Translations under genes and position numbers: made by a program | Part shown: positions 1 to 64,000 of the stretch, piece after piece | How the letters are laid out: every line of letters begins with the position of its first letter | How positions within the stretch are numbered: position 1 is the first letter of the stretch | The notes under the pieces: model-generated | Seen by the model: only the letters and a program-made list of their open reading frames with translations | What the model was told of the DNA's origin: nothing | Databases searched by the model: none | NCBI GenBank assembly: GCA_002269645.1 | Contig: NIVC01000548.1 | Location: forward strand, 49,693 to 113,692 | Length of the DNA stretch: 64,000 nt | Direction of reading: 5' to 3' | Origin: Macrostomum lignano | Taxonomy: Eukaryota

Positions 1-170
1 CCAACAACCTGACTTAAACCTCAACCAACAACCTGACTTAAACCTCAACCAACAACCTGACTTAAACCTCAACCAACAACCTGACTTAAACCTCAACCAA
101 CAACCTGACTTAAACCTCAACCAACAATCTGGCCCACACCTCAACCAACAACCTGACCCGCACCTAAACT
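1..170. repeat. 24-bp minisatellite (CCAACAACCTGACTTAAACCTCAA)n in RPS9 intron
   Basis: About 6-7 visible tandem units, degenerating toward 170. Confidence 0.9.
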
Positions 171-232
171 AAGAATCTGACACGCAATCCACGCATAGCT
201 CCATCCAAGCCAAGCCAAGCCTAATCTTATCA

Positions 233-1010
<778 letters not shown>

Positions 1011-1380
1011 ATCCCTATTATATCCCTATTAAATATGTCAGTGGTTTGATATATTAAATATATCAAATATGAAGGAATGTCAGTGGGTACTAACTAAAGT
1101 AATCAACGTATTAGCAGTCTAGCGACTAATATTTATTATTACATGCAGTAGGAGTTTGCAGAACTTCTTTTTTAAGCAACGCTTTACTTCTTGTTACATT
1201 ATTGATCATAATTGTATAGCACATCTTTACTCATTAACTGAAAATGTATTTAGTAAATTAAAAACCTAACCATAATAATTGATAATATAACAGATTCTAT
1301 TTCTGAGGCACAGCTGAAATCAAGAATATTACAGAATATAAAATCACGTCATGGAATGCTGAAAATTAAAAAAAACTTAC

Positions 1381-1416
1381 ATACAGTATTAGAGTCAGAC
1401 AAGAATTTAGCACCTG
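1381..1416 (-). other. Putative non-coding mini-exon of RPS9
   Basis: On the minus strand: polypyrimidine TTTCTTCTTTTAG/CAG acceptor (1418-1414) and GTAAGT donor at 1380. The intron would end at the acceptor at 586. Confidence 0.5.
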
Positions 1417-1620
1417 CTAAAAGAAGAAATGAACAAGTAACGCACGTTCAGCAGAAATAGGAAACCACTCAAACAATCTTAGACGCTTCAGATCGTGCAG
1501 TATTTAAATGATAAATAAAATGCAATAAATTTAACAGAAAGCAGGATCGTCAAAGCTAAAACAATCCAATTCCAGCTGAGGATTTGAATGGATCATAAAA
1601 TTAACATAACTGGGTGAAAA

Positions 1621-1845
1621 TCATCCTACAAAGACAACATAGAAAGCCATAACTACACAGGATAGTGCCACTAAAACATGCAATCGAATTCCAATCACAG
1701 CAGCCTTGTACAGCACACCCCAGAAACCAGTTTTCTCAGTGAAGCACCATTCTTTCAGCTTTGGCACCCGTTTCATATAGGCTGAAGTGCAGATAAACAA
1801 AATTATAGAAACTAGAAGGCCTTCAAAGCTGTAAATGTTGGTCAT
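1621..1845 (-). CDS. TMEM167B: Protein kish-B (74 aa)
   Basis: [33 protein letters not shown]...[17 protein letters not shown] matches the kish-B pattern (MTN.YS, FYKAAVIG.RLH). Acceptor TTCCTTCAG at 1903-1902 upstream. Confidence 0.9.
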
Positions 1846-2239
1846 GATCAGTGTTGCGCAGTACTTCTTGCTGGTCCTCAAAAAATTGTGCAGCTCTGTA
1901 GCTGAAGGAATAAAAAAGGGATGTTATTTTAGTATACAGTAATAATATTATGTTTCTATCCATCTATTTCCATCTTGTAGCACCTTTGGTACTTGGATTT
2001 TGATTTGGAATAGTATATATTGATATTATCAACAGTAACAATCTCCTATTGGACTTGGAAGTTTATTTCATTAAGAATAAAGTGACAAAATTTGTTATTG
2101 GTCATTAAAATTAAGATGCAAAATGCACTAAAGTAAGAACAGCAATATAGCAATAAATGAAAAACAAATTAAATATTATCAGAACTTGAAACAGGTGTTG
2201 TGGCCTGCGCCACAATGACCTTCTCCTCAACCTTTTTTT

Positions 2240-3300
2240 TGGTGCATGCGAACCGCCCGGTCTGCCGCGATAACCGGTTCTGTCTGGTTTGAGCTGGTTC
2301 AGCCCGGTTTTGGTTTTGGGCAGCCGGCGTGTGCGCGGATTGGCTGGCTGGGCCGGCAGACCCTCTCTTTTCTACCCCCCCCTCGTGGAGCCTTACCCAG
2401 CGCGTGTTTTGATTGGCTGGGCTGGGGTGCTCGCGGGGTTCTGTTTTGTGTGTATTTGCGCTCAGGCCGGTTTGGCCCACTCCCCCATTTTTTCTGCATA
2501 CTATTTATTAGCTGGCTTGGAGCCGGCCGGTGGCACACGCTTGGTTTTCGGTTAGGGCTACACCAGCTACTGAGTAGTGAAACTACTGTAAAAGTACAAA
2601 AACTGCATGAGTCCAGTGAATTCTCGAACAGTGCATCACCAGCCAATCCGTGCCACCCACCGTCTTCGAGCTGCCAGTCCAGTTATCACGGCTAAATAAA
2701 CTGCGCTATATGAGTCGGTTCGACCCCGCCCGGTGAGCTAAAATTACGTTGTTCGGGTTGCATTCGCGTTTTTTTGGGACTCTCTGCACATGTCTCCCCT
2801 CCATCCTTGCCGCCTCATCGCTTCACTTACTCACCTCCTTGCTCACCTGCACTCTTTGATAGGCTTGGAGTGTCTGTACGCCCCAGCTAATCCATCACCT
2901 TGTATCTCTTGATTGGTCCGGAGTGTCTGTACGCCCCGACCAATCCCTCGTCTCGCATCCCTTGATTGGTCAGGAGTGTCTGTACGCCCCGGCCAATCCT
3001 TCACATTCACCTCGCTTTCTCATTCACCTCGGTGACTCCCGGGCCGGCTCTGAGTGGCTATCCGCTCCGCTGACCGCGGCAGTACCCCGAGCCTTCCGTG
3101 ACCGAGGAGTGTCTGTGCGCCCCCGAGTCACATCTCTCCCTCTTTCCCTCGGAGTGGACATCCGACTCGAGGAGCGCCGGTCGTTCGCCTTCTGTCCATC
3201 CCTCCGCCGCGCACCCGGGGCAGTCCCGCACCGAACCCGCTACCCGGGGAAAACAAACGACCGGGCTAGACGAGATTGCAGCCCGCGAGTACAACACAGG
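2240..3300. promoter_or_regulatory. CpG-rich island with several CCAAT/ATTGG boxes and 4 copies of GGAGTGTCTGT(A/G)CGCCCC
   Basis: Abrupt GC/CpG enrichment relative to both flanks. Motif copies near 2868, 2920, 2973 and 3107. Promoter versus TE end cannot be resolved. Confidence 0.3.
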
Positions 3301-3399
3301 CTCAACAAGCACAATGCAGGAACCTAAGGATATACCTCTAGAACATGGGCAAATACTGATGCAATTTCTGTGAACATTCCTGAGACTGACATCTCACAA

Positions 3400-5760
3400 G
3401 AAATTAGGAATTTGGCTATGTTGTACCTGATTCCTGGTAATTCACTTTCTGCAATATTGAAGATCCTACTAATGTTTTTTATCATTGCCATTGTCCTCAA
3501 GCAGACTTCTTAAAACTCTATAGCAGACAACTTGCACTACAATGGTTGCTGGAAGTTTACTTACTTACTTTTACTGAGTACTTTGGATTGCAAGAGGGAA
3601 TATTGGACAGAATTCACTCATCATCTAAAAAGCTTCAGCGGCAAATTAGAATCAATGGTTTGCAAATTGGAATGAATTCTAAAAATGAATTTTGGCCAAT
3701 TCAAGCTTCAACTGGATAGGATGCACTGGTTGTAGTAGGCTTGTATGGACTAGTAATGTATTGCATACTCGTCCATGAATACCTGAAGGATCTTATTAAT
3801 GAGCTAGGCAGAATTGAAGATAAAGTTAATATCAAGTTTACTTGTGATGTAAACCCTACTCATGCATACATTAAGTGCATCAAAGGTCATGGTGGCTATT
3901 CTTCCTATGAGCAGTGCACTGCATATGGCAGGTATGTTGGCCATGCAATTTTGGAAGATCTGGATACTCCATTGCATACTTGTACAAATGTCATTTAGAC
4001 AAAAACTGAAGAGTGATGAAGAGCATCACACTGGCACAAGCCCTCTGACGGCTCTGAAAATTTATATGATAGCAGCTTTCCCACTACACTATATACATCT
4101 AGCATACCAAGGGGTTATGAAGCACATTCTGTTGTAGTGGATTGTAAGTGAATTGCCAAATTGACTATCATATGGACAAGTTCTGCAAGTTTCTAGGCAT
4201 ATTTTGAATGTGCCAAAGTTTATTCTATCCAAGTTTGCTAGAGCTAAGTCTGCTAGGTGAATGCCATTGTTGGAAAGCAATTGAGTATTGAGCATTCCTG
4301 TTTTACTCTGGAAAAGTTATGTTATAACCTGTTCTTTCATCTAATAGTACAAGCATCTTTTATTGCTCAGCATTGCAATTTTCTATTTATGCTACCCAAA
4401 AAATGCAGTCAGCTGGTCAATTATTCAAAATAACTTATTGGGTTGTTCATGTCAAAATGCTTTAAAATTTTTGGTAGCAGCTTCATGAATCACAATGTGC
4501 ATAGCCTAATCCATCTTCCATACTATGTCAAGCAAAATGGACCATTTGACAGCTTGGACCATTAGCTGGTCAATTATTCAAAAAAACTTATTAGGTTGTT
4601 CATGTCAAAATGCTTTAAGATTTATCATTGCAGCTTCATGAACCACAATGTGCACAGCCTAATCCATCTTCCACACTATGTCAAGCAAAATGGACCATTT
4701 GACAGCTTTTTGGAATTTAAGTTCAAAAAACAACATGCAGTCAATCAAATCAAAGGTCAGAAACAGTCACTTACTTCACAAACAACTCTGCAACCAAATC
4801 CACAAAGAAAGAAATGCCCATTTGCATTGGTTAGCTAAGAGCAGCTAGAAGAGCATGAGTTTTATTGGCTAGCACTGGTCAAGTCCAATTCTTAACCTGC
4901 TACTTTCAAGCATTGAGTACTTGCAATGGCTCTCTTGCGCTGCAAGTGATTTATTCATTGAATGATTTATAATTTGCTATTATAAAATAGTTTTGCTGAT
5001 TGACAGACACAAACCTAATTTGCCAGCAATTGAAGACCAAGGACTTATTTGTCCTTTTTAAGTATCCTTTTAAAATCCAAGAAGCTTGATATTGTCATTT
5101 TGTCAGATTTAGATTTAGCTAACCTTTATATATTCTAGCTTACAAATATAATAAAGAAGTTCTATAGACTGCTTATCAACAACAAGGTTGTTCTTAGACC
5201 CATGTTTTTTGTAAAAAAAATGTTGTAGATACAATTTTGCATTGTTGAATTTGCAGACAAATCAGGTGAATAGGTTAGCTAGGCCTGACTCATAGGATAC
5301 ACCTAATGTTATTGGCCACTAATAACTATAACAATGGCCATTAAGTTAAGATCAAAGTATGCTGCACTTTTGCAGCCTAACTAGTCATAATGCTGACCAT
5401 AATAGTAGCAAATGTCATTTAATAGCATCAGCAATGATAGTGCTCTAGCTGCCCTATCTTGGGTCTTCCTTGGTGCTAGCTTATGTTTAACCCCTTTATT
5501 AAGGCAATTGGAATCACATTGCTTGATAGCTAGACAAACGGATAGTAATTGATAGTCACTATATTTTCATGCATTTCAATATGTTTCTTATACTAAAATG
5601 TGTGGTTTCTTATGTTATGCAACTTAAAAAAACAAAAACTTAGTTACATAAGGCCTATATAAAATGTCTCTAATATTTTTGTATTGCTATATTGTTTTAT
5701 TCTTTATTTTAGATACAATTATTCTAGATTCCCCCTATAAAAAGACTTGCAGAGATGAGG
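3400..5760 (+). mobile_element. Decayed CACTA/EnSpm (CMC) transposon: transposase and accessory-gene remnants
   Basis: Motifs FTCD..HAYIKCIKGHGGYSS.EQC and HSLIHLPHYVKQNGPFDSF (family pattern H.L.HL...V...GPL..F). Many stops and frameshifts. Internal 153-bp tandem duplication (4411/4564). IVEFADKS...YWP-like remnant near 5240-5320. Confidence 0.75.
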
Positions 5761-6543
5761 TAAGTTAATGTATATATTTACAGTGACAAATTTAAGAGGT
5801 GCACAAAGTGCATATCGCCATTGAATTAGAATTTTTTTATTTTTTTATATGGAACATACGCATTGTTGTATATATATACATGTAGATAATATTCATATAG
5901 ATGTACCTTAGTATCTATCCCTCCCTTGTTAAAAATTTTCTAGATCTATACCTGTATATCTACTATATTTATATTAATAATGAGTTGTTTTTATTTGTGA
6001 ACTATTTAAGAAATGCAATCTATAAATACAATGCAAAGTTTTTACATTTTTCTTTAATATTTGTATATATACTATTCAGTCATATATTTATTTAAGTGAT
6101 GATTATATTATTGTTTTTTATTTATTGTTAAGGCCAGATAGGTAGGGATTAGGGTAATGAATATAACTGCTTGGAACTAATCTCTTATAATGTATAATAG
6201 TGATTTGTTTATTAGCAAGCAAATGTCAATATTTGATACAAAGAACAAGATAAATCTTAATAATATTTATGCTCTTATTACTATTATTAAGACTATCAAG
6301 ATTAGCTTATGATATAGTGTTATAGTAATAGTTGCTTATATTATGTATATTACTCGTTAAATGCGTTATGAAAATTATATATCCCTTTATTAGCAAAATA
6401 TTTCTGTCTATTAGATCATTAAAAGTAGCCTAAATATCGTTTTTCTGTCTCAAATATGCTTATAGTGCCTCCTATTTTTAATGTTTTGTTATGAATTGTC
6501 CGCCATTTTTACTAAAGTTACTATAAATATGAGCAAATAAATC

Positions 6544-7187
6544 TGTAGAGAGCCCAGACTTCTGTGGCCGCCTCTAGTAACAGGCTTTGCCTTTCGGCCG
6601 AAATGAACAGTTGTTCTAAAAATAGACCAGTTTATGAGTTATTCCTTTGAAGGTGCCCACCTTTCCCCTTCCCAAGAGGTCTTGTTCAGCTTTAAGCGTA
6701 TAGCCTTTTCTCCCTCTTCCCCCAAAGAACGTACAGTTTCTTACTGAGTAATATTTCTAACCCTCCTTTTCCTTTATCAGTTGGACAGGCGTGAGGCCTC
6801 CCTTCCCCAGATCTCTGAGTAACCTGGCAATATGCTAACTCCTTATCCAGACACACTGTCTGCTTAGGCGTCCTGCCCTTAGCTAATTCCCTATTAAGGC
6901 ATATCCTTCCCATGTCAGCATTCCCTATTAGCTGTTAAAATTCCCCCCTTTGTGCGCCCCGTTTCCCAGGCAACTCCAATCTATTGCGTAGCCCTCCCTC
7001 GGACTAGTTAAGTTTAATATAGACAGTGTCTTGCCGCTTGGACACTTCATGCCCCAGGAGCAACCCACAGCTTACTCCTGTTAGTAGTAAAATTTGTATC
7101 TGTCTTTGCTCCCCCAATTAAGTCCCTTGTGATAACTTGATAGAATAGGAGTCAGTAATCTCACCCCACAACAGATTTTGGTGTCAG
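6544..7187 (+). mobile_element. Possible degenerate LTR followed by a PBS-like motif
   Basis: Starts TGTAGAG, ends ...CACAACA (7173), followed by TGGTGTCAG (7179-7187) resembling a tRNA-Leu PBS. No partner LTR or recognisable internal ORF. Confidence 0.3.
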
Positions 7188-9120
7188 TAATAGGAAAACT
7201 TCCCTCCCCCAAGACCCCTGTAACACTTACTAAAAGACTAAGAAGTACTACATTAGCTCTATCTTACTATTAATATTAATAAGATTATACTTTCTTGCAA
7301 GGCTCCTTTGCAAGACGATTAAACTATAAAAAACTACCAATCACTATTAATACAATGGTAGAAAACAGCTCCCCTGGGCTGTGTAATTGGATATAAGACT
7401 AGTTAGACTAATTGGTTGCATAGAGCCCTTGTTTTGCTAGTGGGGTATCTAGGGATACAACATGGATAAGTATTATATCACTCCTACTATCAACTATTTT
7501 TTCCATTGCTATAAGAACCCAAGGTGGCAATTACAACAGATTATGTTTAATTTTGCATATTTTTTTACTTGCATTATAGGAAAAATAGATAATAAATAAA
7601 AAGTTGACAAAAAAGTTACCAAAACAGTTGATAAAAAAAGTTGACAGAATAGTTAATAGAAAACTTAATGGAATATAGAATACTTAATGGAATATTAGAC
7701 AGAAAAGTTGATAAATAAATTTATATATCTAACTTAATGAATAGAAAATTTTGTAGAAAAGTAAATAGAAAAGTTGATTGAAAGATAAATAGAAAAGTTT
7801 ATAGCCAAATTTATACTAATAAAATATAATATAGGCCCTACTATCTTTAATAGCCTAAGACTAAACTTAACCCTAAGGCAATAATATAATGAAAAATCTA
7901 TCTATTTTAATTAGGTCCCCAATTGAAAATATATCAATAGCCATAGACCTATATAATTCTTATTAGGCCTACTAGATTGACTTAAGTCTATTTACACCTT
8001 TTTAAAGTTAGGGCCTACTAGTTTACTACTACTAAGCCCAATTATAACACAATTTTACTATGTAGTTATATATCTACATGTATAGGTTCACGATATTATG
8101 GCAGTTTACATGTACAATATTGAGCATACTGTACGCTCAATTCAGCTATATAGTCAGATTGACATAGTTTGCTTTTGTATATAGGAAAGACTTTTCAGTA
8201 ATTTTAGGTGTCCAAGGCTTTATTTTAAAGTTAAGACATGCATATAAATATATGTAACTGATATTAAGGACTCAGAGACAAGAAATCAACAGCGTGTAGC
8301 AAAAAATATCTGAAGTATTATTGGGGCCTTTTTAATTTCAGTCCAGACACTTCAAGGGCAATTTTTGACAAATATAAACATCAACTAGGAGTGCTCGCAA
8401 TGTCAATTAAATTAAAAGCAGGAATTTGAAAGTTAGTAGTAGGCCTAGTACGAGTAGTAAGTTGGCTCAGGCAAGAAGCCTGTTTGGCCAATATATTTCT
8501 ATAGCAGGGGCATGCGTAAGCTTTAGATTGAAATTTAACCGACAACAAACAAATCTTTTAGCAGAGCAGTGAGTTTATTTTTCAACTTAGAATTGAGCAG
8601 GAAATATGCAAGCATGCTTTAAACACAATAAATGTCTGTAGTGTCAGCTACAATATTATATGTGTAACACATTGTTGTTGCAGAGATGGGCATAAAGGTA
8701 TAGAAATTGTTTTCTGTTCAAAAAGATCTTTTTACAGTTCGGAAAATTCCTTTCAAACTTTAAAGCAGCAGAGTAGTAGGCCTAGTACTACTTAAAACTA
8801 CAAACTTTTGTGTTTTTGAACAATAGTTTTTTGGCATTTTTTCTTTAATTTGACCATAATAATAAAAACTTTTAGATCAAAAGGAAGCTCTTAGATGCAT
8901 AAAAGAATGGCTAAAATACAGTCTGCATTGAATATCTTTGTTAAACAGATCACTCGTTTATTTAAATCGTCTGTCTAAATAATTGCCAGGAAATTTCACT
9001 TCATAATTTTACATTGTAATACTTACATGCTTCAAGTTATATTTATATTATAATGTTACTCTGGATGCTAAAATTCTCTCAAAACTATTAAGTGCTAACT
9101 GCAAAACGAAAAATATTTAC

Positions 9121-9429
9121 TTCTGCAAAGTGTAAATTCCAATCCCTTGTTTACTGGGATCCCAGACCTCTAATCCTAGATTCCTAGGATCTCGAACACT
9201 AACAAAAAGCTTGGATCTCAGGAAAGCATTAAATTGCTTTAAAAACATTAAACAACAATGTTTTTCCTGGCATTGCTCCTTGCTTCCACACTGCATTTTC
9301 AAAACTGTGATACAGTTAGGGGTCCCAATCCTGAGATCCAAGCTTTTTGTTAGTGTTCGAGATCCTAGGAATCTAGGATTAGGTCTGGGATCCCAGTAAA
9401 CAAGGGATTGGAATTTACACTTTGCAGAA
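9121..9429. mobile_element. MITE with ~103-bp terminal inverted repeats
   Basis: 9121-9223 is the reverse complement of 9329-9429 apart from a 2-nt indel. No TSD recognised. Confidence 0.8.
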
Positions 9430-9759
9430 AGCATAGTACAATTCTTGATTTATATTGGGTAACCACACTGCTAACTTTAATAGAGACTGGTACTGACTTG
9501 CCTAAGAAATTGATTAGGCCTATGTCATATAACTGCTCTGTGACTTTAGTTTTACTCAATTGACTTGGTGTGAGTATTAAATTATAATTGTAAGTGCTAC
9601 AAATTAATTTATAAGTTTAATAAGAGCTAACCTAGATATAAACACACTGGACTGCTAATGCAGTGACCTATCCTAAGTTCAAATCTTAGTAAGTAGTATA
9701 AAAAAATAGCATAATTTTTTATTGAAAGATTTTATTAAAGGACTAATTAAGAAGACCTG

Positions 9760-10390
9760 GATTATGGCGCTTGATACACCAAGGATTATTGCACTTGATA
9801 AGCCAAGGATTGTTGCACTAGATTAGAAAAGGCTTTTGCACTAGCTGAGGCATTGATTTTTAGACTTGATTAGCAAAGGATTATTGCACTAGATGAGAAA
9901 ATGATTATTTAACTAGCTGAGAAACTAATTTTTGCACTGTCTAAAAAGAGATTGTTGTGTTAGCTAAGACATAGATTGTTACACAAACTGAGAAAGCAAT
10001 TATCGCATTAGTGGAGGTAACATTTGCACTAGCTATTTGCTATCTGGTGGATGCTTGCTTTCTGGGGGATGCTTGCTCTCAATGGGGTACTTGCTATTTG
10101 AGAGAGGGGGTACTGGCTAACATGTATGGGATTCTTTCTATCTAAGGATGCTTGTTATTTAGGGATTCTTATTACCTACAGGATGTTTGCTACTTGGGTG
10201 GATGCTTCTATCTGGAGGATGCTTGCTATCTAGGATGATGCTTGCTATCTGGGTAGATGCTTGCTACAAGTATTAAGGGATGCTTGCTATCTGGGTAGAT
10301 GCTTGCTACAAGTATTAAGGGATGCTTGCTATCTGCATTTGCTTACTTTTGGAGGGGGGTGCTTGCTGTCTTAGGAATATTTTCTATTTG
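9760..10390. repeat. Two adjacent degenerate minisatellites (TTATTGCACTAG-type ~27 bp; GATGCTTGCTATCTGG-type ~20 bp)
   Basis: Recurrent core motifs visible; units diverged. Confidence 0.6.
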
Positions 10391-10539
10391 GGGAGAATGT
10401 CTATTACTTTGAGTGTGTCATAAGTAATGTCACTGATGTGAAAGTAGACAAACTTGCAATCGCAAATGAAGAAAACTGTACCACTCAACAACATAGAATC
10501 CCCCAATATCAATCACCCTCTGGCAGTGCTCATACAACT

Positions 10540-11170
10540 TGTCCACCTCACCTTAGCCTATAGGTGTTTTTCCTCCAACTGCCATAACCAGTGCAACGCA
10601 GCCTGTTTGACCCCTTCATAGGTTGCAAAACTCTTTTTGGAAAAGTCAGCCTTCAGCCATTTGAACAGGAATCTCTTGCTGACAGAGTCCAAGCTATAGG
10701 GACTCTGTCAGAGCATATTCACTTGCTATGCAGGCAGAAAATTCGAAACAGCCTTTAGGTATGCAGCCGTGCAGTGTCCATCTGCCACAAAACCTTGTCT
10801 AGATGAATTGGATTTGACCAGAGAGTGTGCCAGAGGTCTCTAGTGTGCCAGACAAAGTCAATAAAATACTGGCCATTGACCTTGGTGTTCAGTGGAGTTG
10901 TGCAGATGGAGACTCGTTCATTTGGTGTAAAGGTTACGAGCAGCATGGTCTTCTTGTCCAAGATGGACTTTCTGGTCACAGTTGCCTTGGAGTCCCCAGC
11001 TCCTAGCCAGCAGCAATTGTCTGCTTTGCTGCCCTTGCTATCCAGGTAAAGCCAGTTTTCATCCTCAGCAACCAGGCAGTTTAGGATGTCATTCAAGCCC
11101 TGCCTGCTGAACACCTTGCAGATCTGCTTGGTGCAGGCATCTTGTTGAGATTCATGGTGATTTTTGTTCA
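10540..11170 (-). pseudogene. Mariner (DD34D-like) transposase remnant
   Basis: KKTMLLVTF...VNGQYF...QMDTARLHT...QSPYSLDS...FLFKWLK corresponds to mariner HDNARPHT and PYSPDL motifs. Contains in-frame stops. Confidence 0.75.
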
Positions 11171-13149
11171 CTGCATAGATGATTTTTTATTGTGTTGCAC
11201 TTGCTAAATCTGCTTGGCGTATTCTTGCAATATCTTGGGCCATAAACAACCTATGCATATCTCAAATGCACTGGTATTGTTTCACTAAGTTTACTTTGCA
11301 GCTACACTACCCACATGTCTATGTGCCTACATATTTTAGACAGAAGCCTGCAGTGACATTACTTACCACACACCCAAAGTATCTTTGTGAAAGCTATATT
11401 TTGTTGTCTATTTATTTTTACTTTTAGGAAAAAGAGATTCATAGCAAATATCATTGTCTGTGACTATTTTAAATAAAGTGATTTTTAAAAGTTAGTCGTG
11501 GCTAATTAGTGAGATATTGATAGAGGAAAGCAGCAAAGCTTACCTCTATCACAACTTTAGTGGCAGCCGTGGGATTTTGTATCGTACAGGAACATCACTA
11601 TCACACTTGCTTAGGCCTATTAGTTGCCCTTAAGGGGGGGCACACTAGATTGCTAGTAATAAGCTGAAATCTTTTGGGGCATAACTATTGGACCATGACA
11701 TAATCTATAAGATTTTACTATAAGTGCATTTGGGGCATTAGTTTTAAATTTTGACAAAATTTTAATAGGCAATAGCAGAAATCTCTTAGTTTATTGCATT
11801 AAATTATTTCTCAGTTTTTTTTCACATACAAAGTTGGAACTGTGGAGTAGACAGAATATAAATGGCAAGTATTATATTCTAAATATTATAAATATTAGGG
11901 GCTATGCAACATTTTAGCAGAGTAATATTTTGGCAAATCACAGAAGTAATATTTTGGCAAAGTATTGTTATATTTTAGTGAATTAAAAATAGTATACTAT
12001 GTAGGCTATAGTCTATAGAAGATAAAGATTGTTCAATTACAATATTTTTATTAGGGCCTATTATTAGAATTTTAATAAATTTATTAAATTGCTTTTAATT
12101 GCTGTTTTAATGCTTAATGCTTTTAAATGAATTGAAGATCTGCAGCAGATGAAGGAAACAATGTGGATTCAAACAAATACATTATGCTAAATTTTCTAGC
12201 TTGGATATAAGTAGATTAAGTGCCAACCTAGCGCAACAACTGCAATACTAGTGTATAGCCATCTAACAAATAAAGTTAGATTAGTTAATAATATTAATGA
12301 TATTGAGCCACCTAGTAGGTCGAGCTAAAAAAGTTTCTGAAGACTTTTCCTAGAAATAAGTTGTGTTATAGGCTCAATATCTTTTAAACACATCTAAACC
12401 TATGGTCTGGGTTTTTTAAGTTGGAAATCCAGTTGCCAATTAGCCCTTGGGGCTCAAAATTTAGTTGCTAATGGCCTATTTTTGGTTGCTCATTGGCAAC
12501 TAGCCAAATTCTTAAGGATGGATATTTTTAAGGCTATATTTAAAAAGCAGAAATTAGTTCTTTTTAACTCTAAGACTGTTATCTATATTGCAAACAATAA
12601 CAAACTAACAATTCCATCCTATCAATTTATATGGCACTTTTATTACACTTACAAAATCATTTTTTTGAAATTGGCAACTGGCACAGGGAAAATGAAGTTG
12701 CCAGATTAGCCTTTGATGCTGAAAATCCAGTTGCCAATGTTATTTTCAAGGCGCTAAAAAAACTGTATGGCCCAAAAAACCTAGCCTGTGGTTCTTGTAG
12801 GTTGATACCAATGTCTATAAGCTTGGAATTGGTGGTTGGCCTTATATCAGCTTTAGAAATGATTGTGGTTGGTGCTCTAGGCCTTCTAGCCATTGCAGAG
12901 TTGGCAAATTGGCTGTAAAGTTTAAGAAAACTGAAAAATTATTTAATATAGTAAACTAAAAGATTGCCAGCAATGGCTATTGTTATATTAAGTATATAAC
13001 ATGTTTAATTAATCTTATATACTATACAATAATAGATGAAAAAAACTAATTATCTATAATAGAGCCAAAAAATTTCAAATTCAATATTTTATTTTTTATG
13101 CCATGAAATATAAGTAGGCAATCAAAAAGTTCTTGGACTTTGGTTCATA

Positions 13150-14230
13150 AAACCAAAAGGGTAAGTTTACTCAGTATTAATGCAATAATCCTAGCACTTT
13201 GATAACTTTTTGATCCTAGTGGCAAACCACTCTTTAGGTTGACTTCTGAACCACTTCTCAAGGTTACAACTGAGCTCCTTTTTACTGCTATAACACCAAC
13301 TATGGAGAGCATCTTTTATCGGACTAAAGAGGCAATAATCACTAGATGCCAGATCAGGCCTATATAGTAGATATGGCAGAATTCTCCAGTTTTTTTATGT
13401 ATTTCTGCCAATTTGGCTCAGGATATGTGCAGCTATGCATTGTCCAGCTAGCAAGAAAATGCTAGCATGCAGCTTCCCAGGTTAGCATTTGACTAGCTGC
13501 AACTGCAAACTAGCCAGGGATGCAATATAGCATTCGGAGTTAATGGTCTAGTGCTTTTCTAGGTAGTCAATATATATGAGTCTTTCATAGTCCTAGAAAA
13601 CTATTACCATTGTTTTGGTAATAGCTGGTATTACATTGGCCTTGGTTGGGAAAGGCTCTCCAGGGGCCATCCAAACTTTGGGCTGCTACTTGGTTTCAGG
13701 GTTGTAGTGCAACAACTAGGTTTTGTTAGCAGTAATGATTTGATGCCAAAAGTTTTCACCCTGCTTCTTCAGCTTCTCTTGCTAGAGAAGAGCATGACAT
13801 TGCCTCAGTCGCTTATCTTATTGATTGTAAAAATAAGACATTCTTACCAAGATAATGATTCTCTTGCAAGATTGCTTTACCCTTGTAGAAAACAGCTATG
13901 TCTAAAGCAGCTAGGCTATCTCACAAGGATCCCATTAGTGAAGCAGTAAATTCCGTAGCTTTTCTGGTTAATGTCCATATCTAGTGGATGGCTCTATTGT
14001 GGCAGAAAGATATGAGGGGTATCCAAAAAGTAGTGGGAATTTTCAATGTACTTCATAGCTAGTCAGATAAATAAATGGTGTTGACATTTCAAGAAAGCAG
14101 CTTTATCTATCTATGCAATACGTTTTGAATTATGTTAATATCTCTTGGCATTTAAAAGTTGTGAGCAATTTAGTGCAAATTAGATGCATGGTACCCTTTA
14201 TTGCCTCAGCTCTGATGACTAAGTGTAATG
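13150..14230 (-). pseudogene. Second mariner transposase remnant
   Basis: Manual minus-strand translation: FWHQIITANKT*LLHYNPETK*QPKVW...TMVIVF*DYE..IYIDYLEKH*TINSECY...DNA*LH...YRPDLASSDYCLF. Confidence 0.75.
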
Positions 14231-14911
14231 GAAGCATGTTGAAAATGATGTTGAGCTACTATCCTTCTTAGTTGAGCAAAAACTAAAAAAACATTTTCAA
14301 ATAGTAGAAAAACAAAAAAAGTTAAAAAATGTGCTATAAAACAATAAATAAATATTAGTAATTCAAGGCATCAATCACAGGATACATTTTAATTAGTATT
14401 CATAACTAGGCTTTGAAATTGAAAACATATTATTCTCAAAAATCAATATGGTTTACACTGGATAATAGAAAGTAGTAAAACAAGTTATTTAAAATAAATT
14501 GAAAAAAATGATATAAGATCTATTTTGGAAAAGTGAAGTAATAATTATACAAAAGGTCATGCTTCAAAACTTCAAACTTTTTTACTTGAGTGGTGTTATG
14601 ATTTCTTTAATGTACTGGTATTGCAAAAATTCTATTTGATAAAAATATCAAAAAATATATTTGTTTTATATATTCTCTTATGGATTCACATTTGCATCTA
14701 ATTCTAAGTATATTATCATTTATAAAAGTTTCTTATAGCAAACAAAAATATTAAAAGTCATTGAAAAATGGTGCTAATTGTATATTTATAAGAAAATTAA
14801 TAACAAAGTTTATATTTTGGCAAAATGTCTTCAAGCAAAGCGTTTGTGTATTTTTTTATGTCTGCACTGATTTATATAAGGAGTTTTAATTGTGTTTTTT
14901 GCTAATTACAG

Positions 14912-17900
14912 TTGCATTTACAGTCCTGTGGTCCATCTGGCTATCTTGTTGCTGTGTCTCATCCAATAAAATTGAAGCCATGCTGTTTGGTACTTAAATT
15001 GCAACAAACTAGAGTCAATAGTGCAGGATATTGTTTCTGTCGAACAGAGAATGTTATTGTAACATGTGGTAGCAACCAACTGAATAGTTACAATGATTGT
15101 TATCAACAATTAGTGCAATGTTACAATAAACTGGCAATTGGAAATTGGCTAGATTTGTCTGATGGATTGCCTACCAAGCCGGTGAAGCTAACAATGGCTT
15201 CAGGTTCTGAGTATGGCTGTTGGCGACTTGAGCTTAATAGTGGTCATAATAATGCTGCGAAATTCCCAGACTGTGTACAAAATCTGGTAGCACCAGCTTC
15301 TTTGCAAATTGGCATTTCCTCTAGTAGCAGTGAGGCTGGAAACTGTAACTGCATTGTTGGACAATGCTCTACTTATCGAAGATTTATCAATGCGAAAGTG
15401 ACGTCACTGTCTCTGACTGAAGGATTTGCCTATGTCAATATTCTATCAGATCACTGCGAAGGCAGTGTGGCTGACTCTCAAGGTAAGACTGCGCTTTGAT
15501 GAGCTGATATGCACTTCAAAAGATGCACTTTATAGTTTGTTTTTTCTAGTGTTTATATGCTTGATTCTTGAAACCATGATATATAATCTTATCTTCAATC
15601 TCTATTCTCTCCCCTCCACTTTCCTTAGCTGCAGGTTAGTCTGTTGACACAGCGGAGAAACAAGGGCCACTCTCCCTACTTTCCCTTCTCTCATCCCCCC
15701 TTCATCTATTCTCTCCTTTCTACACCATTTCTACTAACTCCTCTTCCGTCTACCCTCTCTCCACTTTTCTTTCCTATCTCCCCTTTTTTGTCTACCTTGT
15801 CACCCATCTCCCCTATTTGCACTTTTAACAGGTGAGCCAGCCTTGCTAGCGCTATTCCCATCAACATCGACATCGTTGTCTCGAAGCATGGTTAACCGAA
15901 CAATTCAGCTTAGGAATGCTCATCTGTACACTGGATCAGCTTGTCAGGCAATAAAAATTGCAACTAACAATCGGATAGCAACGGTGATAGTTGCCTACGT
16001 GTACACTAGTCTGCATTGTCCAAAACATACTGACGAAAATGATAGTCAAGGAAATGACATTCATTCAAAAATTAATAATCAACATTGGTTAATTAGTGAA
16101 TTGTTATTCAACAGTGAAACTGATGACAATAGTTCGACTATTATTCGCCTATTGGCCTGGTCAATAACGCTTCAGTCTATTGATAGGTCATCAGATCGAG
16201 GCCTTCTAGTGGCACTTTGCAAAGCTCTGCTATCACTGTCGGCAATACCGGAGAAAGAGACAAGGATTCTTGCCTACCGACGTCAGTATCATAAACAATT
16301 AGTGGAAAAATTTGTTAAATTGCACAGATTATCGGATGCTATTAATCCAGTGCAGTTGCTATTGGCAACAACTATACCAACGGGCCTGTCCTTGGCTTCG
16401 GATAGTTCAAATTCCGTCATTCTTATTGGTCGGCGAATTGCATTCGATCCTATTGGAGAAAGACTGCGACTAGACTTTTTTACTACTAATAGTAATTCGT
16501 CTGTGGCTATGCGACTGATTCACGACGGTCCAGTTCGATTGAATCTATCAGCTCGAATGGTGCATTTAGTAGTGTTGAAATTGCCGATAGTTAGGGCTAG
16601 CTTAATCGATTGGGATGGCTCTATGCTGCTGTTAGTTCGGTGTTCTCATTTAGCTACGGCTGTGGCCTCGAAGATTAATCAGAGACAGCGTCGGCGAAGT
16701 CTTGGAACCGATTCAATTGAACTGACTGTGAACTCTTGTCACAGTGTTAGCGTTGGCTCATTCAGTCTGGCTGGAACGCTTAAAGCAGCTAGTAGTGATG
16801 GTGATGCTAATGAAAATCGTAGCAAACAGATTAAAGTGCTGATGGAGATGAGTGGAAGCGGTAAGATGGCTGCGTTCTTTTTGTAACATTAAAATTAATC
16901 ATAATTTAGTATTGTCTTTAAGGCCTATAGAGCCTATGAGGATTTTCTGTAGACTCTAGATCACTTTATGAGGATTGTCTGTAGACTCTAGATCACTTTA
17001 TGAGGATTGTCTATGTAGACTCTAGATCACTATATGAGGATTGTCTGTAGACTATAGATCACTATGAGGATTGTCTGTAGACTCTAGATCACTTTATGAG
17101 GATTGTCTGTAGACTCTAGATCACTATAAGGATTGTCTGTAGACTATAGATCACTATGAGGATTGTCTGTAGACTCTAGATCACTATATGAGGATTGTCT
17201 TTAGACTCTAGATCACTATATGAGGATTGTCTGTAGACTATAGATCACTATGAGGATTGTCTGTAGACTCTAGATCACTATATGAGGATTGTCTTTAGAC
17301 TCTAGATCACTATATGAGGATTGTCTGTAGACTATAGATCACTATGAGGATTGTCTGTAGACTATAGATCACTATGAGGATTGTCTGTAGACTATTGATC
17401 ACTTTATGAGGATTGTCTGTAGACTTGATCACTTTATGAGGATTGTCTGTAGACTATTGATCACTTTATGAGGATTGTCTGTAAACTATTGATCACTTTA
17501 TGAGGATTGTCTGTAGACTTTAGATCACTATATGAGGATTGTCTGTAGACTCCAGATCACTATATGAGGATTGTCTGTAGACTCTAGATCTTTTTTTGAG
17601 GATTGTCTGTAAACTATAGATCACTATGAGGATTGTCTGTTGACTCTAGAGATCGCTATATATGGGAACTGTCTAGAACTCTAGATCCCTCAGAATTAAG
17701 ACCTCCTAAGCCTCTTTAATCCTAATGAAGCCCAGTGGCCAATATGTTTCCATTGAAATTTTCTCTTACCTTATCTATTCGTTTGCGTTTTTACACAGCT
17801 TCAGTGCTGCGCGAACTGCTGCTGCCATCTGGTACATATAGAATTGTCTCTGACGAGATTTCTACCGATCAACATCTGGCAGCTAGTTCCCTAGCAACCA

Positions 17901-20737
17901 GCGAAACCGACTGTCTGACATCGGCAACTCCTTTATTAATTAGTTTGAAGCGGCGACCAATCAGCGTAGAGTGTGTTAAATTGCGCCAATCTGATTGGCT
18001 GACGCCCAGTCGCGCTCGGGTATCCAGGCATCTACGCTTGTTTGCTCTACGCGGACGATTATTGGACTTCGGCAACGATAGATCTGGTTGCCATGGCAAC
18101 GCTTGGCTTCTAATTGGTGATCCGATAGCCGACGAAGAAGCGGCTAGAGTGCAATTCTGCGCTCCGCTATCGAATATTAGACGTTTAGAGATGATTCAGC
18201 ATTTGGCTAGTTCGAATTTCCACGCCGAAGATGTCCTACTGTTGAATGTCAGCAGGCGCCAGTTCAATGACGCTGCAAATGGGGCTGCGAATGCTAAAAA
18301 ATCTGCGGAGTTGCTCTGCGTCTGCTCCGATATCAATCCTACCATTCATCTGTTGTCGGTTGGTGTCACTACTACATACCTACCAGTATATACAATCAGA
18401 AGCATGGTAAAGTTTCCTCTCAGCCCTGGTTTTGTCTCGCATAGAGACACCTAACCGCAGTACCCCTGTGAAACTTGTCTCCGCCTGGCTGAAAGCTTGT
18501 AATGAGTGAGTAGGCTGGGTTGGAGGGTAATAGTCGATCAGGAAGGGCTGTGGGTAGCTGTATAGGAAGGCAGGCCTATACCTGTTCCAGTTGGTGCTCT
18601 GACGGTCTCCCTCGGAGTGCCCTCTGAGCGAACAGCCAGCGACCCTATTAAAGCTGGAGTGCCAGGACCAGGACTGAGTCTGAGCAGGACGGGGCCGTTG
18701 GCACGGCCTAATAGAAATGGCGGGTTGGCGAAGCAAAGGGTGAAACTGTCTCGGCGATTAGCCCTCCTGCCGCTTCAAAGATAAGAGACTGTCTGGCAAG
18801 AGTACCCGGGGTTTAGTGGGTGGGGAGGCTCCTTCGGGTTGCCACGGCCGTGGGGGCGGTCATTTGACCGGTTTTTTGGCATTTCTAACCCTGGAGAAGG
18901 CACGGGCTTCCCTGATTGGTTCACTCAACCCCCTCTGGCACCGGGGAGGTTTTGATTTGAGCTTGGAGTAGGCTTAACGCCCCGAAGGCAGGGGGTAGGG
19001 CCCGCCCTTTGCCCGACTGGTGTTGCCTGCTCAGCTTGTTGGCCACAGTCACTCTCACTCTAGCTTAGAAACCTTGTGTACATTTGTACACTCCCAATCT
19101 GGAACCCAAATTATCTCTAGTGGCGTAAGAGCCTGCTCAATGGCTGAGGCGCCAGAATTACTTATTTAGTTAGTTAGTTAAAGTTTCCTCTCAGCCCCAA
19201 TTGGTGTAATTCACACCAGCACCACGCCCGTTGTCCTCGACCATTGAAAACGTTAACCGTGACCGGTAAAATCGCGAAAGAGTCATTGCAAGCAACTCAC
19301 TGGTGACTCTAGCGACTCTTGTGACTTTTTAACGACTAAAACAACTGCAATGTGACAGAAGCGACTGTTAAGTCACACGGGGTTGTAGCCTAGTGGTTAG
19401 AGCGTCGGACTTACGACTTGAAGGTCGGGGGTTCGATTCCCGATCCTACTCGGAACAATTTGTGTCCTTGAGCAAGACACCTTGCGTTGCTTCAGTTCAC
19501 TCAGCTGTAAAATGGGTGCCAGCATTAGCTGGGGTAATTGAGGCTGTGTAGCGACCCCCCCCCCCTCCTTGGACTGAACAGCCGTACGCAGCCTTCAGAT
19601 GCGCCGCGCAATAGCTGCGGCTGAGCTGTTGGTTGCACATCTGGCCCAATTGGGGCAGGTGTAATCAATTATTAATTATTATTATTGTCATCAGTCACGA
19701 GCGCATCACGTGAGTCGCAGAATTGTAAAAAGAGCCGCGAATTTGGAATCATTTTTGGTTTCGAGGTGGAAACGTTACCATGCTGCTGATGAGAGTAGCT
19801 AGTTGCGCATGCAATGTATAAAAGCAATTAACCGCCACTTTTACTAGGTGACCCGATCAGCCAATGGTCGACCAACGCGTCAAACAGCAGCCGTTGCTGA
19901 GAATCTTCATAGCGGTGAATACTTTGACAGCATCGGAGCTTTAATTGAATTCAATTTGACATCAGCTGTTGAGTCCGGTTTGGCTAACTGGTTTGACGAA
20001 GGTCGAGTATTTCAGTTGGACTGCTTTCTGTCCGCGGTCTGTCGATTTCAGGTGAGGCGATGGATTCTATGGCTTTTTCGATACATATCGGTAAACCACT
20101 TACTAAAAATCTTTAGGGGTATATGACACTCAAAATCACTAAATAAGTAAATAGAACCTCATATTCTACTTAATTTAGTAAGCGTAATTAGTAGTATATC
20201 CGCGCATTGTAATGCAAATTTCTCGCAAATTCGTAAATTTAAATTTTTGTGCAAAAATTATTTTATTCCTACTGTTCAGTAGCAAGTCAAAGACAGAAAT
20301 GATAAAATCTTCTGTTCCATTTTTTCCAGTTCCACCCGTCATCTTCAACGGCGCAGCCACCGCTTGCGGAAGCCTTCGTCCTGCTTCAGGATGGCACTCA
20401 ATCAGCTAGTCTGTCCTGTCGAGGCTTCTACACGATCTGCCGCCTGCTAGGATTCCCAAATAGGTTTGTTGATAGCGTAGCCAGTGCCAATCACGCTGTG
20501 GCTTATCGACGCTGCTGGGATGAAAATAGCGGAGGTGGCGGCGACGGGTCCTACCTGTCCGAGGTGCTGCGCTACCACCTGGAGAGCAGCCGGTGTCGCC
20601 GGCCTGTCCGCTTGCTGGTGCGGCTGCTGCGTCGTCAACCGCCTACCATGTTGCAGCTGACTGTTAGCGACCTGTTGCCAAGGCAACGGCTGCCGGACGT
20701 GTCTCTGGCCCTGTTGAGAGTGATGCACACTGGCTGA
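14912..20737 (+). CDS. CTC1: CTC1-like OB-fold protein (CST complex), ~940 codons, 5' end unresolved
   Basis: Exons 14912-15482, 15832-16860, 17799-18406, 19848-20051, 20330-20737; all GT-AG with consistent phases (1,1,0,0). AEAFVLLQDGTQSASLSCRG..ICRLLG and RRPVRLLVRL resemble the CTC1 C-terminal OB fold (IRLLVEDGTAEAVVTC..VAAALG; RPIVLSFEL). Family assignment is from recalled motifs only. Confidence 0.6.
16940..17690. repeat. 31-33-bp minisatellite (TATGAGGATTGTCTGTAGACTCTAGATCACT) in CTC1-like intron
   Basis: About 23 tandem units. Confidence 0.92.
18427..19178 (+). mobile_element. Non-autonomous non-LTR retroposon with (TTAG)n tail and 19-bp TSD
   Basis: TAAAGTTTCCTCTCAGCCC at both 18408-18426 and 19179-19197. 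Tail TTACTTATTTAGTTAGTTAGT. No ORF and no tRNA head. Confidence 0.8.
19225..19790 (+). repeat. Fragment of the GACTC/GAGTC-rich interspersed repeat, interrupted by a SINE
   Basis: Shares ACTCTTGTGACTTTTTAACGACT.AAAC.ACTGCAAT and GCAGAA..GTAAAA.GAG..GCGA with the copies at 32286 and 34586. Confidence 0.65.
19379..19686 (+). mobile_element. tRNA-derived SINE, full length
   Basis: A box TAGCCTAGTGG, B box GGTTCGATTCC, central TGTGTCCTTGAGCAAGACAC...CAGCTGTAAAATGGGT box (V-SINE/Nin-type core) and (TTA)n tail. Second copy at 54190. Confidence 0.85.
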
Positions 20738-20824
20738 GGCAGTGGGGTGCGGATTGATTAAGAATGGCTTGGTTGGCTATTAGATCTCGATTTTTTGCTC
20801 CAAAGATGCTGTAACTACATCTTC

Positions 20825-21190
20825 AGAAGCCTCCCAGATTCTCAGTGGCTAGGCCAGCCTCCCAGATCCTCACTTGCTATGCCAGCCTCCCAGAGTGTCA
20901 GTTGCTGGGCCAGCCTCTCAGATCCTCACTTGCTATGCCAGCCTCCCAGATGCTCAGTTGCTGGGCCAGCCTCCCAGATGCTCAGTTGCTGGGCCAGCCT
21001 CCCAGATGCTCAGTTGCTGGGCCAGCCTCCCAGATGCTCAGTTGCTGGGCCAGCCTCCCAGATCCTCAGTTGCTGGGCCAGCCTCCCAGATTGTCAGTTG
21101 CTCGGCCAGCCTTCCAGAGTGTCAGTTGTTGGGCCAGCCTCCCAGATTGTCAGTTGCTCGGCCAGCCTTCCAGAGTGTCAGTTGTTGGTC
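20825..21190. repeat. 29-bp minisatellite (GCCAGCCTCCCAGATGCTCAGTTGCTGGG)
   Basis: About 12 tandem units just downstream of the CTC1-like stop. Confidence 0.9.
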
Positions 21191-21579
21191 ACGCCTCCGC
21201 TACCCTTTCATATTCTTGTAAATTGTGCCAAGATTTTATTATTTACAATGTATCGCTAAATATTCGCTTGATTATACTTTCCGCTTAAAACCTTGGTTAA
21301 AACCTTAAAACAATATTGTTGTATATCTATAAGTAAACGTGTTGTTTAATTTAATTTAATTTAATTCAGTTCCCTAATGCTTTTATATTGCTGTTTTCAA
21401 GCAACACTAAGCATTTTTGTAGCACTTTAATTTTATTCAATTTGTCAAGTGTGCTATCTCTGTCTTACTTATTTTTTGCTTGCGAGCTGATTTATTACAC
21501 AAGAAGTTTCGGTATGTTTGACTTTGACTTTGAGTTGTTTAATCAAACATGTGGCTTAGATTAGTCAGATTAGAAATCA

Positions 21580-22280
21580 TCTCATTAGTCTCAGCTACTA
21601 TACTCATTAGTCAGATTAGCAATCAGGTCATTAGCCTCAGCTATACCTATATTAGTCAGATTAGCAATCAGCTCATTAGCCTCAGCTATACCTATATTAG
21701 TCAGATTAGCAATCAGCTCATTAGCCTCAGCTATACCTATATTAGTCAGATTAGCAATCAGCTCATTAGCCTCAGCTATACCTATATTAGTCAGATTAGC
21801 AATCAGCTCATTAGCCTCAGCTATACCTATATTAGTCAGATTAGCAATCAGCTCATTAGCCTCAGCTATACCTATATTAGTCAGATTAGCAATCAGCTTA
21901 TTAGCCTCAGCTATACCTATATTAGTCAGATTAGCAATCAGCTTATTAGCCTCAGCTATACCTATATTAGTCAGATTAGCAATCAGCTTATTAGCCTCAG
22001 CTATACCTATATTAGTCAGATTAGCAATCAGCTTATTAGCCTCAGGCATACTCCATTAGCCTCAGAATATCCATTAGTCAGGTAAGCAATCAGCTCATTA
22101 GCCTCAACTATACCCATTAGTCAGATCAGCAATCAGCTCATTAGCCTCAGGTATACCCATTAGTCAGGTAAGCAATTTGCTCATTAGCCTCAGGCATACC
22201 CATTAGTCAGGTAAGCAATTTGCTCATTAGCCTCAGGCATACCCATTAGTCAGGTAAGCAATTTGCTCATTAGCCTCAGC
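21580..22280. repeat. 45-bp minisatellite (TTAGCCTCAGCTATACCTATATTAGTCAGATTAGCAATCAGCTCA)
   Basis: About 15 tandem units. Confidence 0.92.
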
Positions 22281-22404
22281 TAGAATCCGTCTACACAAAA
22301 CACCTTTAAAAATGCTTAAGCATACTCAAAATTGCAGCGCAAGTCCTAAGCGCCCTAATAACAACCGCATCGATAGCCTCTCAAACAGCAACAATAAAAA
22401 AATC

Positions 22405-24121
22405 ATGTCTCGCTTCGTACTGGCTTTGTCTGGCCGCGCAACCGGCGCCTTCCTGACCGGCCGCGCCAGCCTGCAGTCACTCGGAGGTGCCGTTCGCAGC
22501 CTGAGCGGCGGTCACGGTCACCAAGTGGTTGAAAACACTACTAAAGAGAATTTCCTAGAGAAAGACATGGAATACCTTGACATGCACAAGGGCAAACAGT
22601 TTGGCGACTATGGCCTACCGGACGCTCTTGGTTACGCTGTCGGTCGGTCTAGACTGGAGAAGCTGGCCGAGATGGCTGGCAACGACCAGTTCTATGAGAC
22701 TAAACTGTACCGATTCTTCCCCAATACTAAGGAGAGGCCGCATCTCGTGCCCAGCCACAGTCACTATCGTCAGGTTGGCTGCCCGTGCCAGGAGACTTAC
22801 ACTTCCTACACCTTTCTGCATAAGGATGTTAATCAAAGGTATTATCGATTTTTTAAAATCCAATTCACACTGTCTAGTTTTTTTAGTTATGGGGTAAGGA
22901 TTGAGGGAATCCTCGCGCATTCTATGGGGAGGGGGAATCCTCGCGCATTCTATGGGAAGGGGAATCCTCGCGCATTCTATGGGAAGGGGAATCCTCGCGC
23001 ATTCTATGGGAAGGGGAATCCTCGCGCATTCTATGGGAAGGGGAATCCTCGCGCATTCTATGGGAAGGGGAATCCTCGCGCATTCTATGGGAAGGGGAAT
23101 CCTCGCGCATTCTATGGGAAGGGGAATCCTCGCGCATTCTATGGGAAGGGGAATCCTCGCGCATTTCGTTAGGGAATCCTCGCACATTTCGTTAGGGAAT
23201 CCTCGCGCATTTCGTTAGGGAATTCTCGCGCATTTCGTTAGGGAATCCTCGCGCATTTCGTTAGGGAATCCTCGCGCATTTCGTTAGGGAAACCTCGCGC
23301 ATTTCGTTAGGGAATCCTCGCACATTTCGTTAGGGATTCCTGGCGCATTTCGTTAGGGAATCCTCGCGCATTTCGTTAGGGAATCCTCGCGCATTTCGTT
23401 AGGGAATCCTCGCGCATTTCGTTAGGGAATCCTGGCGCATTTCGTTAGGGAATCCTGGCGCATTTCGTTAGGGAATCCTGGCGCATTTCGTTAGGGAATC
23501 CTAGCGCATTTCGTTAGGGAATCCTGGCGCATTTCGTTAGGGAATCCTGGCGCATTTCGTTAGGGAATCCTGGCGCATTTCGTTAGGGAATCCTGGCGCA
23601 TTTCGTTAGGGAATCCTGGCGCATTTCGTTAGGGAAATTCTCGCGCATTTCCATAGGGAAACCTCGCGCATTTCGTTAGGGAATCCTCGCGCATTCTATG
23701 GGGATCCTCGCAAATTCTTTTAAGGAAATTCTTAATAAGGCAATCTCGAAGCCAGGAAATCCTTGCTACTTCAGTGAACTCTTAACACCAATCTACATTT
23801 TCAATCGTGCCACTTCTCTGGCTCACCCACACCATCAGGTGCTACTGCGGCAACCACATGCGTCTAGTGTCGTACGACGAGTACTTCCAGGACCTGCGCA
23901 AGCGCATCACCGACTGCTACGAGGCCTACCACAAGCTGCCCGAAGGCAAGCGCTCCTTCGATCAGCTTGACGAAGAGTACCAGGTTCTGGTCTACAACTA
24001 CCCCATGGTTGTTGGCCCCATCGAACAGGGCAACCTAGAGGCCGCCCTGCCGCCGAAGACCTGGAAAGAGCTGGAAGACAGTCTTGGCAATCTGCGGTCA
24101 CCGTTGGTTAATTTGCATTGA
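22405..24121 (+). CDS. COX5B: Cytochrome c oxidase subunit 5B with C-terminal extension (238 aa)
   Basis: Exons 22405-22838 and 23839-24121 (phase 2). Basic/hydroxylated N-terminal presequence. LPDALGYAVG..RLEKLA..AGND, TKERPHLVPS..YRQVGCPC and HKDVNQR|CYCGNHMRL give the Zn-binding CxC...CxC of COX5B. Confidence 0.88.
22905..23710. repeat. Biphasic intronic minisatellite: 27-bp units, then 23-bp units (GTTAGGGAATCCT[C/G]GCGCATTTC)
   Basis: Unit switch at about 23165. Confidence 0.92.
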
Positions 24122-24639
24122 TGAACGGATTAATGGCTATAATCATAATGAAGACTAGACTAATTCAATTGACAAGAATAAACTGCTAAACACTTACTAA
24201 AGCACACGCGCAAGGTTCCCTCATAGTAGTATCTTAAACAACATTTTAACAAAATAAACATTTCTAAATTCAAATTATCTTTATCGTCTACTTATACGAT
24301 CCTAAATGTCAAGTAGTAATATATTGCGAATATTGTTGCTTAGTCTGGTAGAAAATCTATAGGAAGCCTCCCCCCTTCACGCATCATATTTGCTTCTGTT
24401 GTGCTCTTCTCTTTCTCCGTTCAATTTAAACTTAAAGTAGATTTTTTTCTAGAAATGGCCGGCCCCCTGGAACTCTAGTTGTCATCAACAACCAACTTGA
24501 TAAATTGTGTTGAAACAGCTAATAAGGCGCTGTTTCAGAAACTTTGGAGCATAAACTTTGAAAAATAAACATCTTGTTTTCAAACAGTTACTTTTTCTTT
24601 GACTTTATTTCAAGTATTTTCTTTGCGCGCCTCAAGCTA

Positions 24640-25152
24640 AGACACCGCAGCTTCCCAAATTTCCCAGAGAGTCTCATCCACCGCAGCTTCCCGAACCTCC
24701 CAGAGAGTCTCAGACACCACAGCTTCCCGAATCTCCCAGAGAGTCTCATCCACCGCAGCTTCCCGAACCTCCCAGAGAGTCTCAGACACCACAGCTTCCC
24801 AAATCTCCCAGAGAGTCTCAGACACCACAGCTTCCCGAATCTCCCAGAGAGTCTCAGACACCACAGCTTCCCGAATCTCCCAGAGAGTCTCAGACACCAC
24901 AGCTTCCCGAATCTCCCAGAGAGTCTCAGACACCACAGCTTCCCAAATCTCCCAGAGAGTCTCAGACACCACAGCTTCCCAAATCTCCCAGAGAGTCTCA
25001 GACACCACAGCTTCCCAAATCTCCCAGAGAGTCTCAGACACCACAGCTTCCCAAATCTCCCAGAGAGTCTCAGACACCACAGCTTCCCAAATCTCCCAGA
25101 GAGTCTCAGACACCACAGCTTCCCAAATCTCCCAGAGAGTCTCAGACACCAC
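24640..25152. repeat. 36-bp minisatellite (CACAGCTTCCCAAATCTCCCAGAGAGTCTCAGACAC)
   Basis: About 14 tandem units. Confidence 0.92.
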
Positions 25153-25257
25153 ATCTACTCAAATCCTGAAGTTGTGAGTATCTACCCCAGTAATTTTTAT
25201 AATTCTAAGCCTTTCGTGATACAAAGAGTTTTGCAACAAGCAGTCAATTAATCATTC

Positions 25258-28200
25258 ATGTCGGACCAAGCTGTGGATCTCTACGACGACCTCCCAACCG
25301 GAGGTGAAGTGTCATTTGAAGGCGGCGTCAGCGACGCGAAACATCGCCGTCTAGTGTACATTCGCGTCACCTGCTGGCTGACCGCTGACGCGTCTAGCTG
25401 GGCCGCGCTTCCAGAATCGTTAGTAGAAAGATTCGAAAATGACAGGCGAAGATTAGTCTCCGCTCGGGCATCGATGTTAGTATCCGATGGAGCTTCTTTA
25501 GCTAAACTGCTCGCCGCTAATTCCTCCAATTCGGCATCTGTAGAATCGCCAACTGAATTGTATTGCCGTTGGAGTCACGGTACAATCGATGTTGATTGTA
25601 CTGTTCCCATAGCAACGGTTGCTACGGTATCTAGTAGTGGTACTAATAGATCGAGCTGCGTTAGCGTTGGCATAAAAATCAATTATCTTTGTCCATTGTT
25701 GATTGGCGGCGATTTCGAGGACGATGAAGTCTGGCAAAGATTAGACGCTGGTCTGGTGGATTATGTCCGTCAGCTAGGCCTAACTGTTGCCAAGTGGCGC
25801 CGTCCTGTCGATACTAATTATTATCGATTAACCGAACCATTAGTTGGCGGCCGGCCCCGCCTGATTCGGGTGTTTTATCCCATTGGCGCAGACACAGACG
25901 AGTTGCGTCAGCTGCGTCACGGCTGGCACGAGCAGCTTGGCGTGCCGAAAACTCGACCAGTGTTCTGGCCAGCAATGCGACTGAAGTTCGCTGCAGACCA
26001 GCGGCTGTCTACTAGTGATGCTGGAAATGGAGCTGATGAAGATGAGTCTGGTAGGCTAGTGATTAATCCGCATTTGAAGGCCAAGCCGCAGCCGGAAACA
26101 GCGCCTTGGGTCACCCGGCTAGTGCAAGGAGATTATGCTTATTATCACTATGGCAGCTGCGGCTTCCACGACTCCGGCTGGGGCTGCGCCTACAGGTTGG
26201 TCTTGTTGAATTTGAATGGACTATCTCCGACTTCATGTCATCGATTCCGATCTCCGACTTCAGATCTCCGACACTTCACATCTCTGACACTCCATATCTC
26301 CGACACTCCATATCTCCGACACTTCACATCTCCGACACTCCATATCTTCGACACTCCAAATCTCCGACACTCCATATCTCCGACACTCCATATCTTCGAC
26401 ACTCCAAATCTCCGACACTCCATATCTCCGACACTCCATATCTCCGACACTCCATATCTCCGACACTCCATATCTCCGACACTCCATATCTCCGACACTC
26501 CACATCTCCGACACTCCATATCTCCGACACTCCATATCTTCGACACTCCATATCTCCGACACTCCATATCTCCGACACTCCATATCTCCGACACTCCATA
26601 TCTCCGACACTCCATATCTCCGACACTCCACATCTCCGACACTCCATATCTCCGACACTCCATATCTCCGACAATCCATATCTCCGACACTCCATATCTC
26701 CGACACTCCATATCTCCGACAATCCATATCTCCGACACTCCACATCTCCGACACTCCACATCTCCGACACTCCACATCTCCGACACTCCATATCTTCGAC
26801 ACTCCATATCTCCGACACTCCACATCTCCGACACTCCATATCTTCGACACTCCATATCTCCGACACTCCACATCTCCGACACTCCATATCTCCGACACTC
26901 CACATCTCCGACACTCCACATCTCCGACACTCCACATCTCCGACACTCCATATCTTCGACACTCCATATCTCCGACACTCCACATCTCCGACACTCCATA
27001 TCTTCGACACTCCATATCTTCGACACTCCACATCTCCGACACTCCATATCTCCGACACTCCACATCTCCGACACTCCACATCTCCGACACTCCATATCTT
27101 CGACACTCCACATCTCCGACACTCCACATCTCCGACACTCCACATCTCCGACACTCCATATCTCCGACACTCCATATCTTCGACACTCCATATCTCCGAC
27201 ACTCCATATCTCCGACACTCCATATCTCCGACAATCCATATCTCCGACACTCCATATCTCCGACACTCCATATCTCCGACACTCCATATCTCCGACACTC
27301 CATATCTCCGACACTCCATATCTCCGACACTCCATATCTCCGACACTCCATATCTCCGACACTCCATATCTCCGACAATCCATATCTCCGACACTCCATA
27401 TCTCCGACACTCCATATCTCCGACAATCCATATCTCCGACACTCCATATCTCCGACACTCCACATCTCCGACACTCCACATCTCCGACACTCCATATCTT
27501 CGACACTCCATATCTCCGACACTCCACATCTCCGACACTCCATATCTTCGACACTCCATATCTCCGACACTCCATATCTTCGACACTCCATATCTCCGAC
27601 ACTCCACATCTCCGACACTCCATATCTTCGACACTCCACATCTCCGACACTCCACATCTCCGACACTCCATATCTTCGACACTCCACATCTCCGACACTC
27701 CACATCTCCGACACTCCACATCTCCGACACTCCACATCTTTGACACTCCATATCTCCGACACTTCACATCTCCGACTCTTTATATCCTCAGAAATTCATA
27801 ACTCCGACAATTCATATTTTTGATACTCCATATTTCCGACGGGAAAAATAATCCTCTCCACAGATCTCTGCAAACAATCGTGTCTTGGTTGCGCCGTCGC
27901 GGTGTTATAGACGCCCCCGTGCCTAAACACGAAGCAATCCAACGAGCCTTGGTTGATCTGGGTGACAAGCCGAAGTCATTGATCGGATCTAGGCAGTGGC
28001 TTGGCGCTGTGGAACTGTCCTACGCGTTGAAAAGTTTAACCGGAGTTGCCGCCCGTCTGGTGCACGTGTCTCGGGGTGTTGACCTGCCTGAACAGGTGAG
28101 GTCTTTCATGAGCTTCTTCCTGAGCTTTCGAATTTGAAAATGGGACCAGATTGGGGAGCAGATAGCCAGATTAGGGAGCAGATAGCCAGACTAGGGAGCA

Positions 28201-29356
28201 GATAGCCAGACTAGGGAGCAGATAGCCAGAATAGAGTAGATAGCCAGATTAGGGAGCAGATAGCCAGACTAGGGAGCAGATAGCCAGACTAGGGAGCAGA
28301 TAGCCAGAATAGAGTAGATAGCCAGATTAGGGAGCAGATAGCCAGACTAGGGAGCAGATAGCCAGACTAGGGAGCAGATAGCCAGAATAGAGTAGATAGC
28401 CAGATTAGGGAGCAGATAGCCAGACTAGGGAGCAGATAGCCAGACTAGGGAGCAGATAGCCAGAATAGAGTAGATAGCCAGATTAGGGAGCAGATAGCCA
28501 GACTAGGGAGCAGATAGCCAGACTAGGGAGCAGATAGCCAGACTAGGGAGCAGATAGCCAGAATAGAGTAGATAGCCAGATTAGGGAGCAGATAGCCAGA
28601 CTAGGGAGCAGATAGCCAGACTAGGGAGCAGATAGCCAGAATAGAGTAGATAGCCAGATTAGGGAGCAGATAGCCAGATTAGGGAGCAGATAGCCAGAAT
28701 AGAGAGTAGATAGCCAGATTAGGGAGCAGATAGCCAGAATAGAGAGTAGATAGCCAGATTAGGGAGCAGATAGCCAGACTAGGGAGCAGATAGCCAGAAT
28801 AGAGAGTAGATAGCCAGATTAGGGAGTAGATATCCAGACTAGGGAGCAGATAGCCAGAATAGAGAGTAGATAGCCAGATTAGGGAGCAGATAGCCGGATT
28901 AGGGAGTAGATAGCCGGATTAGGGAGTAGATAGCCGGATTAGGGAGTAGATAGCCGGATTAGGGAGTAGATAGCCGGATTAGGGAGTAGATAGCCGAATT
29001 AGGGAGCAGATAGCCAGACAGATTAGCACAGCCACTATACAAGAAGCAGCTCACTGCCCTCTTCATCTCATGCTGCAACACAATGCCAGGCCCGTCTGTT
29101 GTTGCATCATTTCGAAACCATCGGCTGCCCGGTGATGATTGGCGGCGGCCAGTACGCCCACACTCTGCTTGGCTGCAGTCTGAACGAGGCCAGCGGCGAG
29201 GTGCGCTGGCTGGTGTTGGATCCGCACTACACCGGCTCCGAGACGGACGCCAAGCAGCTCAGCAAAGACGGCTGGTGCGGTTGGAAATCGGCCTCGTTTT
29301 TTAAATCCGATGTGCACTACAATTTGTGCATACCGCAGCCGGATATGGGCGTCTGA
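25258..29356 (+). CDS. UFSP2: UFM1-specific protease 2 (478 aa, long form)
   Basis: Exons 25258-26195, 27864-28095, 29090-29356. Catalytic motifs DSGWGCAYR|SLQTIVSW, PVMIGGG..AHT.LG and LDPHYTG. Length matches the long UFSP2 form. Confidence 0.93.
26235..27840. repeat. 16-bp minisatellite (TCTCCGACACTCCATA)n filling UFSP2 intron 1
   Basis: About 100 units; source of the many spurious long ORFs. Confidence 0.95.
28150..29020. repeat. 20-bp minisatellite (GATAGCCAGA[T/C]TAGGGAGCA) with a 78-bp higher-order period
   Basis: A-B-B-C pattern (20+20+20+18 bp) in UFSP2 intron 2. Confidence 0.92.
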
Positions 29357-29359
29357 CTG

Positions 29360-29700
29360 CTGTGTCACTGATGTCACTGCTGTGTCACTGATATCACTGA
29401 TGTCACTAGTGTGCCACTAATGTCACTGTTGTGTCACTGATGTCACTTTTGTACCACTGATGTCACTTAGTATGTCACTAATGTCACTGTTGTATCACTG
29501 ATGTCACTGTTGTGTCACTGATGTCACTTTTGTACCACTGATGTCACTTAGTATGTCACTAATGTCACTGTTGTATCACTGATGTCACTGTTGTGTCACT
29601 GATGTCACTTTTGTACCACTGATGTCACTTAGTGTGTCACTAATGTCACTGTTGTATCACTGATGTGACTTAGTGTGTCACTGATGACACTAATGTGTCA
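29360..29700. repeat. TGTCACTGA-based short tandem repeat
   Basis: Starts immediately after the UFSP2 stop. Confidence 0.85.
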
Positions 29701-30699
29701 GAGAAGTCAACATAGTCAAAACATGATGAAGAAATGTTTTTGTTTTGTGTACTCAGTACCTTTATATTGTACTGTTGTGGGTGTTGATAAATTCCCATAC
29801 AAATTAATAATTATATAATCTGTCTCTGAACCATTCGATTTCTATTATAGTTATCCTAAATCAGCTATGACTTCATATTATTGTATTGTAAATGGTGTTG
29901 GCATTTTTTGTTATTTGCGGCTATTGCTTCAACTCGCATAGTTTTGAGTTGCGCATCTCTCTGCCCTCCGTGTTTATGTTTTGTGATTTTTTTAACTTTA
30001 AAAAATCTTCAAATATCACTTCTATATCGTGTGTATGTGTGTATTGTGAAATTTAAAGCACAATTTTTTGCAATCGTTTATATCGAGTGAGATCGAATTT
30101 GTTTTGCAAAATAATGCGCTGCACAGATAAAAAATTGGGAATTTATGGTGGTTGTAAAATTGTCTGAAAATTGTGTTCCAGGTGCAATTGAACCATCTGG
30201 ATTTTCTTCTGAAAAGAAATTTTGATTGGTCACTTGGCAGTTCTCTTCTGGCTTCGTTTATTTATTGTTATAATTTACTAGCAGATTAGGTTAAGGAATC
30301 TTTCAAACAACTTTCGTGTCGAAATGAAGGGTCTATTTGTGAAGTACATTTAGAACTTTTCATGGCGTGAGCCCCACATTCATTTGGGGCTGGCGGGTTG
30401 TGAAATCCCATGGGGGCTAACGCCAATGTCAAAGGCATGACGATTGGAAAGTACATCTAATTAATAAAAATGTTTTCGAATCGAGTTTTAGATGGATTTT
30501 TTCGACCTAAATTATTTGTTCTAAAGGATTAAAATCTTCTTACGAGCGTATCAAAAATGCAGTACTTAAACTTTGCTTGCTTTATGAGTTTAAAATGTTT
30601 ACGTGATGAGATGTCGAAGTTAGTGTTAATTCTATTTATTCTTTAAAGCTATTGCTAATAATGATTAATTTCGAGGCTTAAGGAGTTGCTGAGATGCCA

Positions 30700-30990
30700 A
30701 AGCTCATTGGTGAATCCCAGAGATGTCAAGACTTATTGAGGAATCCCGGAGATGCCAAGACTCGTTGGGGAATCCCGGAAATTCCAAAACTCCTTGGGAA
30801 ATTCCGGAGATGCCAAGACTCCTTAGGGAATCCCGGAAATGCCAAGACACATTGGGGAATCCCGTCCCGAGATGCCAAGACTCATGTAGGGATCCCGAAG
30901 ATGCCAAGACTCATTGGGGAATCCCGGAGATGCCAAGACTCCTTAGGGAATCCCGGAGATGCCAAGACTCATCTGATTCGGGAATCCCAT
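30700..30990. repeat. ~30-bp minisatellite (GGGAATCCCGGAGATGCCAAGACTCCTTAG)
   Basis: About 9 degenerate units. Confidence 0.85.
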
Positions 30991-31554
30991 AGTCTCTAAG
31001 ATACTAACAATTCTCGTGGTGACTAAGATAAACTTTGTTACGCTCAGAGTTTCTTTCGAAAACTCTTATTTAATATGTATTGATCTTTGGCTTTGAAATA
31101 GTAACTGCAATTTTATGATTTCAATAAAAGCTAATACATTTCACGTGCCAGTTCCTCCAACTGCCTACTCAGGTTGAAACGTAAAAGATATCAGAAAACT
31201 TGACTAATATTCAATACTTGCAACTTGCCTCGATTCTCTTGAATGCGTGTGTCATTTCGATTATGCCAAGCACTGTAGCTTCGGTGCGGGGCACTCATTC
31301 CACTGGCTTTGTTTTATCTAGATATCTTTATCTACAGAGTACAGACGCTCGTAAAACCAAATACTTGGAAGTTCCGATTCCCACAGAACGGCCTGTGTTT
31401 TTGTAGCACACGTTATACATTGCATGAACTGCATGGATTGACCCTGTGGTACTGCACATGTTACCCTGGCTGTCACTGCATGCAGGCACAGTTGCGGTTC
31501 TCTGGCACAAAATTGTGTTGACCAACTTTCAGCGGCTTACTCGCCGCTGTCCCG

Positions 31555-34511
31555 ATGGAGCCGCAGCAGCTGAAGGATGTCGCGGCCGCCAAGATCGACG
31601 AGTCGCGCGAGCTGCTGCTCAGCGTCAGCTCCCGCCTGTGGCAGAACCCGGAGCTGGCGCTGGAGGAGCGAATGGCGCACCAGCTGCTGACGGAGACGCT
31701 GGAGTCGTCGGGCTTCAGCGTGACGCGGCACTTCGTGCTGGACACCGGGTTCAAGGCCGAGTTCGGGTCTGCTCGACCCCACATCGCCGTGATGTGCGAG
31801 TTCGACGCTCTGCCAGGCATCGGGCACGCCTGCGGACACAACCTGATCGCTGAGGTGGCGGTGGGCGCCGGTCTGGGCATCAAGGCGGCCATGGAGGCGG
31901 GCGGCCTGTCCGGCAGGGTCACCGTGCTCGGGACTCCGGCAGAGGAGGCACACGGCGGAAAGATCGACATGATCAGGTGCGACTACTAAGACTTGGTGGG
32001 GCCACGCACGGAACCTAGTCAATAGCATTTTCACTGTAATTGATCTTGCTCTGTTTCTTCAGTGGGTTGTGAAGAATTTATGACTTTAATAGGAAACAGT
32101 AATTATCGATAGTTTTAGAACCTAGAGGTTATGACATACTGGTACTGTGACAGGAAAAGAAGCATGTGCAGAAAATTAGGACACAACAACACAATCTTGG
32201 TGTTATTTTTTAAGCGGCACATTCTAAGAAATTCAATCTCGTTTGTTTTTATCATTGTATTCGGAAACTATCGCAATGCTACTTTCCCGTTAAAAACTTT
32301 ACCATGACAAGAATCGCTAAAGGGCCATTGCTAGTGCGGCAACTCTTGTGACTTTTTAACGACTCAAACGACTGCAATACTACGGAGAGGCGATTTTTGC
32401 GTCACAATTAGCGCGTCACGTCAGTTGCAGAACCGTAAAAGAGTTGCGAAAGAGTCATACAAGAATCGTGTTGGCGCTTACTATTGCTAGAGATACGACT
32501 CAATTCATCAAGCGATGCAATTGCGCTTCAAACGCAACTCGGTGACTCTACAGCGACTTTAGCACGCCTCAAACACGACTTTACGACCCCAGAGTCGTTA
32601 TAACGTTGCTCCAGCGTCGCCCTAGAGGCAATAAAATGCTTGAAGGTAATTCATGAATCTTGAGGGACTCGTTGACGACTTTTTGACGGCTTGTACCGGA
32701 ACATCTCATCGTTTTAGAGTCATTTAGAGACTCTTTCCTATTTTACTTATGTCAACTGCAATGACGCTTAAACGACCCTGGGACGCTTCTTGGCCTGGGT
32801 TTGATAGTCCTACATTCCTTAAAGCACAGAAATGTCTTTACTCGTACAGTGAGTACTAAGAAGCGCATGTCACACGCCGCTTAACACTGTGCAGATCGGC
32901 ATTCTTCACCGATGTGGACGTCGCAATGATGGCGCACCCCTACAAGCTGACTGTGGCTCGTCCGCGTGCGCTTAGCATCCAGGCATTCGACGTCACCTTC
33001 ACCGGCAAGGCGTCCCACGCTGCCGGCTCGCCCTGGGAGGGCCTCAACGCCCTTGACGCGGCCGTGACGGCCTACCAAAGCGTGTCGAACCTGCGGCAAG
33101 AGATGCGGCCGGACTGGCGGGTGCACGGCATCGTGAAGGAGGGCGGCCAGCGGCCCAACATCATCCCTGAGCGAGCTGTGCTGGGTACGCGATGATCCGG
33201 TTTAAAAATAAGTCATGTCCCTTTGATTTTTGTCGAATCCTAACATGCCTACTAATAGTAGAAAAAGCAAGCCATGTGAATCCTAAGTCCTGTGATGTAT
33301 AGGTCTCGTGAAATTTAGGTCCTATACAGTTTAGGTCTTATGAAGTTTAGTTTCTCTGAAGTTTAGGTCCTGTCAAGTTTTGGGTCTATGAAATTTAGGT
33401 TCTGTGAATGTTAGGTCTTGTAAAGTTTTTGGATTTGTAAAATTTAGGTCCTATGAAGTTCAGGTCCTGTGAAGTTTAGGTCCTATGAAGTTAGGATCTT
33501 GTGAAGTTTAGGTCTTGTGAAGTTCAGGTCTTGTGAATTGACCGTTCTAATTTGACTTTCGGCGATGCGATTTTTAGGTCTTGTATAAAAGCGCCCCATT
33601 GTATTTCTACCTCAGATCAGGGCGGTTAGTCTTTCACAGCGGAATTGACCTGTTGCCACTCTCTCGCGGTCAATGTCTTACCAGGTGACTCATCAAGATG
33701 CATTGGACATAGTACATAAAAGAGTCCCTGTTTTCCTGATTACAAAACTAAATGCTTCAAGTGCGCACCATATATTTCCAAGCCCTCCAAGTTTGATTGT
33801 CATTACAGGGTTTTCATTCTAGAAGTTGTTGACATTTAGGAATTTTTATTTACACTTTGCATATAAAATCACAAAGCAAGTAGAGTCCCAGAAAGGCCAT
33901 TTTACAGTTAAAATCACAAAGCGATAATAGCCCTAAAAGGGCCGTTTTAAAGTTCGAATCAATCATCCAAACAGATAAATAGACACTCCAAACGAAAGTT
34001 TGCCTATCCCAGATGTACCTGCTCTCCCGCAGAGTACTACATCCGCGCTCCAACAGACAAAGAACTCGCCGTTTTGCGTCGCAAAGTGGATGCCTGCTTT
34101 GACGCTGCCGCTCTCGCCACTGGCTGCAGTTGGCAGTCCGAGATAAACGGACACGCCAACAGTAACTTGATAACCAACGAGTCTTTGATTAAATTTTACA
34201 CGAAGAACTTGGTCAGATTGAATGAGCCTTTCCTAGAATCAGAGCCAGATGCGGTTATCGGCTCCACAGACATGGGCAACGTGAGCTACGAGGTGCCGTC
34301 AGTTCATCCAATGTTCTCAGTTGGTGGCCAGGCGGCTATTCACACACGCGATTTTGCTGAGCTGGCTGGCGACCCAGCTGCTCAGCCGCACGCCCTGACT
34401 CAGGCCAAGGCGCTGGCTATGACTGGCATCGATATTCTGACGCAGCCTGGCGTGCTCGAACAGATCTGGGAAGGTTTTCGAGCCGATATGGCCAGGCTGA
34501 AGGACTTTTAG
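31555..34511 (+). CDS. PM20D2: Peptidase M20 domain-containing protein 2, paralog 1 (396 aa)
   Basis: Exons 31555-31976, 32895-33184, 34033-34511. Motifs EFDALPGIGHACGHNLIA, GTPAEE, MAHP, GKASHAAGSPWEGLNALDA, GSTDMGNVS. Confidence 0.92.
32286..32799 (+). repeat. GACTC/GAGTC-rich interspersed element, ~510 bp, in PM20D2-1 intron 1
   Basis: Begins CCCGTTAAAA.C.TTACCATGAC and ends GGACGCTTCTTGGCCT, as do the copies at 34586-35925. Confidence 0.75.
33290..33540. repeat. 16-bp degenerate minisatellite (AAGTTTAGGTCCTGTG)
   Basis: About 15 units in PM20D2-1 intron 2. Confidence 0.85.
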
Positions 34512-34585
34512 CGCTATGTTTACTAGGAGTTCTTGGACAGCTAAAAGAAGTTGGTTTTCAAGATAGTTTCCTGCATAACGTTTCA

Positions 34586-35925
34586 CATTGAAAAGGTTAC
34601 TGTCACCAGAATCGCTAGAGTCACTGCAAACAACTCAAACGACTGTGGTGCGACAGATAAGGCTCAAACCAGTTGCAGAATTGTAAAAGATTCGCAAAAA
34701 GCCGTCCAAGAGTCGTTGTGTCAGAGTTTGACCTAAGTACACTACACGTCGATTCAATTTACTAAGTGACGCAACTCAGTGATTCTACGGCGACTCCAGC
34801 ACGCCTCAGATCTGACTCTGCGGCCCCAGTGTCATTTTAAAAGCGTCATAGGTCACTTGCGTCGCCCCAGAGTCGCAGACAATAAAACACTTCGAATTGA
34901 CTCTCACTCGTAGGCGACTGCCTCTTTTACAACTTTTTGGCGACTTGTACCGTGACATCTCGTCGTTTTAGAGTCGTCTAGAGGTCACTTTTTTCTTATT
35001 TTATCTATTATCTGCACAAACTGACTCTGAAACAACTCTGGGAGAAGCAACTGAGTCTGGGATGCTTCTTGGCCTACCCGATGAGAACAGCACCTAGGCC
35101 CAGAGTCACTTGCGTCGCCCCATATTCGTTTCAGAGTTGTTGCAGATGACACAGGTAAAATAAGAAAGAAGTGACTCTAAACGACTAAACCGACAGGATG
35201 TTACGGTACAAGCCGCCAAAAAGTCAAGCCGCCAAAAAGTCAAGCCGCTCAAGAATCGCCAATCCAATAAAACGCTTTGGAGCGTTTTATTACCTGCGAC
35301 CCTGAAACGACTCTGGGGCCGTAAAGTCGTGTTTGAGACGTTCTAGAGTCACTATAGAGTCACTTGATGAATCAGAGTCACATCTCTAGAGAAATTTCAG
35401 CGCCAACACTTTTACGGTTCTGCAACTAACGCAAAAGTCGCCTCTCCGTCGCATTGCAGTCGTTTGAGTCGTTAAAAAGTCACCAGAGTTGCCACAGAGT
35501 CACTAAAGTCACTAGAGAGTTGTTTGCAATGACTCTTTAGCGATTCTTGTCATGGTAACGTTTTAACGGGTCAAGTACACTAAATGGACAATCGAGTTGT
35601 TATAAATGCGAAATAAGATTCTATTTTACTATGTGAGGCAACTCAGTGATTCTAAAACGACTCTAGCTCGCCCTAGATACGACTCTACGGGGGCCCCCAG
35701 AGTCGTAAAAGCGTCCCAGCTGGTCACTTGCGTTGCCCCAAAGTCGCGGACAATAAAATGCTGCTTTAAAATGACTCTTGCATAACTCTTTGCTGACTTT
35801 TGGCGACTTGTACCGTGACATCTCGTCGTTTTAGAGTCGTTTGGAGTCTCTTCTTTCCAATTTTACCCATGTCATCTGAAACTACTCTGGGGCAACGCAA
35901 GTGACTCCGGGACGCTTCTTGGCCT
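34586..35925. repeat. Cluster of three GACTC-rich elements: forward 34586-35075, inverted 35096-35570, partial forward ~35630-35925
   Basis: Shared termini and internal blocks recognisable on alternating strands. Confidence 0.75.
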
Positions 35926-36324
35926 CTGTACCGTTTTCATTTGATTTTGATTCAACTATTTGTAAAAAATTTATATGAATTGCGAACTGGCGAGTGTAGG
36001 CCAGGGTCTTTCTACGATTTTAAGACTACTATACAGTTTTCCATGCTAGAGATATTGTTCTACGCAAATTTGTAACTAGGTTTTTTATTTTTAACCCATA
36101 TAGCTACTAACGTGCATTAATATAAATTTTTATGTACTAATTTTGTGGCTGAGTAATTAGAATCAATTTGGGAAAGCAGACCACTGGGATGGCAATTATT
36201 CTATCTAAATGGATGGAGTGGGTCCTTTAACTGCAGATAATTCGAGATTAAATTTCCGTACAAAAAGCCGAGAATGTCTATGGTAAATCCTCACCCGGTA
36301 GTGCTTTGCCAACATACAACGCTA

Positions 36325-36555
36325 CTATAGCTTTTGTCAGCCTGACTGAGAATCCTGCATACGCTGCCTGCGAGGGGTCTTGGCTGCTTCTTGCCATAGT
36401 CTATGACCCATGGAAAGTAATAAAACGATCGATTCTCAATGTGGGTAGCTTTTTATCACTTGCAGTCTATGGTTCATAAACTAGGGCAACACGCAGCCGG
36501 GGCCCCTCGCAGGCAGCGTATTGAGGATAGTCAGTTTGGTTGTCAAAAGTTATCT
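36325..36555. mobile_element. Palindromic MITE-like element
   Basis: TATAGCTTTTGTCAGCCTGACT..ATACGCTGCCTGCGAGGGG..GGCTGC..TTGCCATAGTCTATGACCCAT is mirrored, imperfectly, by the downstream arm. Confidence 0.65.
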
Positions 36556-36902
36556 GGAAAGGCCATCAAAGCTGTATAATTAGTTCTACTAGCAATGTTC
36601 TTTCTCTGTCAATGTTAAAAACTTTACCATTTATGTCCTAACCCTAATTAAATGACTTTCATGCAGCCGCAAGCTGTAATTTACAATATTTTATGCTGTT
36701 TTAACTTTTTCTCCACTAGCTCGTTAAAGGATCTCGTATTTTAAATCATAGTCTAATATATAATGTTCCACAGGGTGGTCTTTGGTCCTCGTGGCTGTAA
36801 ATCGCAGGACAAACTCCCCCTTCTTGCACACACAAGCCCCAAATGAATGTGGCCGCGAAGGGTCGGACGCTTTTACCGCTGAGCTGGTCTACCCCGGCTC
36901 TA

Positions 36903-37202
36903 CACTCAGCAACATTGAAAAGTTTCCACCCTCGCGCCAGCCAGTTTCAAAAATGGTTTTTGTCGCCAGACTTGTGCCATAGACGATTGATGATTTCGTC
37001 AACACGCACTTGTGCCATAGACGATTGATGATTTCGTCAACACGCACTTGGGCCATAGACAAAAACTTGGGTCATGACGCCAGACAGCTCGAAGGAAACA
37101 GTCACATGGAGCAGACAGCAGCTGCTTAAAGGAGTCTAAAATCCACGTTCGCAACCGAACGCAATGGTTCGCCAAATGACCGACCTGGTACGAGCGCGGG
37201 CC
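36903..37202 (+). mobile_element. Left arm of an internally deleted Tc1/mariner element (TIR plus transposase codons 1-13)
   Basis: TA|CACTCAGCAACATTGAAAAGTTTCCACCCT terminus. ATG at 37164 gives MVRQMTDLVRARA, which continues in frame after the LTR element. Confidence 0.8.
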
Positions 37203-38066
37203 TGTAGAGTGTTCTACCTCCCGTTAAAAAAGGAAAAAAGAAGATAATCGTATAATACTACTATAAGTAAGTAAGTACACGCATGTGCGCCTAAGCTTTG
37301 AATGAATCACGCTACCAGAAAAAGATGTTACCAGAATAATACGCCATGAGCCATTTTCCCCTTTTAGCGCAACACGTGAATTGTCATGATACTATTTTGG
37401 ATCAAAAACTTGTCTATAAATACAAGCGATCTGAAGCGGTACCGGAGCCATTCTCCCCACGGAAGAGGAGCGCTCCGAAGAGGAAGCCTTAGGAGGACTT
37501 CCTGATCTACCAAGTCAATCGAGACTCGGTCGAGTTGTTGCGGTAAGCCTTCCTTATTTGCGCCCGTTGTGTTAGAGACGTCTCGCTCAAGTCTATTGAG
37601 ACTTGAGTCTAATTGAGTCTGTTGAGACTCTTGAGTCTGTTTAGACTCCATTGGTTGCAGTCTCCAGAAGGACTGCCCCTGATAGATCTTAGAGGACTAT
37701 CAGTGGTTTCCGGAGCTATACCTAGAGTGCATAGAGGCACTGCTAGAAGAAGGAGGCTTAATTTAGACCGCAGTTTGGCGCAGGGTACCCATTGTTGCTA
37801 CGAGGCCTCTGATTGGTCCTGACGGAAGATACCGGCCGGAAGAACTTATCGGAAGTACAAGAGGAACCAGGACCAGAGCAACTGAAGAATCAAGGCGCCT
37901 GATCTACGAGATCTACTGACAAGTTCCTAGCGAGAACTACTCAAGAAATTCAAATCCGGATTAAAGGTAATTGAATACCTTCGTTTGACTTACTGGGTTG
38001 CCTAGCTGTTGAGCTAGAAGTGATTGTTCCTTGATTATCGAAAGTCGGGTAATAAGGAACACATCA
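37203..38066 (+). repeat. 5' LTR (864 bp)
   Basis: TGTAGAG...ACACATCA; TATAAATA at ~37415. No difference from the 3' LTR seen by eye. Confidence 0.97.
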
Positions 38067-38068
38067 AT

Positions 38069-38080
38069 TGGTGATCTCGC
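38069..38080 (+). promoter_or_regulatory. Primer-binding site TGGTGATCTCGC
   Basis: TGG 2 nt downstream of the LTR. Complement ...GAGAUCACCA is most like a tRNA-Trp 3' end (tRNA identity is inference). Confidence 0.75.
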
Positions 38081-38775
38081 CCTCTCGGCACTACTCAAAC
38101 TTTGAGCAATAGCCCTGATCAAGCTATTGTAAAGTGACGACAGAGCGACTTCATTAATTTTGCGCGCACGTGTTAGAGTTAACACTTTTTAAGTCCGTTA
38201 CGTTTTGAAACTCGAGTAAAATTTTGGTGTACAGGTTTGAGCACCTGTCAAATTTGAGTACAGTTTGAGCACGCGTGTTAAATTTTGTTTTAACGAGCTC
38301 GAGCAAGTGTGAGTTAAAATAAAACCGAAATTAAATTCATCGGTACACTGAAAACAAACCGAAAATAAAAGAATCGTCGACGCAAAACAAACAAAAAATA
38401 ACTGAAACATTTTGCCGGCACAAAAACAAAACCGAAATTAATTGAAACTTCGTGGAGAGCGGAGTTAATTGACAAAAGAGAGAGAGTCAAAGAAGAGAAA
38501 AAGACTTTGCAAAACAAGAAGACAAAGCCCACTTCAACTTGAAGATACACTTTGCGGGACGCCGCATAAGTGCGAAATCAGCAAGCGAACAGAACAAGTT
38601 CATTTGAGGACAACCAGTGGCAGCAAGCCACACCGCATCCGAGGCCAGCGAATAACAAATCGACACCACAAGACAATTCGTTACAGTCGAGGTTTATTCC
38701 GAGGCAAACACCACACTGGACGATCCGTTACAAATCGATCCAGATCTTGAACTACCGTTCTATCCTATCAACAAC

Positions 38776-40247
38776 ATGGCGCGGCGCAATCCAACGGTAC
38801 ACAGAGACATCAAAGAAACGGTCGGTACCTTCTCGATGGAGAAAGATTTTAACACATTTGTCGACCACTTTGACCTGGTATGTAGGGAATACAACCTACA
38901 AAATCCAGAGAAGCACAGCTGCTGCCACCTCTTCTCCAAGGTACTGCGCGAGAAATTTACGGCAAGCTGGATGCGGCAACACAGCAAAATTATCCAGCAC
39001 TAATCATTCAACTGCGCGCGCATTTCAACCGTTGCGGCACAAACAGATCAGTGCTGCTGCACAAGTTGCATAACAGAAGGATGCAAGCAACAGAATCCTT
39101 CCTCGCCTTTGTGGACGATATCCGCCAGATAATTAAGGCACTGCATCAGCCACCGCTGCAAGCTGCGGACCAACCACCACTGGGAGCGGCAGAATTGGCC
39201 GCCAGAGAAAGACAACGATTGATGGATCGTGAACAAAACCTCATCCTGCACGTAATAAACAACGCACAGCCGTCACTTCGGGATAGACTTTTGCGTGAAA
39301 ATATCGAAACCGAAGAAGACCTTTTGCGTTGCGGAATGCAATGGGAAGCCAGTGCCCCATTAATGACGACAGGCAACAATGAAGTGCAGAAACTGACGCA
39401 GCAACTAAACAAGTTAATGCAGCACCAGACAGCTGCTATCGCCGAACAAAAAAGACGAAATGAACAAGCCTCAGCCAGATGTTACTACTGCGGACAAGAA
39501 GGACATTATCAGATTAATTGTCCTCATTGGTCAACAAGATACGACAAGCCGCGACAGATATTCAACAATCAGAAGCCGCAGAAACCATGGCAGCACTATC
39601 AAAATCGCCAACAACAAGGAATGAGACGCTTCGGAAATGATAGACGCTTCGGAAATAATGACCGCTCCGGAAATGATGGCCGCTTCGGAAACGAAGGCCG
39701 CTTCAGAAGTAATGGCTACAGGCCACGCAACGTCAGATACACACAAAGACAGCCGACGCAAGCAATGCCACGATACGCGAATGCCATCACGTACACACCG
39801 GAAAATGAACAGCAAGAACAGCAAGTGTTCACAATTGACGACTTGGAAATGGACTTCACAGTCCCGGAACTTGACATCAGCTTGATCGAAAAGAAGACGA
39901 CGCACGAGGACAACACTGACAACACAGAAGAGACGAATGAAACCGAAATGATCAAATTAAAAGAGACCACCGGAGACAGCAGAGAAAACAGGAAGAAAGT
40001 AAATCACAAGACAAGGGAGGAGGCGGAGAGCGACATCGGCAACGAAGAAAAGATGAAAACCGGCGAAGAAAACAACTATGAATCGACAACAGTGGATGAC
40101 GACAAAACGAGCATGAAAGACAAAGAAATGAAAGAAGAAGAAGAATGTAGAAGTTACGGCAACGACCACGACTGCGAGGTGCGTGATGACACGAACGACT
40201 ACCAAGCCGAAAGAGGAATGCAGGAAGAACGAGAGCGGAGAATCTAA
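38776..40247 (+). CDS. gag: Gag (one -1 frame break at ~38986-38989), with CCHC zinc knuckle, RFGN repeats and acidic tail
   Basis: Capsid-like FSMEKDFNTFVDHFDLVC; after the shift, NYPALIIQLRAHF...; CYYCGQEGHYQINC. Confidence 0.85.
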
Positions 40248-40294
40248 GTTCCGACAGCGATCAAGGCTACGAAATACAATGGAAAGATGAAGAA

Positions 40295-42562
40295 ATGGAA
40301 AAAGAACAGGTGAAAGAAAAGCCGAGTTCCGACAGCGACGAATGCTACGAGATCCGATACAAACGAAATGGTGAAGCCTATATTCAAACGGTCGACTACA
40401 AGACAGAGAAAAGATACCAAACGCAATGGAGTGAAACAACGGAAACATCGGAAGAAGCCGCAGACGAAGATAATGAAATAACCAAAAAGCAAAGCGAATC
40501 AGAAGCCTTCCGCCTGGATCAGCCAATGGAACAACCGAAAGAATATGATGCGGACATGGAAGATAACGAATGGCGATCGCAGCCAATGCCAGCAAGGACA
40601 ACGGCAAAATCCAAGAAGTGGAAAAACTGGCTATTCTGGATCATCGTGATACTACTGATAGCAGTAGTCGCCAAAGCAACGGCAACGGAAAAGCCAATGA
40701 TTTGTCCAACGGATGCGCATATCCAACCGATGATCTACAAGATACCAACCGACATCAAATGCAGTTACTTCAAGACAAACCAGACAAAACCAAAGAAGAT
40801 TACACTCGATCTCTACAAGGCTAACATCAAGAAGCATCGACAACACGGGATAGTATGCTTCAGAGACAAGCACCTGGTGGAAAAAGTTTGGCGCGGACAA
40901 TGGAACCGGATCCGATTTAAACAACATGAGCTACATGTGTCGCACGCGGAATGCCTACAATGGAATCAAACACTATTTTCAAAGGATGGTGAACTGGAAC
41001 CAGATGAGAAGGTCGGCAACGCACAGCTGTTCAGAACAAAGAATTCAGCCAACGGTCGATATATTCACTTCTTCGGAAAATGGAAAGAATATATGGCACG
41101 CAACAGCTACTTGATCAGAAATATTCCATTCTACTACAATCCGTACGAGAAAATGGAATCGTTACAGCTGCAACTAAGCGAATGTCGATACAGTGAAGGA
41201 TGGTGTCCAACGCCGATTCTACGGAAGGAAGAACTACACAGTCTACCACTGAGTCCAACATATCATCAAGACTATCGATGGCAGATTGAGCACAGAGCAC
41301 AATCACACTATGAGGAACCGTACAATTCACGACAATATTTCTTCGCATGGGAAGTAGAGCCGGAAATTGACTGCAAGCTTCAAAAGTATCACACAGTTGA
41401 AGGAGGACTACTGTCGAATACGTTTTTGGCAAAGCAGGAGACTTGGCCTGACGTTTCAAAAGAACCGGTTGAACAGGAACTCAAATGCAAGGATACGGAC
41501 AAGACGCTATTCATCTCGGAGCAAGAAATACCAGTCTATGTAAAGGATGACGACAAGCGAACCTTCCTGACGATCATAAACGGAACGTATCAACAACAAG
41601 AAAGGCGACGACGCGACATAGAACGTCCACGATTGGTGTCGAACCGACTACTGTCAGCAAAGATCACGGCTTTAGATCACAATCTGCATAACCAGCTAAA
41701 TCACCTACATCGATCACTGGTTCAGTTAACTTGCAAGATGCACGCAATCAACTTGAACTACGCAAGACAAAACTACTATGTCAACCCTACGATGACATTT
41801 CGCAAGATCACTGGAATGAGAGAGGTTCTGGCAATTCCGATATATGGACATCTCCTGATATACAAGTGCACGCCGATACAGCACTTTAACATCTTGCCGT
41901 CAAACACGTCAACAACCTGCTACGATAAGCCAAGGATTGAAGCGTTCTACGAAGGAAAACGAATTCAGGGATTCTTGGACACGGTACACAACATCATCGT
42001 TGGCACCGCAATACCGAGACCTTGCACCACGGCAGTAAACTACTATCAACTGGACAATGCACTACACGTCATCAAAACAACTGGAACGACAGCAAACGTC
42101 ACAGAACCGGAAGTAATCGTCGACGAAAACTACGACATGGAGGATTTGAAAATCCGATTCAACAGAACGAAGTATACGCCATTCGCCGATATCCAACTTG
42201 ACGAGATAACACCAGGATGGACGATCAACGACTTCTTGCAAGCGTTCATCACCCAACGCAAGATGATTCACCAGCTGTTCACAAGAAAGGACAAAGGAAC
42301 CGGGACAGGAAGATTTCCCGTCCTTGTTTCAATGGACAGCGCCATCAAATCATTTTGGACAAATAGCTTCTGGGAGCTGCTCAATGGAAGAGGCAGTCTC
42401 TATCAAGGATTCATCTTCTACGGTGCTTGCATTGTGTGGATTGTCACGGCAATCTTCATCATTTCATCGATCGTACGGTGCTTCAGTCAAACTTGTCCAA
42501 GAGCTAAGAAGACAGTGAATGCCATAATGCAAAGAACGACAACGGAAGCGACAACAGTTTAG
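40295..42562 (+). CDS. env: Env-like class III viral fusion glycoprotein (gB/chuvirus-G-like); frame open from 40190
   Basis: Hydrophobic signal segment WLFWIIVILLIAVVAKATA (40628-40684), Cys-rich ectodomain (CP..C, VS..EC, CRYSEGWC), furin site RRRR (41603-41614), VNPT..R and CYDKP.I motifs reminiscent of gB, several N-glycosylation sequons, TM at ~42407-42475. Confidence 0.8.
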   Translation: MEKEQVKEKPSSDSDECYEIRYKRNGEAYIQTVDYKTEKRYQTQWSETTETSEEAADEDNEITKKQSESEAFRLDQPMEQPKEYDADMEDNEWRSQPMPARTTAKSKKWKNWLFWIIVILLIAVVAKATATEKPMICPTDAHIQPMIYKIPTDIKCSYFKTNQTKPKKITLDLYKANIKKHRQHGIVCFRDKHLVEKVWRGQWNRIRFKQHELHVSHAECLQWNQTLFSKDGELEPDEKVGNAQLFRTKNSANGRYIHFFGKWKEYMARNSYLIRNIPFYYNPYEKMESLQLQLSECRYSEGWCPTPILRKEELHSLPLSPTYHQDYRWQIEHRAQSHYEEPYNSRQYFFAWEVEPEIDCKLQKYHTVEGGLLSNTFLAKQETWPDVSKEPVEQELKCKDTDKTLFISEQEIPVYVKDDDKRTFLTIINGTYQQQERRRRDIERPRLVSNRLLSAKITALDHNLHNQLNHLHRSLVQLTCKMHAINLNYARQNYYVNPTMTFRKITGMREVLAIPIYGHLLIYKCTPIQHFNILPSNTSTTCYDKPRIEAFYEGKRIQGFLDTVHNIIVGTAIPRPCTTAVNYYQLDNALHVIKTTGTTANVTEPEVIVDENYDMEDLKIRFNRTKYTPFADIQLDEITPGWTINDFLQAFITQRKMIHQLFTRKDKGTGTGRFPVLVSMDSAIKSFWTNSFWELLNGRGSLYQGFIFYGACIVWIVTAIFIISSIVRCFSQTCPRAKKTVNAIMQRTTTEATTV

Positions 42563-45500
42563 AACTAACAGAAACTGCACATTGTGAGGTTCAAGGGCAA
42601 CCGACACTAGCAACGCGGCTATATCCATCGATTCCGACAACACCAACGGCACCAAGGATACAACCACCCAACTATCAAGCAGAACAGCACGAGCCAAAAT
42701 GGCCGGAAAACTACGTCTGTACGCTACACGCCGAGATTGGCAAAGCAATGGCTCAGGTCATTGTCAACAACTTGCCATGTCGAGCACTACTGGATTCAGG
42801 CAGCTCGATCACAGTCATCTCGCAACAATTATGCAACAAGCTACGACTCGCGGTACGACCAGCAGCAATCGCAGTTGCAGGAGCAGGAGGACATTCACTC
42901 AACATCCTAGGAAAAGCAGATATCGACTTGAAAATTGCTAATAAACAGCTGACGGTCCCGACGTACATCATCGACAGACTACCAAACCAAGACGTCATCG
43001 TTGGAATCGACACGTTCAAGCAGCTTCAACTACCATTGACCTTCGACTTCAACAAGCAAACGTTTAGGATCGACACGGTGGAGCAACCGCTGATCAACCA
43101 GATTCGAGTACTACCGAAAGTAACTCTGCAGCAAGATGTCATTATCCAGCCTGAAAGCGCATGCTGGGTCAGAGCGAAAACGACCAGCGCGGCAGATGAA
43201 GCAATGATATTTGATCCACACAGGAGAGTCACGGCAAAACATCAAATCATGATGCCTACGGCACTAGTGCTGGTTGCAAAGGATAAGCAACTGCCAGTAC
43301 AAATCTTCAACCCGAACACAGAAACGGTTCATCTACGACAAGGAATGTGCATCGGTCATCTCAACACCCAAGCATCGGTTATGCTGATTGAACAAGCGAC
43401 TCCACGACTAACAGAGGAAGAATTTCAAAAGAAGATCAATTTGGATGACAGCCCGATTACGGAACAGCAAAAGAGGAAAGTTCGACAGCTGTTGTGGAAG
43501 TACAACGAAGCCTTCTGCCATCATGATTACGACATCGACGAGCCAAGGACATCAAACAGGAAATCAAACTTCTGCCGCACACGGAACCAATTCAGTGCAA
43601 GCCGTACCCGATCGCCAAGCATCTGCAACAACACTTTGACGAAATCATCGATAAAATGCTAAAGCACGGCATCATCAGCAAAGCTATTTCGGCTTACTCC
43701 TCACCGTGCCTACTGGTACAGAAGAAGGAGACAAACGAAAGACGACTCGTATGCGACTTCAGACTGTTGAACAAGTACATACCGACGGATCAGCAAAGCC
43801 TACCGAAGATCTCCGAACTACTAGCAAAGCTCAACACGGCAAAATTGTTCACGGTGTTCGACCTACGTCATGGATTTTGGCAAATTGAAATCGAGAAAGA
43901 GTCACGACAGTACACGGCTTTCAAAACCTACAATGGACAAGTATACGAGTACAATCGATCGCCGATGGGACTCAGCAACAGCCCAGCAACGATGAGCCGA
44001 CTAACAGCATACATGCTTGCAGGATGCACGAACCTGTTGCACTATGTTGACGACATCTTGGCCCACGGAGAAGACTTCGACGACTCTATGAAGCGACGGA
44101 GAAGGCCCTCGCGCTTATACAACGTCAAGGTCTGAAGCTACAACCAACTAAATGCAAATTCTTCCGAGACAACGTGCGTTACCTGGGACATCAGGTGACA
44201 GCCAAAGGAATCTCACCGGACCCAGACAACGTGGAAAAGGTGAAGAAGTTTCCTACGCCAACCAGTATAACGAAGGTCCAATCATTCCTTGGACTTGCGC
44301 AATACTTCAGGAAGTTCTTACCTAACTTCGCAAAGACAGCAAAGCCACTGTACGACCTGCTCAAGTTCGACAAATGGAAGCAAGACAACTGGACACAGAG
44401 ACAACAGGAAAGTTTCGACGAAATCAAACGACAGCTGACATCAGACGCACTGCTACAGCATCCGGACTTCGACAAGCCCTTCATCATCGAGACAGACGCC
44501 TCAGGAACGGGACTCAGAGCAGTCCAACTACAGGAAACCGAGGACAAGAAGGAACGACCTATTGCTTACGTCAGTCGAGCACTCAAACCAAATGAGACAA
44601 AGTGGTCAGCTACGGAACGAGAGCTACTAGGAGTCTTGTTCGCCCTGCGACAGTTTCATTACTACATCTATGGTTCTCCAATACAGACGATAGTACGCAC
44701 GGATCATGCACCATTGACCTACGTCGTAACTACAAAAGGACAGACCAACAACCGACTCATCAGGATGACACTCAAGATACAGGATTACAACTACAAACTC
44801 GTCTACAAACCAGGAATTACCAACAAAGCCGCGGACGCCCTGTCAAGAGCCTATGAAGTCAACGCCATTCATCCAATCCCTAACATCAAGGAGTTGGTGG
44901 ATGAAACCGAGCGCGACAACTTCTACCAAGCGGTTAAAGACGACGACAAGAACATCAAACTTAGCCCATGGAACGAAAATTCCTACGCAAGCAACGACAA
45001 CACCTAACAATCAATAAGTCACGGCTCTACTGGATGAGCGACAATAAACCTAAGATCTACGTACCATATTCGTTTCGGCAAGCAATTCTCAACGAGCTGC
45101 ACGACAACCCACTCGCTGGACACCTGTCGGCCGCAAAGACCATCGCGAGAGTGGAACAATACTACTTTTGGCCAACTATGTACGGCGACATCAAGCAGTA
45201 TTGCAACAACTGCCATTCATGTGCTGCATCAAAGACAGGACGACGACAGAAACCGCAGCTACAGTCCATTCCGAAGTCGACTACAATGGACTGTCTAAGC
45301 ATCGACATCACCGGACCACTGCCACCGAGCTGTCTCCAGGGCATCGCCTACACCTACATCCTAACCGCCTTGGACATCTTCTCGAAGTTTGCTATCGCCA
45401 TACCGATACCGGACATCACAGCTCAGACAGTGGCAATGAGTTTCTTCAACGAAATCATTTGCAAGTACGGCACGCCGAAGAACCTCACATCGGACAACGG

Positions 45501-46254
45501 ATCGCAGTTTACATCGCAGCTGTTTCAGCAAGTCGTAAGGATTCTCAACATTACGCAGATCTACACATCGACCTACAATCCGAAGGCAAACATGGTTGAA
45601 AGGTTTCACCGCAACCTGCACGAGATGATTACACACTTCGCGCACCAACAGCCGGAAGACTGGATCATCTACCTGCAATCTGTAACAATGGCCTACAACA
45701 GCGCTATTCATCGATCAACGGACAATACGCCATTCTTCCTAATGTTTGGACGAGACTTCCAACCGCCGAATCTGCTCGCACAGCAATTGCTACCATCGCA
45801 GTACGTGGAAGTACCGACTTCCATTCAGAAATTTGTCACGCAGCTACACCTCGCATGGAAGATCGCCAAGCACAACATTGACAACCAGGTGGCTCTGACC
45901 ACCGGCAACGACGCGAGATCGACAACCCTGACGGCCGGCGACATCGTTTACCTACACTACCCGCCGCAGCAGACGCATAAACATGCACAGAAGTATAAAG
46001 GACCCTATCGAGTGGTCCAACTAACGTCACCGACAACGGCACGCCTGGCTAATGTACAAGATCCACATCAGCACCAGTTCTACGTACACATTCATCGACT
46101 AAAGAAGATCAACACTGACACCGCGACGTTTCTACCGACATTAGACAACGCGGATCGCACGCGTTCAACGAACCGCCACATCGCGACAAAGCACGAGGAG
46201 ACTCAAACGACAGATGTGAGCCAGCCACATGGCTACAACCTACGACCACGCTAG
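42508..46254 (+). CDS. pol: Pol: late-domain-like linker, protease, RT, RNase H, integrase (three -1 breaks at ~43537, ~44081, ~44965)
   Basis: LLDSGS; YSSPCLLVQK, RLVCDFRLLN, DLRHGFWQI, YVDDIL; TDASG, TERELLG, RTDH; H..GH..C..C zinc finger, DITGP, SDNGSQF, VERF, KYKGPYRV. Confidence 0.93.
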
Positions 46255-46374
46255 AGTTTCGAGAGCAACCCCGTGTAGTGACCGGGATAAAGAATAGCAC
46301 TACAGCTTCGCAAGCTTGTCGTAAAAGGCGACTAATCCGAGCGACACAAAGACAGCGACAAATTGACAACAATT

Positions 46375-46749
46375 ATGAGCAACGCACTGTCGAAACAGGC
46401 GCCCCAGCCTCAGCAGCTATATGACTGCCCGATATGTTTAACTGATGACTTGGCTGTCAAGCCACCGACTATTTGCATCAACGAACATAAAGTTTGCGGA
46501 CAATGTTTAAGCGATTCACATTATATTCAGCCATGGCAGAATTGTCCCCTCTGTAGAGATAGTTTGCGACAATGTGCCTATTGTTATTCTTGGCGCACGT
46601 TTCAATATTGTAACCACCAACATTTTATTTGCATGCACTGTTTGAAGCAAACCGCTAGTAGGGGCGTTATAGGATGCCCCTTATGTAATAGTATGCCGCG
46701 AGACTGCACGTTTCGAAAGTGGTGTCGGATCAAACCTGATGCCACTTGA
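46375..46749 (+). CDS. Accessory ORF with two tandem C3HC4 RING-like fingers (124 aa) inside the LTR element
   Basis: CPIC..CINEHKVCGQC..CPLC followed by CAYC..CNHQHFICMHC..CPLC; intact ATG to TGA. Confidence 0.8.
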   Translation: MSNALSKQAPQPQQLYDCPICLTDDLAVKPPTICINEHKVCGQCLSDSHYIQPWQNCPLCRDSLRQCAYCYSWRTFQYCNHQHFICMHCLKQTASRGVIGCPLCNSMPRDCTFRKWCRIKPDAT

Positions 46750-46914
46750 TGTCTACGCGATATTCGAGTTTTGACCGCAATATGTACTGAAAAGTTTTTA
46801 GAGTTTTGACCAAACCCTCGCTTCACTAGACGCGCACAAAATCAATTGTTTATTTCCTATATTAACTGATCACCACAGAATTTTATTGTTAAAACTCGGG
46901 ACGAGTTTTTTCGT

Positions 46915-46926
46915 AAAAAAGGGAGA
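46915..46926 (+). promoter_or_regulatory. Polypurine tract AAAAAAGGGAGA
   Basis: Ends 3 nt upstream of the 3' LTR. Confidence 0.85.
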
Positions 46927-46929
46927 TTT

Positions 46930-47793
46930 TGTAGAGTGTTCTACCTCCCGTTAAAAAAGGAAAAAAGAAGATAATCGTATAATACTACTATAAGTAAGTA
47001 AGTACACGCATGTGCGCCTAAGCTTTGAATGAATCACGCTACCAGAAAAAGATGTTACCAGAATAATACGCCATGAGCCATTTTCCCCTTTTAGCGCAAC
47101 ACGTGAATTGTCATGATACTATTTTGGATCAAAAACTTGTCTATAAATACAAGCGATCTGAAGCGGTACCGGAGCCATTCTCCCCACGGAAGAGGAGCGC
47201 TCCGAAGAGGAAGCCTTAGGAGGACTTCCTGATCTACCAAGTCAATCGAGACTCGGTCGAGTTGTTGCGGTAAGCCTTCCTTATTTGCGCCCGTTGTGTT
47301 AGAGACGTCTCGCTCAAGTCTATTGAGACTTGAGTCTAATTGAGTCTGTTGAGACTCTTGAGTCTGTTTAGACTCCATTGGTTGCAGTCTCCAGAAGGAC
47401 TGCCCCTGATAGATCTTAGAGGACTATCAGTGGTTTCCGGAGCTATACCTAGAGTGCATAGAGGCACTGCTAGAAGAAGGAGGCTTAATTTAGACCGCAG
47501 TTTGGCGCAGGGTACCCATTGTTGCTACGAGGCCTCTGATTGGTCCTGACGGAAGATACCGGCCGGAAGAACTTATCGGAAGTACAAGAGGAACCAGGAC
47601 CAGAGCAACTGAAGAATCAAGGCGCCTGATCTACGAGATCTACTGACAAGTTCCTAGCGAGAACTACTCAAGAAATTCAAATCCGGATTAAAGGTAATTG
47701 AATACCTTCGTTTGACTTACTGGGTTGCCTAGCTGTTGAGCTAGAAGTGATTGTTCCTTGATTATCGAAAGTCGGGTAATAAGGAACACATCA
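46930..47793 (+). repeat. 3' LTR (864 bp)
   Basis: Copy of 37203-38066 at offset 9727. Confidence 0.97.
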
Positions 47794-48132
47794 GGCCATT
47801 GGCATGCTGGACGCTGGGATGTCCATCCGAGCTGTTGCTAGCCAAATTGGGCGGTCGCACACAGCAATCCGCAAACTGCAGATCAAGTGCAGAGAAACGA
47901 GCAGCGTGGTGCTCACTCCTTTGACGACTCCTTTGAAGGCGAATCCGACAGCACTGCCTAGTAACAGGAATGTAGCCCTGCATCGGTTGGAGTGCACTTG
48001 CTCTTTGCTGTTCCTTTGCTTCGTTCGAATCCGGATTATATATTTGTCTATGGCTCAAACCACAAATATCTCCACCCACCAAAACGTTGACCCTTCGCGC
48101 GCTAGGGTGGAAACTTTCAATGTTGCTGAGGG
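47794..48132 (+). mobile_element. Right arm of the internally deleted Tc1 element
   Basis: IGMLDAGMSIRAVASQIGRSHTAIRKLQIKCRETSSV (Tc1 N-terminal HTH), then the DDE region is lost. TIR AGGGTGGAAACTTTCAATGTTGCTGAGGG; the right TA is not preserved. Confidence 0.8.
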
Positions 48133-48278
48133 GCTCGTATTAATACCTGTATGAAACTTTCAATTTGTTTTTTTTTGTCTTCTGATCTAATATTTTTTTT
48201 ACTTCTGAAGTTTACCTAGCTTAATATCAGTTACGAGTACTATTAGTTTACATGACTGCATTTTCAGCGACTGCTCTG

Positions 48279-49560
48279 ATGAATCCGCAGCAGCTGAAGG
48301 ATGTCGCTGCCGCCAAGATCGACGAGTCGCGCGAGCTGCTGCTCAGCGTCAGTTCTCGCCTGTGGCAGAACCCGGAGCTGGCGCTGGAGGAGCGAATGGC
48401 GCACCAGCTTCTGACGGAGACGCTGGAGTCGTCGGGCTTCAGCGTGACGCGGCACTTTGTGCTGGACACCGGGTTCAAGGCCGAGTTCGGGTCTGCTGGC
48501 GCCGGGCGGCCCCACATCGCCGTGATGTGCGAGTTCGACGCTCTGCCGGGCATCAGGCACGCCTGCGGACACAACCTGATCGCCGAGGTGGCGGTGGGTG
48601 CCGGTCTGGGCATCAAGGCGGCCATGGAGGCGGGCGGCGTGGCCGGCAGGGTCACCGTGCTCGGGACGCCGGCAGAGGAGGCACAGGGCGGCAAGATCAA
48701 CATGATCAATGCGGGTTTTTTCAAAGACGTTGACGTCGCTCTGATGGCGCATCCAGACCGCATGACAACGGTACACAGCGCTCACTTGAGTCTGAGTAGT
48801 ATTGAGGTTATCTTCACCGGCAAGGCGTCCCACGCGGCCGGCTCGCCCAGGGAGGGCCTCAACGCCCTTGACGCGGCCGTGACGGCCTACCAGAGCGTGT
48901 CGAACCTGCGGCAGCAGATGCGGCCGGACTGGCGGGTGCACGGCATCGTGAAGGAGGGCGGCCAGCGGCCCAACATCATCCCTGAGCGAGCTGTGCTAGG
49001 TCAGGTTATTAGTGCAATCTGTAGTGCGGATTAAAAGTGCAAAACTAAGCTCTTGCATCTTGGTGACGCAGCAAACGCTTCAACTTCCAGAGTACTGCAC
49101 CCGAGCTTCAACTGGCGGCGACTCGCAACTGCTGCTCAACAAAGTGAAGCAATGCATGCATGCGGCTGCCATGGCAACCGGATGCGAGTGCCTCATCTCA
49201 GAGTCGGAACCTGAGTACAAGAATGTGATTCCCAATCGCGCTCTTGCTGGCGCCTACAGTGCGAACTTGAGAGCTCTGGGTGTTGAGCACACTCAGCTGT
49301 ACCCGGAGCCCACCGGCTCAACCGACATGGGCAATGTGAGCTACGAGGTGCCGTCCATTCATCCGATGTTCTTCATCGGTGGCGACACTGCCACGCATAG
49401 TGCGGGATTTGCGGTGCTGGCCGGAGCTGCTGAGGCGCAGCGTTACGTCCTGGAGCAGGCCAAGGCTCTGGCGATGACCGGCATCGATGTGCTCACGGAG
49501 CCTGCGCTGGTGCAGCGATGCTGGGAAACTTTTCAGGAGGATCTGAGCATCTACGGCTAA
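48279..49560 (+). CDS. PM20D2: PM20D2 paralog 2 (396 aa)
   Basis: Exons 48279-48999 and 49091-49560. Same M20 motifs, with GIRHACGH and GSPREG variants. Confidence 0.9.
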
Positions 49561-49810
49561 GAGCCGGGGGTGATGGGAGACTCAAGGATGAGCGGAGGGT
49601 GATGGGAGACTCAAGGAAGAGCTGAGGGAGATGGGAGACTCAAGGATGAGCTGAGGGTAATGGAAGACTCAAGGATGAGCTGAACATCTGTGGCTAGAGC
49701 GGAGGGTGATGGGAGACTCAAGGATGAGCTGAGGATGATGGGAGACTCAAGGATGAGCTGAGGGTAATGGGAGACTCAAGGATGAGCTGAGCACCTGTGG
49801 CTGGAGCTGA
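49561..49810. repeat. ~29-bp minisatellite (GGGAGACTCAAGGATGAGCTGAGGGTGAT)
   Basis: About 7-8 units starting right after the stop codon. Confidence 0.85.
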
Positions 49811-50211
49811 TTGTGATGGGAAACTCGAAAATGTGTTTTTTCGTTGCCTAGTGCAAATTTTTCTAACCAAAATAGTTGGTACGAAAGCTTTATTAAAGTC
49901 TTTTTTGCTAAAAAATTACTGAATTGCAATGTTTATATTTTATCATGAAGCAATCGAGAAAATATCCTCATGAAAACTGTTTTAATCGTAATTTGAATTA
50001 AGTGGACTAATTCCAATAGAACTATTTGATAGTCCTAAATATACATAATTGAACATTTTTCCAGTTCCAGGCGTTTTCGCTCTCAAATATGTATTTTCAG
50101 GTTATTTCTGCTTACTTGTTAGTAGCGAGATACAGTTTCTTTAGTCCGTTATTCCGCTACAGGTCTCATTGTCTCAGGTTTTCTACCAACCGCATTTCAG
50201 CGACTGCTCTG

Positions 50212-52424
50212 ATGAATCCGCAGCAGCTGAAGGATGTCGCGGCCGCCAAGATCGACGAGTCGCGCGAGCTGCTGCTCGGCGTCAGCTCCCGCCTGTGGCA
50301 GAACCCGGAGCTGGCGCTGGAGGAGCGAATGGCGCACCAGCTGCTGACGGAGACGCTGGAGTCGTCGGGCTTCAGCGTGACGCGGCACTTTGTGCTGGAC
50401 ACCGGGTTCAAGGCCGAGTTCGGGTCTGCTGGCGCCGGGCGGCCCCACATCGCCGTGATGTGCGAGTTCGACGCTCTGCCGGGCATCGGGCACGCCTGCG
50501 GACACAACCTGATCGCCGAGGTGGCGGTGGGCGCCGGTCTGGGCATCAAGGCGGCCATGGAGGCGGGCGGCCTGGCCGGCAGGGTCACCGTGCTCGGGAC
50601 GCCGGCAGAGGAGCACTACGGCGGAAAGATCAACTTTATTGAGGCCGGCTTCTTCAAAGACGTTGACGTGGCCCTCATGGCGCACCCGTACAAGCTGACG
50701 GCAGTGCACGTGCCGCACCTCAGTGTGGCTTTCCTCCGAGCAACGTACACCGGCAAGGCGTCCCACGCTGCCGGCTCGCCCTGGGAGGGCCTCAACGCCC
50801 TTGACGCGGCCGTGACGGCCTACCAGAGCGTGTCGAACTTGCGGCAGCAGATGCGGCCGGAGTGGCGGGTGCACGGCATCGTGAAGGAGGGCGGCCAGCG
50901 GCCCAACATCATCCCTGAGCGAGCTGTGCTGGGTGAGTCGATTTGATAAAAAGTTATTCAACGTAGCTCTGTTAAATTGACTGCTGAAAATAATGTTTGC
51001 TGAACGTCAAATGGTGCAGTTACCATTGTATACTGATGATGTAAGGCCCCCTGTTGTTTCCTTGTGCTAAAGCCCCTTGATCCTAAAGCCCCTTGGTGCT
51101 GGCGCCCCTTGGTGCTGGCGCACCTTGGTGCTGGCGCCCCTTGGTGCTGGCGCCCCTTGGTGCTGGCGCCCTTGGTGCTAAAGCCTCTTGGTGCTGGCGC
51201 CCCTTGGTGCTATAGCCCCTTGGTGCTGGCGCCTCTTGGTGCTGGCGCCCCTTGGTGCTGGCGCCCCTTGGTGCTGGCGCCTCTTGGTGCTGGCGCCCCT
51301 TGGTGCTAAAGCCCCTTGGTGCTGAAGCCTCTTGGTGCTAAAGCCCCTTGGTGCTAAAGCCCCTTGGAGCTAAAGCCTCTTGTTGCTAAAGCCCCTTGGT
51401 GCTGGCGCCCCTTGGTGCCAAAGCTTCTTGGTGCTAAAGCCCCTTGATGCTGGCGCTCCTTGGTGCTGGCGCCTCTTGGTGCTGGCGCCCCTTGGTGCTG
51501 GCGCCCCTTGGTACCAAAGCCCCTTGGTGCCAAGGCTTCTTGGTGCTAAAGCCCCTTGATGCTGGCGCTCCTTGGTGCTGGCGCCCCTTGGTGCTGGCGC
51601 CTCTTGGTGCTGGCGCCTCTTGGTGCTGGCGCCTCTTGGTGCTGGCGCCCCTTGGTGCTGGCGCCCCTTGGTACCAAAGCCCCTTGGTGCTAAAGCCTCT
51701 TGGTGCTAAAGCCCCTTGGTTACAAAGCCCCTTGGTGCTAAAGCCTCTTGGTGTTAAAGCCCCTTGGTGCTAAAGCCTCTTGATGCTAAAGCCTCTTGAT
51801 GCAGGAGCCATCTGTCATGGTTGAAGCTGAACTTGCACTTTAAATTCTATGGCTTTCTTGACGTATTACGTTTTAGTTATTGTTTAGAAGTTAAGCACCT
51901 TAAATCTGCTTCGATCCGAAACAATGTTTCTTTCAACATCAATTTCGTCAGACTATTTCGTCCGCTGTCCCAGCGATCGCGAACTGGCCGTACTCCGAGC
52001 TCGAGTTGAAGCCTGCCTCCGGGCTGGCGCGGTCGCCTCCGGCTGCGAATGCAGCATCGAGGACATAAGCCGCGGCTACAGCAGCGTCATCTGCAACGCG
52101 CCACTCGGAGCTGCCTATAGCGCCAATCTGACCGCTCTAGGTGTTGAACACGTTGGCATCACGGAACTGCCGTCGGGTTCAACAGATATGGGCAACGTTA
52201 GTTACACTGTGCCGGCAATCCATCCCATGTTCTACATGGGCGGCGACGCGCCCAACCATAGCGTGGAGTTCACTCGATTTGTTAACCTACCGGAGGCCCA
52301 GCCGTATACTCTGGCTCAGGCCAAGGCCCTGGCCATGACTGGCATTGACATCCTGACTGGGCCCGAGCTGCTGGCCAAGTGTGAGGCTCAGTTTAAAGCC
52401 GATTTGGCTCGGTTCGCTGCCTAA
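50212..52424 (+). CDS. PM20D2: PM20D2 paralog 3 (397 aa)
   Basis: Exons 50212-50932 and 51952-52424; all M20 motifs intact. Confidence 0.92.
51065..51800. repeat. 17-bp minisatellite (CCCTTGGTGCTGGCGCC / CCCTTGGTGCTAAAGCC)
   Basis: About 42 units in the PM20D2-3 intron. Confidence 0.93.
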
Positions 52425-53324
52425 TTGCAATATCGAACATCGATTGCAAAAAACGAATCATCTGCTGAGACATCGTTTAGAAAGTTTTATTGTTATAATG
52501 ACACCTTTCTAAGAAAACAAATTTTCCTTTAACGTTTGAAAATATAGCGTGATTATACGAAAATTTTATAAATCGCTGTTAATGTTTGCGGCAATAGTGC
52601 AAAGTCCAATGAAACATTTGCTATAAGTTCTGTAATAGAATATTTAAACCAAATAAATCGTGCTATAATATATTTCTGCTTTAAATTAGTGTTTTAAGTA
52701 CTTAAATAAACTTCAGTTAAGGTTGCGAATACCTTCTTTAATTATTTGGTTTGAAATGATGAAATTTGAAATTTGTATTTACTCCAGTTATTGAGTGATT
52801 TGTGATTTGATTACATTGCATTGCGTTAGATTGTGATAATGCATGTATAACTATTGCATTGCTTTTGGACATGACTGCCTTCTCAACGTCCCAGTAACTT
52901 GTTGTTCCCTCAGCGCCATACAGGATTCCAATTACATCTAAGATTTAAAAAATAAAATAATGCTTAATATTTTACAATTATCTTTCTCATCCATAAAGCT
53001 GGAATTGCAACAACATCCACTGTCTTTACAAATCCTTGGGATGCAGATTTGTTGCTGAGGTGGGGACGAGGTTAGAGAGAACAACTGGCTAGCTTGCGAA
53101 AAATACAAAGATTTTAGTGTTGGTCGTACTCAATGTACAATGGAATGTACACTCGATCTATGCAGCTGTTGTCAATCTGTACAGGTGGGGCTGACTGGGC
53201 TTAACTAGAAAAAGAACGGATGATTTTTTGTGCCTCAGTTACAGCAACTCTTTCACAATCTGTTTCACACTCTTCCACTCTGTCACAATCCGACCTGCTC
53301 TGGGTTTATTCGCTTCTCAGTTCT

Positions 53325-53865
53325 CCTCTCTTCCCTTCCTCTCCTCTCCTCTCCTCTACTCTCCTCTCCTCTCCTCTCCTCTCCTCTACTCTCCTCTCTT
53401 CTCCTCTCCTCTCCTCTCCCCTTTCTCTCCTCTCCTCTCCTATCCTCCCCTCTCCTCTCCTCTCCTCTCCTCTCCTCTCCTCTCCTCTCCTCTCCTCTCC
53501 TCTCATCTCCTCTACTCTCCTCTCCTCTCCTCTCCTCTCCTCTCCTCTCATCTCCTCTACTCTCCTCTCTTCTCCTCTCCTCTCCTCTCCCCTTTCTCTC
53601 CTCTCCTCTCCTATCCTCCCCTCTCCTCTCCTCTCCTCTCCTCTCCTCTCCTCTCCTCTCCTCTCCTCTCCTCTCCTCTCATCTCCTCTACTCTCCTCTC
53701 CTCTCCTCTCCTCTCCTCTCCTCTCATCTCCTCTACTCTCCTCTCCTCTACTCTCCTCTCCTCTCCTCTCCTCTCTCCTCTCCTCTCCTCTCCTCTCCTC
53801 TCCTCTTCTCTCTCCCCTCTCTCCCCTCTCTCCTCTCCTCTCCTCTCCTCTTCTCTCTCCCCTCT
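53325..53865. repeat. (CTCCT)n microsatellite
   Basis: About 540-bp pentanucleotide tract. Confidence 0.95.
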
Positions 53866-54189
53866 TTTATCTAGGCCTCAGGAAAAATGATTCATATGAT
53901 TCAATTATTATTCAATTACATAATTCAGGAATTATGTAACGCAGCTTATTCTGTTTTGTACAGGAATAATGGTAGGCATTGTTCTTTATGCTGCGCCTCT
54001 GCAGATAGCTTTTGTCTGGAGAGAATTCCATATACTAAAATCTGCTCCCATCTGTGGGATGAGTCACAGAATGAGTAAACTCTGCATGGGGTCACAGGCA
54101 AATACTCCAAGTTAAGTCACAGCACCACAGACCAGTAAATAAAATATAGTATTATCAATCGGTCTTGTTTCCTGGTCTTTTGGGGGGTT

Positions 54190-55049
54190 GGCGGGTTCGA
54201 TTCCCGATCCCACTGGAACAATTTGTGTCTTTAAGCAAGAGACACTTAAAACTCTGCATTGCTTCAGTTCACCCAGCTGTAAAATGGGTGCCAGCATTAG
54301 CTGGGGTAATTAAGGATGTGTGTAGCGACCCCCCCCCCAGTCCTTGGACGGAACAGCCGTACGCAGCCTTCAGATGCGCCGCGCAGTAGCTGCGGCTGAG
54401 CTGTCGGTTGCACATCTGGCCATTAACAGTAGAACTACCAAGAGGGGGGGGGGGAAATTCCCCCCCCCTGACAATTTTTTTTGCTGCGCCGGAACGGAGC
54501 AACGCAGACACACAAAAAAACACGGGCTAACTTTTTGTTGCGCACCTTCTCAAACAAGAATCAAGTCGCCAGCCCTCCGGACCGTCGAGATATTCGACGA
54601 CTCTGCCAGAAGGTCGGATTTTTCCCATAAGCGCTAGCGTATTCAGCACACCCCTGTGCGCCAATCAGCACTGCGCCTCAGTGCAGCCTTGCCAAGTCTC
54701 CAAATTTCATCAGCACGTCGACCAAATGTGTCTGCATCAGCTCTGACTTCGTTGGTTACTGGCCTTCACCGAGACGGAGCTTCTAGACCTTCAACAGGTG
54801 GCACCAGGTGACTATGAATACCTTGATGCGAATTTCTCGAGGTTCACCGATCAAGCCTCGACAGTAGGCAAGCCTCAACTGCCGGACACCCTCAGCTAGT
54901 CTCCTGAGCATTCCGTCATCATCCCGACACCGTCGGCACCTTCAAAATTGTCAGGGGGGGGGGAAATTCCCCCCCCCTCTTGGTAGTTCGACGGGCGGAA
55001 AAATGGCTTGGTATTCCTACTGTTAAGGCAGGTGTAATTAATTATTATT
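54190..55049 (+). mobile_element. Second copy of the tRNA-SINE (A box missing), split by a DNA element
   Basis: B box to core to GCACATCTGGCC, resuming as GGCAGGTGTAAT(TAT)n at 55027. Confidence 0.85.
54427..55022. mobile_element. 596-bp non-autonomous TIR element with TTAA TSD
   Basis: TTAA at 54423-54426 and 55023-55026; CAGTAG...CTACTG termini; TIRs contain (G)n-AAATT-(C)n. Confidence 0.85.
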
Positions 55050-55879
55050 GCTTCAGAAAAAAATAAAAATGTTGATATGCGTATTATCGTACTGCAAAGA
55101 GTGTATAGAGTTTCTGTACTGATGCCCTAAATTTTACTAATGATAAAAATGTCCATCCAGTTTCATACAGTTACTCATGCCTGTTTAGTTAATTCCGTGC
55201 GGCCTGTGTGTACGAAAATTAGCCATAGGGGATTGTACTATAGTGCGATTCACTATACCATAAGGGCCAACCGCGAAGACCAGAAGTATATTCACCAAAA
55301 TACCCTTGTAGATTTTCTACAGTATTTGTTTAAACAAATATATACTTATTTATTTATTTCTTTGCAAAACTTACAAGCTAGTGCGTGTTTTCCTTATAGA
55401 TAAGCTGTTACCGTGTAAAAAATCTTCAATATAGTATTGTTCGTAAGAAAACAGAAGAAAACACTGAAAAATTCAAATGCACTTTCAACTAATAAAAAAG
55501 ACGTAAGAACAAGGAAAAAATGTGCAGCCTATTGGGCTATTGTATGACAATCGCAAGAAATTCCACGCTATGGAGTTCTAAAAAAGAAAGCTCAAAATAG
55601 TCTTAAACGACTTAAAGAGGCTACAACACCGATGCGTTCTGAAAAGAACTTTGAAAGACTAAAAATAGTACCGTTTGGAGAACTATTTAAATAAAAACCT
55701 ACGGAGAAACTATTTCTAAGAAATCGCTTCACACCTCGCCCTCTCGATGCTTCGTCCTAACATAAACACAAAAAACCTATTGGGGATTTGGTCAGAAGGC
55801 AGAGACTAACAGCAGCACTTTATTGCTAAAATGCTGCGCTCCGAACGGAAATCCGCTTTGATTCAAGAGTTGTCCTTTG

Positions 55880-58800
55880 TCACGCAGAAGAGCGAAGCCG
55901 AAGCCGCTGCATCAGCTGCGCTTTCATGCAGGCCCTCCAGACCTGCTCAGCAATGAGGCGCCCAGTCATTGAACGCAGCGTCTTGTCCATATTCCTCTGT
56001 CGCTGCTGCTGCTGCAGCTCGCGAATGTTCAGCGAAGATCGACGAGGCCGACGAGTTGTTGCAGTTGTTCCCGGCGAAATCGACATCAATCTGCGTCTGA
56101 GCGGTTGCGTTGTCTGATATTGAAGATCCTGATCCTGCTGGTGCTGATCAAACTGTCGCGAATGTTTTGTACTGCTGCTCTGCAGCGCGGACAAGCCAGA
56201 GGGATAGGGCCTAAAAGGAATGAACACAACAGTCAAGTGCTCTGGCAATTTTACGAGATTCAATTTCGACTATACTGATAAAACTAGACTCTCAAAGCAG
56301 ATTTGAATCGTCTAATCTCTCCAATAGCTTGAAAAATGTCGCCATGAAAAATAACAAGAGGGTGGCGTGGTTTGACCCTCCCAATTTTACCAGCCATAAT
56401 ATTTTCCAGCACCTAAAGACCCCCTGCTAACAAAGCAACCAACAAGAACCCTCATTAACACGTCACCTGGAGAACTGCTGCGTGTGCCGGAACCGTCTCT
56501 GCCTTTCCCCGTCGAAGTCGGACTCGACGACCTCCCACACCGACTCGAAGACAACCGCGCCAAGCAAGGAAGAAGCTCCACCACTCGATGTAGTCATCGC
56601 CTCGACGCACAGCCGCTCCCAGCAGGTCTGCGTTAGTCGAGCCAGTCGTCGACGAGCTCGCTGCGTTGACGTCGAGTAGGACGACTGCATCGACGGGTCT
56701 TGCTGCTGCTGCTGTTGCCAGCTCTTGCCGTGCGTCGGCAGGCTGGTCGCCACGGCACCCATCACGCACTCGAGCCGTCGATCTTGGATGCAAACCAGCA
56801 AAGTTCGCTGAATCGCCAATCGGACGTAAGCAAACGAACCGGTTGTAGACGCGCACGGATAATCCTCGTTCTCGTCGCCGCAATCGTCAAAACTATCAGC
56901 GTCGTTTGCTTCGTCCATGGCCTCGTCGATCAGACGAGAGTCGGCTTCTGTTTCCGTTAAACTTTGAAATATGCATAGCAAAGCGTCCGAGAGAACGGCA
57001 TCGCGACTGCGCTCCAGACTGCGCTGAAACTCTTTAGTCATTGCCGTCTCTTCGTCGAAGACAACCGCCATATATGACGTCACAATTCCAAGCAGGCAGT
57101 CGGTGGCGCAGCGATCCGTCAGGCTTTGAGCGCAGGCGGCAACCGCTGCCGGCATCACTGCGGATGATTGGCACTGAACCGGCGGCTGCGACTGACAGCG
57201 ACGCCTCTGAAACTGCTGGTGCTGCTGCTGAGTTGCTTGACGGCCTGTCTGCTCCAGTTCCGTTCTGAAGGCCGATTTTGACCGAGCCGCTGTCGCAGTT
57301 GACTGCTGATATCGCTGCCTGGACACTGTGCGACTTTGCTGATGTCTCCTGGAATTGGCTGACGAAGCCGCCACTATCGGCATCTCCGAGGCGCCGACAA
57401 CGCAGAAAAAATACCGACCGGACGGGTCGACGCGTCGGAGCAGAGATCGAAGCATGTTGGCGCAACCGCGCGGCTTAGAGTCCGATCTAAGCGGCACCAC
57501 CTTCAGGGCATAGCTGACTTGGTGAGTGACGTCGCCAACGGGCGTGTCAGTTTCAGTCGCTGGCATTGTGCTGCACCGACGCTCGCGAAGTTCCAACCGA
57601 CAGCCGGTGCGTTGCTCCATCGCTTTCAGACGTCTGTCGGAGCGGTCCAACGCGGCCAGAGCCAGGGCGGCTCTCGGCTGCAGGCCGCACAGCAGGAGAG
57701 TCTCTGGCAAACTGGCCTTCGAGGCTGTTGGCAACTTTGTTGAAGCAACTGCGGAGTTGGGAGACTTCTTGGCCCCGGCTGTGGCCGCGTTGACGTACTC
57801 GGACTCGGCAAAGGTGATGGCCTCAACGTCGGCCAGGGTGGTGTCGCACGATTCCTCAAGGTGCTGGGCAGCTTGCTGCTTCTGCAGCTGGGCGCGATGC
57901 TGCAGGTTCTGGTAGGGACTAGAAGCTTGAACTGGCTGATGAGGCGGAGACTGGCACTGGGCGCGCTTTACTCTGTCTGCGTAGGGCTTATGGTGGTTAT
58001 TCGCCTGTTGAGCTGTAGTTGTTGCTGTAACCGTTCGCTGCTTCTGACGCTGCAGCTGTTGCTGCTGCTGTTGCTTCTGCAGCTGCTGCTTGTTTCCAGG
58101 ACGAAACCGGGTCGTAGCGGACGCTTCAGCTTTTCTAGTGCTCGGCCGCTTTTTAGCATCTGTGCTAGACGATTTTGAAGTCTGCGTCGACAAGTTGAAG
58201 TCGATACGGCGACGGGACGGCGAAACAGACGATTGATGAAGGGGCGGCGGCGCTGCCGGCTGCAGTGACGTGTGCAGACGGGCCAACAGCCGAGTGGCTT
58301 CGCCAGCTTCAACAAGAGCGCAGACGCAGGCGCGGCTGATCTCGCAATGTGCCAGCGTGTCAACGGCGCTGACCAGGTGGGCCGCCGAGACACCGGCCGC
58401 TTCGGCTCGTCGCGCGGTGGCCTCGTCGTTGGCAGCCGCCTCGGATTCGACAAAAGCCGCCTGCATCGCCAAGCAGCGCAGGCAGCTGTCGATGACTTGT
58501 TCGGCCAGCTGACGACACTCCGAGTCTCTCGCCGCCGTCGCCGCTGCGGCAGCTTTCGCCAAATTGGCAACAATGCCGTTTGCATCGCGTCCGAATCGAT
58601 CGAATCGACGCGGCATCAACAAGCGACAGTCGTCAACCGAGGTTGGGAATTTTCGCGTAACCTGCGGCAAAAGATGGGGTTGATAGAAGTGGTAAGTGTG
58701 TAAGGTGGGACCGTGTGTCGGTAAGATAAGACCATGTGTCGGAAAGGTAGGACCGTGTGTCGGAAAGGTAGGACCGTGTGTCGGTAAGGTAGGACCGTGT

Positions 58801-59610
58801 TGTTGGAAAGGTAGGACCGTGTGTCGGTAAGGTAGGACTGTGTGTCGGTAGGGTAGGAACGTGTGTCGGAAAGGTAGGACCATGTGTCGGAAAGGTAGGA
58901 CCGTGTGTCGGTAAGGTAGGACCGTGTGTCGGAAAGGTAGGACCGTGTGTCGGTAAGGTAGGACCGTGTGTCGGAAAGGTAGGACCGAATGTCAATAAGG
59001 TTTGGCAGTGTCCGGTAATGAGCTTGTCTTTGTAATGAAGGATTGTGTGTGAGTGTGCGTATTTTCTGGACTATTAATTTAGGGAACAATTTGTTGACAT
59101 TTTATAAAGTAAGATTATACGCTGGTAATGTACTTGATTTCAATATTAATACATGTCTGCGTGGGACAATGGCGTCAAAGGCGCTGCGCTAGGGTGCCCC
59201 CCCACAGCCTTCTTCAGATACTACCATTTTTTTTAATTCCGAGAAAGTTCTCTCACCTGCTTCCCATCTGGTCTAATCAGGGTCTGCTGAAACGGCATCA
59301 TCGCCATCTGTCCCAGAAAGTACAGTCTCAGCAGGTTCAACGCGCCCAAATAGTTTCCGCGCCTCTCGCGCTGATCGAATGCCAACTGCAGCAGACGGTA
59401 CTTCTCGGCCAGCCTGTCCGGCAGCTTGCCCCAGCTGATTTTGCAGCCGCAGGTTGACTCGATTTTGCGCAGTCGATGATCGTCTGGCAAGTCGCTAAAC
59501 AATGCCTGAGGCAAAGTTTTCTGATAGGCCGGTATGAGGAACGAGGCCCGGAGTACGCGGTCCTGTTGCTGCTGCTGCTTCTGGCGGTGCTTCGGACCTT
59601 TGCTGGTCAT
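55880..59610 (-). CDS. Uncharacterised 959-aa Q/A-rich protein with two degenerate KH-like segments
   Basis: Exons 59610-59257, 58661-56467, 56210-55880; GT-AG with consistent phases 0 and 2; total 2880 nt. Segments RLRKIESTCGCKISW and RLKAMEQRTGCRLEL. Confidence 0.75.
58705..58990. repeat. 21-bp minisatellite (GGTAGGACCGTGTGTCGGAAA)
   Basis: About 13 intronic units. Confidence 0.92.
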
Positions 59611-60169
59611 TCTTCTTTTGTGAATCAGTCTGATGTAATCTAACCTATTTAATGCCAGTGCAATGACAGCTTATACACGTTATTAAGTTCTCGATTGGGG
59701 AATATTAAGATCATCAATTGTCTATGGCTGAGAACTCTAAGTCTAAGGCAGACAATCGGCTGGATAAGTTTTATCAATAGATACGCCCGTAAGCATGATT
59801 AAAGTACGAGCTACGTATACTCAGCCACATTGAAAAGTCGCCACTCGATGCGCCAGTGAGCAATATCTCTTGGCCCCACTTCATTCCTCAACTCAAGTCT
59901 TCCGCGGCGTAGCTGCAAGTTGCGTCACTCGCAAAGATTGAGAGACTTTACCTGCACTCAAAAGTGGCGACCACTGACGGAATCTTCTGTGATGGCGACT
60001 TTTCAGTGTTGTTGAGTACATGTATCAGGCTAAATTCCATTGAGCTACAGTTTTTCCGGAAGCATGAAGCTGGAGGCTGCAGCTAGTTCGGTGACAATAC
60101 AATACAATAGATACAAGGTCCTCCGACCACAAAGTGGTCAGGAAAAGGGGGGACAATGTCAAAAAAACA

Positions 60170-60620
60170 GGCTTAGTCGCACAGTCTCTAATAAAGGCAA
60201 CACCGTTGGCCTGATCAGGCGACTTGGCACCTTCCGTCAACACAGTCGACGAACCTCCGGGTCCGGGCCTGCCCCGCCGGAAGGAGTTCTGGGCAGTTGA
60301 CGCGGCACGGATGACGCGACCCGCCAGCTTCAGGCGTCGCTGTCGCAGGGTCATGCTGGGAGGGCCCAGCTTGGCCCGTTGACAGAGGGCCTGGTTGGTG
60401 ACGTGCTCGGCGTGACGGTGGATGTTGAAGGTAGCGCGTAGCAGGCTGGATCGTGCACCGCGTCCAGTTTTCGCTCCAGGACCTCCATCCGTTTTGGTCC
60501 ATGTCTCGGCGTTGTAGAGGAGCACCGCTTGCCTGGAACAGTCGGGTCTTCAACTGGTCCGACAGGGCGTTGCTTTGGAGCACGACATGCAACTGAGCGG
60601 AAAGTTCGGTGACAGATTCA
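60170..60620 (-). mobile_element. 5'-truncated RTE-clade LINE remnant (C-terminal domain)
   Basis: LKTRLFQA..VLLYNAETWT...LLRATFNI...HVTNQAL...TLRQRRLKLAGRVIR matches the RTE C-terminal pattern; frameshifted. Confidence 0.75.
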
Positions 60621-62505
60621 GGATTACCGTCAACACTGTACTGCCTTGTAGGCTGCAAGACGGGGTATCCAGGACACACATTAGACACAATATTTGGACT
60701 GGGCTAGTTCACTGTCTTTTGACGCGCATCGCGTACAACGGAAGCCACTCAATTAATGCGAAGAGGCACGCAAGCCGCTGAATGAATGCCACGTGAAAGG
60801 ACGATGCACATTAATTACAAACGCTGAGAACTGTATAAGTCGCGACATGCAGACTATTTATAAACAGCTACATGTACATTACATTTATTTCAAATTTCAT
60901 ATCATAGAAAACTAAATAGAACAAGGAACATGCAGTAATTTTTGGTGTTGTGGAATTTGGTTCTTATGAAGCCCCAATTCAGTCTCGAGTTTTGCATTGA
61001 TAACACACACCTATACAGGCTACCTGTAGGCGGCCTACACCTAAACAATTCAGGGGTTATGGTGTCAAATTTAGGTAGAGGTTTGTTTGGGTATGAATCG
61101 GATGATACTATAACATAATGTACAACGAAAAAGTCAGTTTCAATTGCTACAAGTACATATATCTGCTTCTATGAGAGGTAATATATGACGTAATCGGAGA
61201 ATCGGAGGGGTCTGTTGCCTGAAGCAAATCTCAATAAATTGTCTTAGCAGGTGACGCCCTGAAACAACGGTTCACAACGTGGGGTGGAGGGGGCAAAAAG
61301 CATTGGCATATCCCCTTACATGTAATAGCTTTTACTGGAGGGACACATGCACATGCAACACGAATACATGTACATTATGTGGGTGGAGTAACAGAGATTT
61401 CAATTTCGGGCATTTCAAGCAAGAGTTTGTAAAATTCGGGCGACATCATTCCACAACCCCAGCCCTGACTGTCTAATCGCACACTCTCTGAGCTGTGGTG
61501 CTTGGCCCCTGAAACACTGAAATTAACCAAGGCAAAACAGACAGACAAAACTGAAAAGCATTTTGCGGGATGGAGAATCCAAATTACAATCGAGTCATTT
61601 GAACACTGCAGCACAGATATTACTGTACCGCAAGTAGTGCATTGTGTTGTTAAACAATATATAATATAAGTTAATAAGTTAATAATGGCATGCAAAATTG
61701 AGACAAGACAAATACTACTACTAGTAAGTAAGCAAGCACGAATATAATATTTTTGAAGTGTTCGATACAGAATTATTTTCATTTTATTTTAAAACAAACA
61801 GAAACAAATTAATGAAAAAATATTGACTTACAGTGGGTAGCATTTAGAAATGAAAGAAACAGCGTTTTAAACTAAGTTTATAAAATGATTGCACGAAGCG
61901 TATCTAGCTACTCACTAATGGGGATTTTCATTGTGATTTAACTAGCAACAAAATTATTGCCAACCAGAGAGCAATTTTGACCATAAAAAATAAGAAAAGC
62001 CCAACTTGAGGCAAGATTTATGAAATTTAGAACAAAACACATTGAAGTAAGCACAACAAGTCTATTAATTAATAATTGTTACTATAATAATACTTTACCG
62101 CCAATCACACCTCGGATATAATATTAAAAATGAAAACCGAGCACGCCTCTGACAAATTGACAAAATAATAATTATAGTTTTGTTTTAACAAAATAAATAA
62201 TGGCATTTATATTAGACAAGCAAATTAACAAAAAGCAAAACCACCATAACAACAAGAACAGTATATTCAGCTGCAGTAAAATGTGTGTTTTCACTGTGTT
62301 AAACAAATGATTATTCTAGTTTTGAACTACTTGCAATGGACTACTTACACAGAATTAAATAATACCAAAGGTGACAATTGCATTCATTAATTGTTAATAA
62401 GCTCCTGTCAAAGTCTGCTTAACTTTTGCAACTCTTTTTTGAAGCAAAACAGTATGGTCATTATTTGCCTCAAACTATAAAATAGCTTACAGTGTTCATG
62501 CAGCA

Positions 62506-64000
62506 TCATTTCGTTGGCGATGAAGAGCTTCTACTAACAGCGGAAACAGTTGAAGAAGCAGTCGAAGCAGAAACGGTATTAGCGGCGGCGGCGGCTTCTC
62601 CACCGGGTGGTGACGAAGTCGAACTTGAAGTAGCTGCAGCCGTAGTAGTATTACTATTAGTCGACAGGACACCCTGCGGCATCTGCAGAATTGTACTCTT
62701 CTTCAACAAGCTCATGGGAAACACGGCCGCTTGTCGTTGCAGATCTGTGGTGCGCTGAGCGGCTGCCAGAACTAGAACTGGCGGAGCAACCGATGCAGTT
62801 GGAGTTGCAGCAGTCCCAGCCGAAGTTGCTGCGGAGGCGACAGCAGTTCGCAGAACGGACACTTTACCGTGAACAATACCAATTGGTGCAGTGGAGGTTG
62901 GCGCAGAACCGGGACTGCTACTAATGCTGGTAGCACTACTGCTAGTAGCCACTGCGGGATGGTTAGCTACAGGAGACTGAGTTGCAGATGCCTGATTTGA
63001 CACTTCCTGCTGTTGCTGCTGCTGACCTCTAGTAGCCCATTTGGGCACCGACACACTGTAAGGAAACATGATTCTTTTGTTGCCAGCAGCAGCAGCAGCA
63101 GCAGCTGTAGCGCTTGAAGCAGACACACTGGTATTGGCCGCATCTGCTGCTACTACTGCTGTATTGCCAGGTGCCGCGATGCTAGCGACTGTTGGAGCCG
63201 CAACGGCCGCCGCGCCGGCCCGTCCAAGGTGATCAATCAGTCGACCGCGTGTCTGCTCCAATTCATCCTGCCGCTGCTGCTCCATCTTCAGCTTCACATT
63301 CATGTACTCTTTGAAGCTGACACGAAACGGTTGAGCAGACACAGGCGATTGAGTAGTCAGTTCGCTGCTGCTAGATGGAGCACCTACTGAGGCGCTATCG
63401 AATACGCTGGACACATTGTCGCCACTAGTCGGTCGCGAGTTTGGATTGCGAATTTTAACCGAAGTGACAGTGTAACTACTACTAGACGCTGGAGTAGCAG
63501 TAGTAGCAGACGATGCAGCCACACCTTGAAGAAGCAATTGCTGCTGTTGCTGTTGCATAGTTTTAAAACTATTCTTGATAATAGCCGTGGTCTTGGGAAA
63601 CTGCTGCACCATTCTGACGGACGACGGCGCCTGCTGGACCTGATGCGTGGGTGCTACTGGGGACTCCAGCTGGCTCGAACTTGTCGAACTGGCCAACGAG
63701 ACAGCTGGTGTCGCGGCGGTGGCGACAGCGGTGGCAGCGGCGTCGGCTCTGGACTGACGATAAGCCGGCCGAGACTCCAGCACGCTGTTAATAACCGACT
63801 CAAGATTGGGATGATTGCCCTCGATAAACAGAGTGTCGCCTTCCGGTAAGACAATCATAGATTTGCGTTTAGGACCTTGGCGCGGCTGTTCGGTCTGATT
63901 GGACGCGCTGACGTGTACATTAAACACTCGATTCGGTGCCGGCATTCGAATTGTTGTCGAAGTTGACGCCGCAGCGGTTGCGGTGGCAACTGGTGCTGCT
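62506..64000 (-). CDS. Large low-complexity (S/A/T/Q-rich) coding exon of an unidentified gene, open to the window edge
   Basis: About 497 uninterrupted codons with gene-like GC/CpG content; no recognisable domain. Confidence 0.6.
   Translation of the reverse strand, partial: AAPVATATAAASTSTTIRMPAPNRVFNVHVSASNQTEQPRQGPKRKSMIVLPEGDTLFIEGNHPNLESVINSVLESRPAYRQSRADAAATAVATAATPAVSLASSTSSSQLESPVAPTHQVQQAPSSVRMVQQFPKTTAIIKNSFKTMQQQQQQLLLQGVAASSATTATPASSSSYTVTSVKIRNPNSRPTSGDNVSSVFDSASVGAPSSSSELTTQSPVSAQPFRVSFKEYMNVKLKMEQQRQDELEQTRGRLIDHLGRAGAAAVAAPTVASIAAPGNTAVVAADAANTSVSASSATAAAAAAAGNKRIMFPYSVSVPKWATRGQQQQQQEVSNQASATQSPVANHPAVATSSSATSISSSPGSAPTSTAPIGIVHGKVSVLRTAVASAATSAGTAATPTASVAPPVLVLAAAQRTTDLQRQAAVFPMSLLKKSTILQMPQGVLSTNSNTTTAAATSSSTSSPPGGEAAAAANTVSASTASSTVSAVSRSSSSPTK

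Follow-up and report, generated by a model that had tools for sequence, protein, structure and literature searches.

A gB-type envelope region between gag and pol in a young Ty3/gypsy element of Macrostomum lignano, probably expressed within one polyprotein

Results

Anatomy of the element

We analyzed a 64,000-nt stretch of the Macrostomum lignano genome (hereafter, the window), in which a Ty3/gypsy element of 10,591 bp spans positions 37203-47793. Its long terminal repeats (LTRs), each 864 bp in length, were located by script on the plus strand at 37203..38066 (5′ LTR, TG...CA) and 46930..47793 (3′ LTR). The two LTRs are 100% identical over 864 bp, with a spacing of 9,727 bp, and are flanked by a 4-bp target-site duplication (TSD; left 37199..37202, right 47794-47797, no strand assigned). 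A primer-binding site (PBS) beginning with TGG lies 2 nt past the 5′ LTR at 38069..38080, and a polypurine tract (PPT) occupies 46915..46925, both on the plus strand. A search for tRNA genes within the window found none. The window also contains a 16-bp tandem array, which dominated the whole-window repeat search.

All coding features of the element are on the plus strand. gag starts from the ATG at 38776 (38776..39780) and contains a CCHC knuckle at about 39480-39527 (zf-CCHC, E 2e-4); in 33 of 39 other copies of the family, the gag start codon was in frame with the knuckle. An acidic low-complexity spacer predicted to be cytosolic (39781..40615, 28-32% D/E) leads from Gag to an internal signal or signal-anchor segment (40616..40681), which was recognized by hydropathy and has six K/R and no D/E residues ahead of it. 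Next comes an ectodomain of 571 aa (40682..42394), assigned as gB-like and class III by AlphaFold2, Foldseek, VIA and PF24664, with an RRRR furin-type site at 41603..41614; a comparable site is present at the same place in a sister family. The C-terminal transmembrane (TM) helix of env (42398..42475), also recognized by hydropathy, is followed by five K/R and no D/E residues. K/R-rich flanks thus precede the first hydrophobic segment and follow the second, as a topology threaded through the ER membrane needs.

Downstream of env lie an aspartic protease (PR) with its linker to the reverse transcriptase (42508..43662; LLDSG, about 42754-43011; PF13650, E 1.7e-10), the reverse transcriptase (RT; YVDD) with RNase H (RH; 43527..45007; RVT_1, PF17917 and PF17919), and an integrase (IN) with an H2C2 zinc domain and core (44965..46254; PF17921, E 6e-21; rve, E 8e-15). 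These are followed by an accessory ORF of 124 aa with two RING-like Cys clusters (46375..46749; zf-RING_2, E 0.002, below the cut-off). The Pfam domain order PR-RT-RH-IN is that of gypsy elements. When RT was ranked by similarity to solved structures only (PDB sequence matches), Ty3 came first (E 5e-27), followed by foamy virus (8e-19) and HIV/MLV (about 1e-12). The TG...CA LTR pair, TSD, PBS, PPT, pol order and Ty3-like RT place the element in Ty3/gypsy (Metaviridae), in agreement with an earlier sequence-only reading of this DNA, which had taken it for a potentially infectious flatworm endogenous virus.

In the assembled window copy, env appears as a stop-to-stop frame at 40190-42562 encoding 790 aa, with the Gag CCHC knuckle upstream and PR-RT-RH-IN downstream (Pfam). 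Over its first ~140 aa, this frame still belongs to the acidic spacer that follows Gag (28% D/E). Hydropathy revealed two hydrophobic segments, at about aa 143-165 and 737-762, and the 571 aa separating them contain 12 Cys and 6 N-glycosylation sequons. RRRR is found at aa 472, VNPT at 531, LLIYKC at 555 and CYDKP at 577. The signal-like segment, Cys-rich glycosylatable ectodomain, RRRR site and C-terminal TM upstream of the protease, together with the last three motifs, had all been named in the sequence-only reading, and each was located. The frame matched Monjiviricetes_fusion (PF24664) with an E-value of 1.4e-4, under the curated cut-off.

The env ectodomain is predicted to adopt a class III fold

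For fold prediction, the ectodomain of the window copy was aligned with 42 of its 44 phmmer matches. AlphaFold2 returned a model with a pLDDT of 76.8 and a pTM of 0.57, in which a long central helix occupies residues 321-367 and the last ~90 C-terminal residues are of low confidence. In a Foldseek search against the PDB, all rows listed were herpesvirus gB (best E 9e-21), with modest whole-model TM-scores of 0.34-0.43 against post-fusion gB among the matches listed. VIA alignment with HSV gB gave a Z-score of 12.3 and an rmsd of 8.9 over 400 aligned residues, and alignment with gB domain IV gave a Z-score of 11.9 and an rmsd of 3.8 over 164 residues; overall, the gB matches of the model had Z-scores of 9-12 and an rmsd of about 9 over about 400 residues. 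The top rows in BFVD were glycoproteins of Beihai rhabdo-like virus 3 and Midway nyavirus (the latter at rank 2), herpes gB and chu-like glycoproteins.

The model therefore presents the features of a class III fusogen, namely a gB/G-like multi-domain fold with a long central helix, and by hydropathy the ectodomain has a signal segment on its N-terminal side and a TM anchor on its C-terminal side. Ectodomain residues 1-495 are predicted to share their fold with herpesvirus gB and mononegaviral/chuviral G (class III, PF24664), whereas sequence identity to these proteins is 10-17% and the flatworm env sits inside a retroelement polyprotein. We consider the class III assignment of the predicted ectodomain fold to be sound. 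The proposal that env encodes a gB/class III-like fusogen is thus borne out at the level of the model, which matches herpesvirus gB in Foldseek and VIA and nyami/chu-like glycoproteins among the BFVD models.

Family copies carry env at a constant position, mostly in one frame

A genome search with the env frame yielded 93 candidates; all 40 that were scored were 91-100% identical to the query, nearly all with the full ORF, and the genome thus holds at least 40 copies with env. In the copies, env lies at a constant position between gag and pol, confirming the proposed placement (Pfam order and 40/40 scored matches); a survey of 39 other copies, three of which are truncated by contig ends, showed that gene order is conserved and that other copies do carry the ORF. 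Pairwise dN/dS between natural copies (ungapped, stop-free copies only, 29-36 per domain) was 0.10 and 0.06 for the two halves of env, indicating purifying selection, and 0.02-0.07 for the gag and pol domains. Because of the identity of the 40 scored matches and dN/dS values of 0.06-0.10, the env frame is not a chance ORF.

We compared LTR pairs in 20 copies. Four had no pair, a longer 3′ region placing the LTR beyond the extracted stretch; in 15 of the remaining 16, the two LTRs were at least 99% identical, indicating that the family was recently active. In 8 of these 16 copies, the LTR pair had well-defined TG..CA ends and was flanked by a 4-bp duplication; several TSD calls were blurred by chance alignment extension.

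In the survey, eight of the 39 copies were unbroken from the knuckle to the integrase, in one frame of ~2,400-2,540 aa. The stretch from the knuckle to the signal segment was open in frame in 26/39 copies, and that from the TM to the protease in 30/39. Frame breaks occurred at similar rates along the entire element (0.11-0.61 per kb per copy), and those at the gag/env and env/pol junctions were about as common as those within RT or env. These results indicate that env is normally the middle part of one polyprotein. Consistent with this, frames of ~2,500 aa also occur in a sister family that shares ~62% env identity and in which the order is the same. In 16 of 26 scanned distant homologues (the best and longer ones of 44), the chain that contains env also contains a gag marker upstream and/or PR/RT downstream (Pfam), although some of these chains may be gene-model joins. 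The sequence-only reading had described an env gene between gag and pol: its position stands, but not its separateness, since most copies have one gag-env-pol frame. Accordingly, the coordinates 40190-42562 do not delimit a gene; both ends are frame breaks absent from most copies.

Purifying selection shows that the glycoprotein has a function without telling which. It could have been kept, for example, for ER tethering of Gag/Pol assembly, for direct cell-cell fusion or for receptor interference, with the element spreading mainly within the cell, and the discussion section of a recent eLife paper describes the transmission mechanism of gB-carrying elements as unknown (PMC13524379). However, the class III architecture, furin site and TM anchor are kept in this family and in the sister family, and tethering alone would not require them; we regard such a non-infectious role as unlikely.

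Frame breaks of the window copy

The window copy itself has frame breaks near 38910, 40230, 41434-41464, 42545, 43537, 44080 and 44964, of which 41434-41464 is a short out-of-frame stretch within the ectodomain, and its gag, env and pol regions are in different frames as assembled. Such an arrangement might be expected if env, lying between gag and pol, were expressed separately, whether from a start codon of its own, through splicing or by programmed frameshifting. The env/pol break near 42545 also favors this view, in that it is found at the same place in 5 of the 37 other copies covering the site, where the local haplotype does not tell in-frame from out-of-frame copies. However, this break has no base run longer than 2. 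Contigs from four sequencing runs (four studies) differ from the window copy at three breaks in 4/4 runs, and at the break near 42545 in 2/4 runs at full depth, indicating that these breaks are assembly errors or mutations of minority copies. The run contigs, which show presence rather than absence and say nothing of strand or level, had no listed joint within the coding region. Together with the absence of a stop or frame change at the junctions of most copies and the even spread of breaks described above, these observations make separate expression of env improbable.

The contigs from the four runs also cover the env region and bridge both junctions, and the stretch is present in 18/24 listed sequencing runs, none of which is recorded as RNA, although RNA status is only guessed. 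We can practically dismiss the possibilities that env is a one-off viral glycoprotein insertion in an otherwise ordinary gag-pol element or that the arrangement is an assembly chimera: the insertion is refuted by the survey, in which at least 40 copies carry env at the same place, env shares the reading frame of its neighbors and shows selection, and contigs from the four runs span it.

RING-like ORFs downstream of the integrase

The longest ORF after the integrase was a double-RING ORF in 35 of 37 copies examined. It begins with Met-Gly in 33 of these and with Met-Ser in two, including the window copy, and its length ranges from 70 to 222 aa across copies; longer variants and sister families have tandem arrays of two or three such ORFs. 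dN/dS of the RING core was 0.36 for close pairs and 0.08 for distant pairs (33 usable matches from 53 loci). A search for homologues of the RING protein found none at E<=0.001 among 93 candidates, which were of similar length only. In the Atlas, viral RING clusters scored 0.90-0.91 with low recognition; we treat these weak look-alikes only as a lead. We also considered a conserved, myristoylated matrix protein as a possible identity of the RING protein, but the ORFs of the sister families start without Gly2, which weakens this idea. In the literature searched, we found no description of RING ORFs in gypsy elements, which is no proof of absence, and PMC5408684 makes no mention of RING.

Relationship to published elements

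According to Chary & Hayashi (eLife 2026, PMC13524379), HSV/gB is the only env type found in errantiviruses of Nematoda, Bryozoa and Platyhelminthes, and the order of these elements is GAG-ENV-POL. The sequence-only reading had conjectured an independent env capture; in PMC13524379, the GAG-ENV-POL elements are described as non-monophyletic and an ancient origin is argued for. The entry mechanism of the gB-type elements is called unknown there, and Sacco et al. 2022 (J Gen Virol 103:1739, doi 10.1099/jgv.0.001739) are credited with the flipped order, ENV before POL, in nematodes. Row 1445 of Supplementary file 1 of that paper lists Platyhelminthes_Rhabditophora_Mlig_errantivirus_2 from Macrostomum lignano as ENV_HSV, with LTRs at 0-863 and 9727-10591 and 16 copies by the 98% rule. 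LTR length, LTR spacing, the total of 10,591 bp, and the 12-mer and offset of the PBS in this row all equal those of the window element. The element therefore very likely belongs to the Mlig_errantivirus_2 family, as matched by tabulated LTR length, spacing and PBS rather than by sequence alignment. The env-alignment and cysteine-bridge sheets searched in the supplement do not include Mlig_errantivirus_2.

With the GAG-ENV-POL, HSV/gB-type errantiviruses as presented in PMC13524379, the window element shares gene order, a gB-type env, flanking signal and TM segments, and a Ty3/gypsy pol; its env holds the middle position across copies, and structure prediction assigns it to the gB type. The placement of a gB-type env between gag and pol is thus real and already known. 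The sequence-only reading had called this position atypical; the layout is already in print for three phyla (Platyhelminthes, Nematoda and Bryozoa; PMC13524379), and the family has apparently been catalogued. The main text of that paper mentions no polyprotein, fused or single ORF, frameshift, splicing, accessory gene, RING or zinc finger, although its figures and parts of its supplements may cover them. In the literature searched, nothing relevant was found on a gypsy envelope of Macrostomum or on a gag-env-pol single ORF.

The nematode endogenous retroviruses of Sacco and co-workers reportedly combine an uninterrupted gag-env-pro-pol ORF with additional ORFs and a glycoprotein resembling those of Nyamiviridae; in our family, 8/39 other copies are unbroken from the knuckle to the integrase, and the host phylum differs. 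Tas is a BEL/Pao-type element with an env of the gB/chuvirus-like fold class, and its env-like region follows the integrase. In contrast to BEL/Pao elements (Tas and mosquito BEL elements), the window element has a gypsy-type pol, env before PR, and a RING ORF after IN. The gB/chuvirus-like glycoprotein of env-carrying BEL/Pao elements is nevertheless of the same fold class as here, according to the methods section of PMC13524379.

Discussion

We interpret the element, with a probability of roughly 85%, as a young copy of a GAG-ENV-POL, HSV/gB-type Ty3/gypsy "errantivirus" in which env lies inside one gag-env-pol polyprotein. Since the headline layout is already in print, the finding adds little as first stated.

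From the sequence features, we infer the following scheme of expression, in which fusion, particles and processing are predictions. A single gag-env-pol polyprotein of ~2,500 aa would be made, and Gag and the acidic spacer would remain cytosolic. The internal signal segment would direct the ectodomain into the ER, where it would be luminal, until the C-terminal TM helix stopped transfer and left Pol cytosolic again. Signal peptidase, furin and the element protease would then cut this chain into Gag, the Pol enzymes and a trimeric fusogen anchored in the membrane. Three look-alike sequences are candidate protease sites: RYANAI after Gag, KTVNAI after the TM and YEVNAI at the RH/IN border; of these, the sister family retains only the one at the RH/IN border. 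If particles were to bud through that membrane, they might go on to fuse with other cells, probably those of the germ line or stem cells, much as Drosophila gypsy does by means of its F-type env.

Such a polyprotein would yield Gag, Env and Pol at a 1:1:1 ratio, which is unusual for retroelements; therefore, an unseen splice or recoding event may exist. More speculatively, the family may represent a complex, retrovirus-like flatworm lineage that makes Gag, a class III fusogen and Pol 1:1:1 from a membrane-threaded polyprotein, with processing like that of flaviviruses or alphaviruses and no splice or frameshift control. Its expanding set of RING proteins, from one to three or more, would then counter host defence as ubiquitin ligases of the viral type or, in the Gly2-bearing form of this family, assist budding while bound to the membrane. 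We hold this wider picture to be possible, but on balance doubtful.

The single-frame membrane topology and the RING cargo genes were not found in the literature searched and are worth follow-up. As a young, multi-copy family in Macrostomum lignano, which appears to be a laboratory flatworm, these elements offer a good place to ask how gB-carrying retroelements spread.

Genomic surroundings of the element

The element lies within a cluster of host genes that resemble one another and are arranged in tandem; their exons were found at window positions 33951-34511, 48225-49560, 50053-50946 and 51888-52424, and more are likely. These exons look like those of an M20 amidohydrolase (PM20D2/ACY1L2-like). 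Simple tandem arrays lie at ~26100-27900, ~50950-51780 and ~53200-53900; one of them consists of ~97 units of 16 bp, and the arrays give rise to spurious long ORFs. The window also contains a perfect, MITE-like inverted-repeat element of ~300 bp (9121-9429) and an inverted-repeat family with members ~3 kb apart (32280-35577), an additional copy of which lies near 19270-19360.

The env/pol boundary and pol

The reading frame breaks between env and pol at window ~42545, where no homopolymer was found. Five of 37 other copies, coming from two sequence subgroups, have the break at the same position, and it may be either an inherited variant or a recurrent assembly error. Between protease and RT (~43060-43400) lies a beta-rich-looking domain of ~110 aa, for which a Pfam search returned no match. 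Some gypsy elements have a dUTPase-like domain at this position (PMC5408684). Three distant gag-env-pol polyproteins (P0025, P0034 and P0041) have two D-T-G protease motifs in tandem after env.

Arrangement and possible mosaicism of copies

Several element copies are clustered on single contigs of the searched genome (G000: C2447, C1130, C2121, C87, C669 and C272). Two copies on C2447 are ~9.73 kb apart, a distance equal to the LTR spacing, suggesting that they are tandem copies with a common LTR. Identity of loci L019-L039 to the window copy varies by region (LTR, 79-100%; env, 91-94%; substitution-free patches near 42200-42900), suggesting that subfamilies have recombined.

RING accessory ORF

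A double-RING accessory ORF (46375-46749, + strand) lies 3' of integrase. RING ORF matches numbered 147 in G000, and such ORFs were located in four loci (L007:8403-9071 and 9207-9773; L073:7449-9212; L060:698-2491; L064:1302-8793); one 10-kb locus contains six RING-like ORFs. The ORF begins with M-G-x-x-x-S, a myristoylation-like motif, in 33 of 37 copies. The Gly is absent from sister families, in which two to three RING ORFs are arranged in tandem. Purifying selection acts on the double-RING ORF.

Follow-up and report, generated by a model that had tools for sequence, protein, structure and literature searches.

Drosophila errantiviruses such as gypsy and ZAM share a Ty3/gypsy Pol and an envelope gene with the Macrostomum element described here, but they have the gag-pol-env order and an F-type env, which is expressed from a separate spliced mRNA. 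NERV, studied by Sacco et al., a group of nematode endogenous retroviruses, reportedly has gag-env-pro-pol as one continuous ORF, together with additional ORFs and a glycoprotein of Nyamiviridae-like type. Its env is placed before pol (Sacco et al. 2022, doi 10.1099/jgv.0.001739, as cited in the main text of PMC13524379). Atlas virus (Belpaoviridae), which encodes Env within one polyprotein of 2,828 aa, resembles our element in this and in its identical LTRs; it differs in its Gag-Pol-Env order, class II fusogen and Bel/Pao lineage and in having no enzyme after the anchor (PMC9094657). An Atlas-type assignment to Belpaoviridae is ruled out here by the Gag-Env-Pol order and the class III fusogen. 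Cer1 was set aside as a comparison, since its extra ORF is located after pol and does not encode an envelope (PMC10309623).

The catalogue of Chary and Hayashi comes nearest to the present locus. Its main text reports a GAG-ENV-POL order for Platyhelminthes, Nematoda and Bryozoa, in elements that are not monophyletic; all catalogued elements are classed as Ty3/gypsy by HMM, host-specific clades are found among them, ectodomains are noted to lie between a signal and a TM, or between two TMs, and transmission is called elusive outside Drosophila (PMC13524379). The paper speaks of three ORFs, and its main text contains no mention of a fusion, frameshift, polyprotein, single ORF or RING, nor did we find polyprotein topology discussed there. 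Literature searches, with most subscription journals outside their reach, found no account of a Gag-Env-Pol polyprotein or of gag-env-pro-pol, came upon the gag-env-pol order for retrotransposons in a single work, and returned only unrelated matches for a Macrostomum LTR envelope. We consider it highly probable that the locus belongs to the Ty3/gypsy LTR elements and that its unbroken sisters encode Gag, a gB-like Env and Pol as one frame of 2,498 aa; the breaks in the present copy are likely assembly losses, and the product is predicted to cross the ER membrane twice.

Anatomy of the element and its catalogued family

Coordinates are those of the window (the whole stretch of DNA analysed, 64,000 nt), in which all oriented features lie on the + strand. 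The element is bounded by an identical 4-nt target-site duplication (37199..37202 and 47794..47797) and by two 864-nt LTRs of the TG...CA type (37203..38066 and 46930..47793). Described as identical in the initial annotation, the LTRs indeed match at 864/864 nt. A tRNA primer-binding site (PBS) follows the 5' LTR (38069..38080), no tRNA gene being found within the window, and a polypurine tract read from the sequence (46915..46926) lies directly 5' of the 3' LTR. These are hallmarks of Ty3/gypsy elements (Metaviridae). So are the Pol order of PR-RT-RNase H-IN, found by Pfam in an unbroken sibling, and the GPY/F-type integrase tail, the order alone being compatible with Bel/Pao as well.

By LTR length (864 nt in both), LTR start-to-start distance (9,727 nt in both), PBS and place, the element matches Platyhelminthes_Rhabditophora_Mlig_errantivirus_2 (Chary and Hayashi, eLife 2026, PMC13524379, supplementary file 1). 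The reverse complement of the window's PBS is the one listed for that element, and in sibling L032 the LTRs start at 0 and 9727, again as listed. Mlig_errantivirus_2 has an Env typed as HSV/gB and 16 copies at ≥98% (PMC13524379); correspondingly, we found a gB-like class III Env, signal and TM flanks by hydropathy, and many near-identical copies, 5/39 of them unbroken. The family and its gene order are therefore already in print, and the hypothesis of the initial annotation, while right, is mostly known.

Gag (38776..39827) comprises ~235 aa that we tentatively take to be capsid, a single CCHC knuckle (39480..39527; zf-CCHC, E 2e-4) and a basic region. Its profile matches are mostly to NC, with one Gag match (E 2e-4, positions 102-247) and a weak one to DUF1759; they hint at a capsid domain and at the absence of a matrix domain. 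An acidic linker of ~267 aa (39828..40627; 29% D+E) leads to Env, and an Env tail or linker of ~90 aa (42476..42753) leads from Env to an aspartic protease (42754..43011; Asp_protease_2, E 2e-10). The reverse transcriptase (43719..44197; YVDD) gives an RVT_1 match split in two in this copy, versus one piece in an unbroken sibling. It is followed by RNase H (44390..44788; RT_RNaseH_2, E 5e-35; RT_RNaseH, E 4e-33) and by an integrase that ends at the stop (45061..46254; Integrase_H2C2, E 6e-21; rve, E 8e-15), with H2C2, core and a GPY/F-type motif, the last read from the window's translation. A region downstream of the integrase (46375..46749) has a zf-RING_2 match below the cut-off (E 2e-3) and is found in most siblings, with a pN/pS of ~0.2-0.3.

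Frame breaks in the window and its siblings

The coding region of the window is spread over seven successive + frames (38656-39003, 38886-40247, 40190-42562, 42508-43662, 43527-44135, 44051-45007 and 44965-46254). As the initial annotation had noticed, all six steps between them are -1 (a coin toss would send 6/6 one way with a chance of 1/64), the env frame is open 58 nt into gag and the pol frame 55 nt into env, and the env/pol overlap contains no canonical slippery heptamer; an in-register X XXY YYZ heptamer is absent from all six overlaps, and the first holds one off-register. Of the candidate sibling copies, 40/70 were scored, all of them matching, and 39 stretches were compared. A stop-free frame of 2,535-2,538 codons was present in 5/39; read from the gag ATG, it yields 2,498 aa in four copies and 2,495 aa in the fifth, with the domains in the order Gag-Env-PR-RT-RNase H-IN. 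These natural copies bear out the proposal of one fused Gag-Env-Pol frame of ~2490 aa.

At each break, most sibling alignments were one base longer than the window. The first break, placed at 38988 by the initial annotation, lies instead at ~38913 in Gag (38/39 alignments longer), the window's length at 38988 being matched by 38/39; the other five stood, at ~40229 in the acidic linker (36/40), ~42545 in the Env tail or linker (29/35), ~43536 upstream of RT (34/35), ~44080 within RT (33/35) and ~44964 just upstream of the integrase (32/36). At env/pol, sibling L017 comes out as net zero in the alignment count solely through adjacent indels. Six was not the full tally, since three further one-base losses in an env taken to be intact had been overlooked (~41434, ~41447 and ~41463; 33/35, 35/35 and 35/35 longer); they cancel, so that the window's env is out of register for ~10 codons. 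The window copy thus has 9 frame-changing indels and 0-2 private substitutions. Its nine loss sites sit in runs of only 1-3 bases and are not long-homopolymer slips, a point against assembly errors.

Separate frames for Gag, Env and Pol, connected through programmed -1 frameshifting, splicing or internal initiation, are a reading to which the two overlaps, and the frameshifting common in Ty3/gypsy elements, lend some colour. We give it next to no credence, because the overlaps have no slippery heptamer in register, three steps of identical appearance occur in pol, including one in RT, and one frame is found in most siblings, in short-read contigs and in families down to 39% RT identity. A programmed -1 frameshift element was rejected for the same lack of a heptamer, and because the separate-frame overlap is not conserved in siblings or short-read contigs. 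The six -1 steps are real in the window sequence but, judged from these alignments, are not the family's design.

Short-read contigs were drawn from 4 runs of 4 studies, out of 24 listed runs; the reads stem from dozens of copies and are not assignable to this locus, and contigs lose rare variants. An Illumina or HiFi consensus at the break sites was one of the checks that the initial annotation had proposed, and contigs from all four studies carried the longer form. It took all depth in 4/4 runs at 38912, 43536 and 44964, in 3 runs at 40229 and 44079, and in 2 runs at 42543. Contigs of run X13 across 44079 and 42543 were one base longer with a single gap, and at 40229 the longer form made up 35.7 of 77.2 depth in this run, among the matches listed. 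Three runs guessed to be RNA listed no joint within the ORF that resembles splicing, which is no argument against splicing, as contigs drop rare forms; the sole internal joint (42252 to 43908, run X2) coincides with a deletion in sibling L031.

Indels were counted against the unbroken copy L018 in 31 near-full siblings plus the window (32 copies), truncated or deleted copies being left out. With this one unbroken copy as reference, one-base losses outnumbered gains by 131 to 3, and the loss rate climbed with run length. The loss-biased pattern was spread over many contigs, with up to 33 breaks in a single copy. Deletion errors, suspected from the outset, are accordingly the likely source of the breaks, siblings and short-read contigs both being longer; for this locus we infer that the breaks are probably one-base losses made in assembly. 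The LTR pair counts against errors, since its 1,728 nt hold no indel, whereas the rate in the ORF predicts ~2 (P ~0.13, calculated by hand).

The same indel-free LTRs could mean that the family is single-frame while in this insertion the nine losses, or some of them, are genuine and have left a dead copy, and the short reads are not specific to the locus; moreover, 4/9 window loss sites are common to other assembled copies. In neutral decay, substitutions normally outnumber indels. Here substitutions are scarce and indels many, and the LTRs are identical, which is the opposite pattern, and losses of this kind run throughout many contigs with numerous breaks per copy; a dead copy is therefore disfavoured, and we regard it as unlikely.

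Loss sites numbered 103 in total, and the two most recurrent, with the short form in 5/32 and 6/32 assembled copies, lie one in each of the two inter-domain linkers, whose combined share of the ORF is 14%. This raises the prospect that the one-base-short linker forms are real inherited variants, in which Gag-only or Gag-Env-only copies, copied in trans, supply surplus structural protein; if so, such copies would amount to a division of labour among insertions that replaces frameshifting or splicing. The mixed depth at 40229 in run X13 fits this, as does the finding that around env/pol the copies short at that site, L039, L040, L043 and L049, are one another's nearest neighbours (permutation P 0.05). 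Against it, short and long forms occur on otherwise identical haplotypes (distance 0), and L041 (long) and L043 (short) are identical over 12 nt of 5' flank, as would be expected of a single insertion. Short copies also tend to contain more errors elsewhere (a median of 8 and 5 other breaks vs 1; P 0.06 and 0.11), 16 other loss sites are recurrent as well, so hot spots are general, and at 40229 the long form is the sole one in 3/4 runs. We judge inherited linker variants to be about as unlikely as a dead copy and retain assembly losses as the preferred reading.

The single frame extends to divergent families of the same genome. It is kept in L050 (RT 100% identical), L051 (82%), L052 and L053 (40%) and L054 (39%), with frame lengths of 2,458-2,866 codons. 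A word-index homologue search returned 2 same-species proteins only; the independent database protein P0002 runs from env through IN in one frame, and the nematode protein P0030 has env-PR-RT-RH-IN in one frame.

The envelope fusogen and its predicted topology

The Env ectodomain (40685..42406) has a profile match to herpesvirus gB (E 1e-17), and its model (pLDDT 72.8) gave Foldseek matches to gB (E 2e-21) and to Nyavirus G (E 4e-24), the top viral fold match; TM-scores were only ~0.4, and Pfam PF24664 fell below the cut-off for this protein. By profile and modelled fold, then, Env is a class III gB-like fusogen. A model folded from the window's ectodomain sequence alone had a pLDDT of 29.9 and was discarded. 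Env is under purifying selection (dN/dS 0.05-0.09), compared with 0.11-0.26 for its tail and 0.39-0.58 for the acidic linker, the least constrained part. The Nyavirus G match is one likeness to NERV, and the continuous gag-env-pro-pol frame, which NERV is said to have and which is present in the Macrostomum siblings, is another; the hosts differ, a nematode there versus a flatworm here. The Macrostomum element works like NERV but is not one.

Hydropathy of the unbroken protein shows exactly two hydrophobic peaks, one on either side of the ectodomain. The first, a predicted internal signal sequence (40628..40684; KD peak 2.4), has a positive flank toward Gag (net charge +5 before, -1 after) and candidate signal-peptidase (-3,-1) sites at residues 633, 635 and 637; the second, a predicted transmembrane anchor (42407..42475; KD peak 2.4), has its positive flank toward Pol (0 before, +3 after). 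All same-genome frames checked (10/10) have a signal-like segment with net positive charge before env and a positively flanked anchor after it, with no strong extra hydrophobic peak in between. Several distant database proteins have a weak second segment (KD 1.1-1.7), and P0030 is without a clear signal. The peaks and flanking charges support the two membrane crossings suggested initially, and predict a topology with Gag inside, Env outside and Pol inside. What is added here is direct evidence that flatworm elements are one-frame down to ~40% RT identity, with a conserved, predicted two-crossing layout.

The flavivirus polyprotein likewise has a cytosolic capsid, an internal signal, a luminal glycoprotein and cytosolic enzymes, with a class II fusogen, many crossings and an RNA replicase. 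The resemblance to flaviviruses and alphaviruses drawn in the initial annotation survives for flaviviruses as an analogy of layout in one chain, in topology only, the fusogen here being class III; it is weaker for alphaviruses, whose structural polyproteins lack the polymerase.

A proposed route for the polyprotein

Synthesis of Gag and the acidic linker would take place in the cytosol. Near residue 620, the internal signal would insert with its N-terminal side cytosolic and be cut luminally by signal peptidase, and the ectodomain would fold in the lumen, be glycosylated and be cleaved at a furin-type RRRR (41603-41614). The second hydrophobic segment would act as a stop-transfer, so that Pol is made in the cytosol as Env's tail. 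The cleaved signal helix may thus do the work of a matrix domain and keep Gag tethered to the membrane, as the Env anchor would do for Pol, until both are released by the element's protease. Budding of particles would be into the secretory pathway, with Gag, Env and Pol at one to one.

The one-to-one stoichiometry counts against the single-frame model, such output being a poor ratio for capsid building.

Most copies in this assembly look frameshifted, and three-ORF annotations of them can be artefacts and call for caution. For the biology of the family, the layout means that a retroelement could anchor its capsid and polymerase to the membrane through the envelope protein that it encodes, with no need of a matrix domain. 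The family is young and has many copies in a flatworm kept in the laboratory, which makes both the tethering and the Gag:Pol ratio testable.

Layout of the element and its surroundings

The element occupies 37203-47793 and is bounded by LTRs of 864 nt each, identical as had been stated, and a 4-nt target duplication. On the + strand, 38656-46254 is covered by seven overlapping frames, and the six -1 breaks of the initial annotation were recovered, every step between neighbouring frames being -1. Pfam domains in the window come in the order CCHC knuckle, PF24664, protease, RT (two pieces), RNase H and integrase, which places env between gag and pol as proposed; the match to PF24664 (viral fusion glycoprotein) is weak (E 1.4e-4, below cut-off). 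In the window, no in-register slippery heptamer was present in any frame overlap, including the env/pol overlap from which one had been reported absent.

A separate Cys-rich, RING-like ORF (46375-46749; 124 aa; pN/pS about 0.2-0.3) lies inside the element. It is retained in most sibling copies of the same genome (77-99%) and in the env-probe stretches L050 and L051, and was not found in the 10 other divergent stretches; two siblings (L033 and L044) carry a more distant RING-like ORF (28-29%) further on. Viral RING proteins predominate among its look-alikes in the Atlas (0.88-0.92); arenavirus Z (0.88) is a lead only.

An empty site exists: at 37199/47795, runs X6 and X13 yield short-read contigs that connect the two flanks directly, skipping the element, and runs X1 and X2 show matching loose ends. 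The flank ORF at 47783-48154 resembles a Tc1/mariner helix-turn-helix, and the empty form may therefore stem from other copies of this flanking repeat. Elsewhere in the window we observed a perfect short hairpin element (9121-9429), a strongly GC-skewed tandem array in which a 16-nt unit is repeated about 97 or more times (about 26100-27900), and long inverted repeats resembling DNA transposon ends (32280-35577; about 3.3 kb). A host M20 peptidase gene at 48225-49560 is spread over two frames, which a short intron near 49000 probably separates.

Sibling copies and the source of the frame breaks

A 401-nt gag/env probe gave 70 candidate places in the genome; all 40 that were scored matched, and the 39 besides the window were retrieved as siblings. 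Five of the 39 (L018, L020, L021, L036 and L042) carry one stop-free frame of 2,535-2,538 codons, or 2,495-2,498 aa counted from the gag ATG, lending support to the single Gag-Env-Pol frame of ~2490 aa that had been proposed; L020 and L021, with the same 5 nt of flank seen, may be one insertion. Sibling alignments were one base longer than the window near 38913 (38/39), 40229 (36/40), 42545 (29/35), 43536 (34/35), 44080 (33/35) and 44964 (32/36). At control sites, and at 38988, where the first break had been placed, the window's length was shared by 34-38 of 35-39 sibling alignments, so this break is relocated to near 38913.

As independent evidence on the break sites, short-read contigs were compared from 4 of 24 listed runs, representing four separate studies (X1, X2, X6 and X13). 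Among the contig rows listed, the longer form took all depth at 38912, 43536 and 44964 (4/4 runs) and at 40229 (3/4 runs; X13 35.7 of 77.2). At 42543, again among rows listed, it stood at full depth in X2 and X1, the X13 contig across the site carried one extra base, with a single gap, and the X6 contig stopped at the site; at 44079 it was found in three runs, and the X13 contig was likewise one base longer. Since every copy contributes to these contigs and rare variants are lost from them, they inform on the family, not on the window locus.

Comparison of 32 near-full copies, window included, with one unbroken copy yielded 131 one-base losses (at 103 sites) versus three one-base gains, with losses per 100 runs of about 1 for single bases, 4-6 for runs of two and 8-18 for runs of three. 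The window copy has nine frame-changing indels, zero letters unseen in siblings and, among the near-full copies, two private substitutions; in its env, three extra one-base losses (near 41434, 41447 and 41463) cancel mutually. Given the nine indels, the lack of any sibling-unseen letter and the identical LTRs, we infer that long-read consensus error, the cause first suggested and also favoured by the loss bias, fits the breaks better than decay. Counting against error are the position of the window's loss sites in short runs, its LTRs without indels, and the recurrence of the short form at both linkers (5 and 6 of 32 copies); four env/pol-short copies are each other's nearest neighbours. That these linker alleles are real variants is nevertheless very improbable, as identical haplotypes carry either form, two siblings with the same 12-nt flank (L041 and L043) have opposite states, and short copies tend toward many errors (P 0.06 and 0.11). 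The initial observations were mostly right, and the interpretation first proposed, a single frame with likely consensus errors in this copy, is supported.

Over 41300-41830, comparison with siblings shows a mosaic structure of the window copy: segments that match the commonest read form exactly alternate with minor-subfamily-like ones, a pattern that suggests recombination among element copies. A 9-nt indel near 41604, adjoining a furin-type site, divides siblings 23 versus 12. Contigs with at least two copies about 10 kb apart were C2447 (L040, L043), C3033 (L015/L033), C2121 (L011/L037), C1130, C87 and C669; on G000:C2447 the two units are 9,729 nt apart, as expected of a tandem with a common LTR. 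L031, L038 and L044 have lost internal sequence: a deletion between ~40806 and 44740, which removes most of env and pol, is common to two of them, and the third lacks ~42252-43899, with the same joint in run X2.

Divergent families and predicted Env topology

A 167-aa env probe found 135 matches in the genome, including open frames of 2,458-2,866 codons at 95%, 70%, 35% and 26% identity. Of 12 stretches retrieved for domain scanning, five (L050, L051, L052, L053 and L054; RT identity 100, 82, 40, 40 and 39%) combine gag, env, PR, RT, RNase H and IN in a single reading frame. The remaining seven are broken or partial, with gag+env+PR (three), env+PR or more of Pol (three) or gag+env (one) in one frame. 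The scan of database proteins covered 12 long ones out of 40 representatives. A single chain with a gag sign, env and complete Pol was seen in P0004, P0026 and P0028; P0012 and P0016 have a knuckle, env and parts of Pol, and P0030 (nematode) runs from env through IN. Protease-like segments lie around the gB-like env of P0028 (more than one, at about 1186 and 1489) and of P0033 (at about 321, 1804 and 1977). From three divergent pairs of unbroken copies, dN/dS was 0.05-0.20 for gag, 0.05-0.09 for env, 0.03-0.05 for pol, 0.39-0.58 for the acidic linker and 0.11-0.26 for the tail.

A 27-row env alignment matched herpesvirus gB (E 1e-17), and the model built from it (pLDDT 72.8, pTM 0.47) matched gB structures (E 2e-21, TM about 0.4) and glycoproteins of Nyavirus and other negative-strand viruses (E 4e-24). 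Each of the five unbroken proteins has two 19-residue hydrophobic peaks and no more, one near residue 620 and the other near 1216, with net charge +5 ahead of the first and +3 behind the second. The positively charged flank of a membrane segment faces the cytosol (the positive-inside rule), and Gag and Pol are therefore predicted to be cytosolic, in line with the two-crossing fused topology put forward initially. Within the ectodomain lie 12 cysteines and 6 sequons, along with RRRR at 948. The two-segment layout, with no extra peak between, recurred in 10/10 same-genome frames, and a (-3,-1) signal-peptidase candidate in 9/9 frames checked; several distant database proteins have a weak second segment, and P0030 is without a clear signal. 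The signal would be cleaved at the first segment, Gag and Pol would be tethered to the membrane, particles would bud, and the protease would effect release. In this family only about 235 residues precede the CCHC knuckle, leaving little room for a matrix domain N-terminal of it, and the capsid assignment is weak.

Relation to known elements

The element family is already known, and its single-frame design very probably is as well; Sacco et al. in 2022 reportedly described a continuous gag-env-pro-pol ORF in nematode elements. The available text of PMC13524379 (Chary and Hayashi) gives elements of Nematoda, Bryozoa and Platyhelminthes an HSV/gB-type env and GAG-ENV-POL order, treats these as not monophyletic, and cites Sacco et al. 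2022 for elements of nematodes in which env precedes pol. Its table lists Mlig_errantivirus_2 (LTR 864 nt, spacing 9,727 nt), which shares its listed PBS, LTR length and spacing with the window element and whose listed contig size and LTR places are fitted by sibling L032; fusion, frameshift, polyprotein and RING go unmentioned in the available main text. Atlas virus, in the accessible parts of PMC9094657 and bioRxiv 10.64898/2026.03.22.711591, has Gag, Pol and Env, in that order, in a single chain whose fusogen is of class II, whereas Env here is gB-like and precedes Pol. In the literature searched, no other description of a fused Gag-Env-Pol polyprotein was found. Of continuing interest are the cellular behaviour of a retroelement polyprotein predicted to thread through the ER membrane, its Gag:Pol ratio, and the small chance that the short linker alleles are real.

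Follow-up and report, generated by a model that had tools for sequence, protein, structure and literature searches.

Organization of the element and its surroundings

An LTR retroelement of 10,591 nt lies at positions 37203–47793 (+) of the window, which is the whole 64-kb stretch of DNA analysed here. Its two LTRs (5′ LTR, 37203–38066, +; 3′ LTR, 46930–47793, +) are identical over 864/864 nt, with a start-to-start spacing of 9,727 nt. The 5′ LTR has TG...CA ends and is preceded by a GGCC target duplication; the same GGCC follows the 3′ LTR. The primer-binding site (PBS) is located at 38069–38080 (+) and a polypurine tract, recognized from sequence, at 46915–46926 (+).

Gag and the long acidic Gag-Env linker (38776–40630, +) begin at ATG 38776, contain one CCHC knuckle (about 39480–39527) and are interrupted by two frame breaks; relatives P0004 and P0005 span the same region in single ORFs. 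The Env ectodomain part (40631–42406, +) carries an internal signal/anchor (about 40631–40672) and a furin-like RRRR sequence (41603–41614), and it is followed by the C-terminal transmembrane (TM) helix (42407–42463, +), which has a hydropathy of 2.4 and is a helix in the structure model. After a stretch of 42464–42723 (+), described below, come the aspartic protease (PR; 42724–43044, +; Pfam PF13650, E 1.7e-10), with DSGS at 42793–42804, and RT, RNase H and integrase (43527–46254, +; Pfam RVT_1, RT_RNaseH, Integrase_H2C2 and rve), which are distributed over three offset frames. The Pol order by Pfam is PR-RT-RH-IN, and env sits between gag and pol. One extra 124-aa RING/zinc-finger ORF (46375–46749, +) is located between integrase and the 3′ LTR, inside the element. 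It contains RING-like and further cysteine clusters, its zf-RING_2 match (E 0.002) is below cut-off, and most of its Atlas neighbours (score 0.91–0.92) are RING proteins of viruses; it is possible that this ORF encodes an E3 ligase carried by the element.

The Pfam match of Env (PF24664, E 1.4e-4) is below cut-off. Among the PDB matches listed by Foldseek for the Env model, all are herpesvirus gB, with HSV-1 gB as the best one (E 1.2e-8). Against BFVD, the model matched entomopox, chuvirus-like and nyamivirus glycoproteins, with E values of 6e-13 to 1e-11 for the entomopox and chuvirus proteins (best 5.8e-13). Env is predicted to be of gB-like class III fold; the mean pLDDT of the model is 51 and the TM-scores are about 0.2, and support for the fold comes from the better-modelled C-terminal half.

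The flanks of the element (about 37165–37202 and 47794–47900, +) resemble the N-terminal helix-turn-helix of a Tc1-like transposase, which the insertion would have interrupted. Two near-identical peptidase M20 (PM20D2-like) segments are found at 48225–49034 and 50053–50946 (+), 1,933 nt apart. Tandem satellite arrays of 16-nt units are present at about 26100–27900, at 33266–33569 and from 51057, with up to 97 registers. One near-perfect 300-nt palindrome (9121–9429) and long inverted repeats located about 3 kb apart (32280–35577; related arm near 19270–19359) look like non-autonomous DNA transposons. The frame at 22258–23172 (+) gave a COX5B-like match (E 4.6e-6), which is below cut-off, and no tRNA was found in the 64-kb window.

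Nematode gag-env-pol elements were reportedly first described by Sacco et al. in 2022. GAG-ENV-POL elements with gB-type Env are described in PMC13524379 for nematodes, bryozoans and flatworms, and supplementary file 1 of that paper (eLife 108449) lists 16 copies of Platyhelminthes_Rhabditophora_Mlig_errantivirus_2 (Mlig_errantivirus_2 hereafter). The entry agrees with the window element in LTR spacing (9,727 nt), total length (10,591 nt), LTR length (863/864 nt), 12-nt PBS (the reverse complement of the window PBS is the listed sequence), gag-env-pol order and gB-type Env. Because the LTR geometry, the total length and the PBS equal the published entry, the family is, by geometry, already known. 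From its sequence features, the element is a GAG-ENV-POL HSV/gB-type Ty3/gypsy errantivirus, the Ty3/gypsy placement being by domain order; the class is known and the family is Mlig_errantivirus_2, matched by geometry, length and PBS. The window proteins are 98.5–99.6% identical to the Macrostomum lignano records ALD16272.1 and ALD16273.1, which points to this flatworm as the host. Different from the published family, the window copy contains six frame offsets.

Three late-domain motifs downstream of the Env transmembrane helix

Within the stretch between the Env TM helix and the protease, LYPSI, PTAP and PPNY are clustered in 19 residues (42619–42675), upstream of the pol-frame ATG, just as the earlier note had read them. 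LYPSI (42619–42633, +) is a YPxL/I ALIX-type motif that also fits the YxxPhi sorting motif. PTAP (42643–42654, +) is of TSG101 type and is the best conserved of the three, and PPNY (42664–42675, +) is a PPxY NEDD4-type motif found only in the Mlig_errantivirus_2 family. The cassette belongs to the frame 42508–43662 (+); it lies 51 codons past the end of the Env TM and upstream of both the first ATG of the frame (42748) and the protease DSGS (42793). All three motifs match the PT/SAP, PPxY and YPxL/I late-domain consensus sequences. The + strand frames of the element contain no P[TS]AP besides PTAP and no PPxY besides PPNY, and no other spot in the six frames of the 64-kb window has all three classes inside 30 residues. 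In shuffles of the 96-residue sibling tail, all three classes appeared together 20 times in 1,000,000; with shuffling restricted to the 19 residues, the count was 380 in 1,000,000.

LYPSI had been regarded as an imperfect YPxL. It need not be one, since Vincent et al. 2003 (cited in PMC3346829) name YPXL/I in their title as an ALIX consensus. The cassette was also considered as a retroviral Gag late domain in the strict meaning of the term. This was rejected because the motifs follow the Env TM and the gag frames of the element contain no P[TS]AP or PPxY; the cassette could function as a Gag L domain does without being one.

In the window copy, the coding region is split into seven frames by six offsets (38886–45007). 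The env frame ends with a stop at 42560–42562 and the motifs are located in the next frame; the break falls within the overlap 42508–42562. With RT and IN outside continuous ORFs, the window copy falls outside the definition of intact errantivirus copies in PMC13524379, whereas the sibling records are covered by it; its assignment to the family is unaffected. The offsets are all of one direction and the LTRs are identical, which makes assembly error more likely than real mutation. The total length still equals the published 10,591 nt despite the six offsets. A slippery heptamer is absent from five of the six frame overlaps, including env/pol. Programmed frameshifting at env/pol was rejected; the sole heptamer (38953, in gag) was read as out of gag phase.

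The link of the motifs to Env comes not from the window copy but from sibling records that are continuous across the junction. The P0003 cluster has 10 members; three (P0003, P0055 and P0056) span the TM-protease junction, and the other seven begin downstream. All three spanning members contain the Env TM, the three motifs and the protease in one ORF. Taking all same-family records that cross the junction, three of four have this arrangement, the exception being P0002. P0002 is without 33 residues that are exactly the cassette segment and match one 99-nt in-frame GT...AG interval (42584–42682). Several gaps occur elsewhere inside this record too, and about 1,600 residues at its N-terminus are unrelated, for which reasons we read P0002 as an automatic gene model; the gap is probably an artefact of that model and not a real splice. 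The gene model of P0054 starts at ATG 42748; in the structure model, the first protease strand starts upstream of it, at 42724. A single ORF covers Gag and Env in P0004; in P0005 (PAA86625.1), which represents a second M. lignano family, one ORF of 2,852 residues covers Gag, Env and Pol.

Because the siblings are continuous through the TM, the motifs and the protease, we assign the segment 42464–42723 (+) as the Env cytoplasmic tail/Env-PR linker of a polyprotein. The proposal that the motifs reside here and not in Gag is thus borne out by the three same-family records, and the doubt raised beforehand, that this frame segment might be untranslated, is countered by their continuity from the TM into the protease. 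The tail is without secondary structure in the model, with pLDDT of 22–38 before the first protease strand, which is a weak indication of disorder given that no homologous rows cover this part.

One putative protease site, VNA/I (42515–42526, +), is located 18–21 residues after the TM. VNA/I-type sites are cut by Ty3/gypsy proteases. Across the seven coding frames, the NAI tripeptide has only three occurrences, one following NC (39780), one following the TM (42518) and one at the RNase H-integrase junction (44861). A similar site, defined by a loose pattern with no chance control, is present at tail positions 17–24 in P0005, P0007, P0008, P0009 and P0020. A protease site after the TM as a feature of all relatives was rejected, being visible in about 5 of 30 only. 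The cassette may later be removed by the protease of the element.

Conservation of the motifs among Env relatives

The Env search gave 45 relatives. P0002, belonging to the same family, was set aside, and 14 were dropped (four end before the anchor, six end before the TM and four are without profile match), leaving 30. P0019, whose TM was mis-called and which has PTAP after the TM, was excluded from the main count, which thus covers 29 tails. Hydropathy served to locate the TMs, and at least two of these assignments (P0019 and P0029) are doubtful. In word-index protein searches, neither Env nor the Env alignment, tried at longer and at near lengths, matched anything beyond P0002, P0003 and P0004; the comparison is therefore based on the 45 Env relatives and the cluster members.

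P[TS]AP is present in 5 of the 29 distant tails, compared to 0.17 expected from shuffles (0/200,000 simulations); the shuffles ignore kinship, and the three near relatives therefore do not count as independent events. LYPx[LI] is found in 2 of 29 (0.06 expected, P 0.0016), as LYPTL in P0005 and LYPKL in P0021, and LYPSI is kept in P0003, P0055 and P0056. Enrichment of PPxY was not found (1/29 tails, 0.50 expected, P 0.40). Counting any of the three motifs, the number is 7/29 (0.72 expected, P 4e-6), and 22 of the 29 tails have no canonical motif. Conservation across related elements, which the earlier note had put forward as a check, thus holds for P[TS]AP and weakly for LYPx[LI]; it fails for PPxY and for the triple. 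As a family-wide feature, the triple cluster was rejected, because no other family among the 29 distant tails carries all three motifs.

Several controls were performed for P[TS]AP. Its density is 5 in 2,802 tail residues versus 3 in 33,619 other residues. Eleven scrambled motif orders gave six matches in total; three of these are [TS]APP, two of which overlap a true motif. Five of 29 PxxP sequences are P[TS]AP, compared to 0.26 expected. For the tyrosine motifs, YPx-hydrophobic is found in 5/26 tails (1.07 expected, P 0.003), whereas generic Y[not P]x-hydrophobic is not enriched (8/26 tails, 10.4 expected).

Among the 31 Env segments placed on a tree, those of P0005, P0006 and P0007 group with the query family (support 98/93), P0006 being on a long branch. 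All four members of this clade have P[TS]AP, 61–70 residues past the TM (63–70 in the three relatives). Their Env segments are 25–27% identical, and their tail alignment scores are within the range of shuffled tails. Outside the nearest clade, P[TS]AP is present in 2/26 tails (0.15 expected, P 0.010), or 3/27 with P0019; one of these carriers, P0034, is from Haemonchus contortus. On the whole tree, the motif label is not significantly clustered (six changes; 37/500 shuffles are as low). In four motif-bearing relatives (P0006, P0007, P0020 and P0034), the ORF stops 79–99 residues past the TM, which indicates that the motif belongs to Env and not to Pol.

Gag-Env linkers contain a motif in 2 of 17 cases. 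P0005 has a further PSAP at residue 566, giving one motif on each cytosolic face, and P0004 has PPRY. In the tail of P0007, PTAP runs straight into PPEF, a form close to the overlapping PTAP/PPxY of Ebola virus (PMC7995964).

Possible roles of the cassette

PT/SAP binds TSG101, YPXnL binds ALIX and PPxY binds NEDD4-type ligases, and late domains are position-independent and act in combinations (PMC7995964; PMC2958808). On sequence grounds, we think it probable, with some reserve, that the cassette provides TSG101 and ALIX docking sites and recruits ESCRT for particle release, with these sites placed on Env rather than on Gag. Unbroken family members would make one polyprotein that crosses the membrane twice, a topology that we infer from the two hydrophobic segments. 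Gag would be in the cytosol, followed by the internal signal, the gB-like ectodomain in the lumen and the TM, with the tail and Pol again in the cytosol. At the budding membrane, the tail would then be on the inner side, with its motifs facing the cytosol. PTAP would dock TSG101/ESCRT-I, LYPSI would dock ALIX and, in the Mlig_errantivirus_2 family only, PPNY would dock a NEDD4-type ligase. With ESCRT-III brought to the neck, the enveloped particle would be released at the cell surface or into the endosomal lumen. As Gag is without P[TS]AP or PPxY, the tail would be the obvious entry point for ESCRT. Counting against ESCRT docking are the 22 motif-free tails, the lack of PPxY enrichment and the restriction of the triple to one family, together with the missing segment of P0002, the break between TM and motifs in the window copy, the unclustered motif label on the whole tree and the presence of motifs in 2 of 17 Gag-Env linkers as well.

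As trafficking or turnover signals of Env, the same motifs could be functional without any role in the scission of capsid particles: YPSI would act in endocytosis as YxxPhi, PPNY in ubiquitination and PTAP in sorting into multivesicular bodies. We regard this, the main competing reading, as rather unlikely, although several points speak for it. The YxxPhi consensus is an adaptor-binding sorting signal, and YPSI fits it. The motifs are on the tail of a membrane protein, a place in which such motifs serve the endocytosis of cellular proteins, and both ubiquitylation and sorting to multivesicular bodies are described for HSV gB (PMC7995964). However, the enrichment of YPx-hydrophobic but not of generic tyrosine motifs points to ALIX over AP-2, and P[TS]AP is the strongest signal of all. 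In addition, the precursor would hold the tail in covalent linkage with both Gag and Pol, and sorting of the tail into a budding vesicle would then nearly equal particle budding.

Chance occurrence, in a disordered spacer that is rich in proline and threonine and separates the TM from the protease, is improbable for the cassette as a whole. The motifs are short, most relatives are without them and PPNY is confined to one family; within the family, the 19 motif residues show no difference versus five in the other 61 residues compared, numbers too small for a claim of selection. Against coincidence, the triple is rare even when only its own 19 residues are shuffled, and divergent relatives again carry motifs, similarly spaced from the TM, which stand up to the composition, scrambled-motif and PxxP controls. 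Coincidence is largely refuted for PTAP; it stays likely for some single matches, possibly including PPNY. Very improbable, finally, is a cassette that is not translated with Env, whether through a Pol start at ATG 42748, an Env end at 42560–42562 or a GT-AG intron (42584–42682): the stop and frame offset of the window copy, the start of P0054 and the 33 residues missing from P0002 would fit, but the three named siblings are continuous, a start at 42748 would lose the first protease strand, the env/pol overlap is without slippery heptamer, P0002 is a gapped automatic gene model with unrelated residues, and the six one-way offsets with identical LTRs fit assembly error.

ESCRT docking by the Env tail would have partial counterparts in known systems. 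In MLV Gag, all three motif classes are present (PSAP, LYPAL and PPPY; PMC4848597), and HIV-1 p6 contains PTAP and YPXnL (PMC7995964). Like these Gag late domains, the cassette would combine the three classes in a short, probably disordered stretch of a precursor that a protease cuts; different from them, it is C-terminal to the Env TM, between Env and protease, with none in Gag. Bluetongue virus NS3 carries PSAP and PPXY (PMC7995964) and is a membrane glycoprotein (PMC6949946), but it is non-structural, is not a fusogen and is not fused to Pol. The traffic of herpesvirus gB depends on the MVB pathway and gB is ubiquitylated; unlike the window Env, gB is not fused to Pol, and the sections of PMC7995964 on gB describe no late-motif cluster in its tail. 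Release of foamy virus needs the glycoprotein, and ubiquitination of the cytoplasmic part of Env regulates particle release (PMC3705266). Foamy virus differs from the window element in having its PSAP in Gag and an Env that stands alone as a protein and belongs to another class.

A wider reading, which we offer only tentatively, concerns processing of the tail. Cuts at VNA/I and at the protease N-terminus would produce one 67-residue motif-bearing peptide and a short Env tail. In MLV, the viral protease trims the cytoplasmic tail of Env at maturation by removing the R peptide. The putative VNA/I site, with its short distance from the TM, resembles this arrangement; the difference is that the piece removed in the window element would carry late motifs. 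In content, the predicted peptide is like HIV p6 or MLV p12, whereas in position it is like the MLV R peptide. Budding of gag-env-pol errantiviruses could then be centred on Env, with two cuts freeing a p6/p12-like peptide and trimming the tail in an R-peptide-like manner, and with scission, Pol release and arming of the class III fusogen coupled by one segment.

The main text of PMC13524379 analyses ectodomains, not tails; the terms late domain, ESCRT, budding, cytoplasmic, single ORF and polyprotein do not occur in it. No paper describing late-domain motifs on the Env tail of a Ty3/gypsy element came up in our literature search, which mainly covered open-access journals, and nothing on the Env of the window element is contained in the sections consulted of PMC4604429 and PMC12801592. 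The element is known; late motifs on its Env tail are apparently undescribed, PTAP being conserved in divergent relatives and the triple being specific to the family.

Envelope-carrying Ty3/gypsy elements across invertebrates are known from genomes alone. Conserved motifs of TSG101 and ALIX type on the Env tail are evidence, at the sequence level, that some of these elements were selected for membrane scission, and their placement hints at how envelope-carrying retroelements could exit cells. The motifs point to TSG101, ALIX and VPS4 as host genes, in an organism, M. lignano, that is RNAi-tractable and has 16 listed copies of the family. If the proposed role is true, late domains would be extended beyond capsid and matrix proteins, to a fusogen tail joined to Pol.

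Follow-up and report, generated by a model that had tools for sequence, protein, structure and literature searches.

Why should a flatworm retroelement carry a small gene with two RING fingers, and on what would its product act? The question is raised by a 124-aa open reading frame (ORF) in Macrostomum lignano, located in a 64,000-nucleotide stretch of contig NIVC01000548.1 (hereafter, the window). From the sequence of the window, the original prediction described an intact accessory gene captured by a gag-pol retroelement and serving either to counter silencing or to assist budding. To our knowledge, few animal retrotransposons carry counter-defence genes, and little has been established about what restricts env-bearing gypsy elements beyond the insects. 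The reading developed here, to which we assign even chances, is that the ORF descends from a family of trans-acting accessory E3 ligases directed at host proteins.

The element and its surroundings

The ORF lies in a Ty3/gypsy element of 10,591 bp (37203-47793) bounded by identical 864-bp long terminal repeats (LTRs). The expected plain gag-pol organization gave way to gag-env-pol, with a gB-type env between gag and protease. The features of the element are as follows.

37203..38066, + strand: 5' LTR of 864 bp, its sequence the same as that of the 3' LTR; 4-bp target duplication GGCC
after 37543, + strand: splice-donor-like site in the 5' LTR (gene model P0001; one contig)
38069..38080, + strand: primer binding site (PBS), identical to that given for Mlig_errantivirus_2
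38656..40247, + strand: gag region, including a CCHC knuckle; the window copy has an interrupted frame
40295..42562, + strand: env, class III (gB / Monjiviricetes-type) fusion glycoprotein; PF24664, E 1.3e-4, under the cut-off
42643..42675, + strand: PTAP and PPNY late-domain motifs in the env-protease linker
42748..46254, + strand: protease, reverse transcriptase (RT), RNase H, and integrase; several frame interruptions in the window copy
46270..46332, + strand: intergenic RNA element, an H-type pseudoknot (covarying stem 2) and two hairpins, preceding an A/C-rich leader
46375..46749, + strand: RING-A ORF, truncated 124-aa form, ATG to in-frame stop
46426..46557, + strand: RING1 (C3HC4; C-x3-H as in Sina/SIAH; Ile, Pro, linchpin Arg)
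46573..46686, + strand: RING2, an internal duplicate of RING1 (hhalign probability 94%, E 1e-7) without the E2-activating Arg
46750..46850, + strand: start of a helical domain, decayed remnant; gene B is missing altogether, as is the remainder of gene A
46915..46926, + strand: polypurine tract (PPT), seen in the sequence
46930..47793, + strand: 3' LTR

In Pfam, the Monjiviricetes fusion glycoprotein family matched, below its cut-off, a 755-aa stretch in the interval between gag and protease. Relatives join gag, env, and pol as one frame, which is broken at several places in the window copy; frames of at least 2,400 codons remain open in 16 of 143 genomic env matches, 11 of these in the RING clade. 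LTRs, PBS, PPT, the order protease-RT-RNase H-integrase, and a class III env after gag and before pol are all present, as in errantiviruses. No heat-shock elements were found in the window LTR.

Indeed, the element is already known. It shares its 864-bp LTR, 10,591-bp length, PBS, HSV/gB-type env, and gag-env-pol order with Platyhelminthes_Rhabditophora_Mlig_errantivirus_2, for which the accessible part of the supplement gives 16 copies (Chary and Hayashi, PMC13524379). As far as the accessible text extends, gag-env-pol elements occur in flatworms, nematodes, and bryozoans (PMC13524379). The annotation there covers gag, env, and pol only, and RING, accessory, zinc finger, and ubiquitin do not occur in the main text. 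It is the short variant whose size is catalogued, and the longer, cassette-bearing relatives described below are absent among the rows listed in the accessible supplement (PMC13524379). The RING gene itself is without description in the searchable literature: none was found in the literature searched, and subscription papers, Repbase notes, or bioRxiv supplements may mention it.

A 33-bp inverted repeat (36905-36937 and 48099-48130) delimits the short unit in which the element is situated; the sequence interrupted there, with an ORF at 47804-48154, may resemble a Tc1-type helix-turn-helix. Elsewhere, the window holds at least two tandem host M20-family peptidase genes (48252-52424) and a long 16-bp tandem repeat from about 26113, which gave 97 overlapping reference matches.

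A shortened double-RING gene

The position and the two predicted fingers of the ORF were confirmed: its 124 codons (46375-46749) begin 120 bases past the integrase stop (46254) and end before the PPT and 3' LTR (46930), and they contain two C3HC4 patterns separated by 6 residues. RING1 reads C-x2-C-x12-C-x3-H-x2-C-x2-C-x12-C-x2-C and RING2 reads C-x2-C-x8-C-x3-H-x2-C-x2-C-x11-C-x2-C; both fingers retain all eight ligands with RING spacing, loop 1 of RING2 being, at 8 residues, one short of the usual minimum. Shuffling the residues of the ORF 20,000 times never yielded the two-finger pattern and yielded a single pattern 46 times, and the six frames of the window contain no C3HC4 match besides this ORF. 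The Pfam RING scores of the window protein are below the curated cut-offs (zf-RING_2, E 0.003); among its relatives, Sina_RING matches 17 of 18 family members at E<=0.1, and P0152 surpasses the zf-C3HC4_3 cut-off (34 bits vs 27).

The description of the gene as intact did not survive comparison with sister copies, which extend to 144 or 222 aa, include a C-terminal helical domain, and have a second paralog behind them. In the window ORF, the helical domain, the second gene, and the N-terminal Gly motif are all missing. An 8-bp deletion was considered as the cause of its early end and ruled out, the ORF being closed by an in-frame stop. A single-sequence homolog search with the window ORF as query confirmed none of 11 candidates. 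Taken alone, this 124-aa form is a remnant of modest interest, probably weakened or dead.

Cassette classes in young insertions

Throughout the genome, at least 145 matches were counted, with 150 of 211 candidates scored. Among the best 30 of these loci, 16 share the short end seen in the window (the whole 124 aa in 15), seven belong to a 144-aa class (full length in six), and seven to a long class (the whole 222-aa protein in five). The long form continues into the C-terminal helical domain, and behind it comes a paralog of 210 aa with the same build. In sister lineages, the full cassette consists of two to four tandem paralogs of 200-222 aa, each with the organization RING1-RING2-helical domain. 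Lineages with 70-72% integrase identity carry two or three paralogs (four in fragmentary loci), and even between these the cassette retains its position after the integrase. A predicted myristoylation motif (Gly2/Ser6/Lys7) is found in 28 of the best 30 loci, the exceptions being the window copy and one other. It recurs in the next sub-lineage and is missing from the two distant lineages, and lineages with 70-72% integrase identity lack it; as judged from sequence, the putative signal is confined to one sub-clade.

Loss of the cassette is frequent. A stop in gene A is carried by 21 of the at least 145 matches, and in the four loci of this dead class that were inspected it follows codon 70, one zinc ligand is gone, and gene B is missing. 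These copies are young: all 10 LTR pairs of the dead class are 99.2-100% identical, and in two copies the frame stays open over 2,400 codons or more. LTR pairs at least 99% identical make up 18 of 22 in the two short classes, 4/4 and 2/2 in two full classes, and 3/3 in a pol-deleted class. Because the Macrostomum lignano assembly is redundant, as stated in the accessible part of its description (PMC12801592), distinct 3' flanks were counted, giving 12 (124-aa class), 6 (144-aa class), 9 (dead class), and 3 (closest full class). Deletion joints spanning the cassette also appear in a sequencing run that is not putatively RNA; the short forms thus exist as DNA.

The original prediction had made the state of the ORF in other young copies decisive, and the outcome is divided: the gene is dead in one young class and truncated in that of the window, but equally young classes retain the full cassette. 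As the cassette is truncated or dead in most of the young dispersed insertions examined, any benefit that it brings must be conditional. Moreover, since insertions of the dead class are no older than those of the others, the element can do without the cassette in cis, as expected for a product acting in trans.

A young, non-autonomous class (L041, L083, L085, L087, and L088) lacks the 3' half of env, protease, RT, and most of the integrase; both RING genes are whole in all five loci inspected. Separately, a head-to-tail array (G000:C2121:1-70000; L129-L135) comprises whole elements and 3' fragments (integrase end, genes A/B, LTR), with 72 of 72 matches on one strand within 70 kb. Similar clusters occur on C87, C1130, C272, C1405, and C4009. 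Such an array could be a piRNA-cluster-like trap or the result of tandem amplification.

Ligase hallmarks of the RING fingers

An Arg directly follows the last Cys of RING1 in 23 of 23 proteins and of RING2 in none of the 23. RING1 also carries Pro in 22/23 and Ile or Val in loop 1 in 20/23; we take these residues to be the linchpin and E2-contact positions of active RING ligases. Across 18 of 18 aligned proteins, 13 of the 16 zinc ligands are invariant and two more are nearly so, and the best matches among solved structures are the RINGs of E3 ligases, namely SIAH1 (E 3.7e-5), RING1B, and TRIM21. The pairing of an active with an inactive RING is familiar from BRCA1-BARD1 and RING1B-BMI1.

RING1 has its C-x3-H-x2-C spacing and CPxCR end in common with Sina/SIAH and TRIM-like host E3s. 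The resemblance stops there: in the host genes the RING is followed by SIAH fingers or a B-box-like motif rather than RING2 and a helical domain. The zinc fingers and substrate-binding domain that follow the RING in SIAH are absent from 18/18 cassette members, and the helical domain gave no usable Atlas match and no informative PDB match. A host tandem cluster of RING and B-box-like (TRIM-like) genes (G000:C210; L137-L140) has the C-x3-H spacing of RING1. Both host families share RING1 only, which does not single out a donor.

Could the proteins instead be zinc-finger regulators without enzymatic activity, acting on the RNA, translation, or assembly of the element? Arenavirus Z, a myristoylated RING protein, offers a model, and the small, putatively myristoylated RING build of one sub-clade and a RING2 without catalytic hallmarks are in keeping with it. 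However, RING1 has the linchpin Arg, Pro, and loop-1 hydrophobic residue of active E3s, no late motif was seen in the alignments of the RING proteins themselves, and the cassette is dispensable in cis. We therefore regard a Z-like regulator as quite improbable and ligase activity, as suggested by the conserved residues, as likely.

Selection, relatives, and origin

Pairwise dN/dS values (Nei-Gojobori) were computed for pairs with at least 50% identity and unsaturated dS, the others being saturated. Gene A gave 0.10-0.28 (10 pairs), the B/C paralogs 0.14-0.30 (3 pairs), the integrase 0.015-0.047 (4 pairs), and the helical domain 0.12 (the single computable pair). No value comes near 1, and these pairwise comparisons give no indication of positive selection. 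The RING genes evolve faster than the integrase, as expected for host-facing genes. Together with the RING1 hallmarks, values of 0.10-0.30 bear out the earlier proposal of an E3-like accessory gene selected as a protein, insofar as sequence can indicate. In having accessory ORFs under selection, the element resembles complex (accessory-gene) retroelements.

These values also bear on the simplest alternative, that the cassette is neutral cargo, a host fragment captured once and now decaying. Truncation and death of the cassette, arrived at more than once and independently in classes that are young and numerous, would fit such a history. Purifying selection with saturated synonymous sites does not, nor do the 13 of 16 ligands invariant in all 18 proteins and the conserved spacing and expression signals. 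For the family, neutral cargo is largely refuted by dN/dS, and we consider it very unlikely overall; it may apply to the truncated form of the window only.

A profile search of 1.84 billion representatives returned 185 proteins at E<=0.001. The same architecture is present in P0001-P0005 and a fragment, P0091; the other matches inspected share the RING only, and a second profile search added P0152. Only one homolog of the RING family has a name, a gene model of Macrostomum lignano (P0001) called on gene B, which was also the only longer, fused form among the 7,999 proteins scored. With P0002 as query, none of six pattern matches in viral contigs was confirmed. The paralogs are 19-26% identical to gene A. 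In a tree of 23 proteins, relatives taken from public sequencing runs are placed on both sides, P0002 and P0005 in the A group and P0003, P0004, and P0152 in the B group (98/97 support, long branches); because outside relatives are split between the two, the duplication is older than their divergence.

The ORF is indeed richer in T than the rest of the element (0.28 vs 0.16-0.19 in gag, env, protease, RT, and integrase), as had been noticed, but the capture read from this composition finds no support. Third-position T is 0.26-0.39 in gene A of every lineage, and in the paralogs (0.09-0.22) it matches that of the integrase (0.14-0.22). Kept in gene A despite saturated synonymous sites and missing in the paralogs, the T-richness is no scar of capture.

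Late-domain motifs and budding

An alternative raised at the outset is that the RING proteins aid particle release by ubiquitinating the polyprotein or ESCRT adaptors at the membrane. The window element does possess PTAP and PPNY in its polyprotein, and the Gly motif of gene A in its sub-clade would suit a membrane location. P(T/S)AP was detected in the env-protease linker of 7/8 RING-clade loci, the dead class included. It was also detected in 7/9 loci from RING-less env-bearing lineages at 32-38% integrase identity, in which a RING profile found no match among the ORFs behind the integrase. Late motifs are thus present in RING-less and RING-dead lineages too, and budding does not track the RING genes. 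RING-dead copies, moreover, persist with LTR identities of 99.2-100% and with frames that stay open for no fewer than 2,400 codons. PPxY motifs recruit host NEDD4-type ligases, which would make a ligase of the element's own unnecessary, and two to four diverged paralogs are left unexplained. Although its motifs were found, the predicted budding role is consequently weakened, and we judge it improbable.

The RING-less lineages have either no 3' ORF or an unrelated one, of about 255 or 310 aa, in place of RING genes. The shorter (L118-L122) is located about 180 bases past the integrase behind a CAG-ATG acceptor and is common to two diverged families; the longer (L114, L116, L123, and L124) is T-rich. 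Neither has a convincing Pfam match.

Expression signals

Read-through from the integrase into the RING ORF was considered and rejected: the phase of the spacer varies among four lineages (0, 2, 1, and 1), and stops intervene. The 63-nt RNA element, for which Rfam gave only three chance-level matches, recurs upstream of gene A in 16 of 17 aligned loci, the exception being a decayed locus with an unverified start. Nine variants among 67 matches all form the H-type pseudoknot, stem 2 of which occurs in three compensating forms that retain 6 or 7 of 7 pairs. The last hairpin has 103 genomic occurrences versus 1 for the control. A search with the pseudoknot pattern gave two matches, the one inspected lacking the rest of the element, and, compared with the folds of HDV-like, twister, and pistol ribozymes as known to us, the element fits none. 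It is unchanged in the RING-dead class and may therefore also serve replication in cis.

Genes in second position are preceded by a different signal, a CAG 0 or 2 bases before the ATG in 16/16 sequence variants. In 15/15 variants of first-position genes, no AG stands within 9 bases (none within 45 bases in four), and a CAG acceptor is found in one of four third- and fourth-position genes. Gene model P0001 joins the donor-like site of the LTR to the ATG of gene B, and one contig, from a putatively RNA run, leaves the LTR at this site. Among the joints listed for four runs, none leads from the LTR to a RING acceptor, and contigs cross the A-B spacer unspliced. Of 20 sequence sets with matches, none is recorded as RNA and 14 are putatively so, and contig depth is no basis for ranking the genes. 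The accessible part of one study states that about 30% of host genes are trans-spliced and that the spacers of its operons measure about 100 bases (PMC8629364); leader trans-splicing is thus an alternative route for gene B. From these signals, we infer candidate routes that are pseudoknot-dependent for gene A and acceptor-dependent for gene B.

Proposed function

With the anatomy, selection, E3 hallmarks, and loss in young lineages established above, a mechanism can be proposed. The window ORF is the shortened first gene of an old cassette in one clade of env-bearing Ty3/gypsy elements, which in full encodes two to four small paralogous proteins. RING1 would bind and activate host E2~ubiquitin, and RING2 and the helical domain would provide the surface for partners and substrates. 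The targets would be host proteins that hinder the element, such as defence, silencing, or cell-death factors, which would become ubiquitinated. Action in trans would allow lineages without the cassette to continue copying, and myristoylation of gene A, presumably normal in the sub-clade of the window, would point to a membrane-side target. A target in host defence is a little less probable than not.

Alternatively, the cassette might promote cell survival, as in the planarian element Burro1, by ridding stem or germ cells of pro-death or stress factors, and might now serve the host. The Burro1 precedent, the amplification of cassette-plus-LTR 3' fragments in the head-to-tail array (72/72 on one strand, 70 kb), and the host gene model P0001 called on gene B would accord with such a role. 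Yet a BIR or other death-pathway domain is present in none of the 18 members, no single fixed, element-free copy was found, and the array is equally explicable as a silencing cluster. A mutualist role thus appears unlikely.

If the E3 ligases are indeed directed at defence proteins, a broader and distinctly tentative picture would follow, in which flatworm errantiviruses are 'complex' retroviruses parallel to those of vertebrates. The present clade would possess a duplicating arsenal of E3s that destroys host defence proteins; its first gene would be expressed through a new pseudoknot (of exonuclease-blocking or internal-entry type) and the next by cis-splicing or spliced-leader trans-splicing, and the product would be a public good exploited by cassette-less lineages. 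In that event, the substrates would name the host's anti-retroelement proteins. A small, natural E3-like family in a tractable flatworm offers a direct handle, its substrates being open to pull-down, and full, truncated, and dead cassettes in equally young copies constitute a natural experiment.

Comparison with known systems

Small virus-borne RING proteins are well known, among them the RING E3 accessory proteins of viruses and arenavirus Z. The cassette proteins have no full-length homology with viral RING E3s, and no relative was found in viral contigs; RING clusters of large DNA viruses are look-alikes in the Atlas (score 0.86-0.91) and serve as leads only.

Closer in setting are the additional ORF3s of bdelloid LTR elements, which are likewise lineage-specific 3' accessory genes past pol, gained and lost, and are expressed from separate (spliced) units (PMC5408684). 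They differ in encoding GDSL esterases, DEDDy exonucleases, or transmembrane proteins, with no occurrence of RING or ubiquitin in that report (PMC5408684).

The closest parallel is provided by the Burro elements of planarians, which, according to the accessible text, have env in frame between gag and pol and contain ubiquitin-related domains (PMC6431247). The RING+BIR inhibitor of apoptosis protein (IAP) of Burro1, B-IAP, protects stem cells (Lee et al. 2026, as described in the accessible part of PMC13465017), so a RING in a flatworm gypsy element is not without precedent. Common to both systems are a flatworm gypsy element, an in-frame env, and ubiquitin-related cargo that includes a RING. 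A host-directed function has been demonstrated for B-IAP. As portrayed in the portions of those papers available, Burro elements have the RING in a BIR-containing IAP, the cargo domains in a giant polyprotein, and an F-type env; the Macrostomum genes are free-standing at the 3' end, combine a tandem RING pair with a helical domain, lack a BIR, and occur in two to four copies. What is new is the set of free-standing, duplicated double-RING genes with a helical domain and RNA signals, in a genome where full and cassette-less lineages exist side by side.
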